Assembly: GCA_037045155.1 (NCBI GenBank) | Contig: JBAOIG010000002.1 | Location: 278,433 to 342,432 of the forward strand | Reading direction: 5' to 3' | Length of the DNA: 64,000 nt | Source: Thermomicrobiales bacterium | GTDB taxonomy: Bacteria > Chloroflexota > Chloroflexia > Thermomicrobiales > CFX8 | Part shown: in pieces, positions 1-64,000 of the stretch | How the letters are laid out: each line of letters starts with the position of its first letter | Numbering within the stretch: the stretch's first letter is position 1 | Position numbers and translations under genes: made by a program | Notes under the pieces: generated by a model | What the model saw: the letters and a program-made list of their open reading frames with translations, nothing else | Told to the model about the DNA's origin: nothing | Database searches by the model: none

Positions 1-3000
1 CCGTCGCGACGACGGCATCGAACGCCTTGAGCTGCTCGCCGATTCGCCCGGCAAGGTCTGCGTAGAGATCCTCCATCTGGCGGGTCGGCGCGGCGTCGGC
101 CGTCTCCAGCGCGCCGCCGAGGGTGGCAAGCTTGGTGTTGAGCCTGACCGGGTAGTTGAGCGTGTCCTGGACGGACTGCACCTTGACCTGCAGCAGCTCG
201 CCCTCGATCGCGTCGAGCTTGTCGACGAGCGCCTTGCCGGCCGCGGCGATCGCCTCGCCCGACGCAGCGTCCTTCGCGCGCCCGACCCAGCCGTTCGCCT
301 GCTCGCGCAGGGCGCGGATGCGGTTCACCGCGCGGTTCAGCTCGCCGTGCGTGTCGCGGATCTTCAGGCCCAGCGCCGTCTGGGCGGCGAAGTCGTCGGC
401 CGTCGTCGTCAGGCGTGGATCGGGAGTGACGACAATCGGCACGGTCAACGTCTCGCCGCCGGCTGTCAGGCGCGCCTGATAGCTCCCCGGCGCGGCGAGC
501 GGGCCGCCGACGCCGGGCTGGTCGCCGCCCTTGGTCGCGATCTTCTCGGCATTGGCGTAGCGCAGGTCCCAGACGAAGCGATTCAGCCCGACGCTGGTTG
601 GCAGCTTCGGCTGGCCGTCGTCCTCGGCGTCGTCGGCGTCGGCCGCTGGCTTGCTGGCGTACTCGCGGATGACGTTGCCGCTGGCGTCGAGGATCTCCAG
701 CCGGATCGGATCGGCCGGCGTCTCGGCCAGCGCGTAGTGGAGCAAGACGCCATACGGCGGGTTGTTGCCGGCGTCGGTGTAGGTGAACTTGGTGCCGCCC
801 TCGGCGGTCTTCTCAACGTTGTAAGACGGGATCATCCCGCCGACGAACCAGTAGTTCCGGCCGGGAACCGGCGCGTGGCCGAAGCCCCGCCAGCTGGCCC
901 AGGCGCAGCGTCTCGCGCGGGGCGAACAGGCGCGTCTGGCCGGCGGCGTCGCCCATCTGGCGCAGGACCTCGAGGTCGTCGAGGATCCAGAAGCTGCGGC
1001 CGTGGGTGCAGACGACGAGCTCGTCGCCGCGTGATGATCAGGTCGTGGATTGGCACGACCGGCAGGTTGCCGCCCAGCCGCTGCCACGAGTTGCCACCGT
1101 CGTCCACGAGATGTAGATGCCGGTCTCGGTGCCGGCATAGAGCATGCCGCGCCGCTTCGGATCCTCGCGGACGACGCGGGTGAAGTCGTCGTGCGGGATG
1201 CCGTTGGTGATCGTCGTCCAGGTCTTGCCGCCGTCGGTCGTGCGGAAGAGGTAGGGGGCGAAGTCGTCGAGCTTGTAGCGTGTGGCGGCCAGCGTAGGCC
1301 GGTCTGGTCGTCGTGCGGGCTGGCGTCGATCAGCGAGCATGAGCGCCCAGTCGGGCAGCCCCGTCGGGCTGACGTCGGCTGCCATGTCTGCGCCGCCGTC
1401 GCGAGTGACGTGGACCAGTCCGTCGTCGGAGCCGGTCCAGATGACGCCCGGGCGTAACCGGCGACTCGGCGATGGTGAAGATCGTGCCGTAGTACCTCGG
1501 CGCCGGTGTTGTCCTTGGTGATCGGGCCGCCGGACGAGCCCAGCGTCTCCGGGTCGTCGCGGGTCAGGTCGGGGCTGAGTCGATGTCCCAGCTGACTGGC
1601 CCTCGTTGGTCGTGCGGAAGACGTAGTTGCGCGCCGACGTAGCAGGCGTGTCGGGTCGTGCGGCGAGAGGACGATCGGCGAGGTCCACTGGAAGCGGTAC
1701 TTCATGCCTCGGCCGCAGCGATCGCCGATGGAAGTTCTCCGGCCAGACGGCTGATGTTGCGCGCTCTGCTCGCGGCCGTGGTCGTAGCGGGTCAGGAAGC
1801 CCTGCATCGAGCCGGCGTAGACGATATCGGGGTCGTCGGGGCGAATGGCGATGTAGCCGCTCTCGCCGCCGCCGATCTCGCGCCATTCGTTGATGATGAT
1901 GGCGTCGTAGTTCGACCGGCTGGGCAGCGACATCGTCGTGTTGTCCTGCTGCGCGCCGTAGACGCGGTAGGGCGTCCGGGTGTCGGTGGCGACGTGGTAG
2001 AACTCGCCGGTCGGCTGGTTGTAGAGGGTAGACCACGAGCCGCCGCCGTTGAAGGTGACCATCGTCGCCGCCGTCGTTGCCGAGGATCATCCGGTCGGTG
2101 TTGGTCGGGTCGATCCACATGTCGTGGTTGTCGCCGTGCGGGGCGGGGACCTGCTGGAAGGTCTTGCCGCCATCGACCGAGCGCCAGAGCTCGACGTTCA
2201 GCACCCAGACAGTGTCGGCGTCGCACGGGTCGGCGACGATGTGCGAGTAGTACCAGGCGCGCTGGCGCAGGTTGCGGTCGTCGCTGGTCCGCTCCCAGGT
2301 CTCGCCGCTGTCGTCGGAGCGGAAGACGCCGCCCTCCTCGTGCCTCGAACATGGCGTAGACGCGGCCGGGCTGGCGGCGAGGCGACGACGGCCGATCTTG
2401 CCGAGAATCCCCTCTGGCACGCCGGGCCGCTCGGTCAGATCCTGTCCAGGTGTCGCCGCCATCGAGCGAGCGGAAGATGCCGCGAGCCGGGGCCGCCGCT
2501 GAGCTCATGTAATGCGGGCCGCGCTCGGCCTCGCAAGAGCCGGCGTAGATGATCCGCGGGTTGTTCGGGTCGAGCGACAGGTCGTTCGCGCCGGCGTCGG
2601 TCGGAGACGAAGAGGATGCTGCTCCCAGGTCTTCGCCGCCGTCCTTCGAGCGGTAGAGCCCGCGCTCGGGGTTCGGGCCGTGGGCGTGACCGAAGGCAGC
2701 GACGTAGACGAGGTCGGGGTTGGTCGGGTGGACGCGCACCTTGCCGATGTTGCGCGTCTTCGGCCAGCCCGAGGTGCTGCCAGGTCTTGCCGCCGTCGGT
2801 GGACTTGTAGACGCCGTCGCCGTGGGAGACGTTGCCGCGGATGGTCGACTCGCCCATGCCGACGTAGATGACGTTGGGGTCGGACTCGGCAACGGCGATC
2901 GCGCCCACCGAGGCGCGCTTGAAGAAGCCGTCGGAGATGTTCCTCCAGTGTTGACCGCCGTCGTCGGATCTTCCAGACGCCGCCGCCGGTCGAGCCGAAC

Positions 3001-3107
3001 CAGGCAGTCGCGGGCATCGACGCGTGGCCGGCCACCGTGACGACGCGCCCACCGCGCGTCGGCCCGATGCTGCGCCACTCCAGCCCGTCGAGAAGCTTCT
3101 GATCCAT
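1..3107 (-). pseudogene. BNR/Asp-box repeat (sortilin/VPS10-like) beta-propeller protein. The C-terminus runs off the window start and the N-terminal two-thirds is broken by many frameshifts.
   Basis: The N-terminus [27 protein letters not shown] starts at 3107. Asp-box motifs ([60 protein letters not shown]) are scattered over all three minus frames (track ORFs 2505..3128, 2435..3052, 1792..3132, 1038..2462, 832..1107). From about 900 down to 1 a single open frame (..NYWFVGGMIPSYNVEKTAEGG...LKAFDAVVAT) continues past the window edge. Confidence 0.8.
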
Positions 3108-3460
3108 GCCGTTCCCTCTCACGATCACTCATGCCATCTCAGCAGCCCCGAGTATAGGCCGGATGGATGTACGGGGGAACGAGAGGGTCGGAGATCTGGC
3201 GCAACCTTATGCTGTCGCGGCAGTAGATATCCATCAACCACTGCGCGGGCAAGATCGTAGATGGCTGCCGGCTACGACGTGATCGGCGGGTGCACAGCAG
3301 CCCCTGACGATACTGTGCTTGCGGCTGAGCATCACCAGCCGTCGGAGCGCGTTCACAGACACTAGCTGTCACAGCTACGGCATGTTTCGCAGTATGAAGC
3401 CCACAAAAACGCGGCACCGGCAATCTCGCCAGGGCCGCGTGATGTCTCCGACAGGCAGGG

Positions 3461-6400
3461 CTACCGCATGCGGAACGTGACGGTGTGCTCGACCGGGTCG
3501 CCAGCAACGGTGAACGTGATCGCCCAGACGCCGGCCACACGGCCGCGAATCTGGAAATCGTAGACGTACCCGCGGAGCCGCGAATCGTAGCGGAAGTTAC
3601 TATCCCGGTTTGCGCTGATGGCGGTGTGGGGACGTGTCGCGGCGCCACCATCGAGCGTCGTCAGCTGCACCGCGTTGAGGATGATCTCGGCGTCCGATAC
3701 GTTCGCCCCCTTCGCGTCGGTCAACCGCAGCCGGACCGGCAGCGAGCTACCGGGCCGGTGCGCCTCATCCTGATCGTAGAGCGTGGCGATGTTATAGGTC
3801 ACACCATACCCGACGCTCACGGTGGCCGCGTTGCCGACGTTGTCGATGGCATCGACGGTGAACTGCTTCGTTCCGGCCGACGCCGTGTCGATCGCCGCGC
3901 CGCTGGTGACCGGCCCAGTGCAACCTGCGACGCCGGAGCCGCCGTCGGCACAGGTGTAGCTGGCGATGACGGACTGGTTGAGCACGTAGATCGTGTCAGT
4001 GGGGGAGGTCAGCGTGATCTCTGGAGCATTCTTGTCAACCCTGTTCCCGCTGACCGGACCCGCGATGGAGCAGTTGCCGGCAACATCGCAGACCTGACGA
4101 CTCCCCGTGGCCGCGCCGGTCGTCTCAGTTCCGAACGTGACATTGGTCGACAGCACAAACGCGACGTCACTAGCGTTGTCCAGACCGGAGGCGGCATCGC
4201 TGGCGACGCAACGGATACTGACGTCCGCGGCGTGCCACTGGCCGTCGGCGGCGTCGCAGAAGACAGCCGGCTGGGTCTTGTCGATCTGAACGATGAGCGT
4301 CTGCTCGGCGCTGCGCCGGCCGGCCTGATCGACTGCCTGGTACGTGATCAGGTATTCACCCTCGGCCGCTGGCAGAACCGTGCCGGGGTCGAGGACCATG
4401 CCGTCCGGCAGCGTCCACCCCTCGGCCGGCACGACCTTGTCCTGGCCGAAGCTGGCAGACGCGCCCGGACCAGCGCTGAAGCGCGTATCGCCATCCAGCA
4501 GCAGGCTGTGGTATTCGATCAGGGCCACACCCGATCCGCCGATTGTGTCACGACCGTCGAATCGGACGTCGACCGCCGAGCGATACCAGCCGTTCGCGCC
4601 GGGCAGCCCGGCGACGACCGTAGCGGTCGGGGCGATCGGGTCGTGGAGGTCCACCTTCGCGTCGTACTGGAATGTCGAGCTTGCGCCGACCAGATTACTG
4701 GCGGCGAACGCAAACTGGTGGATACCGTCGGCAGCGATCTCGATCGTCCAGCGGTACACACCATCGCTGCCGAGCGCCGCGGCGCAGGTCACGCCCGCGA
4801 CGGCCGCGCAATCTGCGCCGTTGACAGTGAGGCTTGCGCCGCGGAGGCCGGCCGCGTCGAACGTGGCGATGGTCAGCACCGCCCTGTCCGACGCGCAGCC
4901 GCCGCCCGCGTCACAGACGCCGGTCAGCCAGCCAGCAGCCCCGACTCTGGAGGCGATGGCGCCAGACGTGGTGGACGCGGTAAAGCTTGGGCCAGGGCCG
5001 TCAGCAGCCGTGAGGGCCTTGACGACCTGACGGGCGTAGGCGCGCTGGCCGGCCGCGTTGGGGTGCATCGTGCCCTTCTGCTCTCTAGCTCAAGCAGGAA
5101 GATCGGCCCCCACGAAGTCGTCGTCTTCCAGACAGGTCCCTGTTGGCGCGCCGATTCGTACGGTCTCACGACCCAGTTGTCGTTGGCGCAGTAGCCGTGT
5201 CGGGCGAACTGCTCGGAGATGCCGGTCACGAAATGCCAGCCCTTATCGGCGTGGCGTTCGGCAGCGTCGCGGATCGCATTGTTGAGCGGGATGATGACCG
5301 AGTTGCGCGCCCACTCCGCCTCGTCGCGGTCGATGTGGATCTTGGCGAAATCGAACGGAGTGGCCGGGACAATCTCGCCTAGCATCGAGCTACAGGTCTC
5401 GCCGTTGGCATCGCCCGTCGGGTCGGGGTATTCGGTGATGTAGACATTCTTGATGTTCAGCGCCGGCCGACCATCAGGGGTTGGGTTTGTCAGGGCGTTC
5501 GCCAGCCGGTCATAGCGGTTCGGCAGTTCCGCCATATCGTCCCGCAGACGGTCGAGGACGGCGGGCTGCTCGTGACAACGGCCGCCAGTGCCGAAGACGC
5601 GCGGCATGTTGTGCCAGACGCAGTCGGCGATGATGTCGGCGAAGTGGATGTCATTGCCGCCGCCGCTGACGATCAGCGCGTCGATCTCACGCCCATTCGC
5701 CACCTCGGAGAGCACCTGGAGCTGTGACTTCAGGTAGGCGCCGGGCGAGTAGTCGTCGGGATTCGGCGGGACGGTTCCGCGGAACGGCCCGAGCATTCCG
5801 CTGCCCTCAAATTTGTCGCCGTTGTAGATTGGTGCGTCGATCGTGCCGCCGGAGCAGGCCAGCGAGATGAACGTGACCGACGACTTCGAGTCGCCGCGCT
5901 CGATCGCCATCGCCGCCTGCGCCGCGCCGGCCGTCGCCGAGCGGTGACAGCGCTCGTCCACCCACTTCGCGCCCGCGCTGACGAAGCCGAGATCATCGAA
6001 CTTCTGCGGTATATCGGGGTTGCCCTCGCCCGACCCGTAGGAGTCGCCGATCGAGACGATGAACACGTCCTTGACCGTCACGATCTGGGAGTGGCTCATC
6101 GTCGCGCCGGCCAGCGTCGTGATCGTCACCGCCACGTCGTAGTCCCCCTCGGCGGAGAACGTGTGCTGCCAGAGACAGCTGTTGGTCGGCGCGCCGGCAT
6201 CTGCGCCATCGACCGCCCAGGCGTACGTGTTGGCCGACAAGCCGGAGGCGGCCTCCTCCTCGGTCTGGCAGCCGTCGAAGTTCAGGACAAAGCCGCTCGG
6301 GTTGACATATGCATGGTCGTAGGTCGCTGTCGCCGGATCCCAGTGGTAATCGATGATGCCGTTGCCGTCGGCATCAAGGCCGAAGCGGCTCGGCGTGCTC

Positions 6401-6558
6401 CAATCGAACCCAGCTGCGGGCGGGATAAATGGTGGATTGGGAACATCGTCGATCGGACTTGGGTCGAGCCGATCTTTCGGCAGCGCACTGGTCGCGGCAG
6501 GGAAGAGCCCCGAGATCAACGTTACCGTCGCGAACAACACGAGTAATCGGCGAGGCAT
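3461..6558 (-). pseudogene. Secreted SGNH/GDSL-family hydrolase with a long Ig-like C-terminal region, split by one frameshift.
   Basis: ORFs 4924..6558 and 3461..5068 are one gene. The upstream ORF has the signal peptide MPRRLLVLFATVTLISGLFPAATSA plus GDSYGSGEGN and SGGGND blocks. The SGNH block V motif (G)TMHPNAAGQRAYA opens the downstream ORF. The frame changes within about 5070-5095. The C-terminal ~520 aa look like repeated beta-sandwich units (DKTQPAV.., DKNAPEITLTSP..). Confidence 0.75.
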
Positions 6559-7011
6559 GCAAAGTGTCCCTTCATCAACCAGCGAAACGGGCGAGAGAAA
6601 CCCATGTTCTCTGAAAAGTCACCAGCCGAACCGGTGATGGTGTTGGTGATGTGATGTGGTGGTGAAGTGATGAGGATGCGTGAAGGCTTCGGGAGCCTCG
6701 CCAAGCATACCGCACAAATCAGCCCGACCGGCGCTTCCACGGCCCGGAACGCGGCTCAATCCCGCTGCCGGACGCCTGACAATACGCACTCGACGCGAGC
6801 AAGGATAGCGAGGACGGGGTCGGAGTCGGAGAACATCCCGGCCCGCGAGGCGATGAATATCGGCCGGGTAACGCAAGATCTATCGAGAGATCAGCAGATT
6901 CATTCCCGTGCTCTTAACGACCCCGCCACAGCAATCCCGACAGCCACAGCGGAAGAGCGTTACTCGAATTGCGAGTCAGTGATGCTGGCCGGGCGACCGA
7001 TCGATGCCCCA

Positions 7012-7040
7012 TTGACCCGAGCGGGCGTCGGGCGTATTCT
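7012..7040 (+). promoter_or_regulatory. Candidate sigma70-type promoter TTGACC-17-TATTCT.
   Basis: The hexamers were read directly. It lies about 130 nt upstream of ATG 7172, in a 600-bp divergent intergenic region of lower GC. Confidence 0.3.
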
Positions 7041-7171
7041 GGTTCCATCGCAGTACTGCAAATTCGTTATTCCGTTGTGTAGCCTCCGCAGCCGACACAA
7101 ATCATTCGTGTTCCCTCAAGCACTGAACGATCAAAACACCAGTGGATCGGAGAACGCACAGGAGGCGCCAC

Positions 7172-8857
7172 ATGTCACGCCATATGGTCCGCATCGCCGT
7201 AGTCTTGCTCCTCGCCTGCTCTGCGCTCGCAAGCAGCGCCGGCGCCACGCGAGCCTGGGACGAGCCAACGCTGGTGGCAGCCACCGGGAACGCGGTCTCG
7301 ATCACCCGGCTGAGGACGGACGGACGGTTCGTCATCTGGATCGTCTATTCCTCACAATCTCCGGGCTCCACGACAGCCACGCTCGACGGTATCGATCGGT
7401 TAACCGGCGAACCTGTCAGCGTTGACATCACGGGCGACCCCGAGAACCCTTCGACTCTCTGGGACGCTCTGGCCGTCGACCTCGATATCGACGGCGGGCT
7501 GCTGGCGCTGTCCACGACGTGGAACCACTACCACGGCGAGGGTCCGCACGGCGTCTTCGCCAAGAACCTGTATACCGGCGAACAATGGCAACTCTCGTCA
7601 GCCAAGGTCCCAGGACCGGTTGGCGTCTCCGGCAGCACCGTCTACTGGGTCGAACGGATTCCTGGCGGCGGCGATCGCGATGTCATCCGCGCCCAGGGTG
7701 CTTATCCTGGCGCCGACACGAGCAACCTCTACACCGCCGCAACCCGGGAGACGTTCGTGAAGGATCTCAGTGTCGCCGAAGGGCACGTGATCTGGCAGGA
7801 GCACGACGAGGCGACGGATTCCTGGCGGCTGGCGACGCTGGCTGCCGGCGACGACCTGACAATTGCCGAAGGCACGCAGCGGATCCCATTCGACGCACGC
7901 GGCGATGTGCTGGTGTATCGGGAAGCCGGGGGCCTGTCTGTCCGATCGCTGACGACGGGGGTGACACGCCACATCGCGATCGACGCCACGCAGTTCGCCA
8001 CCGACGGCCGCTACATCGTCTGGAACGCCAACCCGTTGATTCGGATGTACGACCTTCAGACGGACGCCTCGTTTGTCGCGGTCACCTCGAATATCGTCGA
8101 TGGCGCGGGCGGGCAATTCGGGCTCGTCGCGGCGTCTGGCGGAGCACTCTCCTGGACACGGACATTCCCATACGTGTACCCACCGCCATACGATCAGGTG
8201 ACCAACGAAATTCACGCGGCGCCGATCTCCACCCGCCTGCCGAGCGCGCCACGCCCCAACCCGGACGCAATCGGCGCCACGTGGAAGTATTTCCCGGAAA
8301 CCAGCCACTACCTGTCGTGGAGCTTCCTTGAGTATTGGCAGGCGAATGGTGGCCTGCCGGTGTTCGGCTTCCCGCTGACCGAGGAATTCTCCGAGCTCAA
8401 TGCCGACACCGGCGTGGACTACACCGTCCAGCTCACGGAGCGGCAGCGCTTCGAGTACCACCCCGAGAACGCGCCGCCGTACCACGTGCTGCTCGGCCGC
8501 CTCGGCGCGGAGCTGCTGGTGAGCCAGGGTCGCGACTGGACCACGTTCCCGACCGCTGACCCCAGCGCCCCACACTACATGCCCGCAACCGGGCACGCCA
8601 TCGACGAACGATTCTGGGACTGCTGGTCCGGCCGCGGCCTCGACGTCGGGGATCCGGGCGTCTCGTTCCGCGAATCGCTGGCCCTCTTCGGCTACCCGCT
8701 CTCGGAGCCGATGATGGAGACGAACGCGGACAACGACACCGTTCTGACGCAGTACTTCGAACGCGCCGTCTTCGAGTGGCATCCGGACAACCCGCCGGAG
8801 TGGCGGGTGCTGCTGCGCCGGCTGGGCGCGGAGGCGCTATCGGACAGGGGCTGGTAG
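7172..8857 (+). CDS. Secreted protein with a putative beta-propeller N-terminal region and two LGFP-like C-terminal modules.
   Basis: AGGAGG lies about 6 nt upstream of ATG 7172. Signal peptide MSRHMVRIAVVLLLACSALASSAGA. A strand motif recurs six times (DGRFVIW, GSTVYWVE, EGHVIWQE, GDVLVYRE, DGRYIVWN, GGALSWTR). The C-terminal modules read ..GGLPVFGFPLTEEF..TVQLTERQRFEYHPE.. and ..LALFGYPLSEPM..LTQYFERAVFEWHPD... Confidence 0.7.
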   Translation: MSRHMVRIAVVLLLACSALASSAGATRAWDEPTLVAATGNAVSITRLRTDGRFVIWIVYSSQSPGSTTATLDGIDRLTGEPVSVDITGDPENPSTLWDALAVDLDIDGGLLALSTTWNHYHGEGPHGVFAKNLYTGEQWQLSSAKVPGPVGVSGSTVYWVERIPGGGDRDVIRAQGAYPGADTSNLYTAATRETFVKDLSVAEGHVIWQEHDEATDSWRLATLAAGDDLTIAEGTQRIPFDARGDVLVYREAGGLSVRSLTTGVTRHIAIDATQFATDGRYIVWNANPLIRMYDLQTDASFVAVTSNIVDGAGGQFGLVAASGGALSWTRTFPYVYPPPYDQVTNEIHAAPISTRLPSAPRPNPDAIGATWKYFPETSHYLSWSFLEYWQANGGLPVFGFPLTEEFSELNADTGVDYTVQLTERQRFEYHPENAPPYHVLLGRLGAELLVSQGRDWTTFPTADPSAPHYMPATGHAIDERFWDCWSGRGLDVGDPGVSFRESLALFGYPLSEPMMETNADNDTVLTQYFERAVFEWHPDNPPEWRVLLRRLGAEALSDRGW

Positions 8858-9162
8858 GGGCCAGCGGCACAGGCGAGACGAGATTGCCTCAGCTGACGTA
8901 GCCGGCCATCCCCGCCGTCTCCTCGCTGGCAAACAGCTCGGCCTGCTCGATGACGAGCTGGGTGGCAACCGCATCTCGTCATCGAGTGGCTCATTGTCCT
9001 CCCCGGCCCTCGCACGGTTGCCAGAGTGTTCGGCGGGCTGCGGGGCGCGCTCGTATACAATCCGTTCCCACGATGTGGCTCGCGAATGCGTCCAGCAGGA
9101 GTGGAAGACTAGTCGATGGCCCGGCACAACGCTTCGCCGCGCCTGGCATACGAGGAGCCGGC

Positions 9163-10149
9163 ATGAGCCATCACCCGATCGCGCCTCTGCGCGGCTATCA
9201 CCACCTGACGATGGTCACCCGCGACGCGCGGGAGAATGCCCGCTTCTATCGCGATCTGCTGCGGCTGCGGCTGGTCAAGCAGACGGTCGATCTCACCATG
9301 CCGGATGTCCGCCACGTCTGCTACGGCGACGAGATCGGCGCGCCGGGGTCGCTGCTGACCTTCTTCGAATGGCCGGACGCCCCCCATGGCCAGCGCGGCT
9401 GGGGCGGGACGGAGCACATCGCCCTGCGGGTTGCCAGCGGGGCGGCGCTGGCATGGTGGCGCGGCCATCTGGAGCGCGAGGGGGTCGACCTGGAAGGGCC
9501 GTTCCACGACCACACCAGGCCGGCCATCCGGTTCCGCGATCCGGACGGGCTGATCGTCGAGCTGGTTGCCCCAGCCGGGGATGACGTGCCGGATGGCGCG
9601 CCGGTCTTCTTCGTGCCCGCGATGGCGATCGGCCGGATCGACCACGCCGCGCTGCTGGCGACCGATCGCGAGACGGCATCGGTCTACTACCAGCACATGC
9701 TGGGCTTCGACCTCGCCGGCGAATATCCAAACCCGATCAACCCTGGCCGGGCCGATCTCGTCTTCGAGATTGATGGGCCGGCCCCGGCCGAGCGGCTGAT
9801 CGTGACACTGGTGGACCACGACGCCGTCGGGCGCGCCGTCGCCGGCCCCGGCCAGATCCACCATATTGCCTTCTGCGTGCCGGACGAGGCAGTCGAGCTG
9901 GTCTGGCAGGAGCGGATCATCAGCGCGGGCGTCAACGTGTCGGACATCCAGGACCGGCAGTATTTCCACAGCATCGACTTCCGTGACCCGGACGGGCACC
10001 TGCTGGAGATCGCCACCGCTCACCCCGGATTCGCCATCGATGAGCCGCTGGAGTCGCTCGGCCAGGCGCTGAAGCTTCCGCCGTGGCTCGAGCATCGCCG
10101 CGACGAGCTGGAACGCAGGCTCCGCCCGATCGACGGGGACAACGAGTGA
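9163..10149 (+). CDS. Two-domain VOC (glyoxalase/ring-cleaving dioxygenase, MhqO-like) family protein.
   Basis: GAGGAG RBS before ATG 9163. The N-terminus GYHHLTMVTRDARENARFYRDLLRLRLVKQTVD...LLTFFEWPD and the second domain IDHAALLATDRETASVYYQHMLGFDL..HHIAFCV..YFHSIDFRDPDGHLLEIAT are typical VOC modules. Confidence 0.8.
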   Translation: MSHHPIAPLRGYHHLTMVTRDARENARFYRDLLRLRLVKQTVDLTMPDVRHVCYGDEIGAPGSLLTFFEWPDAPHGQRGWGGTEHIALRVASGAALAWWRGHLEREGVDLEGPFHDHTRPAIRFRDPDGLIVELVAPAGDDVPDGAPVFFVPAMAIGRIDHAALLATDRETASVYYQHMLGFDLAGEYPNPINPGRADLVFEIDGPAPAERLIVTLVDHDAVGRAVAGPGQIHHIAFCVPDEAVELVWQERIISAGVNVSDIQDRQYFHSIDFRDPDGHLLEIATAHPGFAIDEPLESLGQALKLPPWLEHRRDELERRLRPIDGDNE

Positions 10150-10322
10150 GCCGCCGTCAGATCCGCGCGGCGGTGATGATCGCCGGCGTCGTCCTCGCGA
10201 TCATCCTGCTGGTAGTGATCGCCGCCAGCGCTTCCGGATCGACGCGCATCATTGTCCTCGCCCTGCTGGCCCCGTTGCTGACACTCACGTCGGTGGCAGT
10301 CTGGCGCAGCCTCAACAGCTGA
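10146..10322 (+). CDS. Small (58 aa) two-helix membrane protein.
   Basis: The GTG start overlaps the TGA stop of the VOC gene (GTGA at 10146-10149). Hydrophobic sequence VMIAGVVLAIILLVVIAASA..IIVLALLAPLLTLTSVAVW. Confidence 0.45.
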   Translation: MSRRQIRAAVMIAGVVLAIILLVVIAASASGSTRIIVLALLAPLLTLTSVAVWRSLNS

Positions 10323-10380
10323 TCTCCGTCTCGTGACAGCCTGACACAGCCGTGATATGCTCTCTGTACGTACACGGTGA

Positions 10381-10698
10381 ATGTTCAGGCAGGGGCGCCC
10401 AATGGCACAGGCACGACGAGCGACGCGGACGATGTATGGCTACACAGTAGACGAGGTGTCGCGGTTCCTGCAATACGATCCGGCAGCAATACGCTACTGG
10501 CTGCGGACCGGCCACCTGGCCGGCGCATTCGACCCGTCGATCGACGACTGGCGGGTAACCGCCAACGACCTGGTGATCTTCCTGCGGCAGTCCAGCGAGC
10601 CGATGCCGACCGGCGTCGTCGTCTGGCACGACGCACCGGCTGTGCCATCCCCCGCGCCCGTCAGCGAAGCAGCGCTCGTGATGTCGGGAGCCGACTGA
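10381..10698 (+). CDS. Excisionase/MerR-like HTH (HTH_17-type) DNA-binding protein.
   Basis: YTVDEVSRFLQYDPAAIRYWLRTGHLAG matches the helix-turn-helix of excisionase-family binding domains. The real start may be the internal ATG at 10432 (MYGYTVDE). A possible promoter GTGACA-17-TATGCT lies at 10333-10361. Confidence 0.55.
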   Translation: MFRQGRPMAQARRATRTMYGYTVDEVSRFLQYDPAAIRYWLRTGHLAGAFDPSIDDWRVTANDLVIFLRQSSEPMPTGVVVWHDAPAVPSPAPVSEAALVMSGAD

Positions 10699-10701
10699 GC
10701 A

Positions 10702-11488
10702 CTACGGGCCGGGAGTCGCCCCCGATTCCCAGGCGAGCGCGTCGAGGATACCGCCAACGACTTCTCTCGCCGAGAACGACCGGTCGTAGTACGTCGCCGA
10801 GCCATCATCGCCCAGAATGAAGCGCTCAACACCCCACCAGACCGGTCCGGATGCCGTTTGCACGAGCGGCTCAAACGCCACGTCCGCTCGGTTGCTCCGA
10901 GTCGCGACAAGCCCGAGCAGGATTCGTTCGCCCACAGCCAGCAACTCGGACGGAGCGTGCACGACGGAGGAGTCGTCGACCGTCCCACCCTCGACAACGA
11001 CGACGAGCCGCGTCGTGTCGACGGGGAACGCAGTTGCCCCACGGTCATCTCGCGGAATGAGGGGTCCCGTCATCTTGCGCAGGTAATCCGGCACGTCGAG
11101 CTCAAGTACAAACGGGGTGATGATGGTATATCGCTCAGGAACGTCAACGAGCAGGTCGGCCGGGCGGCTACCATCTGGTGTTGTCCAGCGCGCCGGCTGC
11201 TCCTCGACGACACGACCGATGACGAAGAGGTCGTACCCCTGAACCAGCAGATCCGGACGGAACGTCGGATCATATCATAGTGAGAACGAATCCATCAGGG
11301 TACGCGTCATCCGTCGCCGCCGGTTCAACGTGAGCGGTTGGAGACGATTCAACAGGCGTGGCGACCTCCGGGGATGCATCCGCCGCGCTCCCGGTCGGTA
11401 CGACATCCGGCGCGCCACATGCGATCACCAGAAGACACACGACGACGATGAAGAGTTGGCGCGCGGGCTGTCGTGTTGCCATCGGCAC
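10702..11488 (-). pseudogene. Lipoprotein of unknown function, split by one frameshift.
   Basis: ORF 11270..11488 encodes a lipobox signal peptide (MPMATRQPARQLFIVVVCLLVIACG) and stops after ..YPDGFVLTMI. The frame of ORF 10702..11094 is open right up to that stop (YDPTFRPDLLVQGYDLFVIGRVVEEQPARW..). The junction is at about 11265-11275 (actatgatatgatcc). Confidence 0.55.
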
Positions 11489-11691
11489 AGCTCCTGTTCG
11501 ATCAGGTGCGGGAACATCTTACGTCTATACAAGGGGGTGGTGTCAATACTTTCTCGTCCGATCACTCATGGTATCGAATGCAACACCATCGAGTTGCGCG
11601 ATGCGAAACCATCGCACTCACTTCGTTCCCGAGTCGTTCTGAGACGATCGAGTGCAGTGATACTGTCACCCTTGGGGGCGCTACTGCCTCT

Positions 11692-11783
11692 GTCATTCTG
11701 AGCGGAGCGAAGAATCCGTCCCTCTCCGGCGGCAGCGAACCAGCGCGGGGAAACGGATCCTTCGGCTGCGGCCTCAGGATGAC
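11692..11783. repeat. Single copy of the palindromic (REP/MITE-like) hairpin element.
   Basis: The arms GTCATTCTGAGCGGAGCGAAGAATCCGTC ... GACGGATCCTTCGGCTGCGGCCTCAGGATGAC form an imperfect inverted repeat around a ~30-nt loop. Same family as 38.6, 47.5 and 57.0 kb. Confidence 0.8.
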
Positions 11784-11978
11784 AGAGAGTCGGGAGGCTG
11801 CCGACCCGACATACTCACTGCGTTCGTCTACTGAGCTGATCGAGTGCGACGGGCAAGGCGTCGCCAAGATGACCGTGGTTGCTGACCATGGCAGCTGCAA
11901 CGACACCCAGTGGACCAGGAATGAGAAGGAGAGAATGAGGCTGCGGTCACATCTGCACAGAGGATCGTCCCCCACCCA

Positions 11979-12893
11979 TCATCCTTCATCCCGCTTGCCA
12001 CCGAACGCCCCGGCCGCCTGGCGCAGTGCGGCGACGAACGCCTCGGAGACCGGCGCGAGCGACTCGTCGCGGGCGGCGCGGGCCAGCGCCAGATGGCGCT
12101 CGAAGCGTGGCGCGTCGGTGAGCTGGAGCTCGGCGAGGTAGCCCTCCAGCAGATCGTCGGCGACCAGGTCTTCGGTCAGGAAGGCGACGCCGCCGCGCCG
12201 TCGTAGCAGCCGGCGGGCGGTCGCGAACGGCGCTTCGATCACCGCGCCTGCGCCGTGCGGCGTCGCCCGGACCGCCTCGACGAACGTCGCGTCCCAGCGA
12301 ATCAGCACGAACGGGTTGCCGCCGGCGATCGCCTCGGCGAACGACACCGACCCACCGCGGGCCAGCGGGTGGGCCGGCGAGGCGACAGGAACCAGCCGCT
12401 CGTGAAGCTCGACCAGCGCAATCAGCCCGGCCGGCGGCGGCGCCCAGCCAACGATGCCCAGCGTCAGTACGCCGTCGCGCAGCAGCTCGGCGATCTCGTC
12501 ACTCTCGCCGGCCCGGACCTCGATCCCGACCGCCGGGTGCTCGTCGCGGAAGGCAGCGAGCGCGCGGGCCACGAACCCGCCGGCCAGCGAGTCGAGCAAC
12601 CCGATCGCCAGCGCGCCCTGCTCGCCGGCTGCCGTCGCCCGCGCCGCCGCGACCCCCTCGTCCAGCACCTCCAGCGCCCGGCGGGCGTACGGCAGGAAGG
12701 CACGGCCCATCTCGCTCAGCGCGATCGTCCGCCCCATCCGGACGAACAGCTCGCCGCCGACCTCCGCCTCCAGCACCCGGATCCGCGCGCTGATCGTCCC
12801 CTGGGCGATCCCCATCTCCGCCGCCGCCCGGCTGAAGCTCCCCACCCGCGCGATCCGCTCGAACGCCAGCAGCTGGTCGCGATCCACGGCCAT
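11979..12893 (-). CDS. LysR-family transcriptional regulator.
   Basis: N-terminal HTH (LLAFERIARVGSFSRAAAEMGIAQGTISARIRVLE) followed by a LysR substrate-binding-type domain. ATG 12893 is preferred (GGGGG upstream); the ORF extends to 12929. Confidence 0.85.
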   Translation of the reverse strand: MAVDRDQLLAFERIARVGSFSRAAAEMGIAQGTISARIRVLEAEVGGELFVRMGRTIALSEMGRAFLPYARRALEVLDEGVAAARATAAGEQGALAIGLLDSLAGGFVARALAAFRDEHPAVGIEVRAGESDEIAELLRDGVLTLGIVGWAPPPAGLIALVELHERLVPVASPAHPLARGGSVSFAEAIAGGNPFVLIRWDATFVEAVRATPHGAGAVIEAPFATARRLLRRRGGVAFLTEDLVADDLLEGYLAELQLTDAPRFERHLALARAARDESLAPVSEAFVAALRQAAGAFGGKRDEG

Positions 12894-12986
12894 CACCCCC
12901 GATCGATCGAAATTGTCGATCGAGAGCATAAATCAGATCGACCTGAATGAGGACAGACATCGCAGGGGCGAACACAAGGCTCGCCC

Positions 12987-13790
12987 CTACAAGTCGATGA
13001 ACGTCGCCTTGCGTCCCTCGAAGCGCGTGATCGCAGTGAACCCGGCGGCGTCGAGCAGCTCGCGGGCGTCGTCGAAGCGGTAGCCGATATGCTCCGGGCG
13101 GTGGGCGTCGGAGCCGACGGTGACGATCTCGCCGCCCAGCTCGCGATACCACTGCAACACCGGCAGATCGGGCGACGGCTTACCGACCGGCCGGCGGGCC
13201 GTGCCGGTGTTGATCTCGATCCCGATCCCCCGCTCGATCGCCGCGCGAAGGACGGCGCGTAGCGGCTCCTCGTAATCGTTGCTGTCGTAGCCGTTCTCGA
13301 TGCTGAATCCGGCCCGCTTCGGCACGTCGATATGACCGATCACGTCGAACCCGCCGGCATCGACGACCTCCAGCAGCTCGGCGTAGTACGTCTCGTAGGC
13401 GGCTTTCGGCGTCCAGCCCTCGAAGTAGCCTGGCGTCAGCGTCAACCGGCTGGTCACCCAGTGGAGCGAGCCGATGACGAAGTCGTATGGTTGCGCGGAG
13501 AGAAGCTGCGCCGCCTCGACGCCAAACCGGTGGATCTCGCCGATCTCGACACCCGCCCGGATCGTCAGGCGATCGCCGTATCGCTCGCGGTTGGCGGCCA
13601 GCTCGGCAAAGTAGGCATCCGGGCGGTAGAAGCCCGAGCAGCTGTCCAGAGGCTCCCAGTCGGAATGATCGGTGACGCAGATCTCGCGCAGCCCCAGCGC
13701 GATCGCCGCCTCGCACTGCGCCGCCATCGTCGCCTGCGAGTCGCAGGAGAACGCCGTGTGCAGATGGTAGTCGTTCGGAACTCGACTCAT
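12987..13790 (-). CDS. PHP-domain phosphatase (histidinol-phosphatase HisJ family).
   Basis: DYHLHTAFSCDS, ICVTDHSDW, GSLHW, IGHIDVPKR and GSDAH metal-ligand motifs typical of the PHP/HisJ family. Confidence 0.8.
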   Translation of the reverse strand: MSRVPNDYHLHTAFSCDSQATMAAQCEAAIALGLREICVTDHSDWEPLDSCSGFYRPDAYFAELAANRERYGDRLTIRAGVEIGEIHRFGVEAAQLLSAQPYDFVIGSLHWVTSRLTLTPGYFEGWTPKAAYETYYAELLEVVDAGGFDVIGHIDVPKRAGFSIENGYDSNDYEEPLRAVLRAAIERGIGIEINTGTARRPVGKPSPDLPVLQWYRELGGEIVTVGSDAHRPEHIGYRFDDARELLDAAGFTAITRFEGRKATFIDL

Positions 13791-13814
13791 CGTCCCCTCA
13801 TCCTCAGTCCCAGA

Positions 13815-14579
13815 CTATACGGCGGCCCAGCCTCCGTCGGCAGCGATGATCGCGCCGTTGATCTGGCGCGACTCGTCCGACGCGAGGAAGAGCGCGACAT
13901 TGGCGATGTCCTCCGGCGCGAGGAAGGCCGGCAGGAGCGCGTGGAACTCGCCCGCCCGGGCCATGCCGACCATGTCGAGCCGGTCCTGCGGCATCGTCTC
14001 GGCGATGTTCGTCGCCGTCGCGCCGGGGCAGATCGCGTTGCAGCGGATGCCGCGCTTCGCGTACATCCAGGCCGTGTTGCGCGTCAGCCCGATCAGCGCG
14101 TGCTTGGAGGTGGTGTAGGCCGCGCCGCCCGCGCCGCCATGGAGGCCGGCGATCGAGGCGATGTTGATGATCGAGCCGCCGCCGTGCTCCAGCATGTGCG
14201 TGACCGCGCGACGGCTGGCGAACATCGGGCCATCAACGTTGATGCCGATCACCCGCCGCCAGATCTCGTCGGTGACCTCGCCGACGCCCTGCATGTAGTC
14301 GGATATGCCGGCGTTGTTGACCAGCACATCCAGCCGGCCATACGCCGCGATGGCCCGCTCGACCAGCTCGTCCGCCGTCGCCGGGTCGGCGATGTCCCCC
14401 TGCACGCCGATGGCCGCGCCGCCGTCGGCGGTCAGCGTCTTCACCGCCGCATCCAGCCGCTCGCCGTTCCAGTCGGCCGCCACGACGCTGGCTCCCTCGG
14501 CGACAAACCGCGTCGCCATCGCCAGCCCGATCCCCGACGCCGCCCCGGTGATGATCGCTACCTTGCCGCTCAGTCGCAT
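13815..14579 (-). CDS. Short-chain dehydrogenase/reductase (SDR).
   Basis: TGAASGIGLA cofactor motif, NNAG, and the catalytic YTTSKHAL (YxxxK). Confidence 0.9.
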   Translation of the reverse strand: MRLSGKVAIITGAASGIGLAMATRFVAEGASVVAADWNGERLDAAVKTLTADGGAAIGVQGDIADPATADELVERAIAAYGRLDVLVNNAGISDYMQGVGEVTDEIWRRVIGINVDGPMFASRRAVTHMLEHGGGSIINIASIAGLHGGAGGAAYTTSKHALIGLTRNTAWMYAKRGIRCNAICPGATATNIAETMPQDRLDMVGMARAGEFHALLPAFLAPEDIANVALFLASDESRQINGAIIAADGGWAAV

Positions 14580-14606
14580 GATCGTTCCTTTCTCATCCCT
14601 TTTGCC

Positions 14607-17084
14607 TCATCCCCCATCCCTCATCTCCATCCCCGCCGCGAACAGCGTGTTGAACAGCAGCCGGTAAGCGCCGCGCGCCTGGGCGCGGAACTGCGGGCGG
14701 AAGCCGAAGAGGATGACACGGCCCTTGTCGACTGGCACATCCAGCAGCGCCGCCTTGCCACGCAGGTGCTCGCCGCCGAGCATCCAGCCAGAGAGTAGCT
14801 GGTTCTGCAGCGGGTAGCGTCCGACGACAGTCGCCCCGCCGTTCGGGGAGACGACATCGAAGGCCGGCGAGCTGACAAACAGCACCGCAGCCTCCCGCTC
14901 ATACCCCCAGGCAATCGGATGAGTCGGGTCGAGCAGCAGCCGTAGCAGCGAGCCGGGATTATAGAACGTCTCCGGCCGCACACCCTCCAGAACATTCGTC
15001 ACAGGTAGATAGAGCTGCTTGATCGCCACCTCGCAGGCAGCATCGAGCGCGACGAGTGTGCCGCCACCTTCGACGAAGCGACGCAGATTGGTCATGCCCA
15101 GTTCGCCAATCCCGCCGGAGTACTGCTTCGGGTATTCGGATGCCGGGTTGCCCTCCAGAATGTCGCGCGCCGACTGCTGGGGCAGGACGATGGCGTCGAA
15201 CCGCGCGCCGAGGCTGCCCTGACGCAGGTCGCGGTCGCGGATTGTCTCGAACCGCTGGTCGTAGCGCTCGAAGATGAAGCGCGTCCAGCCCTCGTCGATC
15301 CCATTCGGCCGCCACGAGCGATAGAGCCCCACCCGTGGCGTGGTCAGCCGCGCGATCGCGTCGCCCAGATCATTCCGCCCGGCCGCGTTTGCGACGACGT
15401 GCGTCGCCCGCGCGACCTGCTCGACCGTCGCACGCGCCAGACCCTCGACGACGAACGTGCCGATCGGGAGGCTCCCGCCCTGAGCTGCGACGCGAGAGAC
15501 ACGCCCGCCGGCCGCCAGCAGCTGGTTGACCGCCCGCACGCTGGCGTTCACTCGCGGGTCGAGCGTGTAGAGTTCGCCGCTCCCGTCGACCCCGCCTTCC
15601 GGCATGGCAATCCGTTCGACCGGCGTCAGCTCTGCTTCGAACGGGTGCTCCACCTGGATCGTCTCGACCCCCATCTGGATCGGCAACGAGTGGGCGGTGA
15701 TGTCGTAGGGCGGCTTCGGCGGGCCGCCCGGATAGAGGCGCAGATCGGGGTAGTGTTGCGTCTGCAGCATCGTCGTGGCGAAGCGGCCGGCCGGCTGGCC
15801 GGCCAGGACGACGTGCGAGCCGGCCGGGAACTCGACGCCATCTGCCACGATCGGCTCGACTGCCTGCTGAATCTCGACCGCGCCAGTGCGCAGCACATCC
15901 AGCAGCTCGGCGGCGGTGACCGGGTCGGGCTGGCCGGCGGGGACGACGAATGCGTACGGCGCGCTGGCCTCGACAGCGTGGCGCTGGATCGCGAGGAAAT
16001 TGCGCACCCAGCGGTCGCGCCAGACGGCGGCGGTGTTGAGCGCGGCCCAGGTGGCGATCGTGTTGTAGTCGACGATGTCGCGCAACGTCCAGTCGCCGCC
16101 AGTCCACGGCAGCGGGTGGTTCCATGTCGCGACTTTCGGATCGAATCCCCGCCGCTCGGGCAGCTGGGCTTCGGTGAGCACGATCGGTGTCGCGATTCGC
16201 ACGCTGGCCGCCTCCGACAGGATGCGGACCCCGCCGTGGTAGTGCTGGTAGGCGCGCGAGGGGGAATAGGCGTCGAAGATGATGTTGGTCGCCACGCCGG
16301 CCTTGCCGGCCGCCGTCAGATCGGCAGCCATCGCCTGGCCCATCAACGCCACCTCGGAGCGGAGGATCGGGTCGACATTCGGGTCGTAGGGGTCGATGAA
16401 CGGCGGCAGCACGTAGCGCGCGCCATCCGGCATCATCTGATGCTGGTCGAAGACGATGTGTGGGTGCCAGACGTTATGGATCTGCTCGATTGCCAGCCGC
16501 GTCTCGGCCTGGGTAAACATGAACCAGTCGCGGTTATTATCGTGACCCGTATAGGTATGGTAGAGCGTCGGCGGCTGGGAACCCTCGTGAGGAGTGCCGA
16601 GCGTCTGCTCGTACCAGTCGGCGACCAGCTCCATCCCGTCGGGATTGAGCGAGGGAACCAGCAGCAGGATCACCTCGTCGAGGATGCGCTGGACCTCGGG
16701 GTCGTCGCGCGTGGCGAGATCGTAGACAAGCTCCGGCGTCATCTGGACAGCGCCGACCTCGGTTGCATGGATCGAGCATGTCAGCAGCAGGACGGAGCGG
16801 CCTTCGATGACGAGTGACTCAGCCTCATCATCGGCCAGCCCACGCGGGTCGAACAGCTGCTGCTGGATCGCGCGATAGCGATCGAGTCGGGCGAGGTTGT
16901 CGGGAGCGGAGATTGTCAGCAGCACGAACGGCTGGCCCTCGGTTGCGATTCCGAGCTGCTCGTATCGCACGCGGTCGCTGGCGGCGGCAACCTCCTGAAA
17001 ATAGGCCAACATGTCCGGCCAGCGCACCAGCTTCCGGTCGCTGCCCATCCGAAAGCCAAATCGTGCCTGAGGCTGCTGGATCAT
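14607..17084 (-). CDS. Large M14-family zinc carboxypeptidase-like protein.
   Basis: [16 protein letters not shown] and [11 protein letters not shown] motifs of the M14 fold. Single uninterrupted 825-aa ORF. Confidence 0.8.
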
Positions 17085-17190
17085 GGTCGTGTCCTTCCTC
17101 GTTGCGTCATTGCCGGCGATCGTACCCGATGACAGGCCGGCGTGGCGTCTTTACAATCCAACCCGATCGACCAGATGGCAGGGGTATCGA

Positions 17191-18309
17191 GTGGTTTCGA
17201 GCGCACGGAAACCAGCGCGCGGATATAGACGGGTAACGCGGGAGCTCCACCTGGCGCCCGTGCTGGTCGCGCTCGTGTTGCTGGTGGCCGGCTGCCGGAT
17301 TGGATCGCCGCCGACTCCGACACCACCGATCAGCGCCAGCCCGACGGAGACGCTCACCCCGGCTGGCGATGTCCTGCGGATCAATGGTGTGCCGGTGCGG
17401 CGAATCGTGATTCCATCGGCGAGCATCGGCCCGATCTTCGCGCTCGCCGCCGACACGCTCTATCGCATGGAGAAGGGAACGTGGACGCCGATCGGCAACG
17501 ATCGCCTCGGTCGTCACTACCTCGTCGACCCCGAAGATCTCGAGCGCGTCTTCCGTGGCCGGCACCGTGTCTGCGGCGGCAGCCCGCCCGAGCCGGACGT
17601 CCCGATGGAGGAATCGAAGGACGGCGGCCTGCACTGGCGGCAGCTGACACTGGGAACGAATATCGAGCCGATGCTGTTTGACCCGAACGACCACGAGGTG
17701 ATCTACGGCGCGGACTGCAACAGTCTGGTCATCTCGACGAATGCGGGGAACACCTGGAGCCGGATCGACCCGCTGCCAGGCTACTCTATCGTCGATGTCC
17801 GGCTGATCGGCACGATGTTGCTGGTGCTGGGCATCAATCCGGTCGGAACGTCCGCGCTGTCCGCGGTAGATGTCACCGACCCACACACGCCAGAGGCCGG
17901 CGGAATACTACTGACCGCCAACGGCAAGGCGCGGATGGACGCCACTCGTGAGCTGATCGTCGTCGCAGGGGCAGGATCGATCCACACGTCCTCCGATGGC
18001 GGGCAGACCTGGTCCGAGACAGAGGCGCTGGTCGAGGTCGACCCCGTCCAGACTCCCCCGGCCGGCGCGACTGCGGCCGGGAATCCACTGGGGAATGTGC
18101 TGTCTCTCCGGATCGGGCCATCGAAGATCAAGCGACTCTACGCTGGCACGGCGGCCGGCCTGATCGTCTCGCAGGACGACGGGCTCACCTGGGTGCGCTA
18201 CGACGGGGTCTCCGCCACCGCGATCGTCACCGAGATCCAGTTCGGCCTGGCTAACGCCGACCTCTACGTCACAACCGACCCGGGGGTGATCATGGTCCCG
18301 GCGCCGTAG
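17191..18309 (+). CDS. Lipoprotein with BNR/Asp-box repeats (Ycf48/sialidase-like propeller).
   Basis: Asp-boxes SKDGGLHW, STNAGNTW, SSDGGQTW and SQDDGLTW. Lipobox LLVAGC. The start is uncertain: GTG 17191 gives a charged n-region plus lipobox, and the ORF extends to ATG 17083. Confidence 0.7.
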   Translation: MVSSARKPARGYRRVTRELHLAPVLVALVLLVAGCRIGSPPTPTPPISASPTETLTPAGDVLRINGVPVRRIVIPSASIGPIFALAADTLYRMEKGTWTPIGNDRLGRHYLVDPEDLERVFRGRHRVCGGSPPEPDVPMEESKDGGLHWRQLTLGTNIEPMLFDPNDHEVIYGADCNSLVISTNAGNTWSRIDPLPGYSIVDVRLIGTMLLVLGINPVGTSALSAVDVTDPHTPEAGGILLTANGKARMDATRELIVVAGAGSIHTSSDGGQTWSETEALVEVDPVQTPPAGATAAGNPLGNVLSLRIGPSKIKRLYAGTAAGLIVSQDDGLTWVRYDGVSATAIVTEIQFGLANADLYVTTDPGVIMVPAP

Positions 18310-18549
18310 TGGCGGTGATGGCGGTGAGGGTGGCGGTGAGATCACGACGACGCCGACCCATCGCACATGCTACACTGGTGCGATCGATCAATGAATGAGC
18401 GACTCCGGGCGGTTGGCAGTCAGATGGGGTGATCCAGGCCAACGTCCGTTTGTCGTACGACCGACGCAACAGGCAGCTGGTCATGCAAGTGCCTCGCCGG
18501 GGCCAATATTGGCAATTGCATGAAGCCCCGGGAGGCGAGGGAACGCTAC

Positions 18550-19474
18550 GTGGGACGATTCATTATTGGGCGGCTACTTGCCGTTATTCCGACCCTCCTA
18601 CTAGTGTACACACTCACTTTTGTTGTCATGCACGCGACACCAGGTGGGCCGTGGGATAATTCAGAGAAGCCGCTTCCGAAAGCAGTTGTGGAAGCCATTC
18701 GGGCAAAATATAACCTGGATAAGCCGCTATGGAAGCAATATCTGTATTATTTATGGGATGTACTGCACGGTGACTTCGGTCCTTCGTTCACGAATTCATC
18801 ACAGTCCGCGTCGGATATCGTTCGGAACTTCCTGCCTGTATCAATTGCAGCTGGGCCTTGTAGCGATGCTGATCGGGATTCCGTTAGGTATTGGCCTGGG
18901 CCTGCTCGCGGCGCTCAAACAGAACACTGCCGCGGATTACACGGCTATGTTCGTGGCAGTCATCGGGATCTCAACACCGAGTTATGTCACCGCAACATTG
19001 CTCATCGTCGTGCTTTCGCTGAAGTTGCATCTCGTTCCGACGAGCGGATGGGGCGGCATCTTCAGTTCCCACATCGTCATCCCGGCTCTGGCGCTGTCGT
19101 TCGCGCCTGCCGCGTCACTTGCCCGATATACGCGCTCGGCGACGCTGGAGATCATGCGCCAGGATTACATCCGGACCGCCCGCGCTAAGGGACTCCACGG
19201 ACGCTCGATTGTCTTACGTCACGTGCTGAAGAACGCGCTTATCCCTATCGTGACAGTCGGTGGGTTGATCTTCGCCGGCATTATCACAGGTTCATTTTTC
19301 GTCGAGACCGTCGTCGGTGTGCCGGGTATTGGTCGCTATTTCGTCACTGCCGCAACCGCTCGGGACTACCCGGTTCTCATGGCGATCACGCTGCTCTTTG
19401 CCGTCATCATCATCATGATGAATCTGCTTGTCGATGTCGCCTACGCCTTCCTGGATCCACGAATCCGATTCTGA
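18550..19474 (+). pseudogene. Opp/Dpp-type ABC peptide permease (DppB-like) with one frameshift.
   Basis: The N-terminus VGRFIIGRLLAVIPTLLLVYTLTFVVMHATPGGP is in the frame of ORF 18520..19188. The rest (QLGLVAMLIGIPLGIGLG...DVAYAFLDPRIRF) is in the frame of ORF 18620..19474. The switch is at about 18841-18850 (..NFLPVSI|QLGLV..). Confidence 0.8.
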
Positions 19475-19506
19475 GGCAATGCGTTCACATTGGTGAAGGG
19501 GAAGCT

Positions 19507-20490
19507 GTGACTACGCCGGTTGCAACAGACAACAAGGCTAACGATCGGGATCACTCCCTCGCCGGAGCCTCATTTACGAACAGCCGCCAGCGCAGCCTCA
19601 CACGCGATGCCATGATTCGGCTGCGTCGCAATAAGGCGGCGGTTACCGGGCTTGCCATTATCATTATCGTTCTGCTTCTCGCGATTTTGGCCCCACTGCT
19701 CGCCCCTTATAACCCTAACAAACAGGACCTTCTCCAGACGTACGCAACACCCAGTCGGAGCCACCTGCTAGGAACAGACATCCTCGGCCGTGACATTCTC
19801 AGCCGCTTGCTGTTCGGTGCTCGTGTTTCAATGAGCGTCGCACTTGTCACAACGACCCTTGCGGTCCTGATTGGCCTACCGATCGGGCTTGCATCGGGGT
19901 TCATCGGAGGAAAGACCGACTTCATCATCATGCGGATCGTCGATGCCTTCTACGCGTTTCCTGACTTGCTCTTCATCATTATCATCTCGACATATCTGAA
20001 CGCGGCCCTTCCCCATGCGACCAGTGGGTTTCTCCTCGTACTGAAGCACGTCAACGACTTCGCAGGTGGCCTGGCCGGCGTGTTCATCGCATTGGCTCTC
20101 TTTGGCTGGCTGGGATTGAGTCGGGTCGTTCGTGGTCAGGTTCTGTCGATCCGCAACCGGGAATATGTGACATCGGCTGAATCTATTGGCGCCGGGAAGC
20201 TTCGGATCATGTTTCTCCATATCCTCCCGAACTCGTTAGCGCCGATCATCATTCTAGTTGCTCTTCTGTTGCCACAGTTCATCATCGCTGAGGCTGGACT
20301 CAGCTTCATTGGGCTTGGGGTTCAGCCGCCAAACGCAAGCTGGGGAATCATGATTTCTGAGGGTGTCCCGGCCCTGCGCGCCCATCCGCACGTGATGCTG
20401 GTTCCGGGCATTACACTTTCCATCACGCTGCTAGCTTTCAACTTCTTCGGGGACGGGCTCCGCGACGCACTTGACCCATCGATGCATTGA
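19507..20490 (+). CDS. Opp/Dpp-type ABC peptide permease (DppC-like).
   Basis: N-terminal OppC-type region (RLRRNKAAVTGLAIIIIVLLLAILAPLLAPYNP..HLLGTDILGRD) and the EAA-loop region (REYVTSAESIGAGKLRIMFLHILPN). Confidence 0.9.
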   Translation: MTTPVATDNKANDRDHSLAGASFTNSRQRSLTRDAMIRLRRNKAAVTGLAIIIIVLLLAILAPLLAPYNPNKQDLLQTYATPSRSHLLGTDILGRDILSRLLFGARVSMSVALVTTTLAVLIGLPIGLASGFIGGKTDFIIMRIVDAFYAFPDLLFIIIISTYLNAALPHATSGFLLVLKHVNDFAGGLAGVFIALALFGWLGLSRVVRGQVLSIRNREYVTSAESIGAGKLRIMFLHILPNSLAPIIILVALLLPQFIIAEAGLSFIGLGVQPPNASWGIMISEGVPALRAHPHVMLVPGITLSITLLAFNFFGDGLRDALDPSMH

Positions 20491-20630
20491 TACGGGAAGT
20501 GTGGCCGACGTGCCGTCTTTGTCATTGTCCGCCGTCGTAAGCGAGAGGAGCAGTGAGCGGACGACCTCGTAGAGCATAGAGGATGATCCCGGGGATCTGT
20601 TCACATTGTCTTTCACGAAGGAGGGGACCC

Positions 20631-22484
20631 GTGGGCACGGAATCAACTGTCTCGGAACTACTGGACGGCAAGAAAAAGCTCTCGCGCCGCAATGTGCTGC
20701 GGCTAGCAACGTTCGCCGCGGGCTCGGCCGTCGTTGGCACATTGCTGGCGGCGTGCGGCGGCAGCAGCAGCAACGATAAGGCAACCCAACCGGCTACCAG
20801 CGCCACGGCGCCTGCTTCTTCAACAGGTGCTGCGAGCGGCGGGGCCACTGCTCCTGCTGCGGCCACTACGGCAGGCGGCGCCAGCACACCGGCTGCGACC
20901 GTCGCACCACCACCGAGCGCTGGAAGTGGGCCTGATCCGGCCAAGATGGCCGCCGACCAGGTGATCCGCATCGCCAATCTCGAACCACAGAAGGTGGATC
21001 CGAACCTGACGGCGTCCGGCAACGAAGTCCAGGTGGTCATGCTTCTGTTCGATGGCCTGCTCGCGTTCGACCGCGACGCGAATGCGCTTCCGCTCTGTGC
21101 GGAAAAGTGGGAGATCTCAGCCGACGGGCTGGACTACACCTTCAAAATGCGATCGGGTGTGACATGGTCCGACGGCAGTAAGGTCACCGCGAAGGATTTC
21201 GAGTACTCGTTCAAGCGACTGGTTGATCCGGTGCTGGCATCGGAATACGCCCAGTCTGCGTTTCCCATCACGGGCGCTGAGGACTTCTTTAGCGGCAAGA
21301 GCACCGACGCCTCGACGATCGGTGTGTCGGCGGTCGACGAATCCACGCTTACGCTCAAGATGACAGGCCCAGCCGCGTATTTCCTTGCCGTCCTGGCTAC
21401 GTGGAACTTCATGCCGATTCCGAAGGCCGCAGTCGACAAGTTCGCCGAGAAATGGGTCGAGGCCGGAAATATTGTCACAAACGGGATGTACACGATGACA
21501 TCCTGGAAGCACGACCAGAGCATCGTGCTCGATATCAACAAGGACTACTGGGGTGAGAAGCCGTACCTGACGAGGGTTGAATACGTCATCACCCCCGATC
21601 CGTCCGCGACGAGCGTGGCGGCCTTCGAGAACAACGAGCTGGACGTGACCTACCCGGTGCCGGCCGGTGATGTGGACCGCATCCGTGGCGACGCGAAGCT
21701 GGGTCCACAATTCATCAAGTTCCTCGCGTCTGGGTCAACCTTCATCCTGTACGACTGTGCCAACAAGAACTCGCCGGCGAGCAACCCGGACGTCCGCAAT
21801 GCCATGTATCTGGCGATCGACCGCGAGAAGTTGGTCAGCGCAGGACTGAAGAATCTCTATGACCCAGCACCGCTGATGACGCCCCCGGGCATCAAGGGTC
21901 GCAACGAAGCCGCCATCCCGAAGGGCGGACCGGACGAGGCACGAAAGCTCCTCGAAAAGGCCGGCTATCCCGGAGGCAAAGGCTTCCCCAGCATGACACT
22001 GACCTGGCCGGTAAATCCGAATTACGACCTGGCAGCCCAGATCATCCAGCAGATGTGGAAGGACGAGCTGGGGATCGATGTCACACTTCAGCGGATGGAG
22101 GCAAAGGCACACCGTGCGTTCTTCGGATCGCTGAGCGACGAAAATATCCACTACGATTTCTATATCTGGGGCTGGGGCTCTGACTACGAAGACCCGTATA
22201 ACTGGTTCAATCTCCTCTGGGAGTCGAGTCAGGACTTCTATCGCACGCGCTGGAAGAACGATCAGTACGACAAGCTCGTGCAAGATGCTGCCGTCGAGCT
22301 CGACACCGACAAGCGCACCAAGCTCTATGAGCAGTCTGAAGTCATCCTGATGCAGGACATGCCAGTTGTCCCGCTCCATTACGCCGCGAACAACTTCCTG
22401 GTGCGTTCGACGGTGAAGGACATGGTATGGCGGCGCGTGGCCAACGAGCGCTTCCTGCACAAGGTTTGGATCTCCAAGGAATAA
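20631..22484 (+). CDS. ABC transporter substrate-binding lipoprotein, family 5 (peptide/nickel).
   Basis: GAAGGAGGGG RBS before GTG 20631. Tat-like motif SRRNVLRLA plus lipobox LLAACGG, then a Ser/Ala/Thr-rich linker. The body is typical of SBP_bac_5 (VTWSDG..VTAKDFEYSF.., YDFYIWGWGSDYEDP). Confidence 0.85.
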   Translation: MGTESTVSELLDGKKKLSRRNVLRLATFAAGSAVVGTLLAACGGSSSNDKATQPATSATAPASSTGAASGGATAPAAATTAGGASTPAATVAPPPSAGSGPDPAKMAADQVIRIANLEPQKVDPNLTASGNEVQVVMLLFDGLLAFDRDANALPLCAEKWEISADGLDYTFKMRSGVTWSDGSKVTAKDFEYSFKRLVDPVLASEYAQSAFPITGAEDFFSGKSTDASTIGVSAVDESTLTLKMTGPAAYFLAVLATWNFMPIPKAAVDKFAEKWVEAGNIVTNGMYTMTSWKHDQSIVLDINKDYWGEKPYLTRVEYVITPDPSATSVAAFENNELDVTYPVPAGDVDRIRGDAKLGPQFIKFLASGSTFILYDCANKNSPASNPDVRNAMYLAIDREKLVSAGLKNLYDPAPLMTPPGIKGRNEAAIPKGGPDEARKLLEKAGYPGGKGFPSMTLTWPVNPNYDLAAQIIQQMWKDELGIDVTLQRMEAKAHRAFFGSLSDENIHYDFYIWGWGSDYEDPYNWFNLLWESSQDFYRTRWKNDQYDKLVQDAAVELDTDKRTKLYEQSEVILMQDMPVVPLHYAANNFLVRSTVKDMVWRRVANERFLHKVWISKE

Positions 22485-22495
22485 GCGATCAGAAG

Positions 22496-22528
22496 CTCGG
22501 TCCCCCAAGCCTGGCTTGGGGGACCGAG
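22496..22528 (+). terminator. Perfect 15-bp stem-loop between the binding-protein gene and the peptidase genes.
   Basis: CTCGGTCCCCCAAGC-ctg-GCTTGGGGGACCGAG. No U-tract follows. It sits directly upstream of the GAGGAGGAGGGG RBS of the next gene. Confidence 0.5.
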
Positions 22529-22544
22529 CCTCTGAGGAGGAGGG

Positions 22545-23606
22545 GTGATGACAGAGCGCATCGACCGCGTGCGCGGGTTGCTTGCCGAGCGCGGCTATGA
22601 CGGGCTGATCGTCAGTAAGCCAGCCAACATCCGGTATCTTACCGGCGCAACCGGCACGGCAGCCGAACTGCTGGTAACCGCGAACGACCTGTTGTTGCTG
22701 AACAGCTTCGTGGATATCACCGAGAACGGTGAGACCGCGCCGGACGTGCCACAAGCAACCCGGACGAACTCAGCCGCGGACATGGCCACGGCGGTACATT
22801 CACGCGGACTCCAGCGGGTAGGGATCGAGACGCACCATCTGTCCCACGACACCTACATCACCTATCAGCAGTCGCTGGATGGGGTCGAGTTGTGTTCATC
22901 CGGAGGGATGGTCGAGGATCTGCGGGCCGTCAAGGATGAGGGCGAGATCGATCTGATCCAGCAGGGTATGCAGGTAAACGATCTCGGCGTTCAGTATGTC
23001 AGGGACCATGCTCGGGAAGGAATGACCGAGTTCGAGCTTGGTGTCGGGCTCGAGACTGCCATGCGTGAGGCGGGCGCCGACGGACTGGGCTTTCTCATTG
23101 TGCAGTTTGGCGAGAACGCCGCCAAGCCACACCATCGCTTCAGCCAGCGTGCGCTGAGGCAGGGCGACTTCATCCTCATCGACATCGGCGCTCTCCACCA
23201 GGGATATGGCTCTGACACAACGAGAACGCTCGTATTCGGTGAGCCGACCGAGCGCCAGCGCGCCGTCTATGAAGCGGTGCATCGCGCTCAGGCAGCAGCC
23301 CTTTCCGCTGTCCGTGCAGGAGTAACTGGCGAGAGTGTGCATCAGGCCTCGGCGGACGTGATCCGAGAGGCGGGGTACGCGGCCTACTACGGCCACGGTG
23401 TTGGCCACGCGATCAACGAGGGGCCACGCCTCGCGCCATCATCGACCGACATCCTTCGTCCGGGACACGTCGTCACGATCGAGCCGGGCATCTACATCGC
23501 CGAGTGGGGAGGGGTCCGCGTCGAAGACACGGTCGTTGTGACTGAGGGCGGATATCGAAATCTGGCGCGGTTCCCGAAGGACCTTACGATCATCTCAGCG
23601 CGATAA
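22545..23606 (+). CDS. M24-family Xaa-Pro peptidase (PepQ/PepP-like).
   Basis: Creatinase-like N-terminal domain plus the M24B core (DFILIDIGALHQGYGSDTTRT, GHGVGHAINEGP, EPGIY..GGVRVEDT). Confidence 0.85.
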   Translation: MMTERIDRVRGLLAERGYDGLIVSKPANIRYLTGATGTAAELLVTANDLLLLNSFVDITENGETAPDVPQATRTNSAADMATAVHSRGLQRVGIETHHLSHDTYITYQQSLDGVELCSSGGMVEDLRAVKDEGEIDLIQQGMQVNDLGVQYVRDHAREGMTEFELGVGLETAMREAGADGLGFLIVQFGENAAKPHHRFSQRALRQGDFILIDIGALHQGYGSDTTRTLVFGEPTERQRAVYEAVHRAQAAALSAVRAGVTGESVHQASADVIREAGYAAYYGHGVGHAINEGPRLAPSSTDILRPGHVVTIEPGIYIAEWGGVRVEDTVVVTEGGYRNLARFPKDLTIISAR

Positions 23607-23802
23607 TCCTCACACAGACCCGCTCACGTCGATTCCGTAGCAGGATCGGGGTGGGCGGGCTAGCGTGACGTGCGTAAGCAGCGCAGAGTGGATAGTGGTC
23701 TGAGATTGACGTCGGTCGCTGGGTCCCGACTGACACGACGATCCCCATCGGGGCCCAGCGACTGATGGGCGTCGCCTTGCGAACTTAGGAAGGTGGTACA
23801 TC

Positions 23803-24891
23803 ATGATTTCAGGTCGCGTTGAACGCGTAGCCAAGGAGCTTGCCCGCCGGGAGCTCGACGCCATTATCGTGACGGAGCCAACCAGCCGGTACTACCTGAC
23901 GGGCTGGAAGATGGACGATACGCAGGTCGGGGAGTTGGCATACTGGGTGCTGGCCGGTCCCGATAGCCTGACGATCCTGACCGGGCAGAATAACCTGTCC
24001 GAGGCGATCGAGGCAGCGCCAGGATCGAAGATCATCGGGATCGCACCTCAGGACCGTGGCAAGAACGCATCGATGATCGCGGCGCTCATTCAGGAGGCCG
24101 GCTACAAGCGCGTCGGTATCGACGATGTGCATCTGGGCGCCAACTACTATCTCCAACTCACCGAGTCGCTTCCTCCTCACATCGAACTGACGCCAGCCGC
24201 AGATCTCATCCGCACGGTTCGAGCGGTGAAAGAGCCGGGCGAGATTGAGCTACTGCGCGAAGCGATCCGGCTGACGGACGAGGCTTACATGGCGCTGCGC
24301 GAGTGGATTACCGCGGGGACGACCGAGAAGCAGGTGGCGTGGTTCCTGGAGCGACACATGCGTGATCGCGGCGCCGACGGCATCGGCTTCGGGACGATCG
24401 TCGCGGCTGGGCCGGCCGGCGCGGTGCCACACCATGAGCCGACCGACCGGCCGATTGAGGCGGGAGAACCGGTGGTTCTCGACTTCGGAGGAACCTACGA
24501 AGGCTACACGGCCGATCTCACACGGACATTCTGTATTGGTGAGCCACGCGATCAGCAACTCATCGACATCCACACGGCGGTGCTCGCGTCACTCACCAGA
24601 GGGATGGCGGCCCTGCGCGCCGGGGATCGCTGCGACGGACCTACGGCAGTGGCCACCCATGAGGTGGAAAGTCGGGGGTTTACCGTGAGCCATCCGGGCG
24701 GGCACGGGATCGGACTTCAGATCCACGAGCTTCCCAGTGGCCCGATGGTCCTCCGGGAGAACATGGTGATGACATTCGAGCCGGCAGTCTATATTGACGG
24801 CTGGGGCGGGGTTCGGATCGAGGACAACGTCCTGATCACGGCAGATGGTCCAGTCGTTCTCACAATGAGCCCGCATGACCTCGTCATCTGA
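23803..24891 (+). CDS. Second M24-family Xaa-Pro peptidase.
   Basis: AGGAAGGTGG RBS. Motifs VVLDFGGTYEGYTADLTRT, GHGIGLQIHELP and EPAVY..GGVRIEDN. Confidence 0.85.
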   Translation: MISGRVERVAKELARRELDAIIVTEPTSRYYLTGWKMDDTQVGELAYWVLAGPDSLTILTGQNNLSEAIEAAPGSKIIGIAPQDRGKNASMIAALIQEAGYKRVGIDDVHLGANYYLQLTESLPPHIELTPAADLIRTVRAVKEPGEIELLREAIRLTDEAYMALREWITAGTTEKQVAWFLERHMRDRGADGIGFGTIVAAGPAGAVPHHEPTDRPIEAGEPVVLDFGGTYEGYTADLTRTFCIGEPRDQQLIDIHTAVLASLTRGMAALRAGDRCDGPTAVATHEVESRGFTVSHPGGHGIGLQIHELPSGPMVLRENMVMTFEPAVYIDGWGGVRIEDNVLITADGPVVLTMSPHDLVI

Positions 24892-24936
24892 GGACTTGTA
24901 CGGCAATTGAGCAAGAAAGGCTGGCTGGAGATCCGG

Positions 24937-26973
24937 ATGAATGCCACCAAGCACACGATTGAGGCTCGCGATCTCTATCATCTCGAAATTGCCCATACGG
25001 TCGCAGTCTCACCAGATGGACAATGGGCAGCGTTCACCGTGTTGCGGCCGGACGAAGCAACTAACCGTAATCAGTACGATCTCCTGATCGTCCCAGTTGA
25101 CGGCACGGGCAGCCCTCAACCGCTGGTGCAGGGTGGTTCGCACGATCCGGCGCCATCCTGGTCGCTGTGCAGCCAGCATCTCGCCTACCTTGCCGATCAC
25201 GAGGGCGTGATACAGGTCTGGACCATCGAGCGAGCGAGCGGAAAGACGCGACGCGTCACTCATAGCACCGTCAATGTCAGCAATCCGCTCTGGTCACCGG
25301 ATAGCGCTCACATTGCCTGGGTTGCCAGCGTCCCGTCCGTTGCTGCGCCTGCCGGCCCGACGGGTGGCAGCGACCTCGGCGGCCAGCCACGGGTGATCCT
25401 CCGTGCGCGCTACAAGTTCGACGGCATGGGCTGGTTTGGCCAGTCACGCAGCCAGCTGTTTGTCTCCACACTCGACATGCCGGAAGCCAACGCGCGACAA
25501 CTGACGTACGAACCGGCTGGAATCTCTCAGCCGATCTGGGCGGCAGAACGAGGCACGTCGATCGGAGGGCCAGCATGGTCGCCGAATGGGTCGCAGCTCG
25601 CGTACACCACCAGCACGAATGAAGACGAAGAGCTGGACAGCCGGTGCGATGTCTGGACGGTCGATATCGCTACCGGTGATCGAACCAGGATCACTCCAAA
25701 TGACGGCCTGTACGGATGTCCCGCCTGGTCTCCGGATGGCACGCGACTGGCGGTCGTCGGCGCACGACTGCCGAAGCGTGGAGGCTCGAACTCTCTCATA
25801 TGGACCGTGCCGGCCGGCGGCGGTGAGTTGACCCTAGCGAGCCAGGCAGATATCTGCGCCGGCGCGCTTCTGTTGGCCGACGCGGGCGCGCCGACACGCG
25901 TACAGCCACAATGGATCGGCGACTGGATCTACTTCAGCGCCGGATTCGAGGGAACTGTCCAGATCTTCCGCACGCCTTCGGCCGGTGGCCAGCCGGAGAT
26001 GGTAACGACCCAGCAACACGCGCTCGGGAGTTGGTCGATCGATCGAGGCGGCACAACGCTCGTGTACGCCGCGACGACAGCCTCCAGCCCCGGCCAGGTG
26101 TTCTGCCAACGGCTGGATACTCTCGAGGCGCCTCATCCATTAACGGCACTCAACTACGAGATACTGTCGACTGTGGCGCTTGCCGAGCCTGAGTCATTCT
26201 GGACAACATCAACTGATGGATCCGAAACCCGAGTTCAGGGCTGGATACTGAAGCCCCCTGACTTTGATGAGACGAAGACATATCCGCTCATCCTCCAGGT
26301 CCACGGTGGGCCACACTGCGCCTATGGCGCAAGCTGGTATCTTGAGTTTCAGTATCTCGTGGCGCACGGATACGTCATTGTCTTCTCCAACCCACGCGGG
26401 TCCAGCAACTACGGTGAGGAGTTTGCGACCAGCATCTACCTTGACTGGGGCGTCAAACCGATGGCCGACGTGCTCGCCGCGCTGGACTACGCCATTGATC
26501 ATGTTGCCATCGATCCAGAGCGGATTTATGTGGCCGGCGGGTCATATGGCGGATATCTGGTCAACTGGATCGTGACTCATACCGATCGTTTCCGAGCGGC
26601 AGTGACGGGACGCTGCGTCTCCGACCTTCAGACGCTGGCGCTCGCCAGCGACAACGGGACTCTCTGGATGGCGGAGTACTTCGGCGGGATGCCCTGGGAG
26701 ATGCCGGAGGTATATGAATCTGGCTCGCCAATCCGCCACATCGCCAACGCTGTGACTCCGCTCCTCATCGAGCATCAGGAGCAGGACATGCGCTGCACGA
26801 TGGATCAGGCCGAGCAGATGTACAACGCGCTTCGGTTCCTGGGCGTCGAGACGGAGATGGTGATCTATCCCGGGGAATCCCACGGGATGAGCCGGGGCGG
26901 CCGGCCGAGTCACCGCGTTGATCGACTGGAACGCATCCTCGACTGGTTCGAGCGACACGGGGGATCTGGTTGA
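24937..26973 (+). CDS. S9-family serine peptidase (prolyl oligopeptidase/acylaminoacyl-peptidase type) with an N-terminal TolB-like propeller.
   Basis: Repeated (S/A)WSPDG motifs in the N-terminal half. The C-terminal alpha/beta fold has the nucleophile motif GGSYGGY. The ORF also opens at TTG 24907. Confidence 0.85.
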   Translation: MNATKHTIEARDLYHLEIAHTVAVSPDGQWAAFTVLRPDEATNRNQYDLLIVPVDGTGSPQPLVQGGSHDPAPSWSLCSQHLAYLADHEGVIQVWTIERASGKTRRVTHSTVNVSNPLWSPDSAHIAWVASVPSVAAPAGPTGGSDLGGQPRVILRARYKFDGMGWFGQSRSQLFVSTLDMPEANARQLTYEPAGISQPIWAAERGTSIGGPAWSPNGSQLAYTTSTNEDEELDSRCDVWTVDIATGDRTRITPNDGLYGCPAWSPDGTRLAVVGARLPKRGGSNSLIWTVPAGGGELTLASQADICAGALLLADAGAPTRVQPQWIGDWIYFSAGFEGTVQIFRTPSAGGQPEMVTTQQHALGSWSIDRGGTTLVYAATTASSPGQVFCQRLDTLEAPHPLTALNYEILSTVALAEPESFWTTSTDGSETRVQGWILKPPDFDETKTYPLILQVHGGPHCAYGASWYLEFQYLVAHGYVIVFSNPRGSSNYGEEFATSIYLDWGVKPMADVLAALDYAIDHVAIDPERIYVAGGSYGGYLVNWIVTHTDRFRAAVTGRCVSDLQTLALASDNGTLWMAEYFGGMPWEMPEVYESGSPIRHIANAVTPLLIEHQEQDMRCTMDQAEQMYNALRFLGVETEMVIYPGESHGMSRGGRPSHRVDRLERILDWFERHGGSG

Positions 26974-27076
26974 TCGTGATCCCTATGCCCCACATACCGC
27001 GTCCCTCGGTTACAATGCAGACGACGCACGGCTCGGTGGTCGCGGGACGACAGGCGGAAGACAGGGGTGGGAGTCG

Positions 27077-27961
27077 ATGGCCTATCGCTTCATGCTGGAC
27101 GTGCCAGAGGCGGCACATGACGACGCCAAGACGGCGATCGAGAGTGTGCGCAACGCACAGATCCTGATCGACCGGCATCCGCGCCCACACACGCCCGACC
27201 CGGTCGTGACCGAGGCGGATGTCTTCGACAGCCGCGCCGAGCTCACCGTCGTCGCCCACACACTCGATGTCATCGACGCGCTCTACCACTGGATGGGCGA
27301 GCGGGAGATCAACACCGACGTGTACGTCGATGCCCACAAGGGCGGCAAGCTGCACCTGCCCGACTACACCGCCCCGGAGCTACGCGCGATCATTCAGGGC
27401 GACCAGTACTGGTTCGCCAATACGATGCCGAAGATCCACTATCCACCGGATGTCCTGATGGAGGGAGGGGCGCTCGTGTCTGAAGTCCCGTATGGCGGCC
27501 GCGCCGCGAGCTCTGCGATCGTGCCGGCCGAGACTCAGGTCGCGCTAGGCGGAATCGATCACGTCGCCGTCCGCGTCCGCGACATGGCCAAGGCCGAGGC
27601 GTGGTATCGCGACTTCTTCGGGATGGACATCATCTACCGCGCTCGCCGCGCGCACGACCGCTGGCAGCATCTGCCGGCCGACTATAGCTGGGACGCAGGC
27701 GTCCACAGCGGCATCGAGCCAGAGATCGTCCGACTGGAGAATGGCCCGATCGCGATTGTGCTGATCAACGCCGGCATGGGCGCAGTGATGCACGAAAACC
27801 GCGTCGCCCACCTCAGCCTGAACGCGCCAATCGAGACCGTCAACGCCGTCCGCGGACGAGCGCTCTTCGCATCCTTCACGGTTATCGAAGATACGGCGCG
27901 CTCGTTTGGCTTCGTCGATCCGTTCGGGATTACCTGGCAGTTGATCGCAAGCAGCAGCTGA
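27077..27961 (+). CDS. Protein with an unknown N-terminal domain and a C-terminal VOC/glyoxalase domain.
   Basis: The C-terminus GIDHVAVRVRDMAKAEAWYRDFFGMD...FVDPFGITWQLI is VOC-like. GGGGTGGGA lies before ATG 27077. The ORF opens at 26918 but would then overlap the S9 gene. Confidence 0.6.
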   Translation: MAYRFMLDVPEAAHDDAKTAIESVRNAQILIDRHPRPHTPDPVVTEADVFDSRAELTVVAHTLDVIDALYHWMGEREINTDVYVDAHKGGKLHLPDYTAPELRAIIQGDQYWFANTMPKIHYPPDVLMEGGALVSEVPYGGRAASSAIVPAETQVALGGIDHVAVRVRDMAKAEAWYRDFFGMDIIYRARRAHDRWQHLPADYSWDAGVHSGIEPEIVRLENGPIAIVLINAGMGAVMHENRVAHLSLNAPIETVNAVRGRALFASFTVIEDTARSFGFVDPFGITWQLIASSS

Positions 27962-27976
27962 GACAAACGATCTACG

Positions 27977-27999
27977 GGGCGGCCAGGCTGGCCGCCCCG
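27977..27999 (+). terminator. GC-rich stem-loop after the VOC gene.
   Basis: GGGGCGGCC-aggct-GGCCGCCCC, 16 nt after the stop. No clear U-tract. Confidence 0.4.
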
Positions 28000-28029
28000 C
28001 CCACGTCCGACTCGTAGCGAAGGCGAGAT

Positions 28030-28458
28030 ATGCTAGACGATTACCGCGAACTGATCGACCTCCTGGCACGAGCGCCGCAGCAGCTTGCAGCGGCAGCGAA
28101 GACGGCGGGCGAGCCGGCCAGCGGAGTCTGCGGCCGTCTTGTCATGTCAGAACGGCTCTATCTCGGCTGGCTCAACGAACTTTTCCAACGCACCGATCCG
28201 CTGCTACGTTCGCCAAACCTCGCCCACCTCGCCGAGCAGGAACGCCTCCAGCAACAGCCCGCAGCCGACAGTCTGGCCACATTCAGCGACTCGCGTGGCG
28301 ACACAATCTCGCTGCTGATGGGCCTCTCGCTGCGCGACTGGGAGCGCACCGGTATCCTCGAGGAAGAGGGGCGTGAGGTGACACTGTCCGGGCTGGTCGA
28401 GGCATTGGTTGACCTCGACGCCGATCATCTGGCAGAGCTGCAACAACTGGCCGGCTAG
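28030..28458 (+). CDS. Hypothetical protein (possibly DinB-like four-helix bundle).
   Basis: Intact 142-aa ORF of helical character with no diagnostic motif. The DinB-like call is weak. Confidence 0.4.
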   Translation: MLDDYRELIDLLARAPQQLAAAAKTAGEPASGVCGRLVMSERLYLGWLNELFQRTDPLLRSPNLAHLAEQERLQQQPAADSLATFSDSRGDTISLLMGLSLRDWERTGILEEEGREVTLSGLVEALVDLDADHLAELQQLAG

Positions 28459-28682
28459 CCGGCGCATCGAGATTGCTCACAACGGACCGCGGGACGGGGG
28501 AGCAGGACCAGATGGGGGGGCGGAGGCCGCGCCGACGTGCAGGACGCGCGGCCACCGCAAGAGGAGTGAGTGAGACCGGCCAACCGGGAGTGGGGCCCGG
28601 AAGGCCAGGGAAGCAGAGGCACCGTCGGGTCGAAAGGCCCGCGGCCGGCGGCAGCGTCGGTGGGGTACTCCGCTGACCGGTG

Positions 28683-28711
28683 GGACCCGCTATCGCGGGT
28701 CCTTTCCTTTT
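28683..28711 (+). terminator. Canonical intrinsic terminator with no ORF in front of it.
   Basis: GGACCCGC-tatc-GCGGGTCC followed by TTTCCTTTT. It lies 225 nt downstream of the nearest same-strand stop (28458). Confidence 0.6.
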
Positions 28712-28895
28712 CCGCGCGAACAGCAGGCCGCCGCGACGATGATCTCCAGAATAGCACGCATGTTCTAGTCCGTCAACTCGCTGGCGCGGATTGTTGGCGC
28801 GTTCGTACGCTGATCCCGGGATTCCGGCGACTAGCGCACCCGATCCGCTCCGGCGCGTTACTATGCCCGGGTTCGATGCGGAGAGGGGCAGGGGA

Positions 28896-29942
28896 ATGAA
28901 CAAGGTCGTTCGGGTCGGAGTAATCGGAACCGGGTTTGGAGCGCACCACATCGAGGTGTTGCGGCAGTTGCCGGATGTCGAGGTCGTCGGGGTAGCGTCG
29001 GCCCAGCCGGCGCGAGCGGAGGCAGTGGCCGAGCGCTACGGCGTCCCGCTGGCAACCGGCGACTACCGCGAGCTGCTGCCGCGCGTGGATGCCGTCGTGA
29101 TCGCGACCCCGCCGGCGCTGCATGCTCCGATGGCCATCGACGCCGCCAGCGCTGGCGTGCATATCTTCTGTGAGAAGCCAACGGCAGCGTCGCTGGCCGA
29201 GGCGCGGTCGATATACGCAGCGGTCGAGCAGGCCGGCGTTGTCGGCATGGTCAACTTCCACCAACGCTTCATGGCCCACTGGCGGCGTGCTCACGATCTC
29301 GTCACCGAGGGGGCGATCGGCAGGCTGGCGGTGGCCGATATGCGGGTGACGATGAATCCGGTCGAGTACCTCGCCTCACCGTTGTGGAGCGACTCGAAGG
29401 CCGGCTGGTTCGCCGATGCTGCTCAGTCGGGCGGGCTACTGGCCAGCTCGGTCGGGCCACACCTTGTCGACATGATGCGCTGGATCGGCGGGCCGGTCTC
29501 CGAGGTTGCGGCGCGGACAATCACGTCGAGAACCGAGATCCCGCTGACCGGTGGCGGGACACGTGGCGATGTCGATGCCGATGACGGATTCATCATCCTC
29601 GGCCGCTACGAGAGCGGGGCGCTGCTGACCATCCGTGGCGAGCCGGTGACCTACGGTGGCAACGAGTGGGACATGGCGCTCCACGGCGACGAGGGCTCAC
29701 TGATCGTCGCCGGGAGCGAGCTGAGGCTGGGACGGTCCGGCGACCCGAGCCCGCTGGTCATCGACCAGCCGGCCGCCGTCAACCCCCGGCTGGCCATCGC
29801 CGGACGATTCATCGACGCTGCGCGGGCCGGCGGTCCGTCGCCCGAGCCGGACCTCGCCGATGGCGTCGCCGCCCAGGGGTTGCTCGACGCTGCCCTTCAC
29901 GCCGCGCGATCCAACCAATGGGTTCGGGTCGAGGCTCGCTAG
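28896..29942 (+). CDS. Gfo/Idh/MocA-family NAD(P)-dependent oxidoreductase.
   Basis: N-terminal Rossmann motif VRVGVIGTGFGAHHIEVLRQLPDVEVVGVAS, and CEKP after beta5. ATG 28896 preferred. Confidence 0.85.
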   Translation: MNKVVRVGVIGTGFGAHHIEVLRQLPDVEVVGVASAQPARAEAVAERYGVPLATGDYRELLPRVDAVVIATPPALHAPMAIDAASAGVHIFCEKPTAASLAEARSIYAAVEQAGVVGMVNFHQRFMAHWRRAHDLVTEGAIGRLAVADMRVTMNPVEYLASPLWSDSKAGWFADAAQSGGLLASSVGPHLVDMMRWIGGPVSEVAARTITSRTEIPLTGGGTRGDVDADDGFIILGRYESGALLTIRGEPVTYGGNEWDMALHGDEGSLIVAGSELRLGRSGDPSPLVIDQPAAVNPRLAIAGRFIDAARAGGPSPEPDLADGVAAQGLLDAALHAARSNQWVRVEAR

Positions 29943-30283
29943 CGCAGCCGTTCGCAGTGGATACGCACCGCGCCGGCGATCAGGGTGAATCGGTCGCCAT
30001 CCGCGATGAACTGGCGCGGCAGCCGCTTGCCAACGTTGGCCGGGTCGGCGTGCATCGCCGGGATGTGGAAGACGGTGTCACCCTCGACTTCGTAGTTGCC
30101 ACAGTACTGGACACCGCCGGCCGAGCCGTCGGGCGCGGTGAAGGAGAACGCCTCGGCGAACCAGCCGCCAGCGTCGTAGAGCAGAAATCCGTGCGGCCCT
30201 TCGTTGCGCAGCAGCGCGCCATCCGCCCCCGGCCGCTCGATCGCCACCATGTTCCAGATTCCGACGATGCCGTTGTCTGCCAT
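29939..30283 (-). CDS. Lipocalin-like domain protein.
   Basis: GIVGIWNMVAIERPG...GFLLYDAGGWF...YCGNYEVEGDTVFH pattern of the bacterial lipocalin-like (PF13924-type) domain. GGAGGAGGG RBS. Confidence 0.6.
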   Translation of the reverse strand: MADNGIVGIWNMVAIERPGADGALLRNEGPHGFLLYDAGGWFAEAFSFTAPDGSAGGVQYCGNYEVEGDTVFHIPAMHADPANVGKRLPRQFIADGDRFTLIAGAVRIHCERLR

Positions 30284-30597
30284 GTGTTGCCCTCCTCCGC
30301 CGCGATATGTCGATGGGGAAGTATCGCAGGCAACGAGGGGATGAGGGTGGTTCGCATACGCTCGTTGGCGCGGTCAAGCGTGGGGGTGAGGTCGCGCTGT
30401 CCGCGACGCTGCTCGATAATGAGGGTATCGATCGCCGGACGCGCGCCAACCCAGGTGTGCCTCGACCCGGGCGTGCTCACCGGCCAGCGCATCGAGCTCG
30501 GTCGGGATCAACAGGCCTGGCCAGACAGCCAGCGGTCGATCGGCACTCAATAGCCCACCCGAAACTATGGCGCTTGCGCGCCGGAAGGAGCAACCGG

Positions 30598-30711
30598 ATG
30601 CTGGAGGACGATTACGCGCCAGCGACCCGCAGCCTCGTCCCATCATGGCTGGCGCTGGCCGCGCTGGCGGCAGTGGTGGGGTACTTCGTGATCCGGCGAC
30701 GCCGAGGGTAA
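30598..30711 (+). CDS. 37-aa small membrane peptide.
   Basis: GGAAGGAG RBS 7 nt before the ATG. One TM helix followed by RRRRG (MLEDDYAPATRSLVPSWLALAALAAVVGYFVIRRRRG). A stem-loop follows 8 nt after the stop. Confidence 0.4.
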   Translation: MLEDDYAPATRSLVPSWLALAALAAVVGYFVIRRRRG

Positions 30712-30719
30712 ACGCGACT

Positions 30720-30748
30720 GCGGGGCCCCGGCTTTCCCGGGACCCCGC
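30720..30748 (+). terminator. GC-rich stem-loop after the small ORF.
   Basis: GCGGGGCCCCGG-ctttc-CCGGGACCCCGC, 12-bp stem with one mismatch. Confidence 0.4.
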
Positions 30749-31103
30749 GCGCTCTTCGGCGATACAGGCTGGAGTGAGAGGAAACTGTAGATTCCGCCTA
30801 GGGAAAGCCGTGTGGCGCTGACAGCGACGGTAACTGCCTTGCGCATTCGCGAACCCGCCAGGCTCGCGTTACGATCGAGGTCGATCGATTACGGGGTGTC
30901 TAGAGGCCCCAGCCTATCGTCCAGTCGGTCTTACTTCACCCTTCGCAAGGTGTATGCCGCTATACTCAGTGCGGCCCGCCTGAGGGCGGGGCGGTGGGCA
31001 TAACAGCGAATGATCTGATAGTAACGACCTGCCCTGACGCCCCCATGACGAGAAGATGAAGATCCGGTGACATTCTTGATCTCGCATATGCCGATGGAGT
31101 GAT

Positions 31104-31787
31104 ATGGGCGAGCGGGTCCTGGTCGTCGACGATGATTCCAAGATTCTCGCGATGATGCGCCGCGGGCTCATCTTCGCCGGTTACGAGGTCGACCTCGCCG
31201 AGACCGGCGAGCAGGCGCTCGACAAGACTCTCGGCGAGCTGCCCGACCTCGTCATCATCGACGTCATGCTGCCGGGCATCGACGGGCTGGAGGTCTGCAG
31301 ACGGCTCCGCGCCGCCGAGCCGCGCCTGCCGATCCTGTTGCTGACAGCGCGCGACCGTGTCCCCGACCGGGTCGCCGGCCTCGACGCCGGGGCCGACGAC
31401 TACCTGGTCAAGCCGTTCGCCTTCGACGAGCTGCTGGCGCGCATCCGCGCGTTGCTGCGGCGGGCCGGCGACGAGCACCAGGACGCGCTTGTCTTCGCCG
31501 ACCTGCGCCTCAACTCGACCACCCACGAGGTTCTCCGCGGCGAGCGCTCGATCGACCTGACGCTGACCGAGTATCAGCTCCTCGAATACTTCATGCGTCA
31601 TCCACGCCAGGTCCTCTCCCGCGATCGCATTCATGATGCCGTCTGGGGCGACAGCTTCTTTCCGGAGTCGAACGTCATCGACGTCCATATCAAGCGGCTG
31701 CGCGAGAAGCTGGAGTCGGACAGTGAGTCGCGGCTGATCCAGACAATCCGTGGCGTCGGCTACAGCCTTCGCCAGCCGAGCGACTGA
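31104..31787 (+). CDS. OmpR-family response regulator.
   Basis: Receiver domain ([24 protein letters not shown]) plus a winged-helix output domain ([26 protein letters not shown]). Confidence 0.92.
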
Positions 31788-31795
31788 GGCCGGCG

Positions 31796-33215
31796 GTGTC
31801 GCTGCGCGTCCGGCTGGCGCTGATCTACACCGTTGCCTTCCTGGTTGCGCTGGCGATCATCGGGAGCGCGATCTATCTCATCCTGCGTCAGGCGCTGGCG
31901 GCGGAGGTAGATAACGAGCTGATCGAGCGTGCCGCTCAGATCGATCGCGCGATGGTGATCCGTGGCGGCAACGAGCTGGACGCCCAGCATCTGCTCGACG
32001 AGATCTTCGTCCTGTCACCCCCTTCGCCCGACCAGGAGCTGCGCGCCGCGAGTATCCACATTCATATCCTCGGCGAGGATAGCCACTCGCTGGCCAGCTC
32101 ATCGCTGACGGCCGAGACGGTGCCAGTCGACCGCGAGGCGGTCGCCGCCGCGGTCGCGGGTGACACAGTCCTTCGCACGTCGCGGGTCGGCCGGGTGCAG
32201 ATTCGCTCGCTCTACAGCCCGCTGCGGATCAACGGAAAGATCGTGGCGGTCGCTCAGCTCTCCGAATCGCTCAGCCCGATGACGCGGACGATCGCCGAGT
32301 TCCGGACACTACTGCTGGCCGGCGGGCTGCTTGCCCTGCTGGGCGGGCTGGCCGGCACCTTGTCGCTATCTCGCCAGGCACTTCAGCCGGTGGCCGATCT
32401 GACCGACCGCGTCGCCCGGATCGCAGAGACAGGCGAGTTCGCGGAGCGCGTTCCGGAGGCGAAGTCTCCTGACGAGATCGGCCGGCTGGCGCTGACCTTC
32501 AACACGCTGCTCGACCGGATCAGCCTGATGCTCGATCGCCAGCGGACGCTTGTGGCCGACACGTCTCACGAGCTGCGCAATCCGCTGATGGTCGTCCGCG
32601 GCAATCTGGAGCTGCTGGCGGTCGGCCTCCCGCCGGAGGAGCAACGCGAGGCTGCACGCGACGCCATTGATGAGGTCGATCGAATGACGCGCCTCGTCGG
32701 CGACCTGCTGTTTCTGGCCGACGCCGACGCCGAGCGGGCGATCGAGCATCATGACGTGCCGCTGGAAGCGCTGGTCGCCAGCGTCATCGCCGACGCGCGC
32801 CGGCTGGCCAACAACCCCGACAGTCCCCGCGAGCTGGTGTTGACCGCGAACGACGCGCTGACTGTCCGCGGCGACGCTGAGCGACTGCGACAGCTGATCT
32901 GGAATCTGGTCGAGAACGCGCTGCGCTACACGCCGGCCGGCGGGACGGTGACCGTCAGCCTGCGCCGTCGCGGCCCGGTCGCCGAGCTGACCGTCGCCGA
33001 CACCGGCATCGGCATCCCGCCGGAGCATCTGCCGCACCTCTTCGAGCGCTTCTACCGCGTAGACACCGGCCGCTCGCGCGCCGTCGGCGGCACCGGGCTG
33101 GGCCTGTCGATCGTGCGCCAGATCACCGAAGCGCACGGCGGCCAGGTCCGCGTCCGCTCGACGCCGGGCGTCGGCTTCGACGTTCACGGTGGCGCTGCCG
33201 GTGACGGAGGGATGA
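31796..33215 (+). pseudogene. Sensor histidine kinase (TM-HAMP-HisKA-HATPase) whose last ~13 codons are frame-shifted by a 1-nt insertion.
   Basis: H-box SHELRNPL, N-box LIWNLVENALRYTP, and G-boxes DTGIGI and GTGLGLSIV. As sequenced it reads ..TPGVGFDVHGG.. and runs on. Deleting one T at 33176/33177 restores the canonical end TPGVGSTFTVALPVTEG-TGA (stop 33213-33215). Confidence 0.8.
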
Positions 33216-33250
33216 GGGTTGAGGCAAACGGGATGAGTGACGAAAGAGGG

Positions 33251-34483
33251 ATGACAATGGCTGATTGGCCGGCGACGGCAGCAGAAATGGGGTTGATGGA
33301 GGGGTATCCGGCGCCGCCGGAGAAGCAGGTGACGCGCGAGAACCTGATGTCGGGGCCGTATAACCGCTGGGGCTTTCAGCACATGCGCGAGCTGATGGCG
33401 ACGGCGGCGGTGTATCGCGGCGATGGGCCGGTGCGCGAGCTGCCGCAACGGCCGCGCGACCTGAGCGGGCTCACTTTCGCGGCGGTCGACGGGACCGAGC
33501 AGACGGTCGATGACATGCTGGCGCTCAGCTACGCCGACGCGCTGGTCGTGCTGCACGACGGGACGCTGGTCTACGAGCGATACCTGAACGGGATGGGGCC
33601 GGCCAGCCAGCATCAGATGATGTCGGTGACCAAGTCGCTGGTCGGGACGCTGGCGCTGCAACTGGCCCACGAGGGGCTGATCGACGAGTCTCGACCGGTG
33701 ATTGACTATATCCCCGAGCTGGCCGGCAGTGCCTGGGAGGATGCCAGCGTCCGCCATGCGCTCGACATGACGACCGGCATCCGCTTCAGCGAGGTCTACG
33801 ACTTCGAGGACGGCGATGTTGCCCGCTATGGGATCGCCGCCGGGTTCAGGAATCCGCCAGAGGGGTATCAGGGGCCGCGCACGGTGCCGGAGCTGTTCCC
33901 ACAGTTTCCGAAGGCCGGCGAGCACGGCGAGGCGTTTCACTACGTCACGCCAAACACCGATGTCGTCGGCTGGATCATCGCCCGCGCCACCGGGAAGCCG
34001 TTTTCGCAGGTCTTCGGCGAGCGGGTCTGGTCGCGGCTGGGGACGGAACGAGACGCCTACATCATCCGCGACAGCATCGGGATGGAGATGGCGGGGGCCG
34101 GATTCAACGCAACCGCCCGCGACCTGGCGCGTTTCGGCCAGATGCTGCTGGACGGCGGGATCTGCGACGGGCAGCAGATCATCGCGCCGGAGGTGGTCGC
34201 GACCATCCGGGGCGGCGGCGACCGCGAGGTGTTTGCCCGTGGCGTCGAGGAATGGGGACCAGTCTGGGAAGGCTGGTCGTATCGCGCCTTCTGGTGGAAC
34301 ACGCACAACGCGCACGGCGCATTCACCGGCATCGGGATCAACGGCCAGTGGCTGTACGTCGACCCCGCCGCCCGTGTCGTCATCGTCCAGCAGTCGAGCT
34401 ACCCAACCGCCGACCTGCCCGAGGTCGACGGCATCACCGTGCCCGGCTTCCACGCCATCGCACAGAATGTGACGGGGGGATGA
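33251..34483 (+). CDS. Beta-lactamase-family serine hydrolase (6-aminohexanoate-dimer hydrolase/D-aminopeptidase-like).
   Basis: SxxK motif MMSVTKSLVG, then YVTPNTDVVGWII, with a GAFTGIGINGQWLYVDP C-terminal motif. GAAAGAGGG RBS before ATG 33251. In the ORF track it is fused to the kinase only through the frameshift. Confidence 0.75.
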   Translation: MTMADWPATAAEMGLMEGYPAPPEKQVTRENLMSGPYNRWGFQHMRELMATAAVYRGDGPVRELPQRPRDLSGLTFAAVDGTEQTVDDMLALSYADALVVLHDGTLVYERYLNGMGPASQHQMMSVTKSLVGTLALQLAHEGLIDESRPVIDYIPELAGSAWEDASVRHALDMTTGIRFSEVYDFEDGDVARYGIAAGFRNPPEGYQGPRTVPELFPQFPKAGEHGEAFHYVTPNTDVVGWIIARATGKPFSQVFGERVWSRLGTERDAYIIRDSIGMEMAGAGFNATARDLARFGQMLLDGGICDGQQIIAPEVVATIRGGGDREVFARGVEEWGPVWEGWSYRAFWWNTHNAHGAFTGIGINGQWLYVDPAARVVIVQQSSYPTADLPEVDGITVPGFHAIAQNVTGG

Positions 34484-34566
34484 GGGGGAGCGGAGGGGGC
34501 GGGACGTGCATCTGTTCCCACGACAGTAGCCAGTTACCGCAGTTGAGACCGTCGTGTAAACAGGCG

Positions 34567-34595
34567 TTGACAGTGGTTACGATCAGTACGATAAT
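34567..34595 (+). promoter_or_regulatory. Near-consensus sigma70 promoter TTGACA-17-GATAAT.
   Basis: TTGACA at 34567-34572, 17-nt spacer, GATAAT at 34590-34595. It lies at the left edge of the low-GC islet, 50 nt before ATG 34646. Confidence 0.6.
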
Positions 34596-34645
34596 TTTGG
34601 TTGGATCTCCCATCGCTGTATCTATCTAACGGACACGCCGTGACC

Positions 34646-35473
34646 ATGGTTGAACGGTTCAATCAGCCAATGAACTCCCTCAGATCGACTGGTGGCCAAA
34701 CAGTTGTTTGGGCGGTGGTTAGTGGTGTAATCCTTGCGATCGTGGTTGGTGTCTGGCATCGGCTGATCTCCTCAGCATTGGTATTACCTCTCATCCTCGT
34801 CACTATCGTTTTTGTCACTGGAGTCATCGTTGGCTACTGGTTCAGGAAGCAACACAAGACACCTTCGGTGTCGTCTACCAACTACCTCACAAAGATGCTA
34901 GAAGCTGATGGTCGTTTGTTCATTGCGCTCGGGGGCCTAATATCGAATCATCATGGTTCGCACGCGTTCGATAATGCCCTCAAAGCCTGCGTATCCGCCT
35001 GCTGTGGCCTTCTTGCTGACGGTGCTCGTGGCATCATTTACCGGCCCGTCGATGGCTGTTTAGAACCTACGGCGGATCACCTTATGACCCCAAATGAACT
35101 AAAGCGAAAGTTTGCAGCAACACGAGATTATGTCACGAGCGACGTACCGTGGGGTATTGCTAGCGCTGTCTATCAGGGGAATCAACACAGAGTTGTCCCC
35201 TTCCGCGAGTATCAAGGGAAGTGGATACCGCTGGATCCGGAATACCATGTCTTCCCAGAAGACGCTACCGGGCTACCGTACCGCTCATTCATTGCTATTC
35301 CGCTGCGGGTCACGCCAGCATCTGATTGTCTCGGCGTTCTCTGCCTCGATAGTATGCGGCCAGACGCTTTCGACGACGCTGATCTGCAACAGTACCTTGT
35401 TAACCTCGGGCTTCGCATGGCAATCCCTATGCTCCTATATAATCACTCGGCGACGGCGTCGGACCCCGGTTAG
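34646..35473 (+). CDS. Membrane-anchored (2 TM) protein with a GAF-like C-terminal domain.
   Basis: TM helices TVVWAVVSGVILAIVVGVW and ALVLPLILVTIVFVTGVIVGYWF. The C-terminal pattern YRSFIAIPLRV..CLGVLCLDSMRPDAFDDADLQQYLVNLGLRMAIPML matches the characteristic S-[FL]-x-A-[IV]-P-L...GVL-x-[LV]-[DE]-S...F GAF signature. About 50% GC versus about 67% in the flanks. Confidence 0.55.
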   Translation: MVERFNQPMNSLRSTGGQTVVWAVVSGVILAIVVGVWHRLISSALVLPLILVTIVFVTGVIVGYWFRKQHKTPSVSSTNYLTKMLEADGRLFIALGGLISNHHGSHAFDNALKACVSACCGLLADGARGIIYRPVDGCLEPTADHLMTPNELKRKFAATRDYVTSDVPWGIASAVYQGNQHRVVPFREYQGKWIPLDPEYHVFPEDATGLPYRSFIAIPLRVTPASDCLGVLCLDSMRPDAFDDADLQQYLVNLGLRMAIPMLLYNHSATASDPG

Positions 35474-35523
35474 TCGATTGGAGGCTATGCTATATTGACA
35501 CGGTTTTAATAAGCTTCGTTATC

Positions 35524-35548
35524 GACACGGATCTATTCTATCCGTGTC
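35524..35548 (+). terminator. Perfect 9-bp hairpin between the two islet genes.
   Basis: GACACGGAT-ctattct-ATCCGTGTC. No U-tract, so it could be a terminator or an operator. Confidence 0.35.
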
Positions 35549-35574
35549 CTTGATGCCCAGAGGAAGGGGCTATC

Positions 35575-35808
35575 ATGTCCACGATCGAGGCCGGGGAAAC
35601 GCGCGAGCAGAAAGTCATTGATGCCTTCGACGACTATCTCACCGGCAAGATCACACTTGAAGAATACGAAGCCCTCGAAAGCTTGTATCGTACCGACTAT
35701 CTAGCTGTCGCCCGGGCCTTGGCGGGGCTTGGAGCCAGCCATCGGTCACGGATCTCAAATCCCGAATGCTCATCCAGCACCAACACATCGCGCGAGTGTG
35801 AGCGATAG
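35575..35808 (+). CDS. Small acidic helical protein with a SHOCT-like motif.
   Basis: GAGGAAGGGG RBS. YLTGKITLEEYEALESLY resembles the G-x-IT-x-EE-[YF] core of SHOCT. Low-complexity Ser/Cys-rich tail. Confidence 0.4.
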   Translation: MSTIEAGETREQKVIDAFDDYLTGKITLEEYEALESLYRTDYLAVARALAGLGASHRSRISNPECSSSTNTSRECER

Positions 35809-35818
35809 CCCGTAACGA

Positions 35819-36769
35819 CTAGCTGCCGAGGTGCTCGCGGAGGAAGGCGCAGGCGACGGTGAACTCGGCGTGGGCGCCGGGACCGGCAGAGCGAGCGCGC
35901 AGGAAGCCGTGGATCATCCCGCGCGCCTCGCGGTAGGTGACCGGCGTGCCGGCCAGCGCAAGGCGTGCGGCGAAAAAGCGGCTGTCGTCGCGGATGGGGT
36001 CGATGCCGGCCGCATGGACGAGCGCGGGCGGCAGGTTGGTGAAGTCGAGCGCGCGGACGGGCCGCGCGTAGGGATCGGCGCTATCGGGATCGTCCGGAAG
36101 GTAGAGCCGGTCGAACCGGTGCATGCTCGCGCTGGTCAGCCCCGGCCCATCGGCGAACTCGACGTACGACCCGGCGTCCTGCTCGAGCCCGAACCAGCCG
36201 TAGAGCAGCGCCTGAGCCGCGATCGGCGGGCCGCCACGGTCGCGCGAGGCGAGCGCCAACGCCGCGCCGAGCATGCCACCGGCGCTATCGCCCACAACAG
36301 CGATGCGGCCGGCGTCGATGCCGACCTCGTCCGGATTCGCCGCCAGCCAGGTCAAGACGCCGTAGCAGTCATCGAACGCCGCCGGGTAGGGGTGCTCGGG
36401 CGTCAGGCGGTAGTCGATGCTGACGACTGCCGCGCCGGTCTCCTGGGCGTAGCCCCAGGCGTTGCCGTCGGAGGTGTCGAGGTCGCCCAGCATGAAGCCG
36501 CCGCCGTGCATATAGAGGACGCACGGTCGCGCGCCGCTCCGGCCAGCGGGCTGGTAGACGCGCACGGGGACGCCGCCGTGGCCGGCGGGGATCGTCGCGT
36601 CGAAGACATGCATATCGGCGGGGCGAGGCTGGGGGAGGATGCTCGCGTAGACGCGCCACCAGCGGCGGGCGTCCTCGGGCGTCTCGCCTTGCGGGCCAAC
36701 GAGGGCATCTGCCTGCTCGCGCGCGTCGAGCAGCGGCTGCATGTCCGGATGGATGGTCTGCGTCGCCAC
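35819..36769 (-). CDS. Alpha/beta hydrolase, hormone-sensitive-lipase (family IV) type esterase.
   Basis: Oxyanion motif HGGGF (YMHGGGFMLGD), nucleophile GDSAGG, catalytic His in GMIHGF. GGGAGGGG RBS before GTG 36769. The ORF extends to 36829. Confidence 0.85.
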   Translation of the reverse strand: MATQTIHPDMQPLLDAREQADALVGPQGETPEDARRWWRVYASILPQPRPADMHVFDATIPAGHGGVPVRVYQPAGRSGARPCVLYMHGGGFMLGDLDTSDGNAWGYAQETGAAVVSIDYRLTPEHPYPAAFDDCYGVLTWLAANPDEVGIDAGRIAVVGDSAGGMLGAALALASRDRGGPPIAAQALLYGWFGLEQDAGSYVEFADGPGLTSASMHRFDRLYLPDDPDSADPYARPVRALDFTNLPPALVHAAGIDPIRDDSRFFAARLALAGTPVTYREARGMIHGFLRARSAGPGAHAEFTVACAFLREHLGS

Positions 36770-37039
36770 GTGTCCCCTCCCGATGAAGGCGCCTGCGCGC
36801 CCAACTCCGATAGACGGCGACAGTAGCATAGCGCGGAGTGGCCACCGGCATTGTGTGCTGAGTAACGGAACGAGCGGATACAGAAGACTGCAATATCGCG
36901 TCTCACCTCCCGCGTCTCGACAGTCCCGATCCCTTCACGCCTCCTTCATGCGTCTGTCATGCTGTGGGCGCATGATAGATCTAGCCGGCATCTGGATACT
37001 GGCTGGATCTGAATTTGTACCCATGGAGGGCCTCCGGCC

Positions 37040-37921
37040 ATGACGACCGGAAACACGATCAAGACTGTTGGGCTGCTGACTACCCTGACAATGCTGCTGG
37101 TGCTGATCGGCCAGTATGTCGGCGGCGCTGGCGGCGCGGCGGTTTTCCTGCTGATCGCGCTGGTGATGAACATGGGCGCCTGGTGGTTCTCCGACAAGCT
37201 GGCGCTGCGCATGGCCGGCGCGCGCGAGGTCAGCCCGGAGGAAGCGCCCGAGCTGCACAGCATGATCGAGCATCTGGCGATGCTGGCCCGCCTGCCGAAG
37301 CCACGCGTCTACATCATCGAGAACGAGAGCCCGAACGCCTTCGCGACGGGGCGCAATCCCGAACACGCGGCTGTCGCGGTCACGACCGGTATCCAGCACC
37401 TGCTGAACAAGGACGAGCTGGCCGGCGTGCTCGCTCACGAGCTGGCCCACATCCGCAACCGTGACACCCTCATCAGCGCCGTCGTTGCGACGGTGGCCGG
37501 CGCGATCACCTGGATCGCCAGCATGCTGAAGTGGGGCGCCATCTTCGGCGGCTTCGGTCGCAATAGCGAAGAGGGCGGCAATGTCGTCGGCATGCTGGCG
37601 CTAGCAATCCTGGCCCCGATCGCGGCGATGATCATTCAGCTGGCCATCTCGCGCTCGCGCGAGTTCTCGGCCGACGCGACCGGCGCGCGGATCCTCGGCG
37701 ACCCGCTGCCGCTGGCCAGCGCGCTGGAGAAGCTGCAATACGGCGTTCAGCGCCGGCCGATGGCGAAGGCCAGCCCGGCGACCCAGCACTTGTATATCGT
37801 CAATCCGGTGGCGGGGGTAAACGTCAGCAAGCTATTCAGCACGCACCCGCCGACGGAAGAGCGCGTGGCCCGGCTCCAGCAGATGGCACTCCAGCCCAGC
37901 CAGTCCGGCCTGATCCGCTAA
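37040..37921 (+). CDS. htpX: M48 zinc metalloprotease HtpX.
   Basis: HELAHIRNRD zinc motif, four TM segments, EFSADATGA, and the C-terminal THPPTEERV. Typical HtpX length. Confidence 0.92.
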   Translation: MTTGNTIKTVGLLTTLTMLLVLIGQYVGGAGGAAVFLLIALVMNMGAWWFSDKLALRMAGAREVSPEEAPELHSMIEHLAMLARLPKPRVYIIENESPNAFATGRNPEHAAVAVTTGIQHLLNKDELAGVLAHELAHIRNRDTLISAVVATVAGAITWIASMLKWGAIFGGFGRNSEEGGNVVGMLALAILAPIAAMIIQLAISRSREFSADATGARILGDPLPLASALEKLQYGVQRRPMAKASPATQHLYIVNPVAGVNVSKLFSTHPPTEERVARLQQMALQPSQSGLIR

Positions 37922-37945
37922 TTCCACCCCCTACCCCCTTTTCCC

Positions 37946-37973
37946 GGCCCCCCGTCCGACCAGGGCGGGGGGT
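37946..37973 (+). terminator. Stem-loop after htpX.
   Basis: GGCCCCCCG...CGGGGGGTC followed by TGGTTCT. Confidence 0.4.
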
Positions 37974-38032
37974 CTGGTTCTATCGCCAGGCAGTGCGTCG
38001 CGGCCACACCATCGCGAGCGGAGGTGATATCG

Positions 38033-38542
38033 ATGTGGAGAATCGCCGGTCTGCTGATCGTCGTCGCTACAACGCTTGCGCTGCCCGGGCAGGCGAAAGC
38101 GATCTGCCGTATTCACACGCCCGACGTAGCCTATGACAACGCCGGCGTCATCTTCAGCGGCCGCGTCATCTCGACCGACGATCTGAGCAAGCCGCCACCG
38201 TGGAACACGACGATGTCAGTTGACCGCGTCTGGAAGGGCGAAGTGCTCGCTCCCGCGCAGGTGACGGTCTCATCGGGGATCTACCCGGTCCGTTTCCAGT
38301 CGGGCATCGACTACCTCGTCTACGGCGTCCGTGTGGATGAGACCCCGCGCATCTACACCGACGCCTGCACGGGGACTGCGCCGCTCGACGAGTCGGCGGA
38401 CATGCTCGCGCACCTCGACCGGACCGTCCCGAAGCGGCAGCCGTGGGTTGCGGTCGGGATTGCGCTGCTGCTGATCGGCGGGATCACGGTCGTCATCCGT
38501 GGCCGCCCGCGAGCGATCCGTGTCGGCCCGCCGGGGTCGTGA
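38033..38542 (+). CDS. Secreted, C-terminally anchored protein resembling bacterial TIMP/netrin-like OB-fold proteins.
   Basis: Signal peptide ..ALPGQAKA. The mature N-terminus ICRIHTPDVAYDNAGVIFSGRVIS, then VDRVWKGEV, GIDYLVYG and IYTDACTGTAPLDE follow the pattern I recall for this family (N-terminal Cys, P..A....A.V[IF].G.V, YLV[YF], C..T.PL). C-terminal TM helix WVAVGIALLLIGGITVVI. Confidence 0.45.
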   Translation: MWRIAGLLIVVATTLALPGQAKAICRIHTPDVAYDNAGVIFSGRVISTDDLSKPPPWNTTMSVDRVWKGEVLAPAQVTVSSGIYPVRFQSGIDYLVYGVRVDETPRIYTDACTGTAPLDESADMLAHLDRTVPKRQPWVAVGIALLLIGGITVVIRGRPRAIRVGPPGS

Positions 38543-38566
38543 GTCCAGCAGCCAGCCTCGTTCTCC

Positions 38567-39065
38567 GTCATCCCGAATCGTCCGTCAGCGCGTATCTGTC
38601 CGGGCCGGCAGCCACGCCCGTGTCCTGTCATCCTGAGTGGGCTGTCAATGTCAGACTGTCCGATCGGTAGCGTGCCGTTTATCCTGTCATCTTGAGCCTC
38701 AGCGAAAGATCTCCCACCCGTTCGATGCCAGCCAACGCAGGAGAGATTCTTCGCGTGCGCGCTCAAGATGACAGGCCACGGGCGTGGCTGCCGCGCCCAC
38801 GTATGTGCCACTTTGGCGTTGACAGTCCACTGAGCGGGTTGTCAACGTCAGACTGTCCGATCGGCAGCCTGCCCCTCCCTCTGGCATCTTGAGGTCGCAA
38901 CCGAACGATCTCCCCCAGGCATGTGACAGTCCAACGCAGGAGAGATCTTTCGCTGCGGCTCAAGATGACAGGCCACGGGGGTGGCTGCCGCGCCCACGTA
39001 TGTGCCACTTTGGCGTTGACAGCCCACTCAACATGACAGGGGGAAGGGGCAGTCTGCCGATCCCA
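38567..39065. repeat. Cluster of composite palindromic repeat modules (two ~200-bp composite units plus partial copies).
   Basis: Hairpin modules GTCATCTTGAG..GATCTC / GAGATTCTTCG..CTCAAGATGAC at 38686-38771 and about 38886-38968. Each is followed by GGCCACGGG(C/G)GTGGCTGCCGCGCCCACGTATGTGCCACTTTGGCGTTGACAG. The CTGTCAATGTCAGACTGTCCGATCGG module occurs at 38642 and 38840. Confidence 0.8.
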
Positions 39066-39120
39066 GCCGAAGACGAAGGACGGCAGGACACGAGGCGTCG
39101 CTGCCGCAGCGCCCCGCCCG

Positions 39121-40362
39121 TCAGCGCTCCTCGGGAGGGCGGACGGACTTGAACATCGCCAGCAGCAGCAGGTCGTAGGTGGCCTTGAGCGAGCCGGCGA
39201 TAACCAGTGGCCAGCCGAACGGCGAGATCGAAAGCAGCCAGCCGGAGATTAGCGGGCTGGCGGATGAAGCCAGGCTGCGCGGCACTGCCGTCACGCTGGC
39301 GGCTGCCGGCCGTTCGGCCGGCGTCACGACCGCCATGACGTAGGAGTTACGCGTCGGCACATCCATCTGCGACAGCAGGCTGCGGGCCAGGAGTAGCGCG
39401 ATCGCCAGGCCGAGGCTGGGCATGAACGGCACGAGGATGAGGAAGATATTGGCCGGCAGATGGCTGAAGACCATCGTGTTCACCAGCCCTATCCGCCGCG
39501 AGAGCCAGGCGGCGACCGGATAGGACACCGCCGAGAACAGCCCCGTCCAGAAAAAGATCGTTGCGGTCGTCGCGATCGACAGATCGAAGCGTTGGAACAG
39601 CCAGAGCGCCAGCAGCGACTGCACAACGAAGCCGCTGCCGAAGGTGTCGAGGCTGAAGAGCGCGGCCAGGGTATAGACGATGCGCTTCGACTCGCGCAGC
39701 GGGACCGGCGGCTGATCGGCCGGCGGCTCGATCGCCGGGGAGAGATGGCGGTAGAACGCCATTGCCACGAGCGCGATGACGGCGTAGACGAGAAACATCC
39801 CCTCCAGCGCCTGACGGAGCGAGAGCGATGATTCACGCGCGATCAGCGCCGGAGTTCCGGCCGCAAGCGCACCGACCGCGCCAGCCAGCGAGGCGACCAG
39901 TCCGTAGCGGGCGAAGAGGGATGTGCGCTCGCGGTCGTCGACAGTCTGCGGCAGAAGCGTCTGCTCCAGCGGCAGGAAGACGCTGACATCGCCAGCCGAG
40001 GGGTTGAGCGTGCCGAGGAAGGCGACCAGCACAAGCGGCCAGAAGGAGTGCACCGTTGCGAAGGCAACGCCGGTGGCGGCCATCAGCATCGCCGCGCCGA
40101 GTAGCAGGCTGCGCCGGCGCAAGCGGTAGGCGACGAGCCCGATCAGCAGCGTCAGCGCCGCCGAGCCAAGCAGCGTCGCGGTCGAGATCGCGCCGACCCG
40201 AAATTCTGAGAACCCCAGCGTCAGCAGGTAGACCGGCAACAAGACGCTGATGAAGCCATCGGCGAACGCCCGCACGCCGCGCGCCAACACCAGCAGTGTC
40301 GCGTCGGACGTCGCTGATGCCGGGACAAGTCCGATGGACCGCCGCTCCAGCCGCCCTGCCAC
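39121..40362 (-). CDS. MFS transporter (12 TM).
   Basis: Hydrophobic repeat architecture with the loop motif LVAYRLRRRS. The 609-aa ORF extends upstream into non-protein-like sequence. GTG 40362 (VAGRLERRSIGLVPA..) is my preferred start. Confidence 0.7.
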   Translation of the reverse strand: MAGRLERRSIGLVPASATSDATLLVLARGVRAFADGFISVLLPVYLLTLGFSEFRVGAISTATLLGSAALTLLIGLVAYRLRRRSLLLGAAMLMAATGVAFATVHSFWPLVLVAFLGTLNPSAGDVSVFLPLEQTLLPQTVDDRERTSLFARYGLVASLAGAVGALAAGTPALIARESSLSLRQALEGMFLVYAVIALVAMAFYRHLSPAIEPPADQPPVPLRESKRIVYTLAALFSLDTFGSGFVVQSLLALWLFQRFDLSIATTATIFFWTGLFSAVSYPVAAWLSRRIGLVNTMVFSHLPANIFLILVPFMPSLGLAIALLLARSLLSQMDVPTRNSYVMAVVTPAERPAAASVTAVPRSLASSASPLISGWLLSISPFGWPLVIAGSLKATYDLLLLAMFKSVRPPEER

Positions 40363-40440
40363 CCAGCCCCTTTCCCATCGTCCCAGTCCAGTTGGTACTG
40401 TTCCGGCATGATACAAGACCGGGAAGGGAGGAGCGAAGCG

Positions 40441-41982
40441 ATGCGGATACGAGCATATCGATGGCCCTGGCTGGTGGCGCTCGCTGCGCTGCTGGCGATT
40501 GTCGCGCTGCCGGCCGCGACATTGGCAGCCGACTTCGGCCAGCCGGTTCCCGGGCAGCGCGTCTACGACCGGGCCGGGGCGCTGACGGCAGACGAGGTTG
40601 CGCGGATCGAGGAGCGGGCCGCCGCAGTCGAAGCCGCTGGCTCGCCGGTCGTCGTCTTCCTGCAGGCGCGCGATGCGGACTACGACAAGACCGTCGCCGA
40701 CGGCCGCGATCTGATGGAAGCGTGGGACATCCAGTCCGCGCCGGACGCTCGCAACGGCATCGTCATCTTCTTCAACCTCAAGCCGGGCGACCTGCAGCAT
40801 GGCGACTACGCCGTGATCGCCGGCAGGTCGCTGGTTGATGGCAATCTGCCGCGGTATGAGCTGAACCGGATCGCCGACGATATGCAGCCGGTGCTGAAAG
40901 GCGGCGACATCACCGGGGCGACCATCCTGGCGCTGGATGCGATCGAACACAACCTCTCATTCGGCCCGCCCCCGCCGCCGCCGCCCAGCGCTGCCAGGGA
41001 GTTCGCCGACGCTGTCGCCGGAGGTCCGCTAAGCATCCTGAACATCATCGGCATCGTTGCCAGCGCCGTGGCTGGCTGGTTCCTCGCGCATCGTATCCCG
41101 ACGCGGCGGCTGTCGAACGCGCCGGTCGAGCCGGCAACGACACCGCCAACCGACCTGTCGCCAGCGCTGGCCGGCTCGCTGGTGGCAGGTTCGGTCTCCG
41201 ACACCGCAATAGGCGCAACGCTGCTCGATCTGACCGCCCGCGGCGGACTGGCGATCGAGCCGGTGGGCAAGAAGAAGATTCAGATCCGGCTCGTCGACGA
41301 GTCGGTCATCCAGCCGGGCTACGAGCGGATGATCTGGGATGCGCTGGCCAGCCAGGCAGACCCGGCCGGCACGATCGGAACCAAGCAGCTCGGCAAAGTA
41401 CGCAAGTCGTGGGGCGGCATCCGCAAGGCAATCCGCGCCGAGCTGATCGCCCGCGGCTGGTTCGCCTCGGACACCAGCGCGCAGCGCCAGCCGTTCTGGA
41501 TCACCGGAACGATCCTCTATACCCTGACGCTCATTGCCGTCGTGCTTGCTATCGTCGCCGAGAGCCCCTGGGTGTTGATCGGCTTCGTCCCGCTTGGGAT
41601 GATCGGGACACTCGCGCTCGTCCTCTCGGCAATCATCCCGAATACGACGCTGGAGGGGGACAAGGTGGCTGCGCCGTGGCGCGGCTACCAACGTTACCTG
41701 CGTTTGGCCGGAAAGAACCCACAGGTGGATATCGACCTCGACACTGCCGTGCCCTACGCGCTGGCGCTCAGCGCCGGGCAGTCGTTCAGCAAGCGGCTGG
41801 AGCATGCCAGCGCGGCCGGCTATCTCCCCGCATGGATGGGGGGACCAGCGGCCAGCGGCGCATACTCCAATGGCTTTTTTCCCTACTGGGTCGCCTTCAA
41901 CAGCAGCGTCGCGCCGTCAGGTGGCGGGGCCGGGGCGACCGGGGCGTCGGCTGGCAGCGGCGCGGCCGGCGGCAGCTTCTAA
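40441..41982 (+). CDS. TPM-domain plus DUF2207-type membrane protein.
   Basis: GGGAAGGGAGGAG RBS. Signal sequence, then the TPM pattern RVYDRAGALTADEVARIEERAAAVEAAGSPVVVFLQ. Poly-Pro linker, TM helices, and a glycine-rich tail SGGGAGATGASAGSGAAGGSF typical of DUF2207 proteins. Confidence 0.65.
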   Translation: MRIRAYRWPWLVALAALLAIVALPAATLAADFGQPVPGQRVYDRAGALTADEVARIEERAAAVEAAGSPVVVFLQARDADYDKTVADGRDLMEAWDIQSAPDARNGIVIFFNLKPGDLQHGDYAVIAGRSLVDGNLPRYELNRIADDMQPVLKGGDITGATILALDAIEHNLSFGPPPPPPPSAAREFADAVAGGPLSILNIIGIVASAVAGWFLAHRIPTRRLSNAPVEPATTPPTDLSPALAGSLVAGSVSDTAIGATLLDLTARGGLAIEPVGKKKIQIRLVDESVIQPGYERMIWDALASQADPAGTIGTKQLGKVRKSWGGIRKAIRAELIARGWFASDTSAQRQPFWITGTILYTLTLIAVVLAIVAESPWVLIGFVPLGMIGTLALVLSAIIPNTTLEGDKVAAPWRGYQRYLRLAGKNPQVDIDLDTAVPYALALSAGQSFSKRLEHASAAGYLPAWMGGPAASGAYSNGFFPYWVAFNSSVAPSGGGAGATGASAGSGAAGGSF

Positions 41983-42078
41983 CCGTCGAGACGCGGGGAG
42001 GGGATTGCGGAGATGCCGGCCGCATAGATGAAGAAACACCGCTGCTCGCCGCGTCCTGTGTCCCTCATGAACACAATG

Positions 42079-42107
42079 TTGACACCTGCAACGAAAGCCT
42101 CCATACT
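42079..42107 (+). promoter_or_regulatory. Candidate promoter TTGACA-17-CATACT.
   Basis: Hexamers read directly. It lies 120 nt upstream of ATG 42226. Confidence 0.35.
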
Positions 42108-42225
42108 GCGCCACAGACCCTGGAGGTCGGAGCGAACCGCGCGCCCGCGCTAAATTAGGAGGCTCCGCGGGAACTGCCATCCTCATCAACCGGGACACAC
42201 CCAGATCCCGCCAACCTAGAAAGCG

Positions 42226-43752
42226 ATGTGCGTCATGCCCGTGATCGAACGATATGCGCGCCACTGGTCCCGTCGTCCCAGATGGGTCGCGGCCTCCCTC
42301 ATCGGCACTGCGCTCCTGACACTCGCAATCGCCCAACTGGCGATCCTCTCCGCGGCCGCCGACGCACCGGCGACAGCGGCGTTCCAGCGCACCTGGGCAC
42401 GCACCGACCAGCCCGTTACCAGCGGTCAGGCCAACCGCACATGGATGTGGGGACCGAGCGCCAACACCGGCCCGCTCCAGGAACCCTACGCCGACGCCCC
42501 CGGTGGCGTCCGCACCGTCCAGTACTTCGATAAGTCCCGCATGGAGGACAACTCCTGGCGCGCCACTGCCCCGTGGGATGTCACCAACGGCCTCCTCGTC
42601 GTCGAGATGGTCACCGGGCAGATGCAGGTCGGCGATACCCAGTTCCAGCCCCTCGCCCCCGCCGTCGTTAACATCGCTGGCGACCCGGGCGAGCATCCCA
42701 CCTACGCCGACATCAACACGTTCAACCTCCAGTCTCAGCCGGCCACTCCAGTCGGCACGGTCCTCACAACCTGGATGGACGCCACCGGCATCCTCCCCAG
42801 TGGCCCGACACCACCTTCCGCCGTCACCGCCGCCGAGCGACTGACCGTCACCGGCATCGACCACACGGTGGCCTCGGTGTTCTGGACGTTCATGAACTCC
42901 TCCGGCACGGTCTTCGAGAACGGGCAGTACGTGCAGGGGCCGCTGTTCGAGAACCCGTACTACGCCACGGGGTATCCGATCACCGAGGCGTACTGGTCGA
43001 CGGTGAAGATCGGCGGGACGCCGCAGACAGTGCTCTGGCAGTGCTTCCAGCGGCGCTGCCTGACCTACAACCCGGCGAATGGCCCGGGCTGGCAGGTCGA
43101 GGCCGGCAACGTCGGCCAGCACTACTACCAGTGGCGCACCGCGTCGACCCCCATCGAGCCAACGCCAACGAGCACGACAGTTCCGGGGCAGCCGACGATG
43201 ACACCGACGCCAACCAATACGGTGGCGCCGGGTCAGCCGACGAACACTGTCGCCCCAGCGACCAAGACCACAGTGCCAGCAACCAAGACTACGGCGCCAG
43301 CGACGAGCACCACAGTACCCGCGACAAGCACCACCGTGCCAGCGACGAGCACCACCGTCCCAGCCACAAGCACGACACCGCCACAGCAGAGCTATCTCAG
43401 TGTCAAGGTCGTTGATAAGGACGGCAAGAGCCAACTTCCTGCTGGCGTAGTCGTCACATCCAACACGCTCACCGCCTACCAGCAGGCTGGGGGTGACGTC
43501 GCAGGCCAGGCTTGTAACGGCACGCAAGTGGGAACGTTCACACTGAACACGACAACCTTCACAGCGTCGAAGGTGATGCCACCCGGCAACTACTGTGTCG
43601 AGCTGTCGGCCCAGGGGTACCTCGACTTCGGCGGAACGAGATACTCTGGCAGCCTGTTCTCCAGCGGCCTCGGGACAGTGACGCTGGGAAATCCAGCCGG
43701 CAACACGAATGTCACGATCAAGGTCACGATGGACAACGTCAAGGTCAATTAG
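42226..43752 (+). CDS. Secreted protein of unknown function (paralog of 55625..56845) with a Thr/Pro linker and a C-terminal beta-sandwich-like domain.
   Basis: N-terminal TM/signal sequence. The ~290-aa core shares long identical strings with 55625..56845 (VQYFDKSRME, TNGLLVVEMV, VNIAGDP, PTYADINTF, GIDHTVASVFW, PITEAYWS, VLWQCF.RRCLT, GNVGQHY). It is followed by 6 x 7-aa ATxTTxP repeats. Confidence 0.7.
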   Translation: MCVMPVIERYARHWSRRPRWVAASLIGTALLTLAIAQLAILSAAADAPATAAFQRTWARTDQPVTSGQANRTWMWGPSANTGPLQEPYADAPGGVRTVQYFDKSRMEDNSWRATAPWDVTNGLLVVEMVTGQMQVGDTQFQPLAPAVVNIAGDPGEHPTYADINTFNLQSQPATPVGTVLTTWMDATGILPSGPTPPSAVTAAERLTVTGIDHTVASVFWTFMNSSGTVFENGQYVQGPLFENPYYATGYPITEAYWSTVKIGGTPQTVLWQCFQRRCLTYNPANGPGWQVEAGNVGQHYYQWRTASTPIEPTPTSTTVPGQPTMTPTPTNTVAPGQPTNTVAPATKTTVPATKTTAPATSTTVPATSTTVPATSTTVPATSTTPPQQSYLSVKVVDKDGKSQLPAGVVVTSNTLTAYQQAGGDVAGQACNGTQVGTFTLNTTTFTASKVMPPGNYCVELSAQGYLDFGGTRYSGSLFSSGLGTVTLGNPAGNTNVTIKVTMDNVKVN

Positions 43753-43785
43753 TTCCCACCCCGTCCATCCAGGCGGATCACCAAC

Positions 43786-43806
43786 GGCCCCCGCGTTGCG
43801 GGGGCC
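43786..43806 (+). terminator. Perfect 9-bp GC stem-loop after 42226..43752.
   Basis: GGCCCCCGC-gtt-GCGGGGGCC. Confidence 0.45.
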
Positions 43807-43862
43807 GTCCTCGTCCCTCGTCCCCCGTCCCCCGTCCCCCGTCCCCCGTCCCCCGTCCCCCG
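43807..43862. repeat. Heptanucleotide microsatellite (GTCCCCC)6 with two degenerate leading copies.
   Basis: G of each unit is at 43820, 43827, 43834, 43841, 43848 and 43855. Preceded by GTCCTC and GTCCCTC. The complement is (GGGGGAC)n. Confidence 0.9.
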
Positions 43863-43911
43863 TAGAGTATCGTTATCAGTCGGGATGACGCGGCGCGAGG
43901 AGGCGGGCGAG

Positions 43912-45078
43912 ATGCAACTGGCAGAGCGGATGAGCCGACTGGGGACGGAGAGCGCGTTCGACGTGCTGATGCGCGCGCGAGCGCTCGAGGCACAGGGTCG
44001 CGACATCGTCCACCTGGAGATCGGCGAGCCGGATTTCGACACGCCGGAGCACGTCGTCCAGGCCGGCATCGATGCCCTCCAGCGCGGTGACACGCACTAC
44101 ACGCCGGCGGCCGGCACGCCAGCGCTGCGGCAGGCGATCGCCGGCTACGTCGGGCAAACGCGCGGCGTGCCGGTCGTGCCAGAGCAGGTCGTGGTTACCC
44201 CCGGCGGCAAGCCGGTGATGTTCTTCGTCATCATGGCGCTGGCCGGGCCGGGCGACGAGGTCATCTGCCCCGACCCCGGCTTCCCGATTTACGCCTCGGC
44301 GGTTGCGTTCGCCGGGGCGACGCCAGTGCCGCTGACGCTACGCGAGGAGGACGGCTTCGCTGTCGACCCCGACGCACTGCGGACGCTGGTGAACGAGCGG
44401 ACGAAGCTGATCATCCTCAACTCGCCGCACAACCCGACCGGCGGGGTCATCCCGAGCGCGGCGCTGGACGAGATCGCCCGGCTGGCAGTCGAGCGCGGCG
44501 TGCCGGTTCTGTCCGACGAGATCTACTCGCGAATGGTCTACGACGGCGCGTTCGAGAGCATCACCTCGCGCCCCGGCATGGCCGAGCAGACAGTCATCCT
44601 CGACGGATTCTCGAAGACCTACGCGATGACCGGCTGGCGGCTAGGCTACGGCGTGATGCCGGCCGCGCTGGCCGAGCAGGTGACGCGACTGGCGGTAAAC
44701 ACCCACTCCTGCGTGCCGGGATTCACCCAGGTGGCCGGGGTGGCGGCGCTGACTGGCAGCCAGGCGGCGGTGGACGCGATGGTGGCGGAGTTCCGCCAGC
44801 GACGCGATGTCGTCGTCGCCGGGCTGAACGCGATCCCCGGCGTCACCTGCCAGGTCCCGGCCGGCGCGTTCTACGCCTTCCCGAACGTCTCGCGGCTGGG
44901 CGATTCGGCGGCGATCGCCGATCGGCTACTCGACGAAGGTGGCGTCGCGGTGCTCGATGGCGGCGCGTTTGGCGCAGCGGGACGTGGCTACCTGCGGCTG
45001 TCCTACGCCAGCTCGCTCGACCGACTCGAGACGGCGCTGGCGCGGATGCGCCAGGTGCTCGCCCCGGAGTACAGATGA
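43912..45078 (+). CDS. Class I/II PLP-dependent aminotransferase (aspartate aminotransferase-like).
   Basis: GAGGAGG RBS before ATG 43912. HLEIGEPDFDTP, NSPHNPTGG, and the PLP-lysine motif FSKTYAMTGWRLGY. Confidence 0.88.
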   Translation: MQLAERMSRLGTESAFDVLMRARALEAQGRDIVHLEIGEPDFDTPEHVVQAGIDALQRGDTHYTPAAGTPALRQAIAGYVGQTRGVPVVPEQVVVTPGGKPVMFFVIMALAGPGDEVICPDPGFPIYASAVAFAGATPVPLTLREEDGFAVDPDALRTLVNERTKLIILNSPHNPTGGVIPSAALDEIARLAVERGVPVLSDEIYSRMVYDGAFESITSRPGMAEQTVILDGFSKTYAMTGWRLGYGVMPAALAEQVTRLAVNTHSCVPGFTQVAGVAALTGSQAAVDAMVAEFRQRRDVVVAGLNAIPGVTCQVPAGAFYAFPNVSRLGDSAAIADRLLDEGGVAVLDGGAFGAAGRGYLRLSYASSLDRLETALARMRQVLAPEYR

Positions 45079-45139
45079 CGACAGGCAGTTCTGTGGCAGC
45101 GCGCCGCATGCCGTCCGGAGCTACGAACGGAGACACCCG

Positions 45140-45820
45140 ATGACGGTCAGAGCCTATGCGAGACTGGGCGTCGTGCTGGCCGGAATCGTCGGGCTGGGTA
45201 TCGAGCTGGCCGCCGAACGGCTGCTGGCGCCGGCATTCGGGACGACGAATGACCTGTGGTCGATCGTGATCGGGCTGACCTTCGCCTTCCTGTCGCTCGG
45301 CTACGCCATCGGCGGCCGGCTGGCCGACCGCCACCCGACCCACCGGATCATCGCTCTCTGTCTGCTCGCGACCGGCGTCTGGACGGTTCTGCTGGCGCTG
45401 GCCGGCCGATCGGTAGTCGACCAGATCCAGCAGTGGACGTTCAACGCCGGCGGCCTACGCGCAGGTCTGTTCCTCTCGGTGTTGCTGCTGATCACCGTGC
45501 CTCCATTCCTGCTGGGGATCGTCACCCCGACAGCGATCCGGCTCGTTGTGCCGCGCGTCGGGCAGGCCGGCTCGTCGGCCGGCACGATCTACGCGCTCGG
45601 CACGATCGGATCGCTGGTCGGCACGTTCGTGCCGGTCATCGTGCTGATGCCGCGCATCGGCGTCCGGCTGACGTTCCTGTCGATGGCGGCGGTGGCGTTG
45701 CTGGGCGGCGCGATCGGGCTTACCCGACTCGTCCGCCCGCTCGGGCGCAGCACGCCTGCCCCGGTGGCCGCTGATTCACACAACGACCATCGACTGGAAG
45801 TCGCGCAGCAGGAGCTCTAG
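45140..45820 (+). CDS. Polytopic membrane protein resembling the N-terminal membrane module of fused spermidine-synthase-like proteins. No catalytic domain is present.
   Basis: GLGIELAAERLLAPAFGTTNDLWSIVIGLTFAFLSLGYAIGGRLADR matches the first TM pair of that family, and about 6 TM helices follow. The ORF ends at 45820 against a convergent gene. Confidence 0.5.
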   Translation: MTVRAYARLGVVLAGIVGLGIELAAERLLAPAFGTTNDLWSIVIGLTFAFLSLGYAIGGRLADRHPTHRIIALCLLATGVWTVLLALAGRSVVDQIQQWTFNAGGLRAGLFLSVLLLITVPPFLLGIVTPTAIRLVVPRVGQAGSSAGTIYALGTIGSLVGTFVPVIVLMPRIGVRLTFLSMAAVALLGGAIGLTRLVRPLGRSTPAPVAADSHNDHRLEVAQQEL

Positions 45821-46326
45821 GCCGGGTTGTCCTCGGCAACGACGCCATCCACCTGCTCGAACCAGTGCAACAATGTCGCGATGCCGTTGGCGTGCTCGCC
45901 CTCGTGGTAGATGAGGATCAGCACCCGCTCCAGTAGTGTCTTCGGACCTCCACGCCGGCGGCGCATCAGCATCGCGTCGTCCTCGACCTGCCCAAGCTGC
46001 TCAAGAAAGCGATTGATCGTGATGCTAAACGCGCGGTGAATGCGGTCTGGCGTGAAGCTCGCGTCCAGCGCGACCGGGTCGGATTCGGGCTCAAACAGCC
46101 GATCCCACTCCTCGTCCATCCGACGGCCAGCGCCAAACGCGGCGTCTGTCTGAACATCCAGCTCGCGCGCCAGGTGGCTCATATGCCAGCCGATCGTGCG
46201 GTCGGTCCACTCAACGCGACGAAAGAGCCACTCATCAGGCGCCCGGGCGATCAGGTCGCGTGTCCGGCGGCGCATCTCGCGAATCTGATTTTCCAGTAGC
46301 TCGAGTGTCTCGCGTTCTTCAGCCAT
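45817..46326 (-). CDS. DinB-family (DinB_2/YfiT-like) protein.
   Basis: His triad context (GWHMSHLAREL ... IYHEGEH) and four-helix-bundle length. Confidence 0.7.
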   Translation of the reverse strand: MAEERETLELLENQIREMRRRTRDLIARAPDEWLFRRVEWTDRTIGWHMSHLARELDVQTDAAFGAGRRMDEEWDRLFEPESDPVALDASFTPDRIHRAFSITINRFLEQLGQVEDDAMLMRRRRGGPKTLLERVLILIYHEGEHANGIATLLHWFEQVDGVVAEDNPA

Positions 46327-46487
46327 CCCCGTCCCTCTTTCGACACCGTCGGACGACGAACGTCCGGCTCACCTATGCCGGCCCACAGATCTATCAGACG
46401 CACGCGCGCTGTTGTGATAGCCATACGATAATCAGCGAAGGCCATCTCGCGCAACCGGCGCAAGCAACTTCGATCGGAGAGATTCGC

Positions 46488-47363
46488 ATGGATGATCTGG
46501 TTCGCGCTCGATTTGCAGTCGTTACCGATCTGCACATCGGATCGACGACAGCGAATCGCTGGCATAACCGCTTCCTGACCGACCACCCGGAGCAGACCGC
46601 GGAGACTGTCGTCGCGGCGATCAACCGCGATGCCCCCGACTTCGTCATCGTCCTCGGCGACGTGTCCGATAACGCTCGTGAGGAGGAGCTCCGGCTGGCC
46701 CGCGCGGCGCTCGATCGGCTGGAGGCGCCCTGGGTCGTCTGCCGTGGCAACCACGACGTAACCGCTCAAGGGGACCGCGCGCCGTTCGACCGAGCCTTCG
46801 CCGGCCACGCACCCGTCGGGCTGGCCGACCGTGCGCAACTTCCATTGCCGGGCGGGCTGGCACTGGCCGTGCTGGACGCCGGGTGGGGGCAGGTCGACGG
46901 CCGCTGGTGGGTCAACGTTCCGCTAGAGCAAATCGAGGCCGTGCGGGCGGGAGTCGTCGCGACGCGGCCGGCGCTGCTCGTTGTCGCCGGCCACTTCCCC
47001 TTCGTCGACCAGGCCCCGTTCATCCGGTCGATGGCCGCCGACGGCCGTAACGCCGGGACACAGACCGACGGCGAGCGAACCATCGCGGCACTGGCCGGCC
47101 CCGGCTACCGGACGCTGCTGCTGACCGGCCACCAGCACTTCCACCACATCGTCGCCTCCAGCACGGACGAGCCGGCCTGGCTGCACGTCACGACCGCCTC
47201 ACTGGCCGAGTACCCCGCCGAATACCGGATGATCACCATCGACGGCCATCGCGTCACCATCGAGACGCGCCCAGCCGCGCCCGACCTCGTCGCCGCCAAC
47301 CCGCCCGAGGTGGACTGGGTGCGCGGACGCGAAGCGGACCGCGAACGCGTGTGGGGTGGTTGA
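46488..47363 (+). CDS. Calcineurin-like metallophosphoesterase.
   Basis: VVTDLHIG, VLGDVSDN, RGNHD and TGHQHFHH motifs. Confidence 0.8.
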   Translation: MDDLVRARFAVVTDLHIGSTTANRWHNRFLTDHPEQTAETVVAAINRDAPDFVIVLGDVSDNAREEELRLARAALDRLEAPWVVCRGNHDVTAQGDRAPFDRAFAGHAPVGLADRAQLPLPGGLALAVLDAGWGQVDGRWWVNVPLEQIEAVRAGVVATRPALLVVAGHFPFVDQAPFIRSMAADGRNAGTQTDGERTIAALAGPGYRTLLLTGHQHFHHIVASSTDEPAWLHVTTASLAEYPAEYRMITIDGHRVTIETRPAAPDLVAANPPEVDWVRGREADRERVWGG

Positions 47364-47441
47364 TAGACGAGGCGGTATCGAGTGTCATTCCGGGTGCTGT
47401 GTCTAGCATGAAGTGCCAGGTCGGCAGTCACCAGTACGCCT

Positions 47442-48013
47442 GTCATGTTGAGTGGATTGTCAACGTCAAAGTGGCACATATGTTGGCGCGGCAGCCACCC
47501 GATGCCTCTGTCATCCTGAGCGCGCACGCGAAGGATCTCTCCTGCGTTCGACTGCCTGCGGTGTGGGGGAGATTCTTCGGCTGCAGCCTCAGAATGACAG
47601 GCTGGCGGGGCCGGCAGCCACCCGGCGCCTCTGTCATCCTGAGCGCGCACGCGAAGGATCTCTCCCGCGTTCGACTGCCTGCGGTGTGGGGGAGATTCTT
47701 CGGCTGCAGCCTCAGAATGACAGGCTGGCGGGGCCGGCAGCCACCCGATGCCTCTGTCATCCTGAGCGCGCACGCGAAGGATCTTTCCCGCGTTCGACTG
47801 CCTGCGGTGTGGGGGAGATTCTTCGGCTGCGGCCTCAGAATGACACACTGGCGGGGCCGGCAGCCACCCGATGCCTCTGTCATCCTGAGCGCGCACGCGA
47901 AGGATCTCTCCCGCGTTCGACTGCCTGCGGTGTGGGGGAGATTCTTCGGCTGCGGCCTCAGAATGACAGCACAAGAGATCGGCTGCCGATCCGACAATCT
48001 GACATTGACAGCC
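47442..48013. repeat. Tandem array of 4 x 123-bp palindromic repeat units, flanked by related modules.
   Basis: Units start at 47510, 47633, 47756 and 47879 (period exactly 123 bp, above 95% identity). Each unit is GTCATCCTGAGCGCGCACGCGAAGGATCTC, a ~30-nt loop, GAGATTCTTCGGCTGCRGCCTCAGAATGAC, then a ~33-nt linker. The flanks are inverted copies of modules seen at 38.6-39.0 kb. Confidence 0.92.
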
Positions 48014-48038
48014 TACTTAGCGTAACGAAGATGTCGAC

Positions 48039-48857
48039 CTACTGACCGGCCCGTCCCTCCAGGTGCTCGATGTAGCGATTGGCGGAGCGGCGGACGGCGC
48101 CGAGGGCGTCCTCGCGGACAAAGCCGCCGAACGCGCCGTAGATGCGATCGAACGGACGGCGCTCGACGGCAGCGACGATGCGGCGGATGGTGGCCGGGTC
48201 GAGCGGGATATCGTTCGGGTAGCTGTACATGAAGCTGACCCAGCGCGGATCGGCGATGACCTGGATGGTGTCGCCGGTGAAGAGCGCGCCGCGCCCATCG
48301 GCCCCGGCCGGCCAGTGCAGAACGCTGGCGCCGGGGAAGTGCCCGCCGCAACGGATCATCGTCACATCTGGCAGGAGCTCTGTTTCCTCGCCCTCCCAGA
48401 AGCGGATCGCCGGGTCGGGCCGCATCACCCACTCGCGGTCGGCAGCGTGGATCCAGACCGGCGCGTCGCCAAACGCCCTGCTCCACTCCACCTGCGTTGT
48501 GTAGTAGTGGGGGTGCGAGAGCGCGATGCCGGCCAGACCGCCGCGACGCTCGACCTCAGCGATCGTCTCGTCGTCGATCAGGGCAATGCAGTCCCAGAGG
48601 ATGTTGCCGGCCGGCGTCTCGATCAGGTGCGCGCGCTGGCCGATGCCGACTTTCGGCTCGGGCAGGATCGCCGTCACGCCCGGTTCGAGGGAGATGAAGC
48701 GGTTGCGATGGTCTCGCTGAATCCGCTCCAGCGTCGTCCACTGCTGGCCATTGGGGTTGACGTACTGGCGGTCGTCCAGACAGATCGGACAGCCGGCCGG
48801 CGGCTGCTCGGCCTCCGGATACTGGGTTCCACAGGTTACACAGATGTACTGCTCCAT
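48039..48857 (-). CDS. MBL-fold metallo-hydrolase with an N-terminal zinc-ribbon.
   Basis: CVTCGTQY..CPIC ribbon, MBL motif LSHPHYY, and the downstream GGHFPG. Confidence 0.75.
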   Translation of the reverse strand: MEQYICVTCGTQYPEAEQPPAGCPICLDDRQYVNPNGQQWTTLERIQRDHRNRFISLEPGVTAILPEPKVGIGQRAHLIETPAGNILWDCIALIDDETIAEVERRGGLAGIALSHPHYYTTQVEWSRAFGDAPVWIHAADREWVMRPDPAIRFWEGEETELLPDVTMIRCGGHFPGASVLHWPAGADGRGALFTGDTIQVIADPRWVSFMYSYPNDIPLDPATIRRIVAAVERRPFDRIYGAFGGFVREDALGAVRRSANRYIEHLEGRAGQ

Positions 48858-49019
48858 CGCCGACCTGCCCCTCGCAATCAGATCCATACGCGGATGCGGA
48901 CGCGTAACCCAGTATAGGGGCGACAACGGGGTGTAATGCCCGTCGCATACGCGTAAGATCGGCGCACGCTCGACATCACTTGACGTTGGCGATTTCTTCG
49001 TGAAAGCCAGAGAATCGTT

Positions 49020-50402
49020 ATGTCTAGACCCGTGTCTCCCCCGATGCGTGTCCTGCCGGTCGTCCTGATTGTCGTTTCAACGCTGCTGGCCGGGGTCGGA
49101 AGCCTCGCCACGCCACGAACTGCCGCGGCGGCCGGGCCGACGGTCGTCTACTTCCCGGTCACTGGCCACCATGTCGCCGACTCGTTCCTTTCGACGTGGC
49201 GCAGGCTTGGCGGGCTGGCGACGTTCGGCTATCCGCTGACTGAGGCGATGACCGACCCCGACACTGGCCTGACGGTGCAGTACTTCGAGCGCGAGCGCTT
49301 CGAGTACCACCCCGAGAATGCTGGAACCGAGTGGGAGGTGCAGTTCGCGCTGCTCGGCTCCTGGTTGGCCGAGGGCAGGACCGAGCCGGCCTTCGTCCCG
49401 ATCCATGCCAATCCACCGCCGGCCGACTCGCCCTCCCGTAGCTACTTCGCGCCGACCGGCCACTATCTCGCCTACGGATTCAAGTCCTATTGGGAGAAGC
49501 AGGGCGGGCTGCGGATCTTTGGCTATCCGATCTCGGAAGAGCTCTCCGAAGTGAACGTCGATACCGGCCAGACGTATACGGTCCAGTACTTCGAACGCGC
49601 CCGCTTCGAGTACCACCCGGAGTACGCCGGGACACGCTCCGAGGTTCTGCTGGGCCGACTTGGAGCGCAGCGCGCGGCCAGGCTGGGGCTCGACACCGCG
49701 CCTGCCCCACGCAAGGAGGGCGTGCCCGACTACGATGAGTCACTCTGGGCGCCACCACCGCCGCGATCGTTCGATATCTCGGTGTTGATGTATCACCAGG
49801 TTGGCGACTCCGCCAGCCGCTACACGATCCCGCTCTGGCGCTTCGAGCAGCAGCTCGACTGGCTACGAGATAACGGCTATCACACGGTCACGATCTCCGA
49901 GGTCTACGACGCGGTCGCCGGTATCCGGACTCTGCCATCGAAGCCGGTCGCGATCACGTTCGACGATGGCTACGCAGCGCAATGGGGGGCCGCACAGGCG
50001 ATGAACGCGCGCGGGATGCGCGGCACGTTCTTCATCCTCAGCGGCGCGTCGCCACTGGCCGACTGGCAGATCAGGGCGATGGCCGACGCCGGCCACGAGA
50101 TCGGCAGCCACTCGATCTCCCACCCGGACCTGACGACACTCTCCGATGCCCGACTGCGGAGCGAGCTGGTCGATTCCCGCGCCCGGCTGCAGGCAGTTTC
50201 GGGCCAGCCAGTCGATATCTTCGCCTACCCGTACGGCGCGTGGAACAGTCGCGTCGCCAGCGCCGTCGAGGCGGCCGGCTATCGCGCGGCCGTCCACGCC
50301 TGGGGCGGCACCTGGTGGTCACCGGATAAATGGTGGATCGAGCCGAGGATCGAGATAGCCGGCACGCTGTCGCTGGGAGAGTTCGCGGGGTACGTGCGGT
50401 AG
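49020..50402 (+). CDS. Secreted polysaccharide deacetylase (NodB/CE4) with two N-terminal LGFP-like modules.
   Basis: Signal sequence, then modules ..GGLATFGYPLTEAM..VQYFERERFEYHPE.. and ..GGLRIFGYPISEEL..VQYFERARFEYHPE... The CE4 core has ITFDDGY and HSISHPDL. Confidence 0.85.
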   Translation: MSRPVSPPMRVLPVVLIVVSTLLAGVGSLATPRTAAAAGPTVVYFPVTGHHVADSFLSTWRRLGGLATFGYPLTEAMTDPDTGLTVQYFERERFEYHPENAGTEWEVQFALLGSWLAEGRTEPAFVPIHANPPPADSPSRSYFAPTGHYLAYGFKSYWEKQGGLRIFGYPISEELSEVNVDTGQTYTVQYFERARFEYHPEYAGTRSEVLLGRLGAQRAARLGLDTAPAPRKEGVPDYDESLWAPPPPRSFDISVLMYHQVGDSASRYTIPLWRFEQQLDWLRDNGYHTVTISEVYDAVAGIRTLPSKPVAITFDDGYAAQWGAAQAMNARGMRGTFFILSGASPLADWQIRAMADAGHEIGSHSISHPDLTTLSDARLRSELVDSRARLQAVSGQPVDIFAYPYGAWNSRVASAVEAAGYRAAVHAWGGTWWSPDKWWIEPRIEIAGTLSLGEFAGYVR

Positions 50403-50427
50403 AGTCGCGATCTCTTCGCCAGGAGAA

Positions 50428-50463
50428 CCCGACGCGACAGGCGCTGCCCCGGCGCGTCGGGTG
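50428..50463. terminator. 10-bp stem-loop between convergent genes.
   Basis: ACCCGACGCG-16 nt-CGCGTCGGGT. Confidence 0.4.
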
Positions 50464-50500
50464 TCTACGTTATGTCCGACTGGCCTCACGTTGTGGCGCC

Positions 50501-51430
50501 CTATGTTGCGCACCCCTGCTCGCCCGGCAGCAGTGGACGGAGGAGCAACGAGTATTCCTCGCCGCCGCTATTCCACTGCGTGAGCTGATTCGCTGTGTGA
50601 AGTTGCGTCATCAGGGTCGCAAGGTCGTCGCCCTGGACGATCGTGCAACGCATGGTCGCGGAGGTGTTGAACGGCTGACCGATCTCGGCCAGTGGAGTCG
50701 CAAGCGGCCAGTCGAGGTGCTGAACCGCGATGCCCTCCGGCGTCGCGACACTGCCGCCACCGCTAACGGGCTGCGAGACGACCTGCAGCCGGGTCACCTC
50801 ATATGGATGCTGTGCGCCACTGAATGCTGTCGCTGGCAACCATTCGTGCAGATTCGCGAGCTTGTTCTGGAGCTCAACGAGCTTCTGGCGAGCGACGTCG
50901 GCCGCCGGCGTGCCGGTCGATTGCGTGGCCTCGCCCAGCGCATAGGCTTTGACCGTCGTTGTCTTCCCGCCGGCGTTGAGCGTGAAGGCCGTCGTCGTTG
51001 CGTCCGCGACATGCGGGTTGCCGTAGTCAGCGTCACCGTTCATCAGGCCGGCGAGCTTCGCAGCCTGCAGGATGCCTTGAACCCCGTACTCGGTCAGACA
51101 CGTCTCCAGGAGATTGGGCAAGACCGGCCCGGGGAAGATGTCGGTATGCAGACCCTCGACAATGGCGCACCCGTTGCCGGCCAGGGTAACGAGCGGCAGC
51201 CGCGTAAGCAGCGCCGCTGGCGCGACAAAGCCGCCCTCCTGGGCGATACGCAGGATGTACTCGTCGGCGCCGGTCGGGTGCGCGATCGCCTCCGGTGTCG
51301 GGCTTGCTGTGGTCGTTGGCGTCGCGGTCGGGCTGGTCCCGCTTGCGCCACATGCGCTGATCAGCAGTGCTAGCGCTGCTACGAACGTCAGAAGCAATAC
51401 AGAACGTTGGCGGCCAGTTCGTGCGCGCAT
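50501..51430 (-). CDS. Lipoprotein of unknown function.
   Basis: Lipobox LLISACG followed by a Thr/Pro-rich linker. Intact 309-aa ORF with no recognisable motif. Confidence 0.6.
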   Translation of the reverse strand: MRARTGRQRSVLLLTFVAALALLISACGASGTSPTATPTTTASPTPEAIAHPTGADEYILRIAQEGGFVAPAALLTRLPLVTLAGNGCAIVEGLHTDIFPGPVLPNLLETCLTEYGVQGILQAAKLAGLMNGDADYGNPHVADATTTAFTLNAGGKTTTVKAYALGEATQSTGTPAADVARQKLVELQNKLANLHEWLPATAFSGAQHPYEVTRLQVVSQPVSGGGSVATPEGIAVQHLDWPLATPLAEIGQPFNTSATMRCTIVQGDDLATLMTQLHTANQLTQWNSGGEEYSLLLRPLLPGEQGCAT

Positions 51431-51642
51431 CAGTTTGACTCTCTCCGGGGTCGCCAGTCGACCCCGCGACCGCGGACTACGTCGTCCGCCGAATATCTAT
51501 CTAGTACTACGACGGCCGCAGAGATTCGATTGTTCCCGCGGCTCATCAGCGAGCGACCGCTGTCAGGGCGGGACTGGCGCATTCGTCCCAGATGCGGACA
51601 ATGATCGCGGCTGGATTGGTACAGAACGAGGAGCGTGATGAT

Positions 51643-52988
51643 ATGACGACCGACGGGCTGGAGACGATCGTCCGCGCCGAGCAGGAGCGCTGGACTGCGC
51701 CGGGAGTCGCCTGGGGCGTGCTCCGCGACGGCGAGGAGCGGACCGGCGCGCTCGGCGTCGCCAAGCTGACGACCGGCGAGCCGATGCGGACCGATTCGCT
51801 TTGCCGGATCGCGTCGATCTCGAAGGTGTTCACCGCGACGCTAGCGACAATCCTGGCCGACGAGGGCACGCTCGACCTCGACGCGCCGGTGAGCCAGTAT
51901 CTGCCGGGGGTGCGGATCTCCGCAGCGCGGGCATCGAGGATCGCATCACGCCGCGCCACCTGCTTTCGCACGGAACCGGGATGCTCGGCGACTATTTCGT
52001 CGACCAGGGGCTAGGAGAGGACGCGCTGGCAAGGGCGATCGGCGAGTTTCACACGCTGCGGCAGTATGCCGAGCCGGACGAGCTCTGGTTCTACTGCAAC
52101 TCCGGCTTCCACCTGGCCGGCCGGGTGATCGAGGTCGTGGCCGGCAAGCCGTTCGATGCCATCATGCGCGAGCGCGTATTCGAGCCACTAGGGCTGGAGC
52201 GGGCCTGCTTCTTCTCCCACGAAGCGATCGTCCACCCTCACGCGATCGGACACAACCAGGTGGCCCCCGGCGCCGACGAGCACGTCCCGGCCGGGCAGTA
52301 CTATCCGCGCAACCGCCTGCCGGCCGGCGGGATCTACGCGAACATCCCCGACCTGCTGCGCTTCGCCCGCTTCCACCTCGGCGATGGAACATCCAATGGC
52401 CAGCGCGTGATGAACGCCGAGGCGCTCCGTGCGATGCGCGAGCCGCAGCGCCAGGCAGCGAACTGGGCCGACCAGTGGGGCATCGGCTGGGATCTGCGCG
52501 AGATCGACGGGGTCCAGGTGATCGGTCACGGCGGCAGCATCAACGGCTTCAAGTCGCTGCTGACCGTCGTGCCGGAGCGGCAGTCGGCGCTGGTCCTGCT
52601 GACGAACAGTGGTCGCGGCGATGTCGTCAACCGCGCGGTCGAGCGCTGGTGGATCGAGCGCGAGCTGGGGCTGCGGCTGCCGGAGCGGCCGCGAGTTGCA
52701 CTCGCCGACGATGCGCTGGCCCAGCTCGCCGGCCGCTATCATGGACCGGACACAACGGTCGATCTCGTGCCAGACGGCGGCAACTTGCGGCTGGAGATGA
52801 CCGCGCCCGGTCCGAACGGCGGCGACCCGGTCGCCTGGCCGGCCGAGACACTGGCCCCGATCGGTGGCCGGGACTTCCTCGTCACCACCGGCCCGGGCGC
52901 GGGCGAACGGGTCGACATCGTCCCGGATCGCGACGATCGGCCACGCTATCTACGGATGCATGGCAGGCTGTACGACCGGCAAGCATGA
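51643..52988 (+). pseudogene. Beta-lactamase-family serine hydrolase with one frameshift in a G-run.
   Basis: The SxxK motif (IASISKVFTA) is in the frame of ORF 51592..52014. The rest (ITPRHLLSHGTGM, YCNSGFHLAG, HGGSINGF) is in the frame of ORF 51801..52988. The switch is at the GGGGG run 51906-51910; a sixth G would give ..QYLPGGADLRSAGIEDRITPRHLL... Confidence 0.8.
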
Positions 52989-53120
52989 CGGTGGGACGAG
53001 GGCGGAGGATATGAGCGCGTCGCGTGCTATGGTGACGCACAACAGATACGGCAGACGAGGTGTCGAGGGGCTCATCCTGTGTGTCCCACATCCAGTGTTC
53101 AGATACGAAAGGAGCAACCG

Positions 53121-54473
53121 ATGGTCCTGATGGATATGGAGGCCGAGGATCGCGTCCGGCAGAATGATCGGGCGCACGTCTTCCACTCGTGGTCGGCCCA
53201 GGGGCAGATCAACCCGCTGCCGGTGGCCGGCGGCGAGGGATGCGAGTTCTACGATTTCGAGGGCAAGCGCTACCTCGACTTCGCCAGCCAGCTCGTCTAC
53301 ACAAACCTCGGCCACCAGCACCCGAAGATCGTCGCGGCGATCAAGGAGCAGGCCGACCGGCTCTGCGTCATCCAGCCGAGCTTCGCGAACGAGCCGGCCA
53401 GCGAGCTGGCGGCGCTGCTGGCCGAGCTGGCTCCCGGTGATCTGAACATGGCCTTCTTCACCAACGGCGGGGCCGAGGCGAACGAGAACGCGATCCGGAT
53501 CGCCCGGATGGCGACCGGCCGGCACAAGATCATGGCCGCCTGGCGCTCGTACCACGGCGCGACCCACGGCGCGATCGCGCTGACCGGCGACCCACGTCGC
53601 TGGGCGTCCGAGCCGGCTATCAGCGGCGTCGTCCACTTCATGGGCCCGTACACCTACCGCTCGTCGTTCCACTCCGAGAGCGAGGAGCAGGAGCGCGACC
53701 GGGCGCTGGCGCACCTGGAAGAGGTGCTGCAGTACGAGGGACCGCAGACGGTGGCCGGGATCATCCTGGAGGTGATCGTCGGCACGAACGGCATCCTCGT
53801 CCCGCCCGATGGCTACCTGCAGGGGGTCCGCGAGATCTGCGATCGCCACGGCATCGTCATGATCCTCGACGAGGTCATGACCGGCTTCGGCCGGACGGGC
53901 TACTGGTTCGGCTCGGAGGGTTTCGGTGTCGAGCCGGACCTCATCAGCTGCGCCAAGGGGATCACCTCGGGCTACGTGCCGCTCGGCGCGGTGGTGATCT
54001 CGCAGAAGATCGCCGATCAGTTCAAGGACAAGGTCTACTACGGCGGTCTGACCTACTCCGGCCACCCGCTGGCCTGCGCGGCCGGCGTCGGCGCGATCAC
54101 CGCCATGAAGGAGGAGAAGGTCGTCGAGAACGCGAAGATGATCGGCGACGACGTGATCGGGCCGGCGTTGCGCGAGATGCAGAAGCGACACAAGAGCATC
54201 GGCGACGTCCGCGGCCGCGGCTGCTTCTGGGGCGTCGAGCTGGTCAAGAACCGCGAGACGCGCGAGATGCTAGTCCCGTTCAACGCCTCCGGCGCGCAGA
54301 TGGGCCCGGTCGCCGCGATGGCCAGCGCCGCGATGAACCAGGGCGTCGCGCTGATGGTCCACTGGAACGTGGTCATCCTCGCCCCGCCGCTGATCATCAC
54401 GCCGGCCGAGGCGAAGCGCGGCCTGTCGGTCCTCGATGAGGTGCTGGAGATCGCAGACAAGGCGGCGGATTAG
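53121..54473 (+). CDS. Class III PLP-dependent aminotransferase (omega-aminotransferase type).
   Basis: GAAAGGAG RBS. FTNGGAEANE, ILDEVMTGFGRTG, and the PLP-lysine region DLISCAKGITSGY. Confidence 0.88.
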   Translation: MVLMDMEAEDRVRQNDRAHVFHSWSAQGQINPLPVAGGEGCEFYDFEGKRYLDFASQLVYTNLGHQHPKIVAAIKEQADRLCVIQPSFANEPASELAALLAELAPGDLNMAFFTNGGAEANENAIRIARMATGRHKIMAAWRSYHGATHGAIALTGDPRRWASEPAISGVVHFMGPYTYRSSFHSESEEQERDRALAHLEEVLQYEGPQTVAGIILEVIVGTNGILVPPDGYLQGVREICDRHGIVMILDEVMTGFGRTGYWFGSEGFGVEPDLISCAKGITSGYVPLGAVVISQKIADQFKDKVYYGGLTYSGHPLACAAGVGAITAMKEEKVVENAKMIGDDVIGPALREMQKRHKSIGDVRGRGCFWGVELVKNRETREMLVPFNASGAQMGPVAAMASAAMNQGVALMVHWNVVILAPPLIITPAEAKRGLSVLDEVLEIADKAAD

Positions 54474-54563
54474 GAAGAGGGCCCTCACCTGTGCCCAGTG
54501 GGCTCCCACCCCTCTCCCAAGGTTGGGAGAGGGGTGTCGTGGATCGGCAGTAGTGGCTGCCGA

Positions 54564-55109
54564 TCATGCGCCGTCGTTGGGCACCGGGTAGCGCAGTGTG
54601 CCGTCGGGGAGGAGCTGAGCGCCGGGGGTGATCGTCGCTGGGGTGACCTGGCCCGGCCCAAGGATGTGTTCGACGGGGATGCCGCGGGCCAGCAGGTAGT
54701 CGGTGATGATGCGGCGATGGCAGCGCCACCAGACGGCCTCGGCGCACATGATCGCGCAGCGGTTGGCGCTGGCGAGCGCGAGCAGCTCTTCGAGGCCGGC
54801 CCGGAACTCGGCAGTCTCGGCATAGTCCGCGTAGTTGCGGAACGACGCGACGCGCCAGAACGTGTTCGTCGACGGCGGCGCGCCCTTCGGGTGATGCCGC
54901 CGTCCGCCGAGCGCGCGAATGTGCTGGTAGCCGATGCCCTTGGCGGTGAGCGCCTCTGGGAGGGTGTCGATGTTGAACTGGGGCATGGAGCGCGAGCGCG
55001 GAAACGCGCGCACGTCGACCAGCAGATCGACATCCACCTGCCGGAGCAGCGCGACGAGCTCGTCGACCGTCCGGTTCGAGTGCCCGATCGTGTAGACCGT
55101 CTGGGTCAC
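54564..55109 (-). CDS. DUF488-family protein.
   Basis: VYTIGHSNRT..LLVDVRAFPRSRSMPQFN...CAEAVWWRCHRR pattern typical of DUF488. The GTG start overlaps the upstream gene's stop. Confidence 0.75.
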   Translation of the reverse strand: MTQTVYTIGHSNRTVDELVALLRQVDVDLLVDVRAFPRSRSMPQFNIDTLPEALTAKGIGYQHIRALGGRRHHPKGAPPSTNTFWRVASFRNYADYAETAEFRAGLEELLALASANRCAIMCAEAVWWRCHRRIITDYLLARGIPVEHILGPGQVTPATITPGAQLLPDGTLRYPVPNDGA

Positions 55110-55324
55110 GACTTCAGCTTCGTCAGCGCCGAACCCTTGTGCATCGCGATGTGGTCGGTGTTGTCGCTCCTGATCTCGTACTGCGGCTCGTCCTCGCTGG
55201 CGTGGACGGTGTAGCCCTTGAACTCGATCTCTGACGTGACGACGCGGGTGATCGTGCCACGCACCCGGCCGGCCTCCGAGTTCCACGAGACGTGGTCGCC
55301 GACCTTGTACTGCTTCTCCGCCAT
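55106..55324 (-). CDS. DUF2945 (HVA-TUDOR-like) small protein.
   Basis: YKVGDHVSWNSEAGRVRGTI...HASEDEPQYEIRSDNTDHIAMHKGSAL matches my recollection of DUF2945. Confidence 0.7.
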   Translation of the reverse strand: MAEKQYKVGDHVSWNSEAGRVRGTITRVVTSEIEFKGYTVHASEDEPQYEIRSDNTDHIAMHKGSALTKLKS

Positions 55325-55624
55325 GAGTCTCCTGCCTCCTGACCGCTTCGTGCCACCGACGATATGGCACGTTGCGCGCCAAGGGCAACGACGGGCGCGA
55401 TCATGTGGCGTCGGCGTGACGACACCTCAGGATACCTAGTACAGCAGCCGTGTATGCCTCGCTTGCCTGTAACGGTTTTGTAACGACGCCAACAGCGTTG
55501 ACGCGACTATGACACGTTCCGCGTGCAAGACTCGCACCACCAGCCAACATAAAAAAGCAACAGAGAGGAGGCAACTCCCGTCGTAACCGTCTCGACCTAC
55601 GCTGATCTGGCAAGGAGGTGTCTC

Positions 55625-56845
55625 ATGTCACGAACCGCCAGCGCGAGCCGAGCTATCGGTCTGTTAGTGGTTCTTGTAGCAGTATCCATCCCACTCAGCA
55701 TCGCGACCAACGTCTCCGCATCGGGACGGGAGCCTGGTGCGTCGCTGACGCTGACGCCAGACTCCGGCAGTTGCGACACGGCGGTGATGGCTACAGGAGG
55801 CGGGTTTATCACGGGGACAACGGTCACGATCTTCGCTGGCCCGACGCCGGGTGATGAATTCGGCGTTGTTGCTCGGGCTTTGGTCGCCGCCGACGGTCGT
55901 TTCTCCGCCCCAGTATCCACAGAGATGTTCCTGCCAGGCTGCCGTGGCGGGGCAATGCCCACTACGAGCGGCCAGCGCTACATGGTCGGAGCTATGACCG
56001 GGAAGGGGCCGAAGGAGGGCGACGACTGGCGCGAGCCGGCCGCGCAGGCGATCTTCACGCGCACGTTCTCCTCTGCTGACTACTTCCGGCTGATCTGGCA
56101 ACGGACGGACCTCGCAGTCGCCAACGGTGCGAGCGACGAGACGTGGACGTGGGGTCCGACGCCACTGACGAAAGTGTTCCAGGAGCGCTACGACGACAGC
56201 CCTGGCGATAAGCGCAACGTCCAGTACTTCGACAAGAGCCGGATGGAGATCAACAACCCGGCCGGCGATACGGACTCGATCTGGTACGTAACCAACGGCC
56301 TGCTGGTCGTCGAGATGGTCGAGGGCTGGTATCAGACCGGCGACGATACGTTCGACAAGTCCCCCGATCCGGCCGAGGTCAACATCGCTGGCGACCCGAC
56401 CGGCGCCGACGGCATCGGGCCAACGTACGCCGACATCAACACCTTCGGTCTGCGCGCCAAGCCGGCCGCGGTGGTTGGGACCGCGATCACCAGCCGCATC
56501 AACGGCGTGGGCACGATCACGGCCGATAAGGCATTGGCGACGCACGGCGTCACCGGCGCACACCGCGTCACCATGCCGGGTATCGACCACACAGTGGCGT
56601 CCGTCTTCTGGAACCGGATGGTTGCGATCGGGGCGGACTACGACAACAACGCGTATTATGTGACGGGCCTACCGATCACCGAGGCGTACTGGTCGGCGGT
56701 GGCGGTCGATGGCACGACGCACGACGTCCTCTGGCAGTGCTTCGAGCGCCGTTGCCTGACCTTCACGCCGGACAACGACGCCCAGTGGCAGGTCGAGATG
56801 GGCAACGTCGGCCAACACTACCACCGCTGGCGCTACGGCGATTAG
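55625..56845 (+). CDS. Secreted protein of unknown function, paralog of 42226..43752.
   Basis: AAGGAGG RBS and a signal sequence. It shares the core listed for 42226..43752 but lacks the Thr/Pro linker and C-terminal domain. It has a different ~130-aa N-terminal domain. Confidence 0.7.
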   Translation: MSRTASASRAIGLLVVLVAVSIPLSIATNVSASGREPGASLTLTPDSGSCDTAVMATGGGFITGTTVTIFAGPTPGDEFGVVARALVAADGRFSAPVSTEMFLPGCRGGAMPTTSGQRYMVGAMTGKGPKEGDDWREPAAQAIFTRTFSSADYFRLIWQRTDLAVANGASDETWTWGPTPLTKVFQERYDDSPGDKRNVQYFDKSRMEINNPAGDTDSIWYVTNGLLVVEMVEGWYQTGDDTFDKSPDPAEVNIAGDPTGADGIGPTYADINTFGLRAKPAAVVGTAITSRINGVGTITADKALATHGVTGAHRVTMPGIDHTVASVFWNRMVAIGADYDNNAYYVTGLPITEAYWSAVAVDGTTHDVLWQCFERRCLTFTPDNDAQWQVEMGNVGQHYHRWRYGD

Positions 56846-56954
56846 GAACGGTCGCTTGACCATAGCTTCTCACAGGGCACGATGGTTGGCCGTCGCCCTG
56901 CCAACTATCGCGCCCTTTCTATTGCGTGACACAGCATCATGGCTTCGTCGCCAG

Positions 56955-57040
56955 TGCGTCCTGCAGCGAACGATCTCTCGGCGATGCAACATAGCCGCGC
57001 GGGGGAGATTCTTCGGCTGCGGCCTTCGAATGAAAGAAGA
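56955..57040. repeat. Degenerate copy of the palindromic repeat family.
   Basis: ..GCGAACGATCTC..loop..GAGATTCTTCGGCTGCGGCCTTCGAATGA. The right arm is nearly identical to the 47.5-kb units; the left arm is decayed. Confidence 0.55.
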
Positions 57041-57143
57041 AGGTGGCTGCTGGGGGATGCACTACACTGTCCGCGCTTGCGGGTGTGTCATCCGAAGGTC
57101 TGCATAGCGTCGTCCCGTAATCGACGGGAATGGGAATAGGAGA

Positions 57144-58628
57144 GTGAGGGCCGAGGTGAGGATCGCGATCGGGGAGTTCGCCCACGAGACGAACACGTTC
57201 CGGGCCGGCACGACGCCGGTCGAGGCGTTTCAGAATAGGCACTGGCTGACGGGCGACGAGATCGTAGCCGGCCATCGCGGGGTGCGCGATAGCCTGGGCG
57301 GGATGCTCGACGCGGCCGAGCGGCTGGGGGTCGAGGTCGTGCCGACCTTCGCGACGAGCACCGAGCCATCGGCGACGATCGCGCGGGCGGCCTACGATGA
57401 GATCCGCGACCGGCTGCTGGCCGGCATCCGCGCGGCCGGCGAGATCGACGCGCTCTGTCTGGCGTTGCATGGGGCCGGCGTGGCCGAGGGGATCGACGAC
57501 CTGGAGGGCACGCTGCTGGGCGAGGTTCGCGCGGTCGTCGGGCCAGACCTGCCGGTCGTCGTCACGCTTGACCTGCACGGGAACCAGACGCCGGCGATGG
57601 TCGAGCATGCCAGCGTCCTGCTGAACTGCCACCTCTACCCGCACACCGACATGTATGAGCGCGGGATCGAGGCTGTCGAGCTGGCGCAGCAGATCGTCGA
57701 GGGGTCGCTGAAGCCGACGATGCACATGATCACGCTGCCGATGACGATCCCGCCATCGACGACGATGCTGGGGGTTGCCAAAGACATCAACGAGCTGTGC
57801 TGGGAATGGGAGTCCGGTCCCGGAATCGTGGATGTCTCATTCGTCCACGGCTTCCCGCACACCGACATCCCGAACATCAACGTGACCGTCGTCGCGACGA
57901 CGAACGACGACCCGGCGCTGGCCGCGCGGGCAGCGACGGCGGTCGCGCGGTCGATCTGGGAGCGGCGCGGCGAGTTCCTCGTCACGCTGCCGGGGGCCGA
58001 GGAGGCGGTCCGGCAGGCAATGGCCGGCGACCGACAACCGGTCGTGATCGCCGAGGTCTCCGACAATCCCGGCGGTGGCGCTCCGGGCGACGGCACACAG
58101 CTGCTGCGAGCGCTCCTGGCGGCCAACCCGGAACGCGCGGCCTTCGGCTTCATCGCCGATCCTGAGGTCGCGCAGCAGGCGCACGAGGCTGGGGTTGGCG
58201 CGACAATCGACATCCGGCTCGGTGGCAAGAGCGACGACCTGCACGGCGCGCCGATCGAGGCGCGCGCCTATGTGAAGTGTCTGACCGACGGCCGGTTCGT
58301 CTATACGACACCGATGGGCGCCGGTAGTCAGGTCGACCTTGGGCCAATGGCGCGGCTGGTGATCGGCAACGTCGACGTGCTCGTCTCGACCATCCGGACG
58401 CAGACACTCGACGCCGAGGTGTTCCTGCTGCACGGCATCGACGCGCGGCGCTACGACATCGTCGCGCTTAAGTCGCAGCAGCACTTCCGGGCCGGCTTCG
58501 TCGACATCGCTGGCGAGATCATCCGCTGCGACACAGGTGGATCGACGACGTCGAATCTCGACGCGCTCCCGTTCCAGCGCGTTGCTCGCCCGATCTGGCC
58601 GCTCGACCGCGATGTCGTCTGGGGGTGA
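57144..58628 (+). CDS. M81-family metallopeptidase (MlrC-like).
   Basis: N-terminus (V)RIAIGEFAHETNTF, then LHGA, with a C-terminal MlrC_C-like half. The start may be GTG 57156. Confidence 0.75.
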   Translation: MRAEVRIAIGEFAHETNTFRAGTTPVEAFQNRHWLTGDEIVAGHRGVRDSLGGMLDAAERLGVEVVPTFATSTEPSATIARAAYDEIRDRLLAGIRAAGEIDALCLALHGAGVAEGIDDLEGTLLGEVRAVVGPDLPVVVTLDLHGNQTPAMVEHASVLLNCHLYPHTDMYERGIEAVELAQQIVEGSLKPTMHMITLPMTIPPSTTMLGVAKDINELCWEWESGPGIVDVSFVHGFPHTDIPNINVTVVATTNDDPALAARAATAVARSIWERRGEFLVTLPGAEEAVRQAMAGDRQPVVIAEVSDNPGGGAPGDGTQLLRALLAANPERAAFGFIADPEVAQQAHEAGVGATIDIRLGGKSDDLHGAPIEARAYVKCLTDGRFVYTTPMGAGSQVDLGPMARLVIGNVDVLVSTIRTQTLDAEVFLLHGIDARRYDIVALKSQQHFRAGFVDIAGEIIRCDTGGSTTSNLDALPFQRVARPIWPLDRDVVWG

Positions 58629-58645
58629 CGACCGGACAGGAACGA

Positions 58646-58673
58646 CCCCCTTGCTCGATCCTGGGCAGGGGGG
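58646..58673. terminator. Stem-loop between convergent genes.
   Basis: CCCCCTTGC-10 nt-GCAGGGGGG, 9 bp with one T.G pair. Confidence 0.35.
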
Positions 58674-58712
58674 TTGGCGGCAGGAGGCGTCCTGCTATCG
58701 ATCGGGTATCCG

Positions 58713-58997
58713 CTACGCGTGTGGAGTGCGATCCACTTCCTGCCAGTTCGCCGCCCGCTCCATCTGGGTGACCTTGCGGACGTGGATTGCGTGCTTACCG
58801 CCCCGTGTGACCTGTAACGATGGCTGGAGCTCGTAGTAGACGTAGTCGCCCGCCACGACCGGATCGTCGTAGGGACGAACCGCAAAGCTGACATCCGCCG
58901 AGCCATCGTCGGGCAGGATGAAGCCGATATTCGCGTCCGGATCGTAGAACGTCACCTTGCCCGATTTCCGCGCGAGCTCTTCCAAGCGACTATCCAT
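58713..58997 (-). CDS. Cold-shock-domain-like (OB-fold) small protein.
   Basis: GKVTFYDPDANIGFILPDDGSADVSF resembles the G-x-V-K-W-F..GFGFI..DG..D-[VI]-F core of cold-shock domains. ATG 58997 is preferred over 59051. Confidence 0.45.
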   Translation of the reverse strand: MDSRLEELARKSGKVTFYDPDANIGFILPDDGSADVSFAVRPYDDPVVAGDYVYYELQPSLQVTRGGKHAIHVRKVTQMERAANWQEVDRTPHA

Positions 58998-59075
58998 CGA
59001 CCTGCCACCCCTGTTCCTGCACAACGAGCGATCGGCGCATCGATCTGACATAGCATACCCGAACAGGGGCCAGCC

Positions 59076-59438
59076 TCAGGCCGGTTCCAGCCAATCGATC
59101 GCGACCTTCGCAGCGCCGTGGACGCTCGTTACCCGTAGCAGGCTGTCGCCGGCATTGCTGAAGCGATGGGGTATCCCAGCCGGAACGAGGACAATCTCGC
59201 CGGGTCCGGCCTCGACCGTCTCGCCGCCAATGACGAACGTGCCACGTCCCTCGGCAATGACGAAGACCTCCTCATAGTCGTGGCGGTGCAAGCGTGGGCC
59301 ATCGCCCGGCTGGATCTCGCCGAGCATCAGCGAGATCGTCTCCAGCCCGTGCTCGTCGGCATTCATAAAGCGGGCAACGACGCCGGGGCTGCCGACCTGT
59401 CGCGGCTCGAGGCTGTCGCGCGTAATCTGATAGTGCAT
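59076..59438 (-). CDS. Cupin-domain protein.
   Basis: Cupin motifs GPRLHRHDYEEVFVIAEGRG and GEIVLVPAGIPHRFSN. GGAG lies before ATG 59438. Confidence 0.75.
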   Translation of the reverse strand: MHYQITRDSLEPRQVGSPGVVARFMNADEHGLETISLMLGEIQPGDGPRLHRHDYEEVFVIAEGRGTFVIGGETVEAGPGEIVLVPAGIPHRFSNAGDSLLRVTSVHGAAKVAIDWLEPA

Positions 59439-59511
59439 CGCGGGCTCCATCCAGTAATCAGAAAGCGACACATCTTCGCAATCATACAGGGTCGAGCGAC
59501 GGAGAAATCGG

Positions 59512-59955
59512 TCAGTGTTCGACTGGCCGGCGTGGTCCGGTTACTCCTGCGGCGTCCAGGACGTGATCGATCACGCGCTGCAGCTCGTCGCGCTCGGTTT
59601 GTGCGAGTGGCTCGAGGAAATGGGCAAGCATCTCGCGACGGCGTAGACGCCACTGTTCGACCTGCGCCTTGCCCGTCTCCGTGAGGCTGACGCGAACGAT
59701 CCGCTCGTCGTCGGCGCAGCGCTCACGAAGGACCAGACCATCGCGTTCCAGCCGCTTGCAGGCGGTCGTTGTCGAGCTCTGCGAGATGCCCAGGGCGGTC
59801 GCGAGCTCGCCGATGCTCGATCGGCCGCGCAGATTCAGCTGGCGCAGCAGCCAGTATTGCTGGGCGGTGATTTCCCCCTGCTCGACGGGATTCGATAGCA
59901 GATGCAGCTCGCGCCAGAACATCAGCAGGCTTTCGGTTAGCCGGTCAGTTGGCAT
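59512..59955 (-). CDS. MarR-family transcriptional regulator.
   Basis: AAGGAG RBS. Winged HTH ITAQQYWLLRQLNLRGRSSIGELATALGISQSSTTTACKRLERDGLVLRE. Divergent from an MFS efflux gene, the classic MarR/efflux layout. Confidence 0.88.
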   Translation of the reverse strand: MPTDRLTESLLMFWRELHLLSNPVEQGEITAQQYWLLRQLNLRGRSSIGELATALGISQSSTTTACKRLERDGLVLRERCADDERIVRVSLTETGKAQVEQWRLRRREMLAHFLEPLAQTERDELQRVIDHVLDAAGVTGPRRPVEH

Positions 59956-60058
59956 GCTCTGGCTCTCCTTCTCGCCGATAGTATATTGACAGTGAATGGT
60001 ACTCGGGCGCACACTAGTTCGGCATTATTTCGCATCGCCTGGTTTGGAGCACGACGGA

Positions 60059-61561
60059 ATGGGACGAGCGACACAAGAGGCAGGATCGACATCGGCGGAG
60101 GGCAGCGCCAGTGAGGAGTCGGTCAGTCCACGCTCGATCCTCATCTTCGCCATTGTCTCGCTCGCGCTGCTGATGTCCAGTATCGACTCCACAATCGTCG
60201 CCGTCGCCCTGCCGAACATGATGAAGGGGCTGAACACAAACCTGATCTGGATCTCCTGGGTCATCACTGGCTACAGCCTGACCCAGACGGTGATGATGCC
60301 AATGGCCGGCAAGCTGAGCGATGATTTCGGGCGCAAGCGGCTGTTCCTCGGTTGTGTCGTTCTGTTTACCGCCAGCTCGCTGCTCTGTGCGATCGCGCCG
60401 ACCGTCCAGCTGCTGATCCTGTTTCGTGTGCTGCAGGCAGTCGGGGGCGGGGCGTTTCTGCCCTCGGCGGCCGGCATCGTCAGCGACGTCTTCAGCCCCA
60501 GACATCGCGGCACGGCGATCGGGCTGTTCACCAGCGTCTTCCCGCTGGGCGGCATTATCGGGCCGAACGTCGGGGGCTGGATGATCGACAACTTCGGCTG
60601 GCGCTCGATCTTCTCGGTGAACGTGCCAATCGGCGTCGTTCTGTTTGCCACCGGCATCGTCTTCCTGCCGGCCGGCGGGCGGATCACTGGCCGGCGCAGC
60701 ATCGACCTCATCGGCGCGGGCGCATTCGCCACCGGCGTGGTAGCCCTGATGTACGGCATGAGCGTCTGGGGCACCAACGTCAGCTTCGAGTGGCAAGTTG
60801 CGGCGTGGATGGTGGCTGGCATCGTCGCGCTGGTTCTGTTCGTCCGTCACGAAGCGCGAACCAAAGATCCGATGATCGACCTGCGGCTGCTGAAGCAGCG
60901 CGCCTTCGTCGCCGCGAACCTCTACAACTTTCTCTATGGCGGACTGGTGTTCGGCTTCTTCAGCTTCATCCCACTCTACGCAACCCTCGAATACGGTATG
61001 ACGGCCAGCCAGGCCGGATTCATCCTGACCCCGCGAGCAATCGCGATGATCAGCCTGTCAGCGATCTCGTCATTCCTGCTCATCCGCTTCGGCTATCGCA
61101 TCCCGATGATCCTCGGCATCACCCTGATCAGTATCGGTCTGTTCGTGACCGGCCGAGGGATTCACGACCCGACGATCTTCGGCTACCACGTCAGCAACCT
61201 GGTGTTCCTCTCGATCACGATCGCGATCACCGGTCTGGGCGTCGGCATCGGCGGTCCTGCCGCGAACAACGCCGCCCTCGATCTGATGCCCGACGCGGTT
61301 GCGCGGATCACGGGCTTGCGTGGCATGTTCCGCTCCAGTGGTGGCGTCCTTGGCACAGCCGCGATCGTTCTTGCCCTGGCTCACTTCGATGACCAGGGTC
61401 GCGGGCTGGAGGTGATCTTCACCGCGCTATCGTTCCTGATCCTGTTGATCATCCCGGTTGTCTTCCTGATCCCCGACACCGCGCGGAATCGTCGCAAGGC
61501 TCATGGGAGGGCGGAGAGTCAGGCCGGCCAGGTTCAGGTGCAGATGGCAAACGATGACTGA
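60059..61561 (+). CDS. MFS drug/H+ antiporter, DHA2 (EmrB/QacA, 14-TM) type.
   Basis: LMSSIDSTIVAVALPNM, GKLSDDFGRKR (motif A) and LQAVGGGAFLP motifs. About 14 hydrophobic segments. Confidence 0.85.
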   Translation: MGRATQEAGSTSAEGSASEESVSPRSILIFAIVSLALLMSSIDSTIVAVALPNMMKGLNTNLIWISWVITGYSLTQTVMMPMAGKLSDDFGRKRLFLGCVVLFTASSLLCAIAPTVQLLILFRVLQAVGGGAFLPSAAGIVSDVFSPRHRGTAIGLFTSVFPLGGIIGPNVGGWMIDNFGWRSIFSVNVPIGVVLFATGIVFLPAGGRITGRRSIDLIGAGAFATGVVALMYGMSVWGTNVSFEWQVAAWMVAGIVALVLFVRHEARTKDPMIDLRLLKQRAFVAANLYNFLYGGLVFGFFSFIPLYATLEYGMTASQAGFILTPRAIAMISLSAISSFLLIRFGYRIPMILGITLISIGLFVTGRGIHDPTIFGYHVSNLVFLSITIAITGLGVGIGGPAANNAALDLMPDAVARITGLRGMFRSSGGVLGTAAIVLALAHFDDQGRGLEVIFTALSFLILLIIPVVFLIPDTARNRRKAHGRAESQAGQVQVQMANDD

Positions 61562-61568
61562 CAAGCTC

Positions 61569-61873
61569 AGTGGATATATATCCTCATTGTTGTATGAGGT
61601 TATAGTCGTTATCAGTAGGGGTTGTGGATTGTGTGGATAACTGCCGGGAGCCGCACCGGGACGGCTGAAACAGGCGGGACAGCCCGTCGGAGAACTCGTC
61701 CACATCTCCCCAGCCGGCGGCAGTGACTGATCTGTCACCGGCCGGCCATCCGCAGAGCCGGCCCGTTTGTCCACCATTGCCCCCGGCAACTATCAACGCC
61801 AACCCCCTGTACGTACACAGCGATTGACGGTATTGTCCACAGTCATCCACATTCCGGCATCAGGTTATCCACA
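61569..61873. other. DnaA-box cluster with an adjacent AT-rich tract (candidate oriC, or datA/DARS-like DnaA-binding locus).
   Basis: Perfect boxes: TGTGGATAA at 61632-61640 and TTATCCACA at 61865-61873. One-mismatch boxes: TTGTCCACA at 61833-61841 and TCATCCACA at 61843-61851. Two-mismatch boxes at 61569-61577, 61623-61631, 61696-61704 and 61767-61775. AT-rich tract at 61571-61615. Confidence 0.55.
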
Positions 61874-61951
61874 TCGGGCAGTGTCTGGGGATCGTGGAAC
61901 GGGGGGAGTTGACTGGCAGTCAGTCGGGGGGACGGGCGTTGCCGGGCAACA

Positions 61952-62368
61952 TCAGGCGGGGCTAGCTGACCCAGCCGGATTGTCGCCAGCGAGGTGAAGC
62001 GCGGCGTTGATGCTGATGATCAATATGTCGATATCGAATGGCTTCTCGATAATGCCGTCGGACAGAAGGTCCGCGATCGTCTCGAGGAGGATGAAGCCGG
62101 CCGACATCGCGATCACCGGGATGGCGGATGTCCGCGGGTCGGCTTTCAGCTCGCGCACGGCGTCAATCCCATTCATCACCGGCATCATCAGATCCATCAG
62201 GATCAGCGATGGCGGGTTATCGTGGACCATGCGGAGCGCCTCCTGGCCGTTCGAAGCGGTCTGTGGCGCGAACCCCTCGTCCTCCAGTAGCGCCTCTAGG
62301 GCGGACCGGATCGTTGGGTCATCATCGACAATCAAGATATGCGACGCGATAGTAGTGTCACTTTTCAC
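61952..62368 (-). CDS. Stand-alone CheY-like response regulator receiver protein.
   Basis: ILIVDDD, LILMDLMMPVMNG, PVIAMSA and KPF motifs. No output domain. Confidence 0.85.
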   Translation of the reverse strand: MKSDTTIASHILIVDDDPTIRSALEALLEDEGFAPQTASNGQEALRMVHDNPPSLILMDLMMPVMNGIDAVRELKADPRTSAIPVIAMSAGFILLETIADLLSDGIIEKPFDIDILIISINAALHLAGDNPAGSASPA

Positions 62369-62550
62369 GTAACGGAACGACTACTGTCTCATCTGCTCCA
62401 TCACATGGAACAGCGACATCCGGCCCCCACCACGGGACATCGCAGGGTGGATCGCAAGAAGCAGGCCAGCCGTCGTTCGACACACGCATTCGCCGAACGT
62501 GTACGATCGGGGGAACGTTGATTGTTCGACCTGTCGTTGTTGGGGGGTAG

Positions 62551-62796
62551 GTGACAACACTGAACGGGATCGGGGCTCCGCTGCTGGCCGCGAGCGCGCC
62601 GGGATGGCTCGTATCGGCGGTGATCGTTGTCATCGCGATCATCCTGGCGATTACGACCGTGGTGCTGATGCTGATTCGCCCGCGAACAGTCGAGGCCGGC
62701 GACGATGGCGTCGTCCGGCGGACGGTCGATCCGATGCTGATACTGTCGGCGCTGGTCGTCGTTGCGCTGGCAATCGCTGCCTGGCTGTTGCGCTGA
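62551..62796 (+). CDS. Small two-helix membrane protein.
   Basis: GGGGGG lies before GTG 62551. Hydrophobic helices WLVSAVIVVIAIILAITTVVLML and MLILSALVVVALAIAAWLL. Confidence 0.4.
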   Translation: MTTLNGIGAPLLAASAPGWLVSAVIVVIAIILAITTVVLMLIRPRTVEAGDDGVVRRTVDPMLILSALVVVALAIAAWLLR

Positions 62797-62953
62797 CGCG
62801 ATACTGGCGCTGGTGGCACGCAACATGCTCTACAAGATAGCGACGACGGTGCCCCCACGCCGGCGTCCGGGATCCGAATGGATCTTGACGCACACATCCT
62901 CCTACCCCATCACCCCTCCCGAGGCGGCCCTCTTCAAGGGCCGTCTCACCTTT

Positions 62954-64000
62954 CTATGACCCTGGATCAGCCGTTCGGAATTCCGGCTCATCGACCCGGT
63001 AGTCCCGGATGCGCGGGCTGGCTGCTGCGACGCCGGCCGCGATAAGGATGCACGCGACCCCGCCGGCAATCACGGCTGGCTGCGTGCCGAACAGCTTCGC
63101 CGTCAGTCCTGCCTCGAAGTTGCCCAGCTCCGGACCGCCGCCAGCGAAGACGGTGTGCACCGCCGCTATGCGCCCGCGAAGCGGATCCGGCGTCGCCAGC
63201 TGGCGGATCGTGTGGCGGAAGGTCATGCTGACCGTGTCGGCTGCCCCCGAAGCCGCCAGGGCCAGCAACGCGACCCGGAAGCTGGGCGCCGCGCCGAAGA
63301 TAGCCACTGCCACCCCGTAGCAGGCGACCGAGAGGATCACCATTCGTCCCGGGCGTCGGGAGACTGGCAGCGCGGAAAGCACCAGCCCGCCGACCACTGC
63401 CCCCGCCGCTGGCGCGGCGTAGAGCAACCCGAGCCCATCGGCCCCAACCTTCAGAATCTCGCTGGCGAAGATCGGCAGCAGCACGAGCGACGCGCCGAAC
63501 AGCGTCGCAAGGAAATCGAGCACCATCAGCGAGAGGATAACCGGGTTCTCGCGGACGAAGCGCAGCCCCTCCAGCACCGCGTCGATGCCTCCCTGCGCGC
63601 CGAGCGGCACACCAGGCCGCTCGCGCATGGCCAGCAGCGCCAGAATGACCGCGCCGAACGAGACAGCGTCGATCGCGTAGGTCGTCGTCAGGCCAAAGCT
63701 GGCGATCGCCAGCCCGCCGAGCGCCGGGCCGGCCACCGCCGCGATGTTGCTGGATACGATATTCAGCGTAATTGCCTGGGCCAACCGGTGGCGTGGGACC
63801 AGATTCGGGATCAGCGCCTGGCGGGCCGGGTCATCGAAAACATCGACCGTCGCCGTCAGCACGGTTACCACGTAGATGAGGCCGACCGACGCGCGGCCGG
63901 CCCCGGTGGCGATCGCGAGACCCAGCGAGAAGAGCGCCAGGAGCGCCTGGGTGATCAGCAGCAGCCGGCGTCGATCGCGGGCATCGGCGAACGTCCCGCC
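62954..64000 (-). CDS. MFS transporter (MFS_3/EntS-like). The N-terminus lies beyond the window end.
   Basis: The open frame continues upstream of ORF 62954..63871 to the window edge (..RRRLLLITQALLALFSLGLAIATGAG..VDVFDDPARQALIPNLVPR..). About 10 TM segments are visible. Confidence 0.7.
   Translation of the reverse strand, partial: GGTFADARDRRRLLLITQALLALFSLGLAIATGAGRASVGLIYVVTVLTATVDVFDDPARQALIPNLVPRHRLAQAITLNIVSSNIAAVAGPALGGLAIASFGLTTTYAIDAVSFGAVILALLAMRERPGVPLGAQGGIDAVLEGLRFVRENPVILSLMVLDFLATLFGASLVLLPIFASEILKVGADGLGLLYAAPAAGAVVGGLVLSALPVSRRPGRMVILSVACYGVAVAIFGAAPSFRVALLALAASGAADTVSMTFRHTIRQLATPDPLRGRIAAVHTVFAGGGPELGNFEAGLTAKLFGTQPAVIAGGVACILIAAGVAAASPRIRDYRVDEPEFRTADPGS

Follow-up and report, generated by a model that had tools for sequence, protein, structure and literature searches.

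An insertion-dense patch in a Sortilin/VPS10 BNR-repeat gene of a Thermomicrobiales genome as a probable consensus artefact

The frame changes in the BNR-repeat gene at the start of the window, the 64,000-nucleotide stretch of a Thermomicrobiales bacterium contig (JBAOIG010000002.1) analysed here, are very probably errors in the deposited consensus and not mutations of the organism, as judged from comparison with orthologous DNA. The damage is unique to one assembly, runs in one direction with events of 1-2 nt, and has bounds that are independent of the gene, which is intact in relatives; from these features we infer a technical cause of the patch. A segment of about 2.1 kb inside the gene would have been written from noisy data and left uncorrected or mis-corrected. 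Its source may have been a few error-prone long reads, a long-read gap or bridge fill, or a stretch out of the polishing reads' reach, and a collapsed consensus of co-occurring strains is a further possible source. The gene underneath is predicted to be an ordinary, intact BNR/VPS10 gene of 1042 aa under selection, and its frame-shifted form is not a biological feature.

The main value of this finding is that of a data-quality flag. The record of the source MAG carries at least five spurious proteins, namely two fragments of the BNR gene (297 and 474 aa), one of the neighbouring gene (544 aa), a fusion of kinase and hydrolase (895 aa) and a partial hydrolase (123 aa). These have found their way into protein databases, where they are listed as 'hypothetical protein' or 'serine hydrolase', and patches of this kind will keep tripping scans for pseudogenes, gene fusions and recoding. 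Artefact can be separated from decay by polarising the indels against a close orthologue and checking which way they run, how large they are and where they stop. True insertions would imply an unknown insertion-only mutational process, and the evidence is strongly against this.

The gene and its insertion patch

The gene starts with the ATG at 3107 (protein MDQKLL...) and encodes SxDxGxxW Asp-box motifs throughout. When its readable segments were stitched together and used in a protein search, they matched thousands of proteins of ~1040-1100 aa, with homologues spanning Chloroflexota, Acidobacteriota, Bacteroidota and Gemmatimonadota. Annotation pipelines label this family 'glycosyl hydrolase' or 'photosystem II stability/assembly factor-like'. 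The closest cluster to the stitched protein (representative P0001) shows 91% identity, and a search with P0001 across genome contigs returned 80 orthologous loci. The intact length in relatives is 1042 aa. The intact orthologue P0175 matches the Pfam profile PF15902 (Sortilin-Vps10) with E=1.5e-36 and 126.6 bits (cut-off 33), as well as the BNR repeat profile with 40.3 bits (cut-off 27), and the repaired translation of the window is collinear with P0175 over 1023 residues at 93% identity. The underlying gene is thus predicted to be a common, ordinary member of the Sortilin/VPS10 BNR-repeat family, with no biological difference from the intact proteins of ~1040 aa; only the deposited DNA is broken.

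Three-frame translation, a GC3 plot and a Viterbi codon-usage segmentation trained on the long ORFs of the window agree that the coding frame hops among the three minus-strand frames from ~890 to 2970, as the initial annotation had described for the gene from MDQKLL (3107) onwards. A single frame is held from 886 to 1, at the window edge, consistent with its remark that the last ~900 nt stay in one frame. Its figure of at least a dozen frame changes was correct in that they are many, but the true count is about three times that (27-34 changes), and the density is one event per 60-80 bp instead of the proposed one indel per ~150 bp. The damage had also been described as confined to this gene; it is really confined to an internal segment of it.

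Two intact sequences served as reference DNA, the short-read SPAdes contig L001 and the 1.5-Mb contig L098 of GCA_963853035.1, and the BNR gene of the window is 95.5% identical to these two over aligned columns. Fine pairwise alignment to L001 produced 38 indel events (35 extra and 3 missing bases in the window). The patch accounts for 34 of these insertions and two of the deletions, and one insertion and one deletion at 58-60, outside the patch, cancel out. A three-way MAFFT alignment of the window, L001 and L098 resolved 27 insertion events and no deletions in the gene (Table 1). Under both alignments, the net change in 891-2970 is +36 bases. The resolved events are 1 or 2 nt in size and occur at 17 per kb with Poisson-like spacing (mean 80, sd 80), and stray inserted bases make up ~1.7% of the patch. 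The composition of the inserted bases tracks the local one (C 14, G 13, A 10, T 1).

All events are confined to a 2080-nt internal segment of the 3166-nt gene (P=3e-7 under uniform spread), beginning 137 nt past the gene start and ending 960 nt ahead of the gene end. The extent of the damage thus ignores the gene boundaries, with both gene ends clean, as would fit bounds that were set technically. Between 2981 and 3165, the window has no mismatches and no indels relative to the orthologues, and this identity includes 58 nt upstream of the gene. The indel density in the patch is ~170 times that of the remaining window, whose 61 kb contain about six isolated single-base indels, and the pattern goes well beyond what chance would give.

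Table 1. Coordinates of the BNR-repeat gene, its insertion patch, the deposited products and the isolated indels of the window
Feature	Position	Strand	Remarks
Sortilin/VPS10-domain BNR (Asp-box) repeat gene	1..3107	minus	last 72 nt beyond window start
Clean 5' end of gene	2971..3107	minus	matches L001 and L098 exactly
Insertion-dense patch	891..2970	minus	27-34 events, net +36 bases, gaps in both L001 and L098
Insertion sites (three-way alignment)	891, 1029, 1103, 1299, 1340, 1371, 1394, 1453, 1493, 1574, 1592, 1640, 1729, 1748, 1762, 2067, 2344, 2374, 2393, 2445, 2479, 2500, 2597, 2618, 2634, 2763, 2970
Clean in-frame 3' part	1..890	minus	55 mismatches to L001, no net indel
297-aa 'hypothetical protein' MEI2616300.1 (V9F06_01515)	from 835 downwards	minus	matches window translation (P0171)
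474-aa 'hypothetical protein' MEI2616301.1 (V9F06_01520)	1038..2462	minus	ORF through in-frame and out-of-frame segments
Missing G (CTGAG -> CTAG)	5087	minus	absent relative to L098, L100, L101 and L102; outside patch
Extra T	33176		absent from all six relatives covering the site
Frameshift in beta-lactamase-family gene	near 51928		frame switch precisely at the junction of Pfam profile positions 91 and 92
Intergenic extra bases	28514 and 42155		relative to relatives

Deposited products and independent assemblies

An exact look-up among ~15 billion proteins placed the 474-aa ORF in a single-member cluster, known only from the 638,194-nt contig of the source MAG. The frameshifted N-terminal ORF and a 535-aa fragment of the neighbouring gene gave no record in the exact look-up. 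Twelve intact 1042-aa proteins from other assemblies (NCBI, ENA and JGI) belong to the 90% identity cluster of the BNR protein, and the gene is unbroken in at least 12 other assemblies of the species cluster, where intact in relatives refers to strains ~4.5% different in the BNR gene. The 90% identity cluster also holds an 816-aa member and the 297-aa piece of the source MAG. Broken products of the BNR gene are recorded from the source MAG alone, and the short-read contig L100 is without the insertion at 2970.

Over 6179-11718, the window is matched with 100% identity by two Logan contigs, from SRR28161541 and SRR28161539; identical Logan contigs were found for this interval only, and none over the BNR gene. 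Two exact-pattern scans of JGI metagenomes with allele-specific 30-mers and 22-mers did not recover the divergent allele of the window in any independent assembly. A single 22-mer match in these metagenomes, in L099, was without further similarity.

Substitutions and the origin of the insertions

When the extra bases are dropped, the gene reads as 1023 codons with zero stops, in agreement with the lack of in-frame stops noted from the sequence earlier. The initial annotation had suggested an alignment to an intact orthologue, and this alignment revealed net insertions only, a repairable frame, no decay by stop codons and no more than weak decay by substitution, which bears out its view that the gene is unlike an old pseudogene. 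Divergence of the gene from its relatives is 4.5% overall and reaches 8% mismatches in 1-600, compared with <1% in the flanks. The clean 3' part differs from L001 by 36 synonymous and 19 nonsynonymous changes, a synonymous excess that points to purifying selection on a truly divergent allele. The corresponding counts for the patch are 38 and 46 (Fisher P=0.02 against the clean part), but many of the nonsynonymous mismatches directly adjoin an indel, and P rises to 0.08-0.11 once mismatches within 3-6 nt of indels are excluded. A mismatch was found within three columns of 14 of the 27 insertions (6.1 expected, P=0.0002). The insertions cluster with mismatches, so that the 'substitution' signal comes in part from compound, messy sites, and the mild nonsynonymous excess of the patch fits either noise or relaxed selection. 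The earlier description of the damage as indel-only therefore holds roughly, with the qualification of these substitution counts.

Natural single-base insertions arise mainly through slippage, which copies a neighbouring base. In the patch, a flanking base is copied by only six of the 19 single-base insertions, indicating that replication slippage was not their source, and homopolymer error was ruled out on the same grounds. Repeat-induced misassembly was also ruled out, as the window contains no second copy of the patch beyond a 21-nt Asp-box repeat.

Among versions of the consensus artefact, one that is attractive but that we consider unlikely is a mixed-strain consensus, in which two alleles were collapsed and both were written at variable sites, leaving an extra base each time. 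Strain divergence peaks at the BNR gene, against 99+% identity to relatives in the rest of the genome, the inserted bases are mostly unlike their neighbours, and sites such as 2970 (AA[G]A) and 2067 (GG[C]G) look as if the two synonymous variants of a codon had both been kept; the proximity of insertions to mismatches described above is also in line with this model. However, the most divergent part of the gene (1-600) is without any insertion, and many insertions are far from variable sites (for example, 2445, 2500, 2618 and 891). When 13 sites were inspected informally by eye, about half were compatible with a synonymous polymorphism at the third codon position, as many as chance would give.

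Multi-indel pseudogenes provide the natural standard for comparison. Curated bacterial examples contain 300 insertions to 396 deletions (ratio 0.76), and the insertion:deletion ratio is 0.79 in free-living Burkholderia and 0.94 in a mutation-accumulation experiment, with average sizes of ~19 nt for deletions and ~4-4.5 nt for insertions (Danneels et al. 2018, PMC6054270). The BNR gene resembles the multi-indel pseudogenes of reductive genomes in that study in having many independent frameshifting indels and functional orthologues for their polarisation. Unlike them, it shows a ratio of at least 12:1, events of 1-2 nt only, no stops, and damage bounded inside the gene. With natural pseudogene ratios, the probability of at least 35 insertions among 38 events is 2e-10 to 3e-8 (binomial).

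These comparisons make it very improbable that the gene is a genuine pseudogene of very recent origin, in which a burst of small insertions followed long purifying selection. The frameshifts are present in the deposited sequence, the allele differs genuinely from those of relatives (by 4.5%, and by up to 8% in 1-600) and may represent a distinct lineage with its own history, and the mild nonsynonymous excess within the patch could also be accommodated. Against this stand the insertion:deletion ratio of ~12:1 or higher, compared with ~0.8-0.9:1 in genuine pseudogenes and in mutation-accumulation lines (P<=3e-8), and the restriction to events of 1-2 nt, most of them not of the slippage type. Moreover, for ~30 indels the excess of substitutions is 20-25 at most, stop codons are lacking, and the broken products are found in no other assembly. 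Loss of constraint over the whole gene would be expected to leave events anywhere in it, whereas they were seen in the 2080-nt segment only, with the bounds given above.

Still less probable is a real, localised, insertion-biased hypermutation, with ~30 non-templated single-base insertions in a 2-kb segment and almost no deletions in one strain, which would require a mechanism not described in bacteria. The initial annotation had left the choice between an assembly or consensus artefact and very recent mutagenesis. The first is favoured by the insertion-only, 1-2 nt, non-homopolymer spectrum, the gene-independent bounds and the restriction to one MAG, which has further isolated indels, and mutagenesis retains a slight probability. 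An ordinary old pseudogene under relaxed selection would likewise carry many frameshifts, but is scarcely credible for a gene that has no stops after frame repair, encodes a repaired protein 93% identical to intact orthologues, is synonymous-dominated in its clean third, is intact in all relatives, and lacks the balanced or deletion-biased indel spectrum of broad sizes seen in nature. Restoration of the frame during expression by programmed recoding, whether through ribosomal frameshifting, transcriptional slippage or RNA editing, can practically be dismissed, since nothing speaks for it except the clean reading of the segments between shifts, the 27-34 sites share no common slippery motif, no shift site is present in L001, L098 or the 12 intact relatives, and recoded genes known in bacteria have one or two conserved sites.

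Other indels in the assembly and comparison with long-read errors

Two control regions of the window were compared with independent assemblies. Identity to the 1.5-Mb contig and several short-read contigs is 98.9-99.6% over 27011-47838, with 1-4 gaps per 4-15 kb. Over 2960-7271, three independent short-read assemblies (L100, L101 and L102) match the window at 99.7-99.8% identity, with exactly two indel differences, the G missing at 5087 and an extra G at 2970, which is the first insertion of the patch. The near-identity of the control regions to relatives indicates that the assembly is good in general.

Three of the isolated indels outside the patch also break genes. The defect at 5087 splits the neighbouring 1032-aa gene (6558->3461), of which six other assemblies (ENA and Logan) have an unbroken copy. 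At 33176, the extra T joins two adjacent genes, one for a 472-aa histidine kinase and the following one for a 408-aa serine hydrolase, into an 895-aa ORF (MEI2616325.1) with HAMP, HisKA, HATPase_c and Beta-lactamase domains. The defects at 5087 and 33176 were checked against up to eight independent assemblies, and the broken products at 5087, 33176 and ~51928 are each known from the source MAG alone. These isolated indels have the profile of a consensus of error-prone reads that was incompletely polished.

Impaired gene prediction as a result of small-indel frameshifts is described in passages of the proovframe preprint (10.1101/2021.08.23.457338), and passages of PMC9262707 and PMC8812927 describe residual indels that persist where polishing fails, the usual residual error of long reads being one of homopolymer length, often a deletion. 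Like the residual errors of long-read and hybrid assemblies, the events in the window are ORF-breaking single-base indels restricted to a single assembly, which short-read assemblies of the same or sister strains lack, and the source record has isolated indels elsewhere too. In contrast to the mostly homopolymer-associated, genome-scattered errors of the passages cited, the window shows insertions, mostly outside homopolymers, in one sharp-edged 2.08-kb patch. An insertion-only and mostly non-homopolymer patch is not the textbook case of long-read error, the homopolymer error known from nanopore assemblies, and this departure counts against the artefact reading.

A one-directional patch of small indels is also present at the same locus in L098, which supports a technical origin of the window patch. 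In the neighbouring 1032-aa gene, L098 (GCA_963853035.1) lacks ~100 stretches at 6553-9030, mostly single A or T; the window and the three short-read assemblies are in agreement at these places, and L098 is clean in the BNR gene. Both patches consist of local, one-directional small indels, lie in a long contig with 99% identity elsewhere, and affect a gene that is intact in short-read assemblies. Unlike the window patch, that of L098 lacks bases, some in runs of up to 41 nt, affects the other gene, and is divided into sub-clusters between clean stretches.

The codon model also called frame changes on the same strand at 10147, 55113 and 59541, which proved to be normal gene boundaries.

Frame changes and single-base differences in the window and in L098

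The features are listed in the table below. The fusion ORF contains an extra T at position 33176, which is absent from all six relatives covering this site. Through this base, a 472-aa histidine kinase passes at its end into the frame of the following 408-aa serine hydrolase gene, producing the 895-aa ORF, and the deposited histidine kinase-serine hydrolase is probably an artefactual gene fusion. Two further single extra bases are intergenic, with five to seven relatives covering each site: G7 versus G6 in the relatives at 28514, and TT versus T at 42155.

Features of the window and of the orthologous locus L098
Feature	Coordinates	Strand	Remarks
1032-aa gene	window 3461-6558	minus	weak Ig-like Big_13 match
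895-aa fusion ORF	window 31796-34483	plus	deposited as 'serine hydrolase' MEI2616325.1
Lower-G+C segment, ~1.3 kb	window 34494-35812		G+C 58.6% for 34001-36000
Tandem array	window 47485-47972		period ~123 nt
Beta-lactamase-family gene	window 51643-52988	plus	frame change at about 51928
Deletion-dense stretch	L098 6553-9030 (GCA_963853035.1, CAWKVX010000010.1)		corresponds to window 3108-6965

In the beta-lactamase-family gene, the frame switch falls between positions 91 and 92 of Pfam PF00144, and the first piece was deposited as a 123-aa protein (MEI2616341.1). The 1032-aa gene is split by one missing G at 5087 (CTGAG to CTAG), and its N-terminal 544 aa were deposited as MEI2616303.1. The gene is unbroken in three short-read assemblies and, at this spot, in L098, the orthologous locus on a 1.5-Mb contig of another long MAG. 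An SGNH-like motif, GTMHPNAAGQ, is located at the frame junction.

Elsewhere in L098, deletions break up the 1032-aa gene, and the pieces called from it measure 196, 310 and 174 aa. The deletion-dense stretch carries approximately 100 deletions versus just 24 mismatches; 66 of the deletions remove a single nucleotide, in most cases A or T, and the others include runs of up to 41 nt. Here the window and the three short-read assemblies are concordant with each other, against L098.

Strain divergence at the BNR-repeat gene

Over window 1-2870, the minus-strand Sortilin/VPS10 BNR-repeat gene is a strain-divergence hot spot with 4.5% mismatches to relatives, peaking at 8-9% in 1-600, where they are mostly synonymous, and in 1501-1800. 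In contrast, the flanking stretch 2981-3165 is identical to the relatives, and identity reaches 99-99.8% in both 2960-7271 and 27011-47838. The comparison suggests that this allele is imported or recombinant, with a breakpoint near 2870.

Possible variable insert and tandem array

The lower-G+C segment was found in the loci of five relatives (L087, L088, L091, L094 and L095), most of which encode 275-aa and 77-aa genes within it, and is missing from L086, L089, L090 and L093. The segment has the appearance of a small insert that varies among relatives. L086 and L091 align with the tandem array in multiple registers, ~123 nt apart.

Follow-up and report, generated by a model that had tools for sequence, protein, structure and literature searches.

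A candidate oriC-type replication origin in a conserved intergenic gap of an uncultured Thermomicrobiales bacterium

What is the function of a dense cluster of DnaA boxes that lies between the ends of two convergent genes, with no dnaA nearby? The cluster occurs in a 64,000-nucleotide stretch of DNA (the window) from an uncultured Thermomicrobiales bacterium. From the order and conservation of its parts, we predict that the gap is probably an oriC-type origin at which DnaA initiates replication.

DnaA boxes between two convergent genes

The gap is bounded by an MFS transporter gene and a gene for a CheY-like response regulator, as the first-pass annotation had described, and it was likewise correct that no terminator-like site lies between them. 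No promoter-like site was found in the gap either, and the promoters of the flanking genes are not in it because both genes end there. The only repeats in the gap are the DnaA boxes; there are no other iterons. The features, in window coordinates, are as follows.

59996-61561, + strand: MFS transporter gene (Pfam MFS_1), left flank, outside the element
61562-61951: gap of 390 bp between convergent gene ends, non-coding element
61569-61586: weak opposed abutting box pair (starts 61569 and 61578), AGTGGATAT / ATATCCTCA, two mismatches each, inside the AT-rich tract
61573-61613: AT-rich tract, candidate DNA-unwinding element, least stable 41-mer of the 64-kb window
61601-61618, + strand: DnaA-trio-like array, TAT AGT CGT TAT CAG TAG
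61619-61622: G-rich spacer, GGGT, 4 bp
61623-61631, - strand: weaker box of a pair, TGTGGATTG, two mismatches, abutting the perfect box
61632-61640, - strand: perfect box, TGTGGATAA, 13 bp from the first trio
61696-61704, + strand: box, TCGTCCACA, two mismatches, within the conserved block GTCCACAT.TCCCCAGC
61724-61737: palindrome TGAC-N6-GTCA, TGACTGATCTGTCA, at the same place in every element copy and rare elsewhere
61767-61775, + strand: box, TTGTCCACC, two mismatches; the related locus L001 reads TTATCCACC here
61808-61817: perfect palindrome TGTACGTACA, conserved, within the invariant block TGTACGTACACA
61833-61841, + strand: box, TTGTCCACA, one mismatch
61843-61851, + strand: box, TCATCCACA, one mismatch, 10 bp past the box at 61833
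61865-61873, + strand: perfect box, TTATCCACA, 22 bp past the box at 61843
61910-61922: palindrome TGAC-N5-GTCA, TGACTGGCAGTCA, in all element copies
61952-62368, - strand: single-domain response regulator gene (CheY-like; Pfam Response_reg), right flank

There are nine DnaA boxes with at most two mismatches in the gap, two of them perfect. The first-pass annotation had located both perfect boxes, the pair with one mismatch, and four boxes with two mismatches (61569, 61623, 61696, and 61767), all of which are present, and had missed the one at 61578. It had also claimed that such recurrence exceeds chance, and the counts agree. The 400-bp bin 61551-61950 contains nine boxes (at most two mismatches) versus four in the runner-up bin of the window, and four of the nine boxes in the window with at most one mismatch fall inside 242 bp of the gap. 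The maxima in first-order Markov simulations (n = 300) were two boxes with at most one mismatch and five with at most two, and nine were reached in 0/300. In L010 and L011, which are sibling strains, the box at 61843-61851 matches the consensus fully (TTATCCACA).

Order of parts in the putative unwinding module

The AT-rich tract has a nearest-neighbour dG of -45.6, compared with a window mean of -64.0 (sd 4.1). No 45-mer in the window is more AT-rich than the one at 61573-61617 (GC 0.31), which lies at the left edge of the gap, as had been noted before. A CCTCAT/ATGAGG inverted repeat, to which the first-pass annotation drew attention within the tract, is not conserved in relatives. The tract ends 9 bp short of the weaker box (61623) and overlaps the distal trios.

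The basal unwinding system (BUS: DnaA-box pair, spacer, DnaA-trios, AT-rich DNA) was defined in Bacillus subtilis and is predicted in 85% of 2070 species (PMC6669920; PMC8287927). Its rule asks for three or more NAN trios no farther than 16 bp from a box, which is usually one of a tandem pair; the modal box-trio spacer is 13 bp, and the box upstream is the better one of the pair (PMC8287927). The left end of the gap has a BUS-type order: the AT-rich tract, TAT-CAG-TAG, GGGT, and a weak box abutting a perfect box, with a 13-bp spacer. The trios nearest the boxes (TAT, CAG, and TAG, 61610-61618) have the middle A of the BUS rule (PMC8287927), and a box at most 16 bp from three or more NAN trios, again with a spacer of 13, was found in the window, L012, and L001. 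The loose published rule is passed by 13 sites in the window and is thus unspecific alone. A strict grammar requires a strong box with a second box abutting it, a spacer of 3-5 bp, TAG or TAA as the first trio, and three NAN trios; the window has one such site, and 60 simulations gave none.

The element is like known BUS origins in the order and orientation of its parts, including a better box that is farther from the trios and a second box that abuts it. Also shared are a G-rich spacer of 4 bp, a distance of 13 bp from the strong box to the first trio, the identity of that trio (TAG, 3'-GAT-5'), and an AT-rich tract beyond the trios. Many metagenome dnaA-dnaN origins have the identical 18-mer box pair, and the GGGT spacer matches in length and character the GGGC, GTGC, and GGCC that precede this 18-mer where the origin is linked to dnaA. 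Unlike BUS origins, the element has neither dnaA nor dnaN as a neighbour and lies between two convergent gene ends. Whereas good BUS examples have 5-11 trios, the element has only three in-register NAN trios in the window and two in one lineage (L013/L016), in which the trios read TAT CCG TAG and the middle trio, CCG, breaks the 3 x NAN rule.

We scanned 120 metagenome loci with the 18-mer box pair TGTGGATTGTGTGGATAA for the strict grammar. It is present in 23 of the 120: 18 are beside dnaA or dnaN, four are homologues of the element, and one is on a contig that is too short. Thus, 18 of the 19 unrelated grammar loci adjoin dnaA or dnaN, and the contig of the nineteenth is too short to tell. 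The DnaA proteins from the metagenome matches look actinobacterial (proline-rich domain II).

We propose that DnaA would bind the perfect box at 61632-61640 together with the abutting weaker box at 61623-61631, and would then oligomerise leftwards over the GGGT spacer onto the TAG-CAG-TAT trios. The adjacent AT-rich tract (~61573-61613) would then be melted, as in the BUS of B. subtilis and other bacteria. The right-hand boxes between 61696 and 61873 are all oppositely oriented, the last three being 10 and 22 bp apart, and may hold a second DnaA assembly that faces the first; this layout of two assemblies would correspond to the halves of E. coli oriC. The palindromes at 61724, 61808, and 61910 may serve as regulator sites, and all three are candidates for binding origin regulators.

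The E. coli oriC is 245 bp long and lies between gidA and mioC, 42 kb from dnaA. It has an AT-rich unwinding element at the left, followed by R1 in the TGTGGATAA orientation, and R4 at the far end is in the opposite orientation. The element is similar in being unlinked from dnaA and in having an AT-rich left end and opposed boxes at the far end. Unlike E. coli oriC, it contains no 13-mer repeats or GATC clusters and has just two boxes on the unwinding side, and homology is limited to the boxes. Two opposed DnaA-box arrays, each with its own assembly, are described for E. coli oriC (PMC5742627).

Origins of Thermomicrobiales and related Chloroflexota are unsettled. The start in the Thermomicrobium roseum genome paper was placed by skew alone, and the DoriC/Ori-Finder prediction for this species (ORI92730242, at ~1.7777 Mb) is ~230 kb from it. 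That prediction has one TTTTCCACA-type box and a weak BUS score of 4. T. roseum belongs to the same bacterial order, and both sites are away from the usual marker genes, but the element is much clearer. The conserved origin-type module offers a concrete sequence for tests with the cognate DnaA and a template for locating origins in related genomes, and it could anchor growth-rate estimates from metagenome read depth.

Conservation in related lineages

The element is found at the same site beside the CheY-like gene in three diverged lineages, and synteny of this gene with the element holds in every lineage that bears it. The CheY proteins are 70-78% identical, and the four-fold sites of the adjacent gene are merely 48-54% identical pairwise. 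Invariant columns are concentrated in the boxes (66/81, versus 151/309 in the rest of the gap; Fisher p = 8e-8), reaching 41/45 in the strong boxes. The box at 61623 is invariant in all five aligned sequences, and the box at 61632 and, at the perfect box at 61865, the sequence GTTATCCACATCG are invariant among relatives. Purifying selection thus acts on the boxes. Because the gap is kept in three lineages and its conservation is focused on the boxes, comparison of the sequences supports its prediction as a functional DnaA-binding element.

Other parts of the module are conserved as well. The trio and spacer block (61601-61622) has 17/22 invariant columns, and the trio block TAGTCGTTATC[A/C]GTAG is nearly invariant across the three lineages. 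The AT-richness of the tract is kept in L001 and L013, with conserved blocks GTGGA and TATC(C/T)TCAT. The weak pair at 61569-61586 is partly conserved (TTATCTTCA in L001 and CTATCCTCA in L013).

The far flank is MFS in the window and L001, MarR in L013, and other genes in L015 and L020; the MFS gene is missing beside the element in L013/L016. Because the far flank is different in each lineage, the site appears to be a rearrangement hot spot. L015 and L020 have the CheY-like gene with the same neighbours and retain the MFS_3, small-membrane-protein, and CheY genes, but lack the element. A more distant CheY homologue in Sphaerobacter thermophilus (50% identity) has an unrelated context and no boxes, and no homologue of the gap or the locus was found in a plasmid collection.

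Replicon context and alternative readings

Over 64 kb leftwards and 13 kb rightwards of the element, none of dnaA, dnaN, gyrB, parAB, or parS was found, and neither were rep, par, integrase, or transfer genes; these regions contain accessory genes only. A rightward walk via a PLD-SNF2 helicase added only 3 kb. Searches by tblastn with DnaA and DnaN matched neither the window nor any of the Thermomicrobiales loci, and there are no tRNA genes in the window. The first-pass annotation had called the position non-canonical, which is true in that dnaA and dnaN are missing. It is less odd than it was made out to be, since dnaA, dnaN, gyrA/B, spo0J, and gidA are dispersed in T. roseum, a cultured relative (PMC2615216), and the lack of a nearby dnaA is therefore normal in this order.

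There is no GC-skew switch at the element (about +0.008 on the left and +0.011 on the right, in the window plus L011), and the sign of the skew is unchanged across the element in L001 and L013. Little weight falls on the missing switch, as the window has a replication-like skew component of just 0.009; 10-kb bins of T. roseum have a skew of 0.1 or more where it is strong. The orientation of the genes on the left had been cited as evidence against an origin. We find 26 of 44 on the + strand, a bias that is not significant (binomial p = 0.29); neither gene orientation nor GC skew has discriminating power at this site.

The gap could instead be a non-origin DnaA-binding locus, comparable to datA or DARS, that tunes initiation elsewhere by titration or by nucleotide hydrolysis or exchange. 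A Streptomyces box cluster is a further DnaA-binding locus of this non-origin type. Comparable loci are known (PMC5742627; PMC3245932): a minimal datA has three same-direction boxes and an IHF site and promotes DnaA-ATP hydrolysis, the DARS core consists of three close boxes at fixed spacing with box I opposite to II and III (PMC5742627), and B. subtilis has six extra DnaA-box clusters outside oriC (PMC3245932). The element resembles datA, DARS1/DARS2, and the B. subtilis clusters in consisting of conserved, intergenic, non-coding boxes away from dnaA. Same-direction boxes occur in it (61833, 61843, and 61865), and it has no sequence homology to datA. When compared with DARS, the opposed strong boxes at 61632 and 61696 start 64 bp apart (55 bp between them), and the sole abutting opposed pair (61569/61578) is weak. 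Consistent with a datA/DARS-like role are the density and conservation of the cluster, the lack of origin-linked genes over the distances given above, and the absence of a skew switch. So is the absence of the element from L015 and L020, as relatives that have the same neighbours without it indicate that it is dispensable at that position.

However, neither the datA nor the DARS definition includes an unwinding element or trios, and in this the element, with its putative origin-type unwinding module, differs from both. Its best box pair is at the modal 13 bp from TAG-type trios that abut the least stable DNA. The trio block is conserved like the boxes, and a pure titration site has no need of trios. 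In the metagenome scan, the grammar was found elsewhere only at dnaA/dnaN-linked origins. The first-pass annotation had rated an origin and a datA/DARS-like locus equally. What the two share, a DnaA-binding element, is borne out by the conservation, but the equal rating is not: because the BUS layout in unrelated metagenome loci is almost confined to dnaA/dnaN-linked origins, the evidence appears to tilt clearly towards an origin, and we consider a datA/DARS-like locus unlikely.

There is a smaller chance that the complete module of DnaA boxes, trios, and AT-rich DNA is not the primary chromosomal origin. A large secondary replicon that encodes no initiator and relies on the chromosomal DnaA for firing could have its origin here, or the module could be a second origin-like locus that shares a chromosome with a canonical origin. 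Either would be compatible with 77 kb of exclusively accessory genes, with neither parS nor any origin-linked gene, and with a skew that does not switch. Should the element not be the primary origin, it would be an uncommon instance of a complete unwinding module put to other use.

A displaced or auxiliary origin, i.e., a former oriC stranded by rearrangement or a weaker second origin that is mainly a DnaA sink and fires rarely or never, is in our view improbable. The far flank is variable in every lineage, as at a rearrangement hot spot, and the trio array is short, and degraded in L013/L016, as such a history might produce. However, the boxes, spacer, and trio block are strongly conserved over three lineages, which argues for a present function and not decay.

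Still less probable is an origin of a plasmid, an integrated element, or a secondary replicon with its own initiator, for which the DnaA boxes would be accessory. Thermomicrobiales have large second replicons (PMC2615216), and the window has accessory genes throughout and no tRNA. Against this, the surroundings (64 kb on the left, 13 kb on the right) encode no replication, partition, integration, or transfer gene, and the gap has no iterons besides the DnaA boxes. We looked to the T. roseum megaplasmid, the only one sequenced in Thermomicrobiales, for a parallel and rejected it. In the 547 of 918 kb that were read (1-330 kb and 701-918 kb), it has a strong skew with a switch at ~875-885 kb, and neither a DnaA-box cluster nor a perfect box. 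Few of the window proteins have close homologues on it. As for the predicted oriC-type origin, it more likely belongs to the main chromosome than to a second replicon: there is no initiator of plasmid type and no partition gene nearby, and the part of the megaplasmid that was read lacks such a cluster.

DnaA is also a transcription factor and the gap is conserved, yet it is scarcely credible that the boxes regulate a neighbouring gene or an unannotated small RNA or peptide, or that the gap is a structured RNA. Both flanking genes terminate at the gap, which has neither a promoter-like nor a terminator-like site. Rfam gave no match, RNAalifold returned an unfavourable covariation term (+4.24) with no conserved fold, and between-lineage indels that are not multiples of three disrupt every ORF in the gap.

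The MFS_3 gene at the end of the window, suspected to be truncated, simply continues past the window edge. A 179-aa ORF at 62358-62897 (- strand) was rejected as a gene, being of low complexity and poorly conserved; the conserved gene there encodes an 81-aa two-helix membrane protein (62551-62796, + strand).

DnaA boxes and a predicted unwinding module

The gap between two convergent gene ends (61562-61951) contains a DnaA-box cluster that we predict from its sequence to be, with reasonable probability, an origin of the oriC type that depends on DnaA, has a standard unwinding module, and is not linked to dnaA. Its features and borders are as follows.

59996-61561, + strand: MFS transporter gene; its stop is the left border of the gap
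61569, 61578, 61623, 61696 and 61767: two-mismatch DnaA boxes
about 61573-61613: AT-rich tract, the leftmost part of the predicted unwinding module in a + strand reading
61610-61618: trios TAT CAG TAG, with TAT AGT CGT just before
61619-61622: spacer GGGT
61623-61631: weaker DnaA box TGTGGATTG
61632-61640: perfect DnaA box TGTGGATAA, abutting the weaker box
61724-61737: palindrome TGAC-N6-GTCA
61808-61817: palindrome TGTACGTACA
61833 and 61843: one-mismatch DnaA boxes
61865-61873: perfect DnaA box TTATCCACA
61910-61922: palindrome TGACTGGCAGTCA (TGACTG-N-CAGTCA)
61952-62368, - strand: single-domain response regulator (CheY) gene; its stop is the right border of the gap

All boxes listed in the first-pass annotation were found at its coordinates, and the box at 61578 is additional. 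Its claim that they recur beyond chance is borne out: four of the nine boxes in the window with at most one mismatch fall inside 242 bp of the gap, when up to two mismatches are allowed, one 400-bp bin contains nine boxes (four in the runner-up bin), and none of 300 Markov simulations attained the observed counts at either threshold. The AT-rich tract that it placed at the left edge of the gap includes the most AT-rich 45-mer (61573-61617) and the least stable 41-mer (61573-61613, 4.5 sd above the mean) of the window. There are no promoter-like sites in the gap and, as had been noted, no terminator-like sites. The gap has no Rfam match, and no tRNA was found. A conserved ORF is ruled out by frame-breaking indels between lineages, and a conserved RNA fold was rejected based on an unfavourable RNAalifold covariation term.

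The left end of the element has the layout of a basal unwinding system (BUS: DnaA-box pair, spacer, DnaA-trios, and AT-rich DNA) as formalised in PMC8287927. In that work, the better match of the tandem pair is the box farther from the trios, spacer lengths peak at 10-13 bp (13 bp is commonest), at least three NAN trios are required, and 3'-GAT-5' (TAG) is commonest beside the box. The spacer of the element in these terms is 13 bp, the commonest published length. The loose published rule is unspecific (13 passing sites in the window, simulation mean 4.7). A stricter grammar (strong box, abutting box, 3-5 bp spacer, TAG or TAA first trio, and three NAN trios) matches a single site in the window and none in 60 simulations. 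The right-hand boxes (61696, 61767, 61833, 61843, and 61865) are oriented opposite to the left pair, the weak box at 61578 aside, and the last three are spaced by 10 and 22 bp. E. coli oriC likewise has two opposed box arrays (PMC5742627).

A metagenome scan with the 18-mer box pair TGTGGATTGTGTGGATAA, picked from the window itself, returned at least 120 loci, many of those listed with TAG-trio runs and a G-rich spacer of 4 bp just upstream. By local tblastn, dnaA and/or dnaN are on 35 of the 120 listed loci. The strict grammar is present in 23 of the matches listed; four of these are homologues of the element, one is a 1.3-kb contig, too short to show its gene neighbourhood, and the other 18 adjoin dnaA or dnaN. 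Because of these 18, the grammar is a signature of canonical origins outside the lineage of the element, among the matches listed for this window-derived 18-mer. The exact 18-mer (a weak box abutting a perfect one) is also present in the dnaA-dnaN origins of numerous genomes that are unrelated and mostly look actinobacterial (metagenome loci L022-L141), with an upstream TAG-rich trio run that often includes TAGTCGT. This suggests that a near-identical unwinding module may be very widespread.

Conservation and distribution of the element

Orthologous loci were gathered via the response regulator, which is 100% identical to a Thermomicrobiales MAG protein (MEI2616352.1) encoded on a 638,194-bp contig. 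The element directly follows the response-regulator stop in five sibling strains (L010, L011, L012, L037, and L142). It also occurs there in L001, L049, L088, and L114 and in L013, L014, L016, and L017, all with CheY proteins 70-78% identical to that of the window; L001, a Thermomicrobiales MAG, encodes an MFS protein 84% identical to the window protein. The element is missing from L015 (CheY 64%) and L020/L021 (68%), which retain the MFS_3, small-membrane-protein, and response-regulator genes. Because its far-side neighbour varies by lineage (an MFS gene for the window and L001, MarR for L013), the element is functionally tied to neither flank, and its site is a rearrangement-prone junction. 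In L001, about 250 bp separating the MFS stop from the element (7200-7450) cannot be aligned to the short junction of the window and have a long inverted repeat at their borders (GTAGGGGCGTATCGCATACGCCCG ... CGGGCGTATGCGATACGCCCTAC); they resemble a small insertion, mobile or REP-like, immediately next to the AT-rich tract. In L020, the corresponding gap (10500-11460, about 970 bp) has short direct repeats of the type AGCTGTTAGCAATCAGCCATTAGCC / GCTAACAGCTATTGGCTAACAGCTAACGGC.

In an alignment of five sequences, with columns counted across three independent lineages, the invariant blocks are the boxes, the trio block, and the three palindromes. These include TAGTCGTTATC[A/C]GTAG[G/A]GG[T/C] directly left of the box pair. 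Invariant columns make up 66 of 81 in boxes (41 of 45 in strong boxes) vs 151 of 309 in the remaining gap (Fisher p = 8e-8). Because most box columns are invariant while four-fold sites in the adjacent gene have pairwise identities of only 48-54%, the element is under purifying selection, with the DnaA boxes as its focus. In this alignment, the CCTCAT/ATGAGG inverted repeat of the first-pass annotation is not conserved. All lineages keep the palindromes within the element, whereas the rest of the loci almost lacks them, and they are candidate binding sites for dimeric regulators of the origin. A further copy of the TGTACGTACA palindrome is at 10365 in the window.

The main rival, a DnaA-binding regulatory locus that is not an origin, had been rated equal to an origin as a datA/DARS-like site. 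The DnaA-box element itself stands, given its clustering and conservation, but the equality does not: the conserved trio block and the least stable DNA of the window adjoining the boxes favour an origin and make the regulatory locus unlikely. At the predicted origin, DnaA would bind, unwind the DNA, and initiate replication, and the element helps annotation of Thermomicrobiales origins.

Replicon and gene context

GC skew is +0.008 over 61.5 kb left of the element and +0.011 over 10 kb right, and in neither L001 nor L013 does it change sign at the element. The replication-like skew component of the window amounts to just 0.009 (0.017 for third positions). Gene orientation had been raised against an origin; this carries no weight because the 26 of 44 left-hand genes on the + strand are no significant excess (p = 0.29), and orientation supplies no positive evidence for one either. 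The skew and orientation tests failed to discriminate between the readings here.

Only accessory functions are encoded over 64 kb left and about 13 kb right (peptidases, ABC and MFS transporters, aminotransferases, a two-component pair, HSP20, MscS, and a PLD-SNF2 helicase). This span was found to lack dnaA, dnaN, par, rep, and parS, which extends the earlier remark that dnaA is not nearby. In T. roseum, dnaN, dnaA, gyrA, gyrB, spo0J, and gidA are scattered, and skew had to be used to set origins (PMC2615216); by analogy, an element without ori-linked genes nearby is compatible with the biology of the order. The DoriC chromosomal origin of T. roseum is about 230 kb from the skew-set point (PMC2615216), and its BUS score is weak.

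We infer that the element is more likely a chromosomal oriC than the origin of a second replicon. There is no plasmid-type initiator near it. The T. roseum megaplasmid (NC_011961.1) lacks perfect DnaA boxes and box clusters in the 547 of 918 kb read, skew switch included, so a second-replicon DnaA-box origin is without precedent in the order over that span. As a yardstick for the window, megaplasmid skew in 10-kb bins is about -0.06 to -0.17 over most of 701-871 kb and switches near 875-885 kb from about -0.1 to about 0/+0.04 (L151, L019), with no box cluster at about 871-891 kb. The switch is 35-40 kb before position 1, the origin chosen in the genome paper, and the ParA/ParB genes (745.4-747.2 kb) are far from it. 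Close homologues on the megaplasmid exist for few proteins of the window. The only strong nucleotide-level link is a pair of paralogues (42226-43752 and 55625-56845), 52-56% identical to its 'thermonuclease family protein' (720.8-722.4 kb). The all-accessory gene context would also fit a second-replicon origin.

Other genes in the window and neighbouring loci

A 179-aa - strand ORF (62358-62897) was rejected as a gene. The conserved gene here is on the + strand (62551-62796) and encodes an 81-aa protein with two hydrophobic helices; it lies between the response regulator and MFS_3 genes in all related loci. Positions 18000-27000 have lower GC (0.58-0.63 vs about 0.66) and encode a peptide ABC transporter, two M24 prolidase-like proteins, and an S9 peptidase; this may be an island for peptide utilisation gained by horizontal transfer. 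Long ORFs at 39121-40950 (-) and 40408-41982 (+) overlap by more than 500 bp, both with good codon-position GC and with Pfam matches to MFS_1 (residues 221-520) and TPM/DUF2207; coding probably does not extend to the 5' part of the MFS ORF. A gene for a 1122-aa PLD-nuclease/SNF2 helicase (L142 10001-15189, L011 1-2973) lies about 10 kb to the right of the element, and the next gene, of more than 608 aa, overlaps it. Many phyla, including archaea, have proteins about 60% identical to the helicase, and the two genes are probably a horizontally spread defence-type pair.
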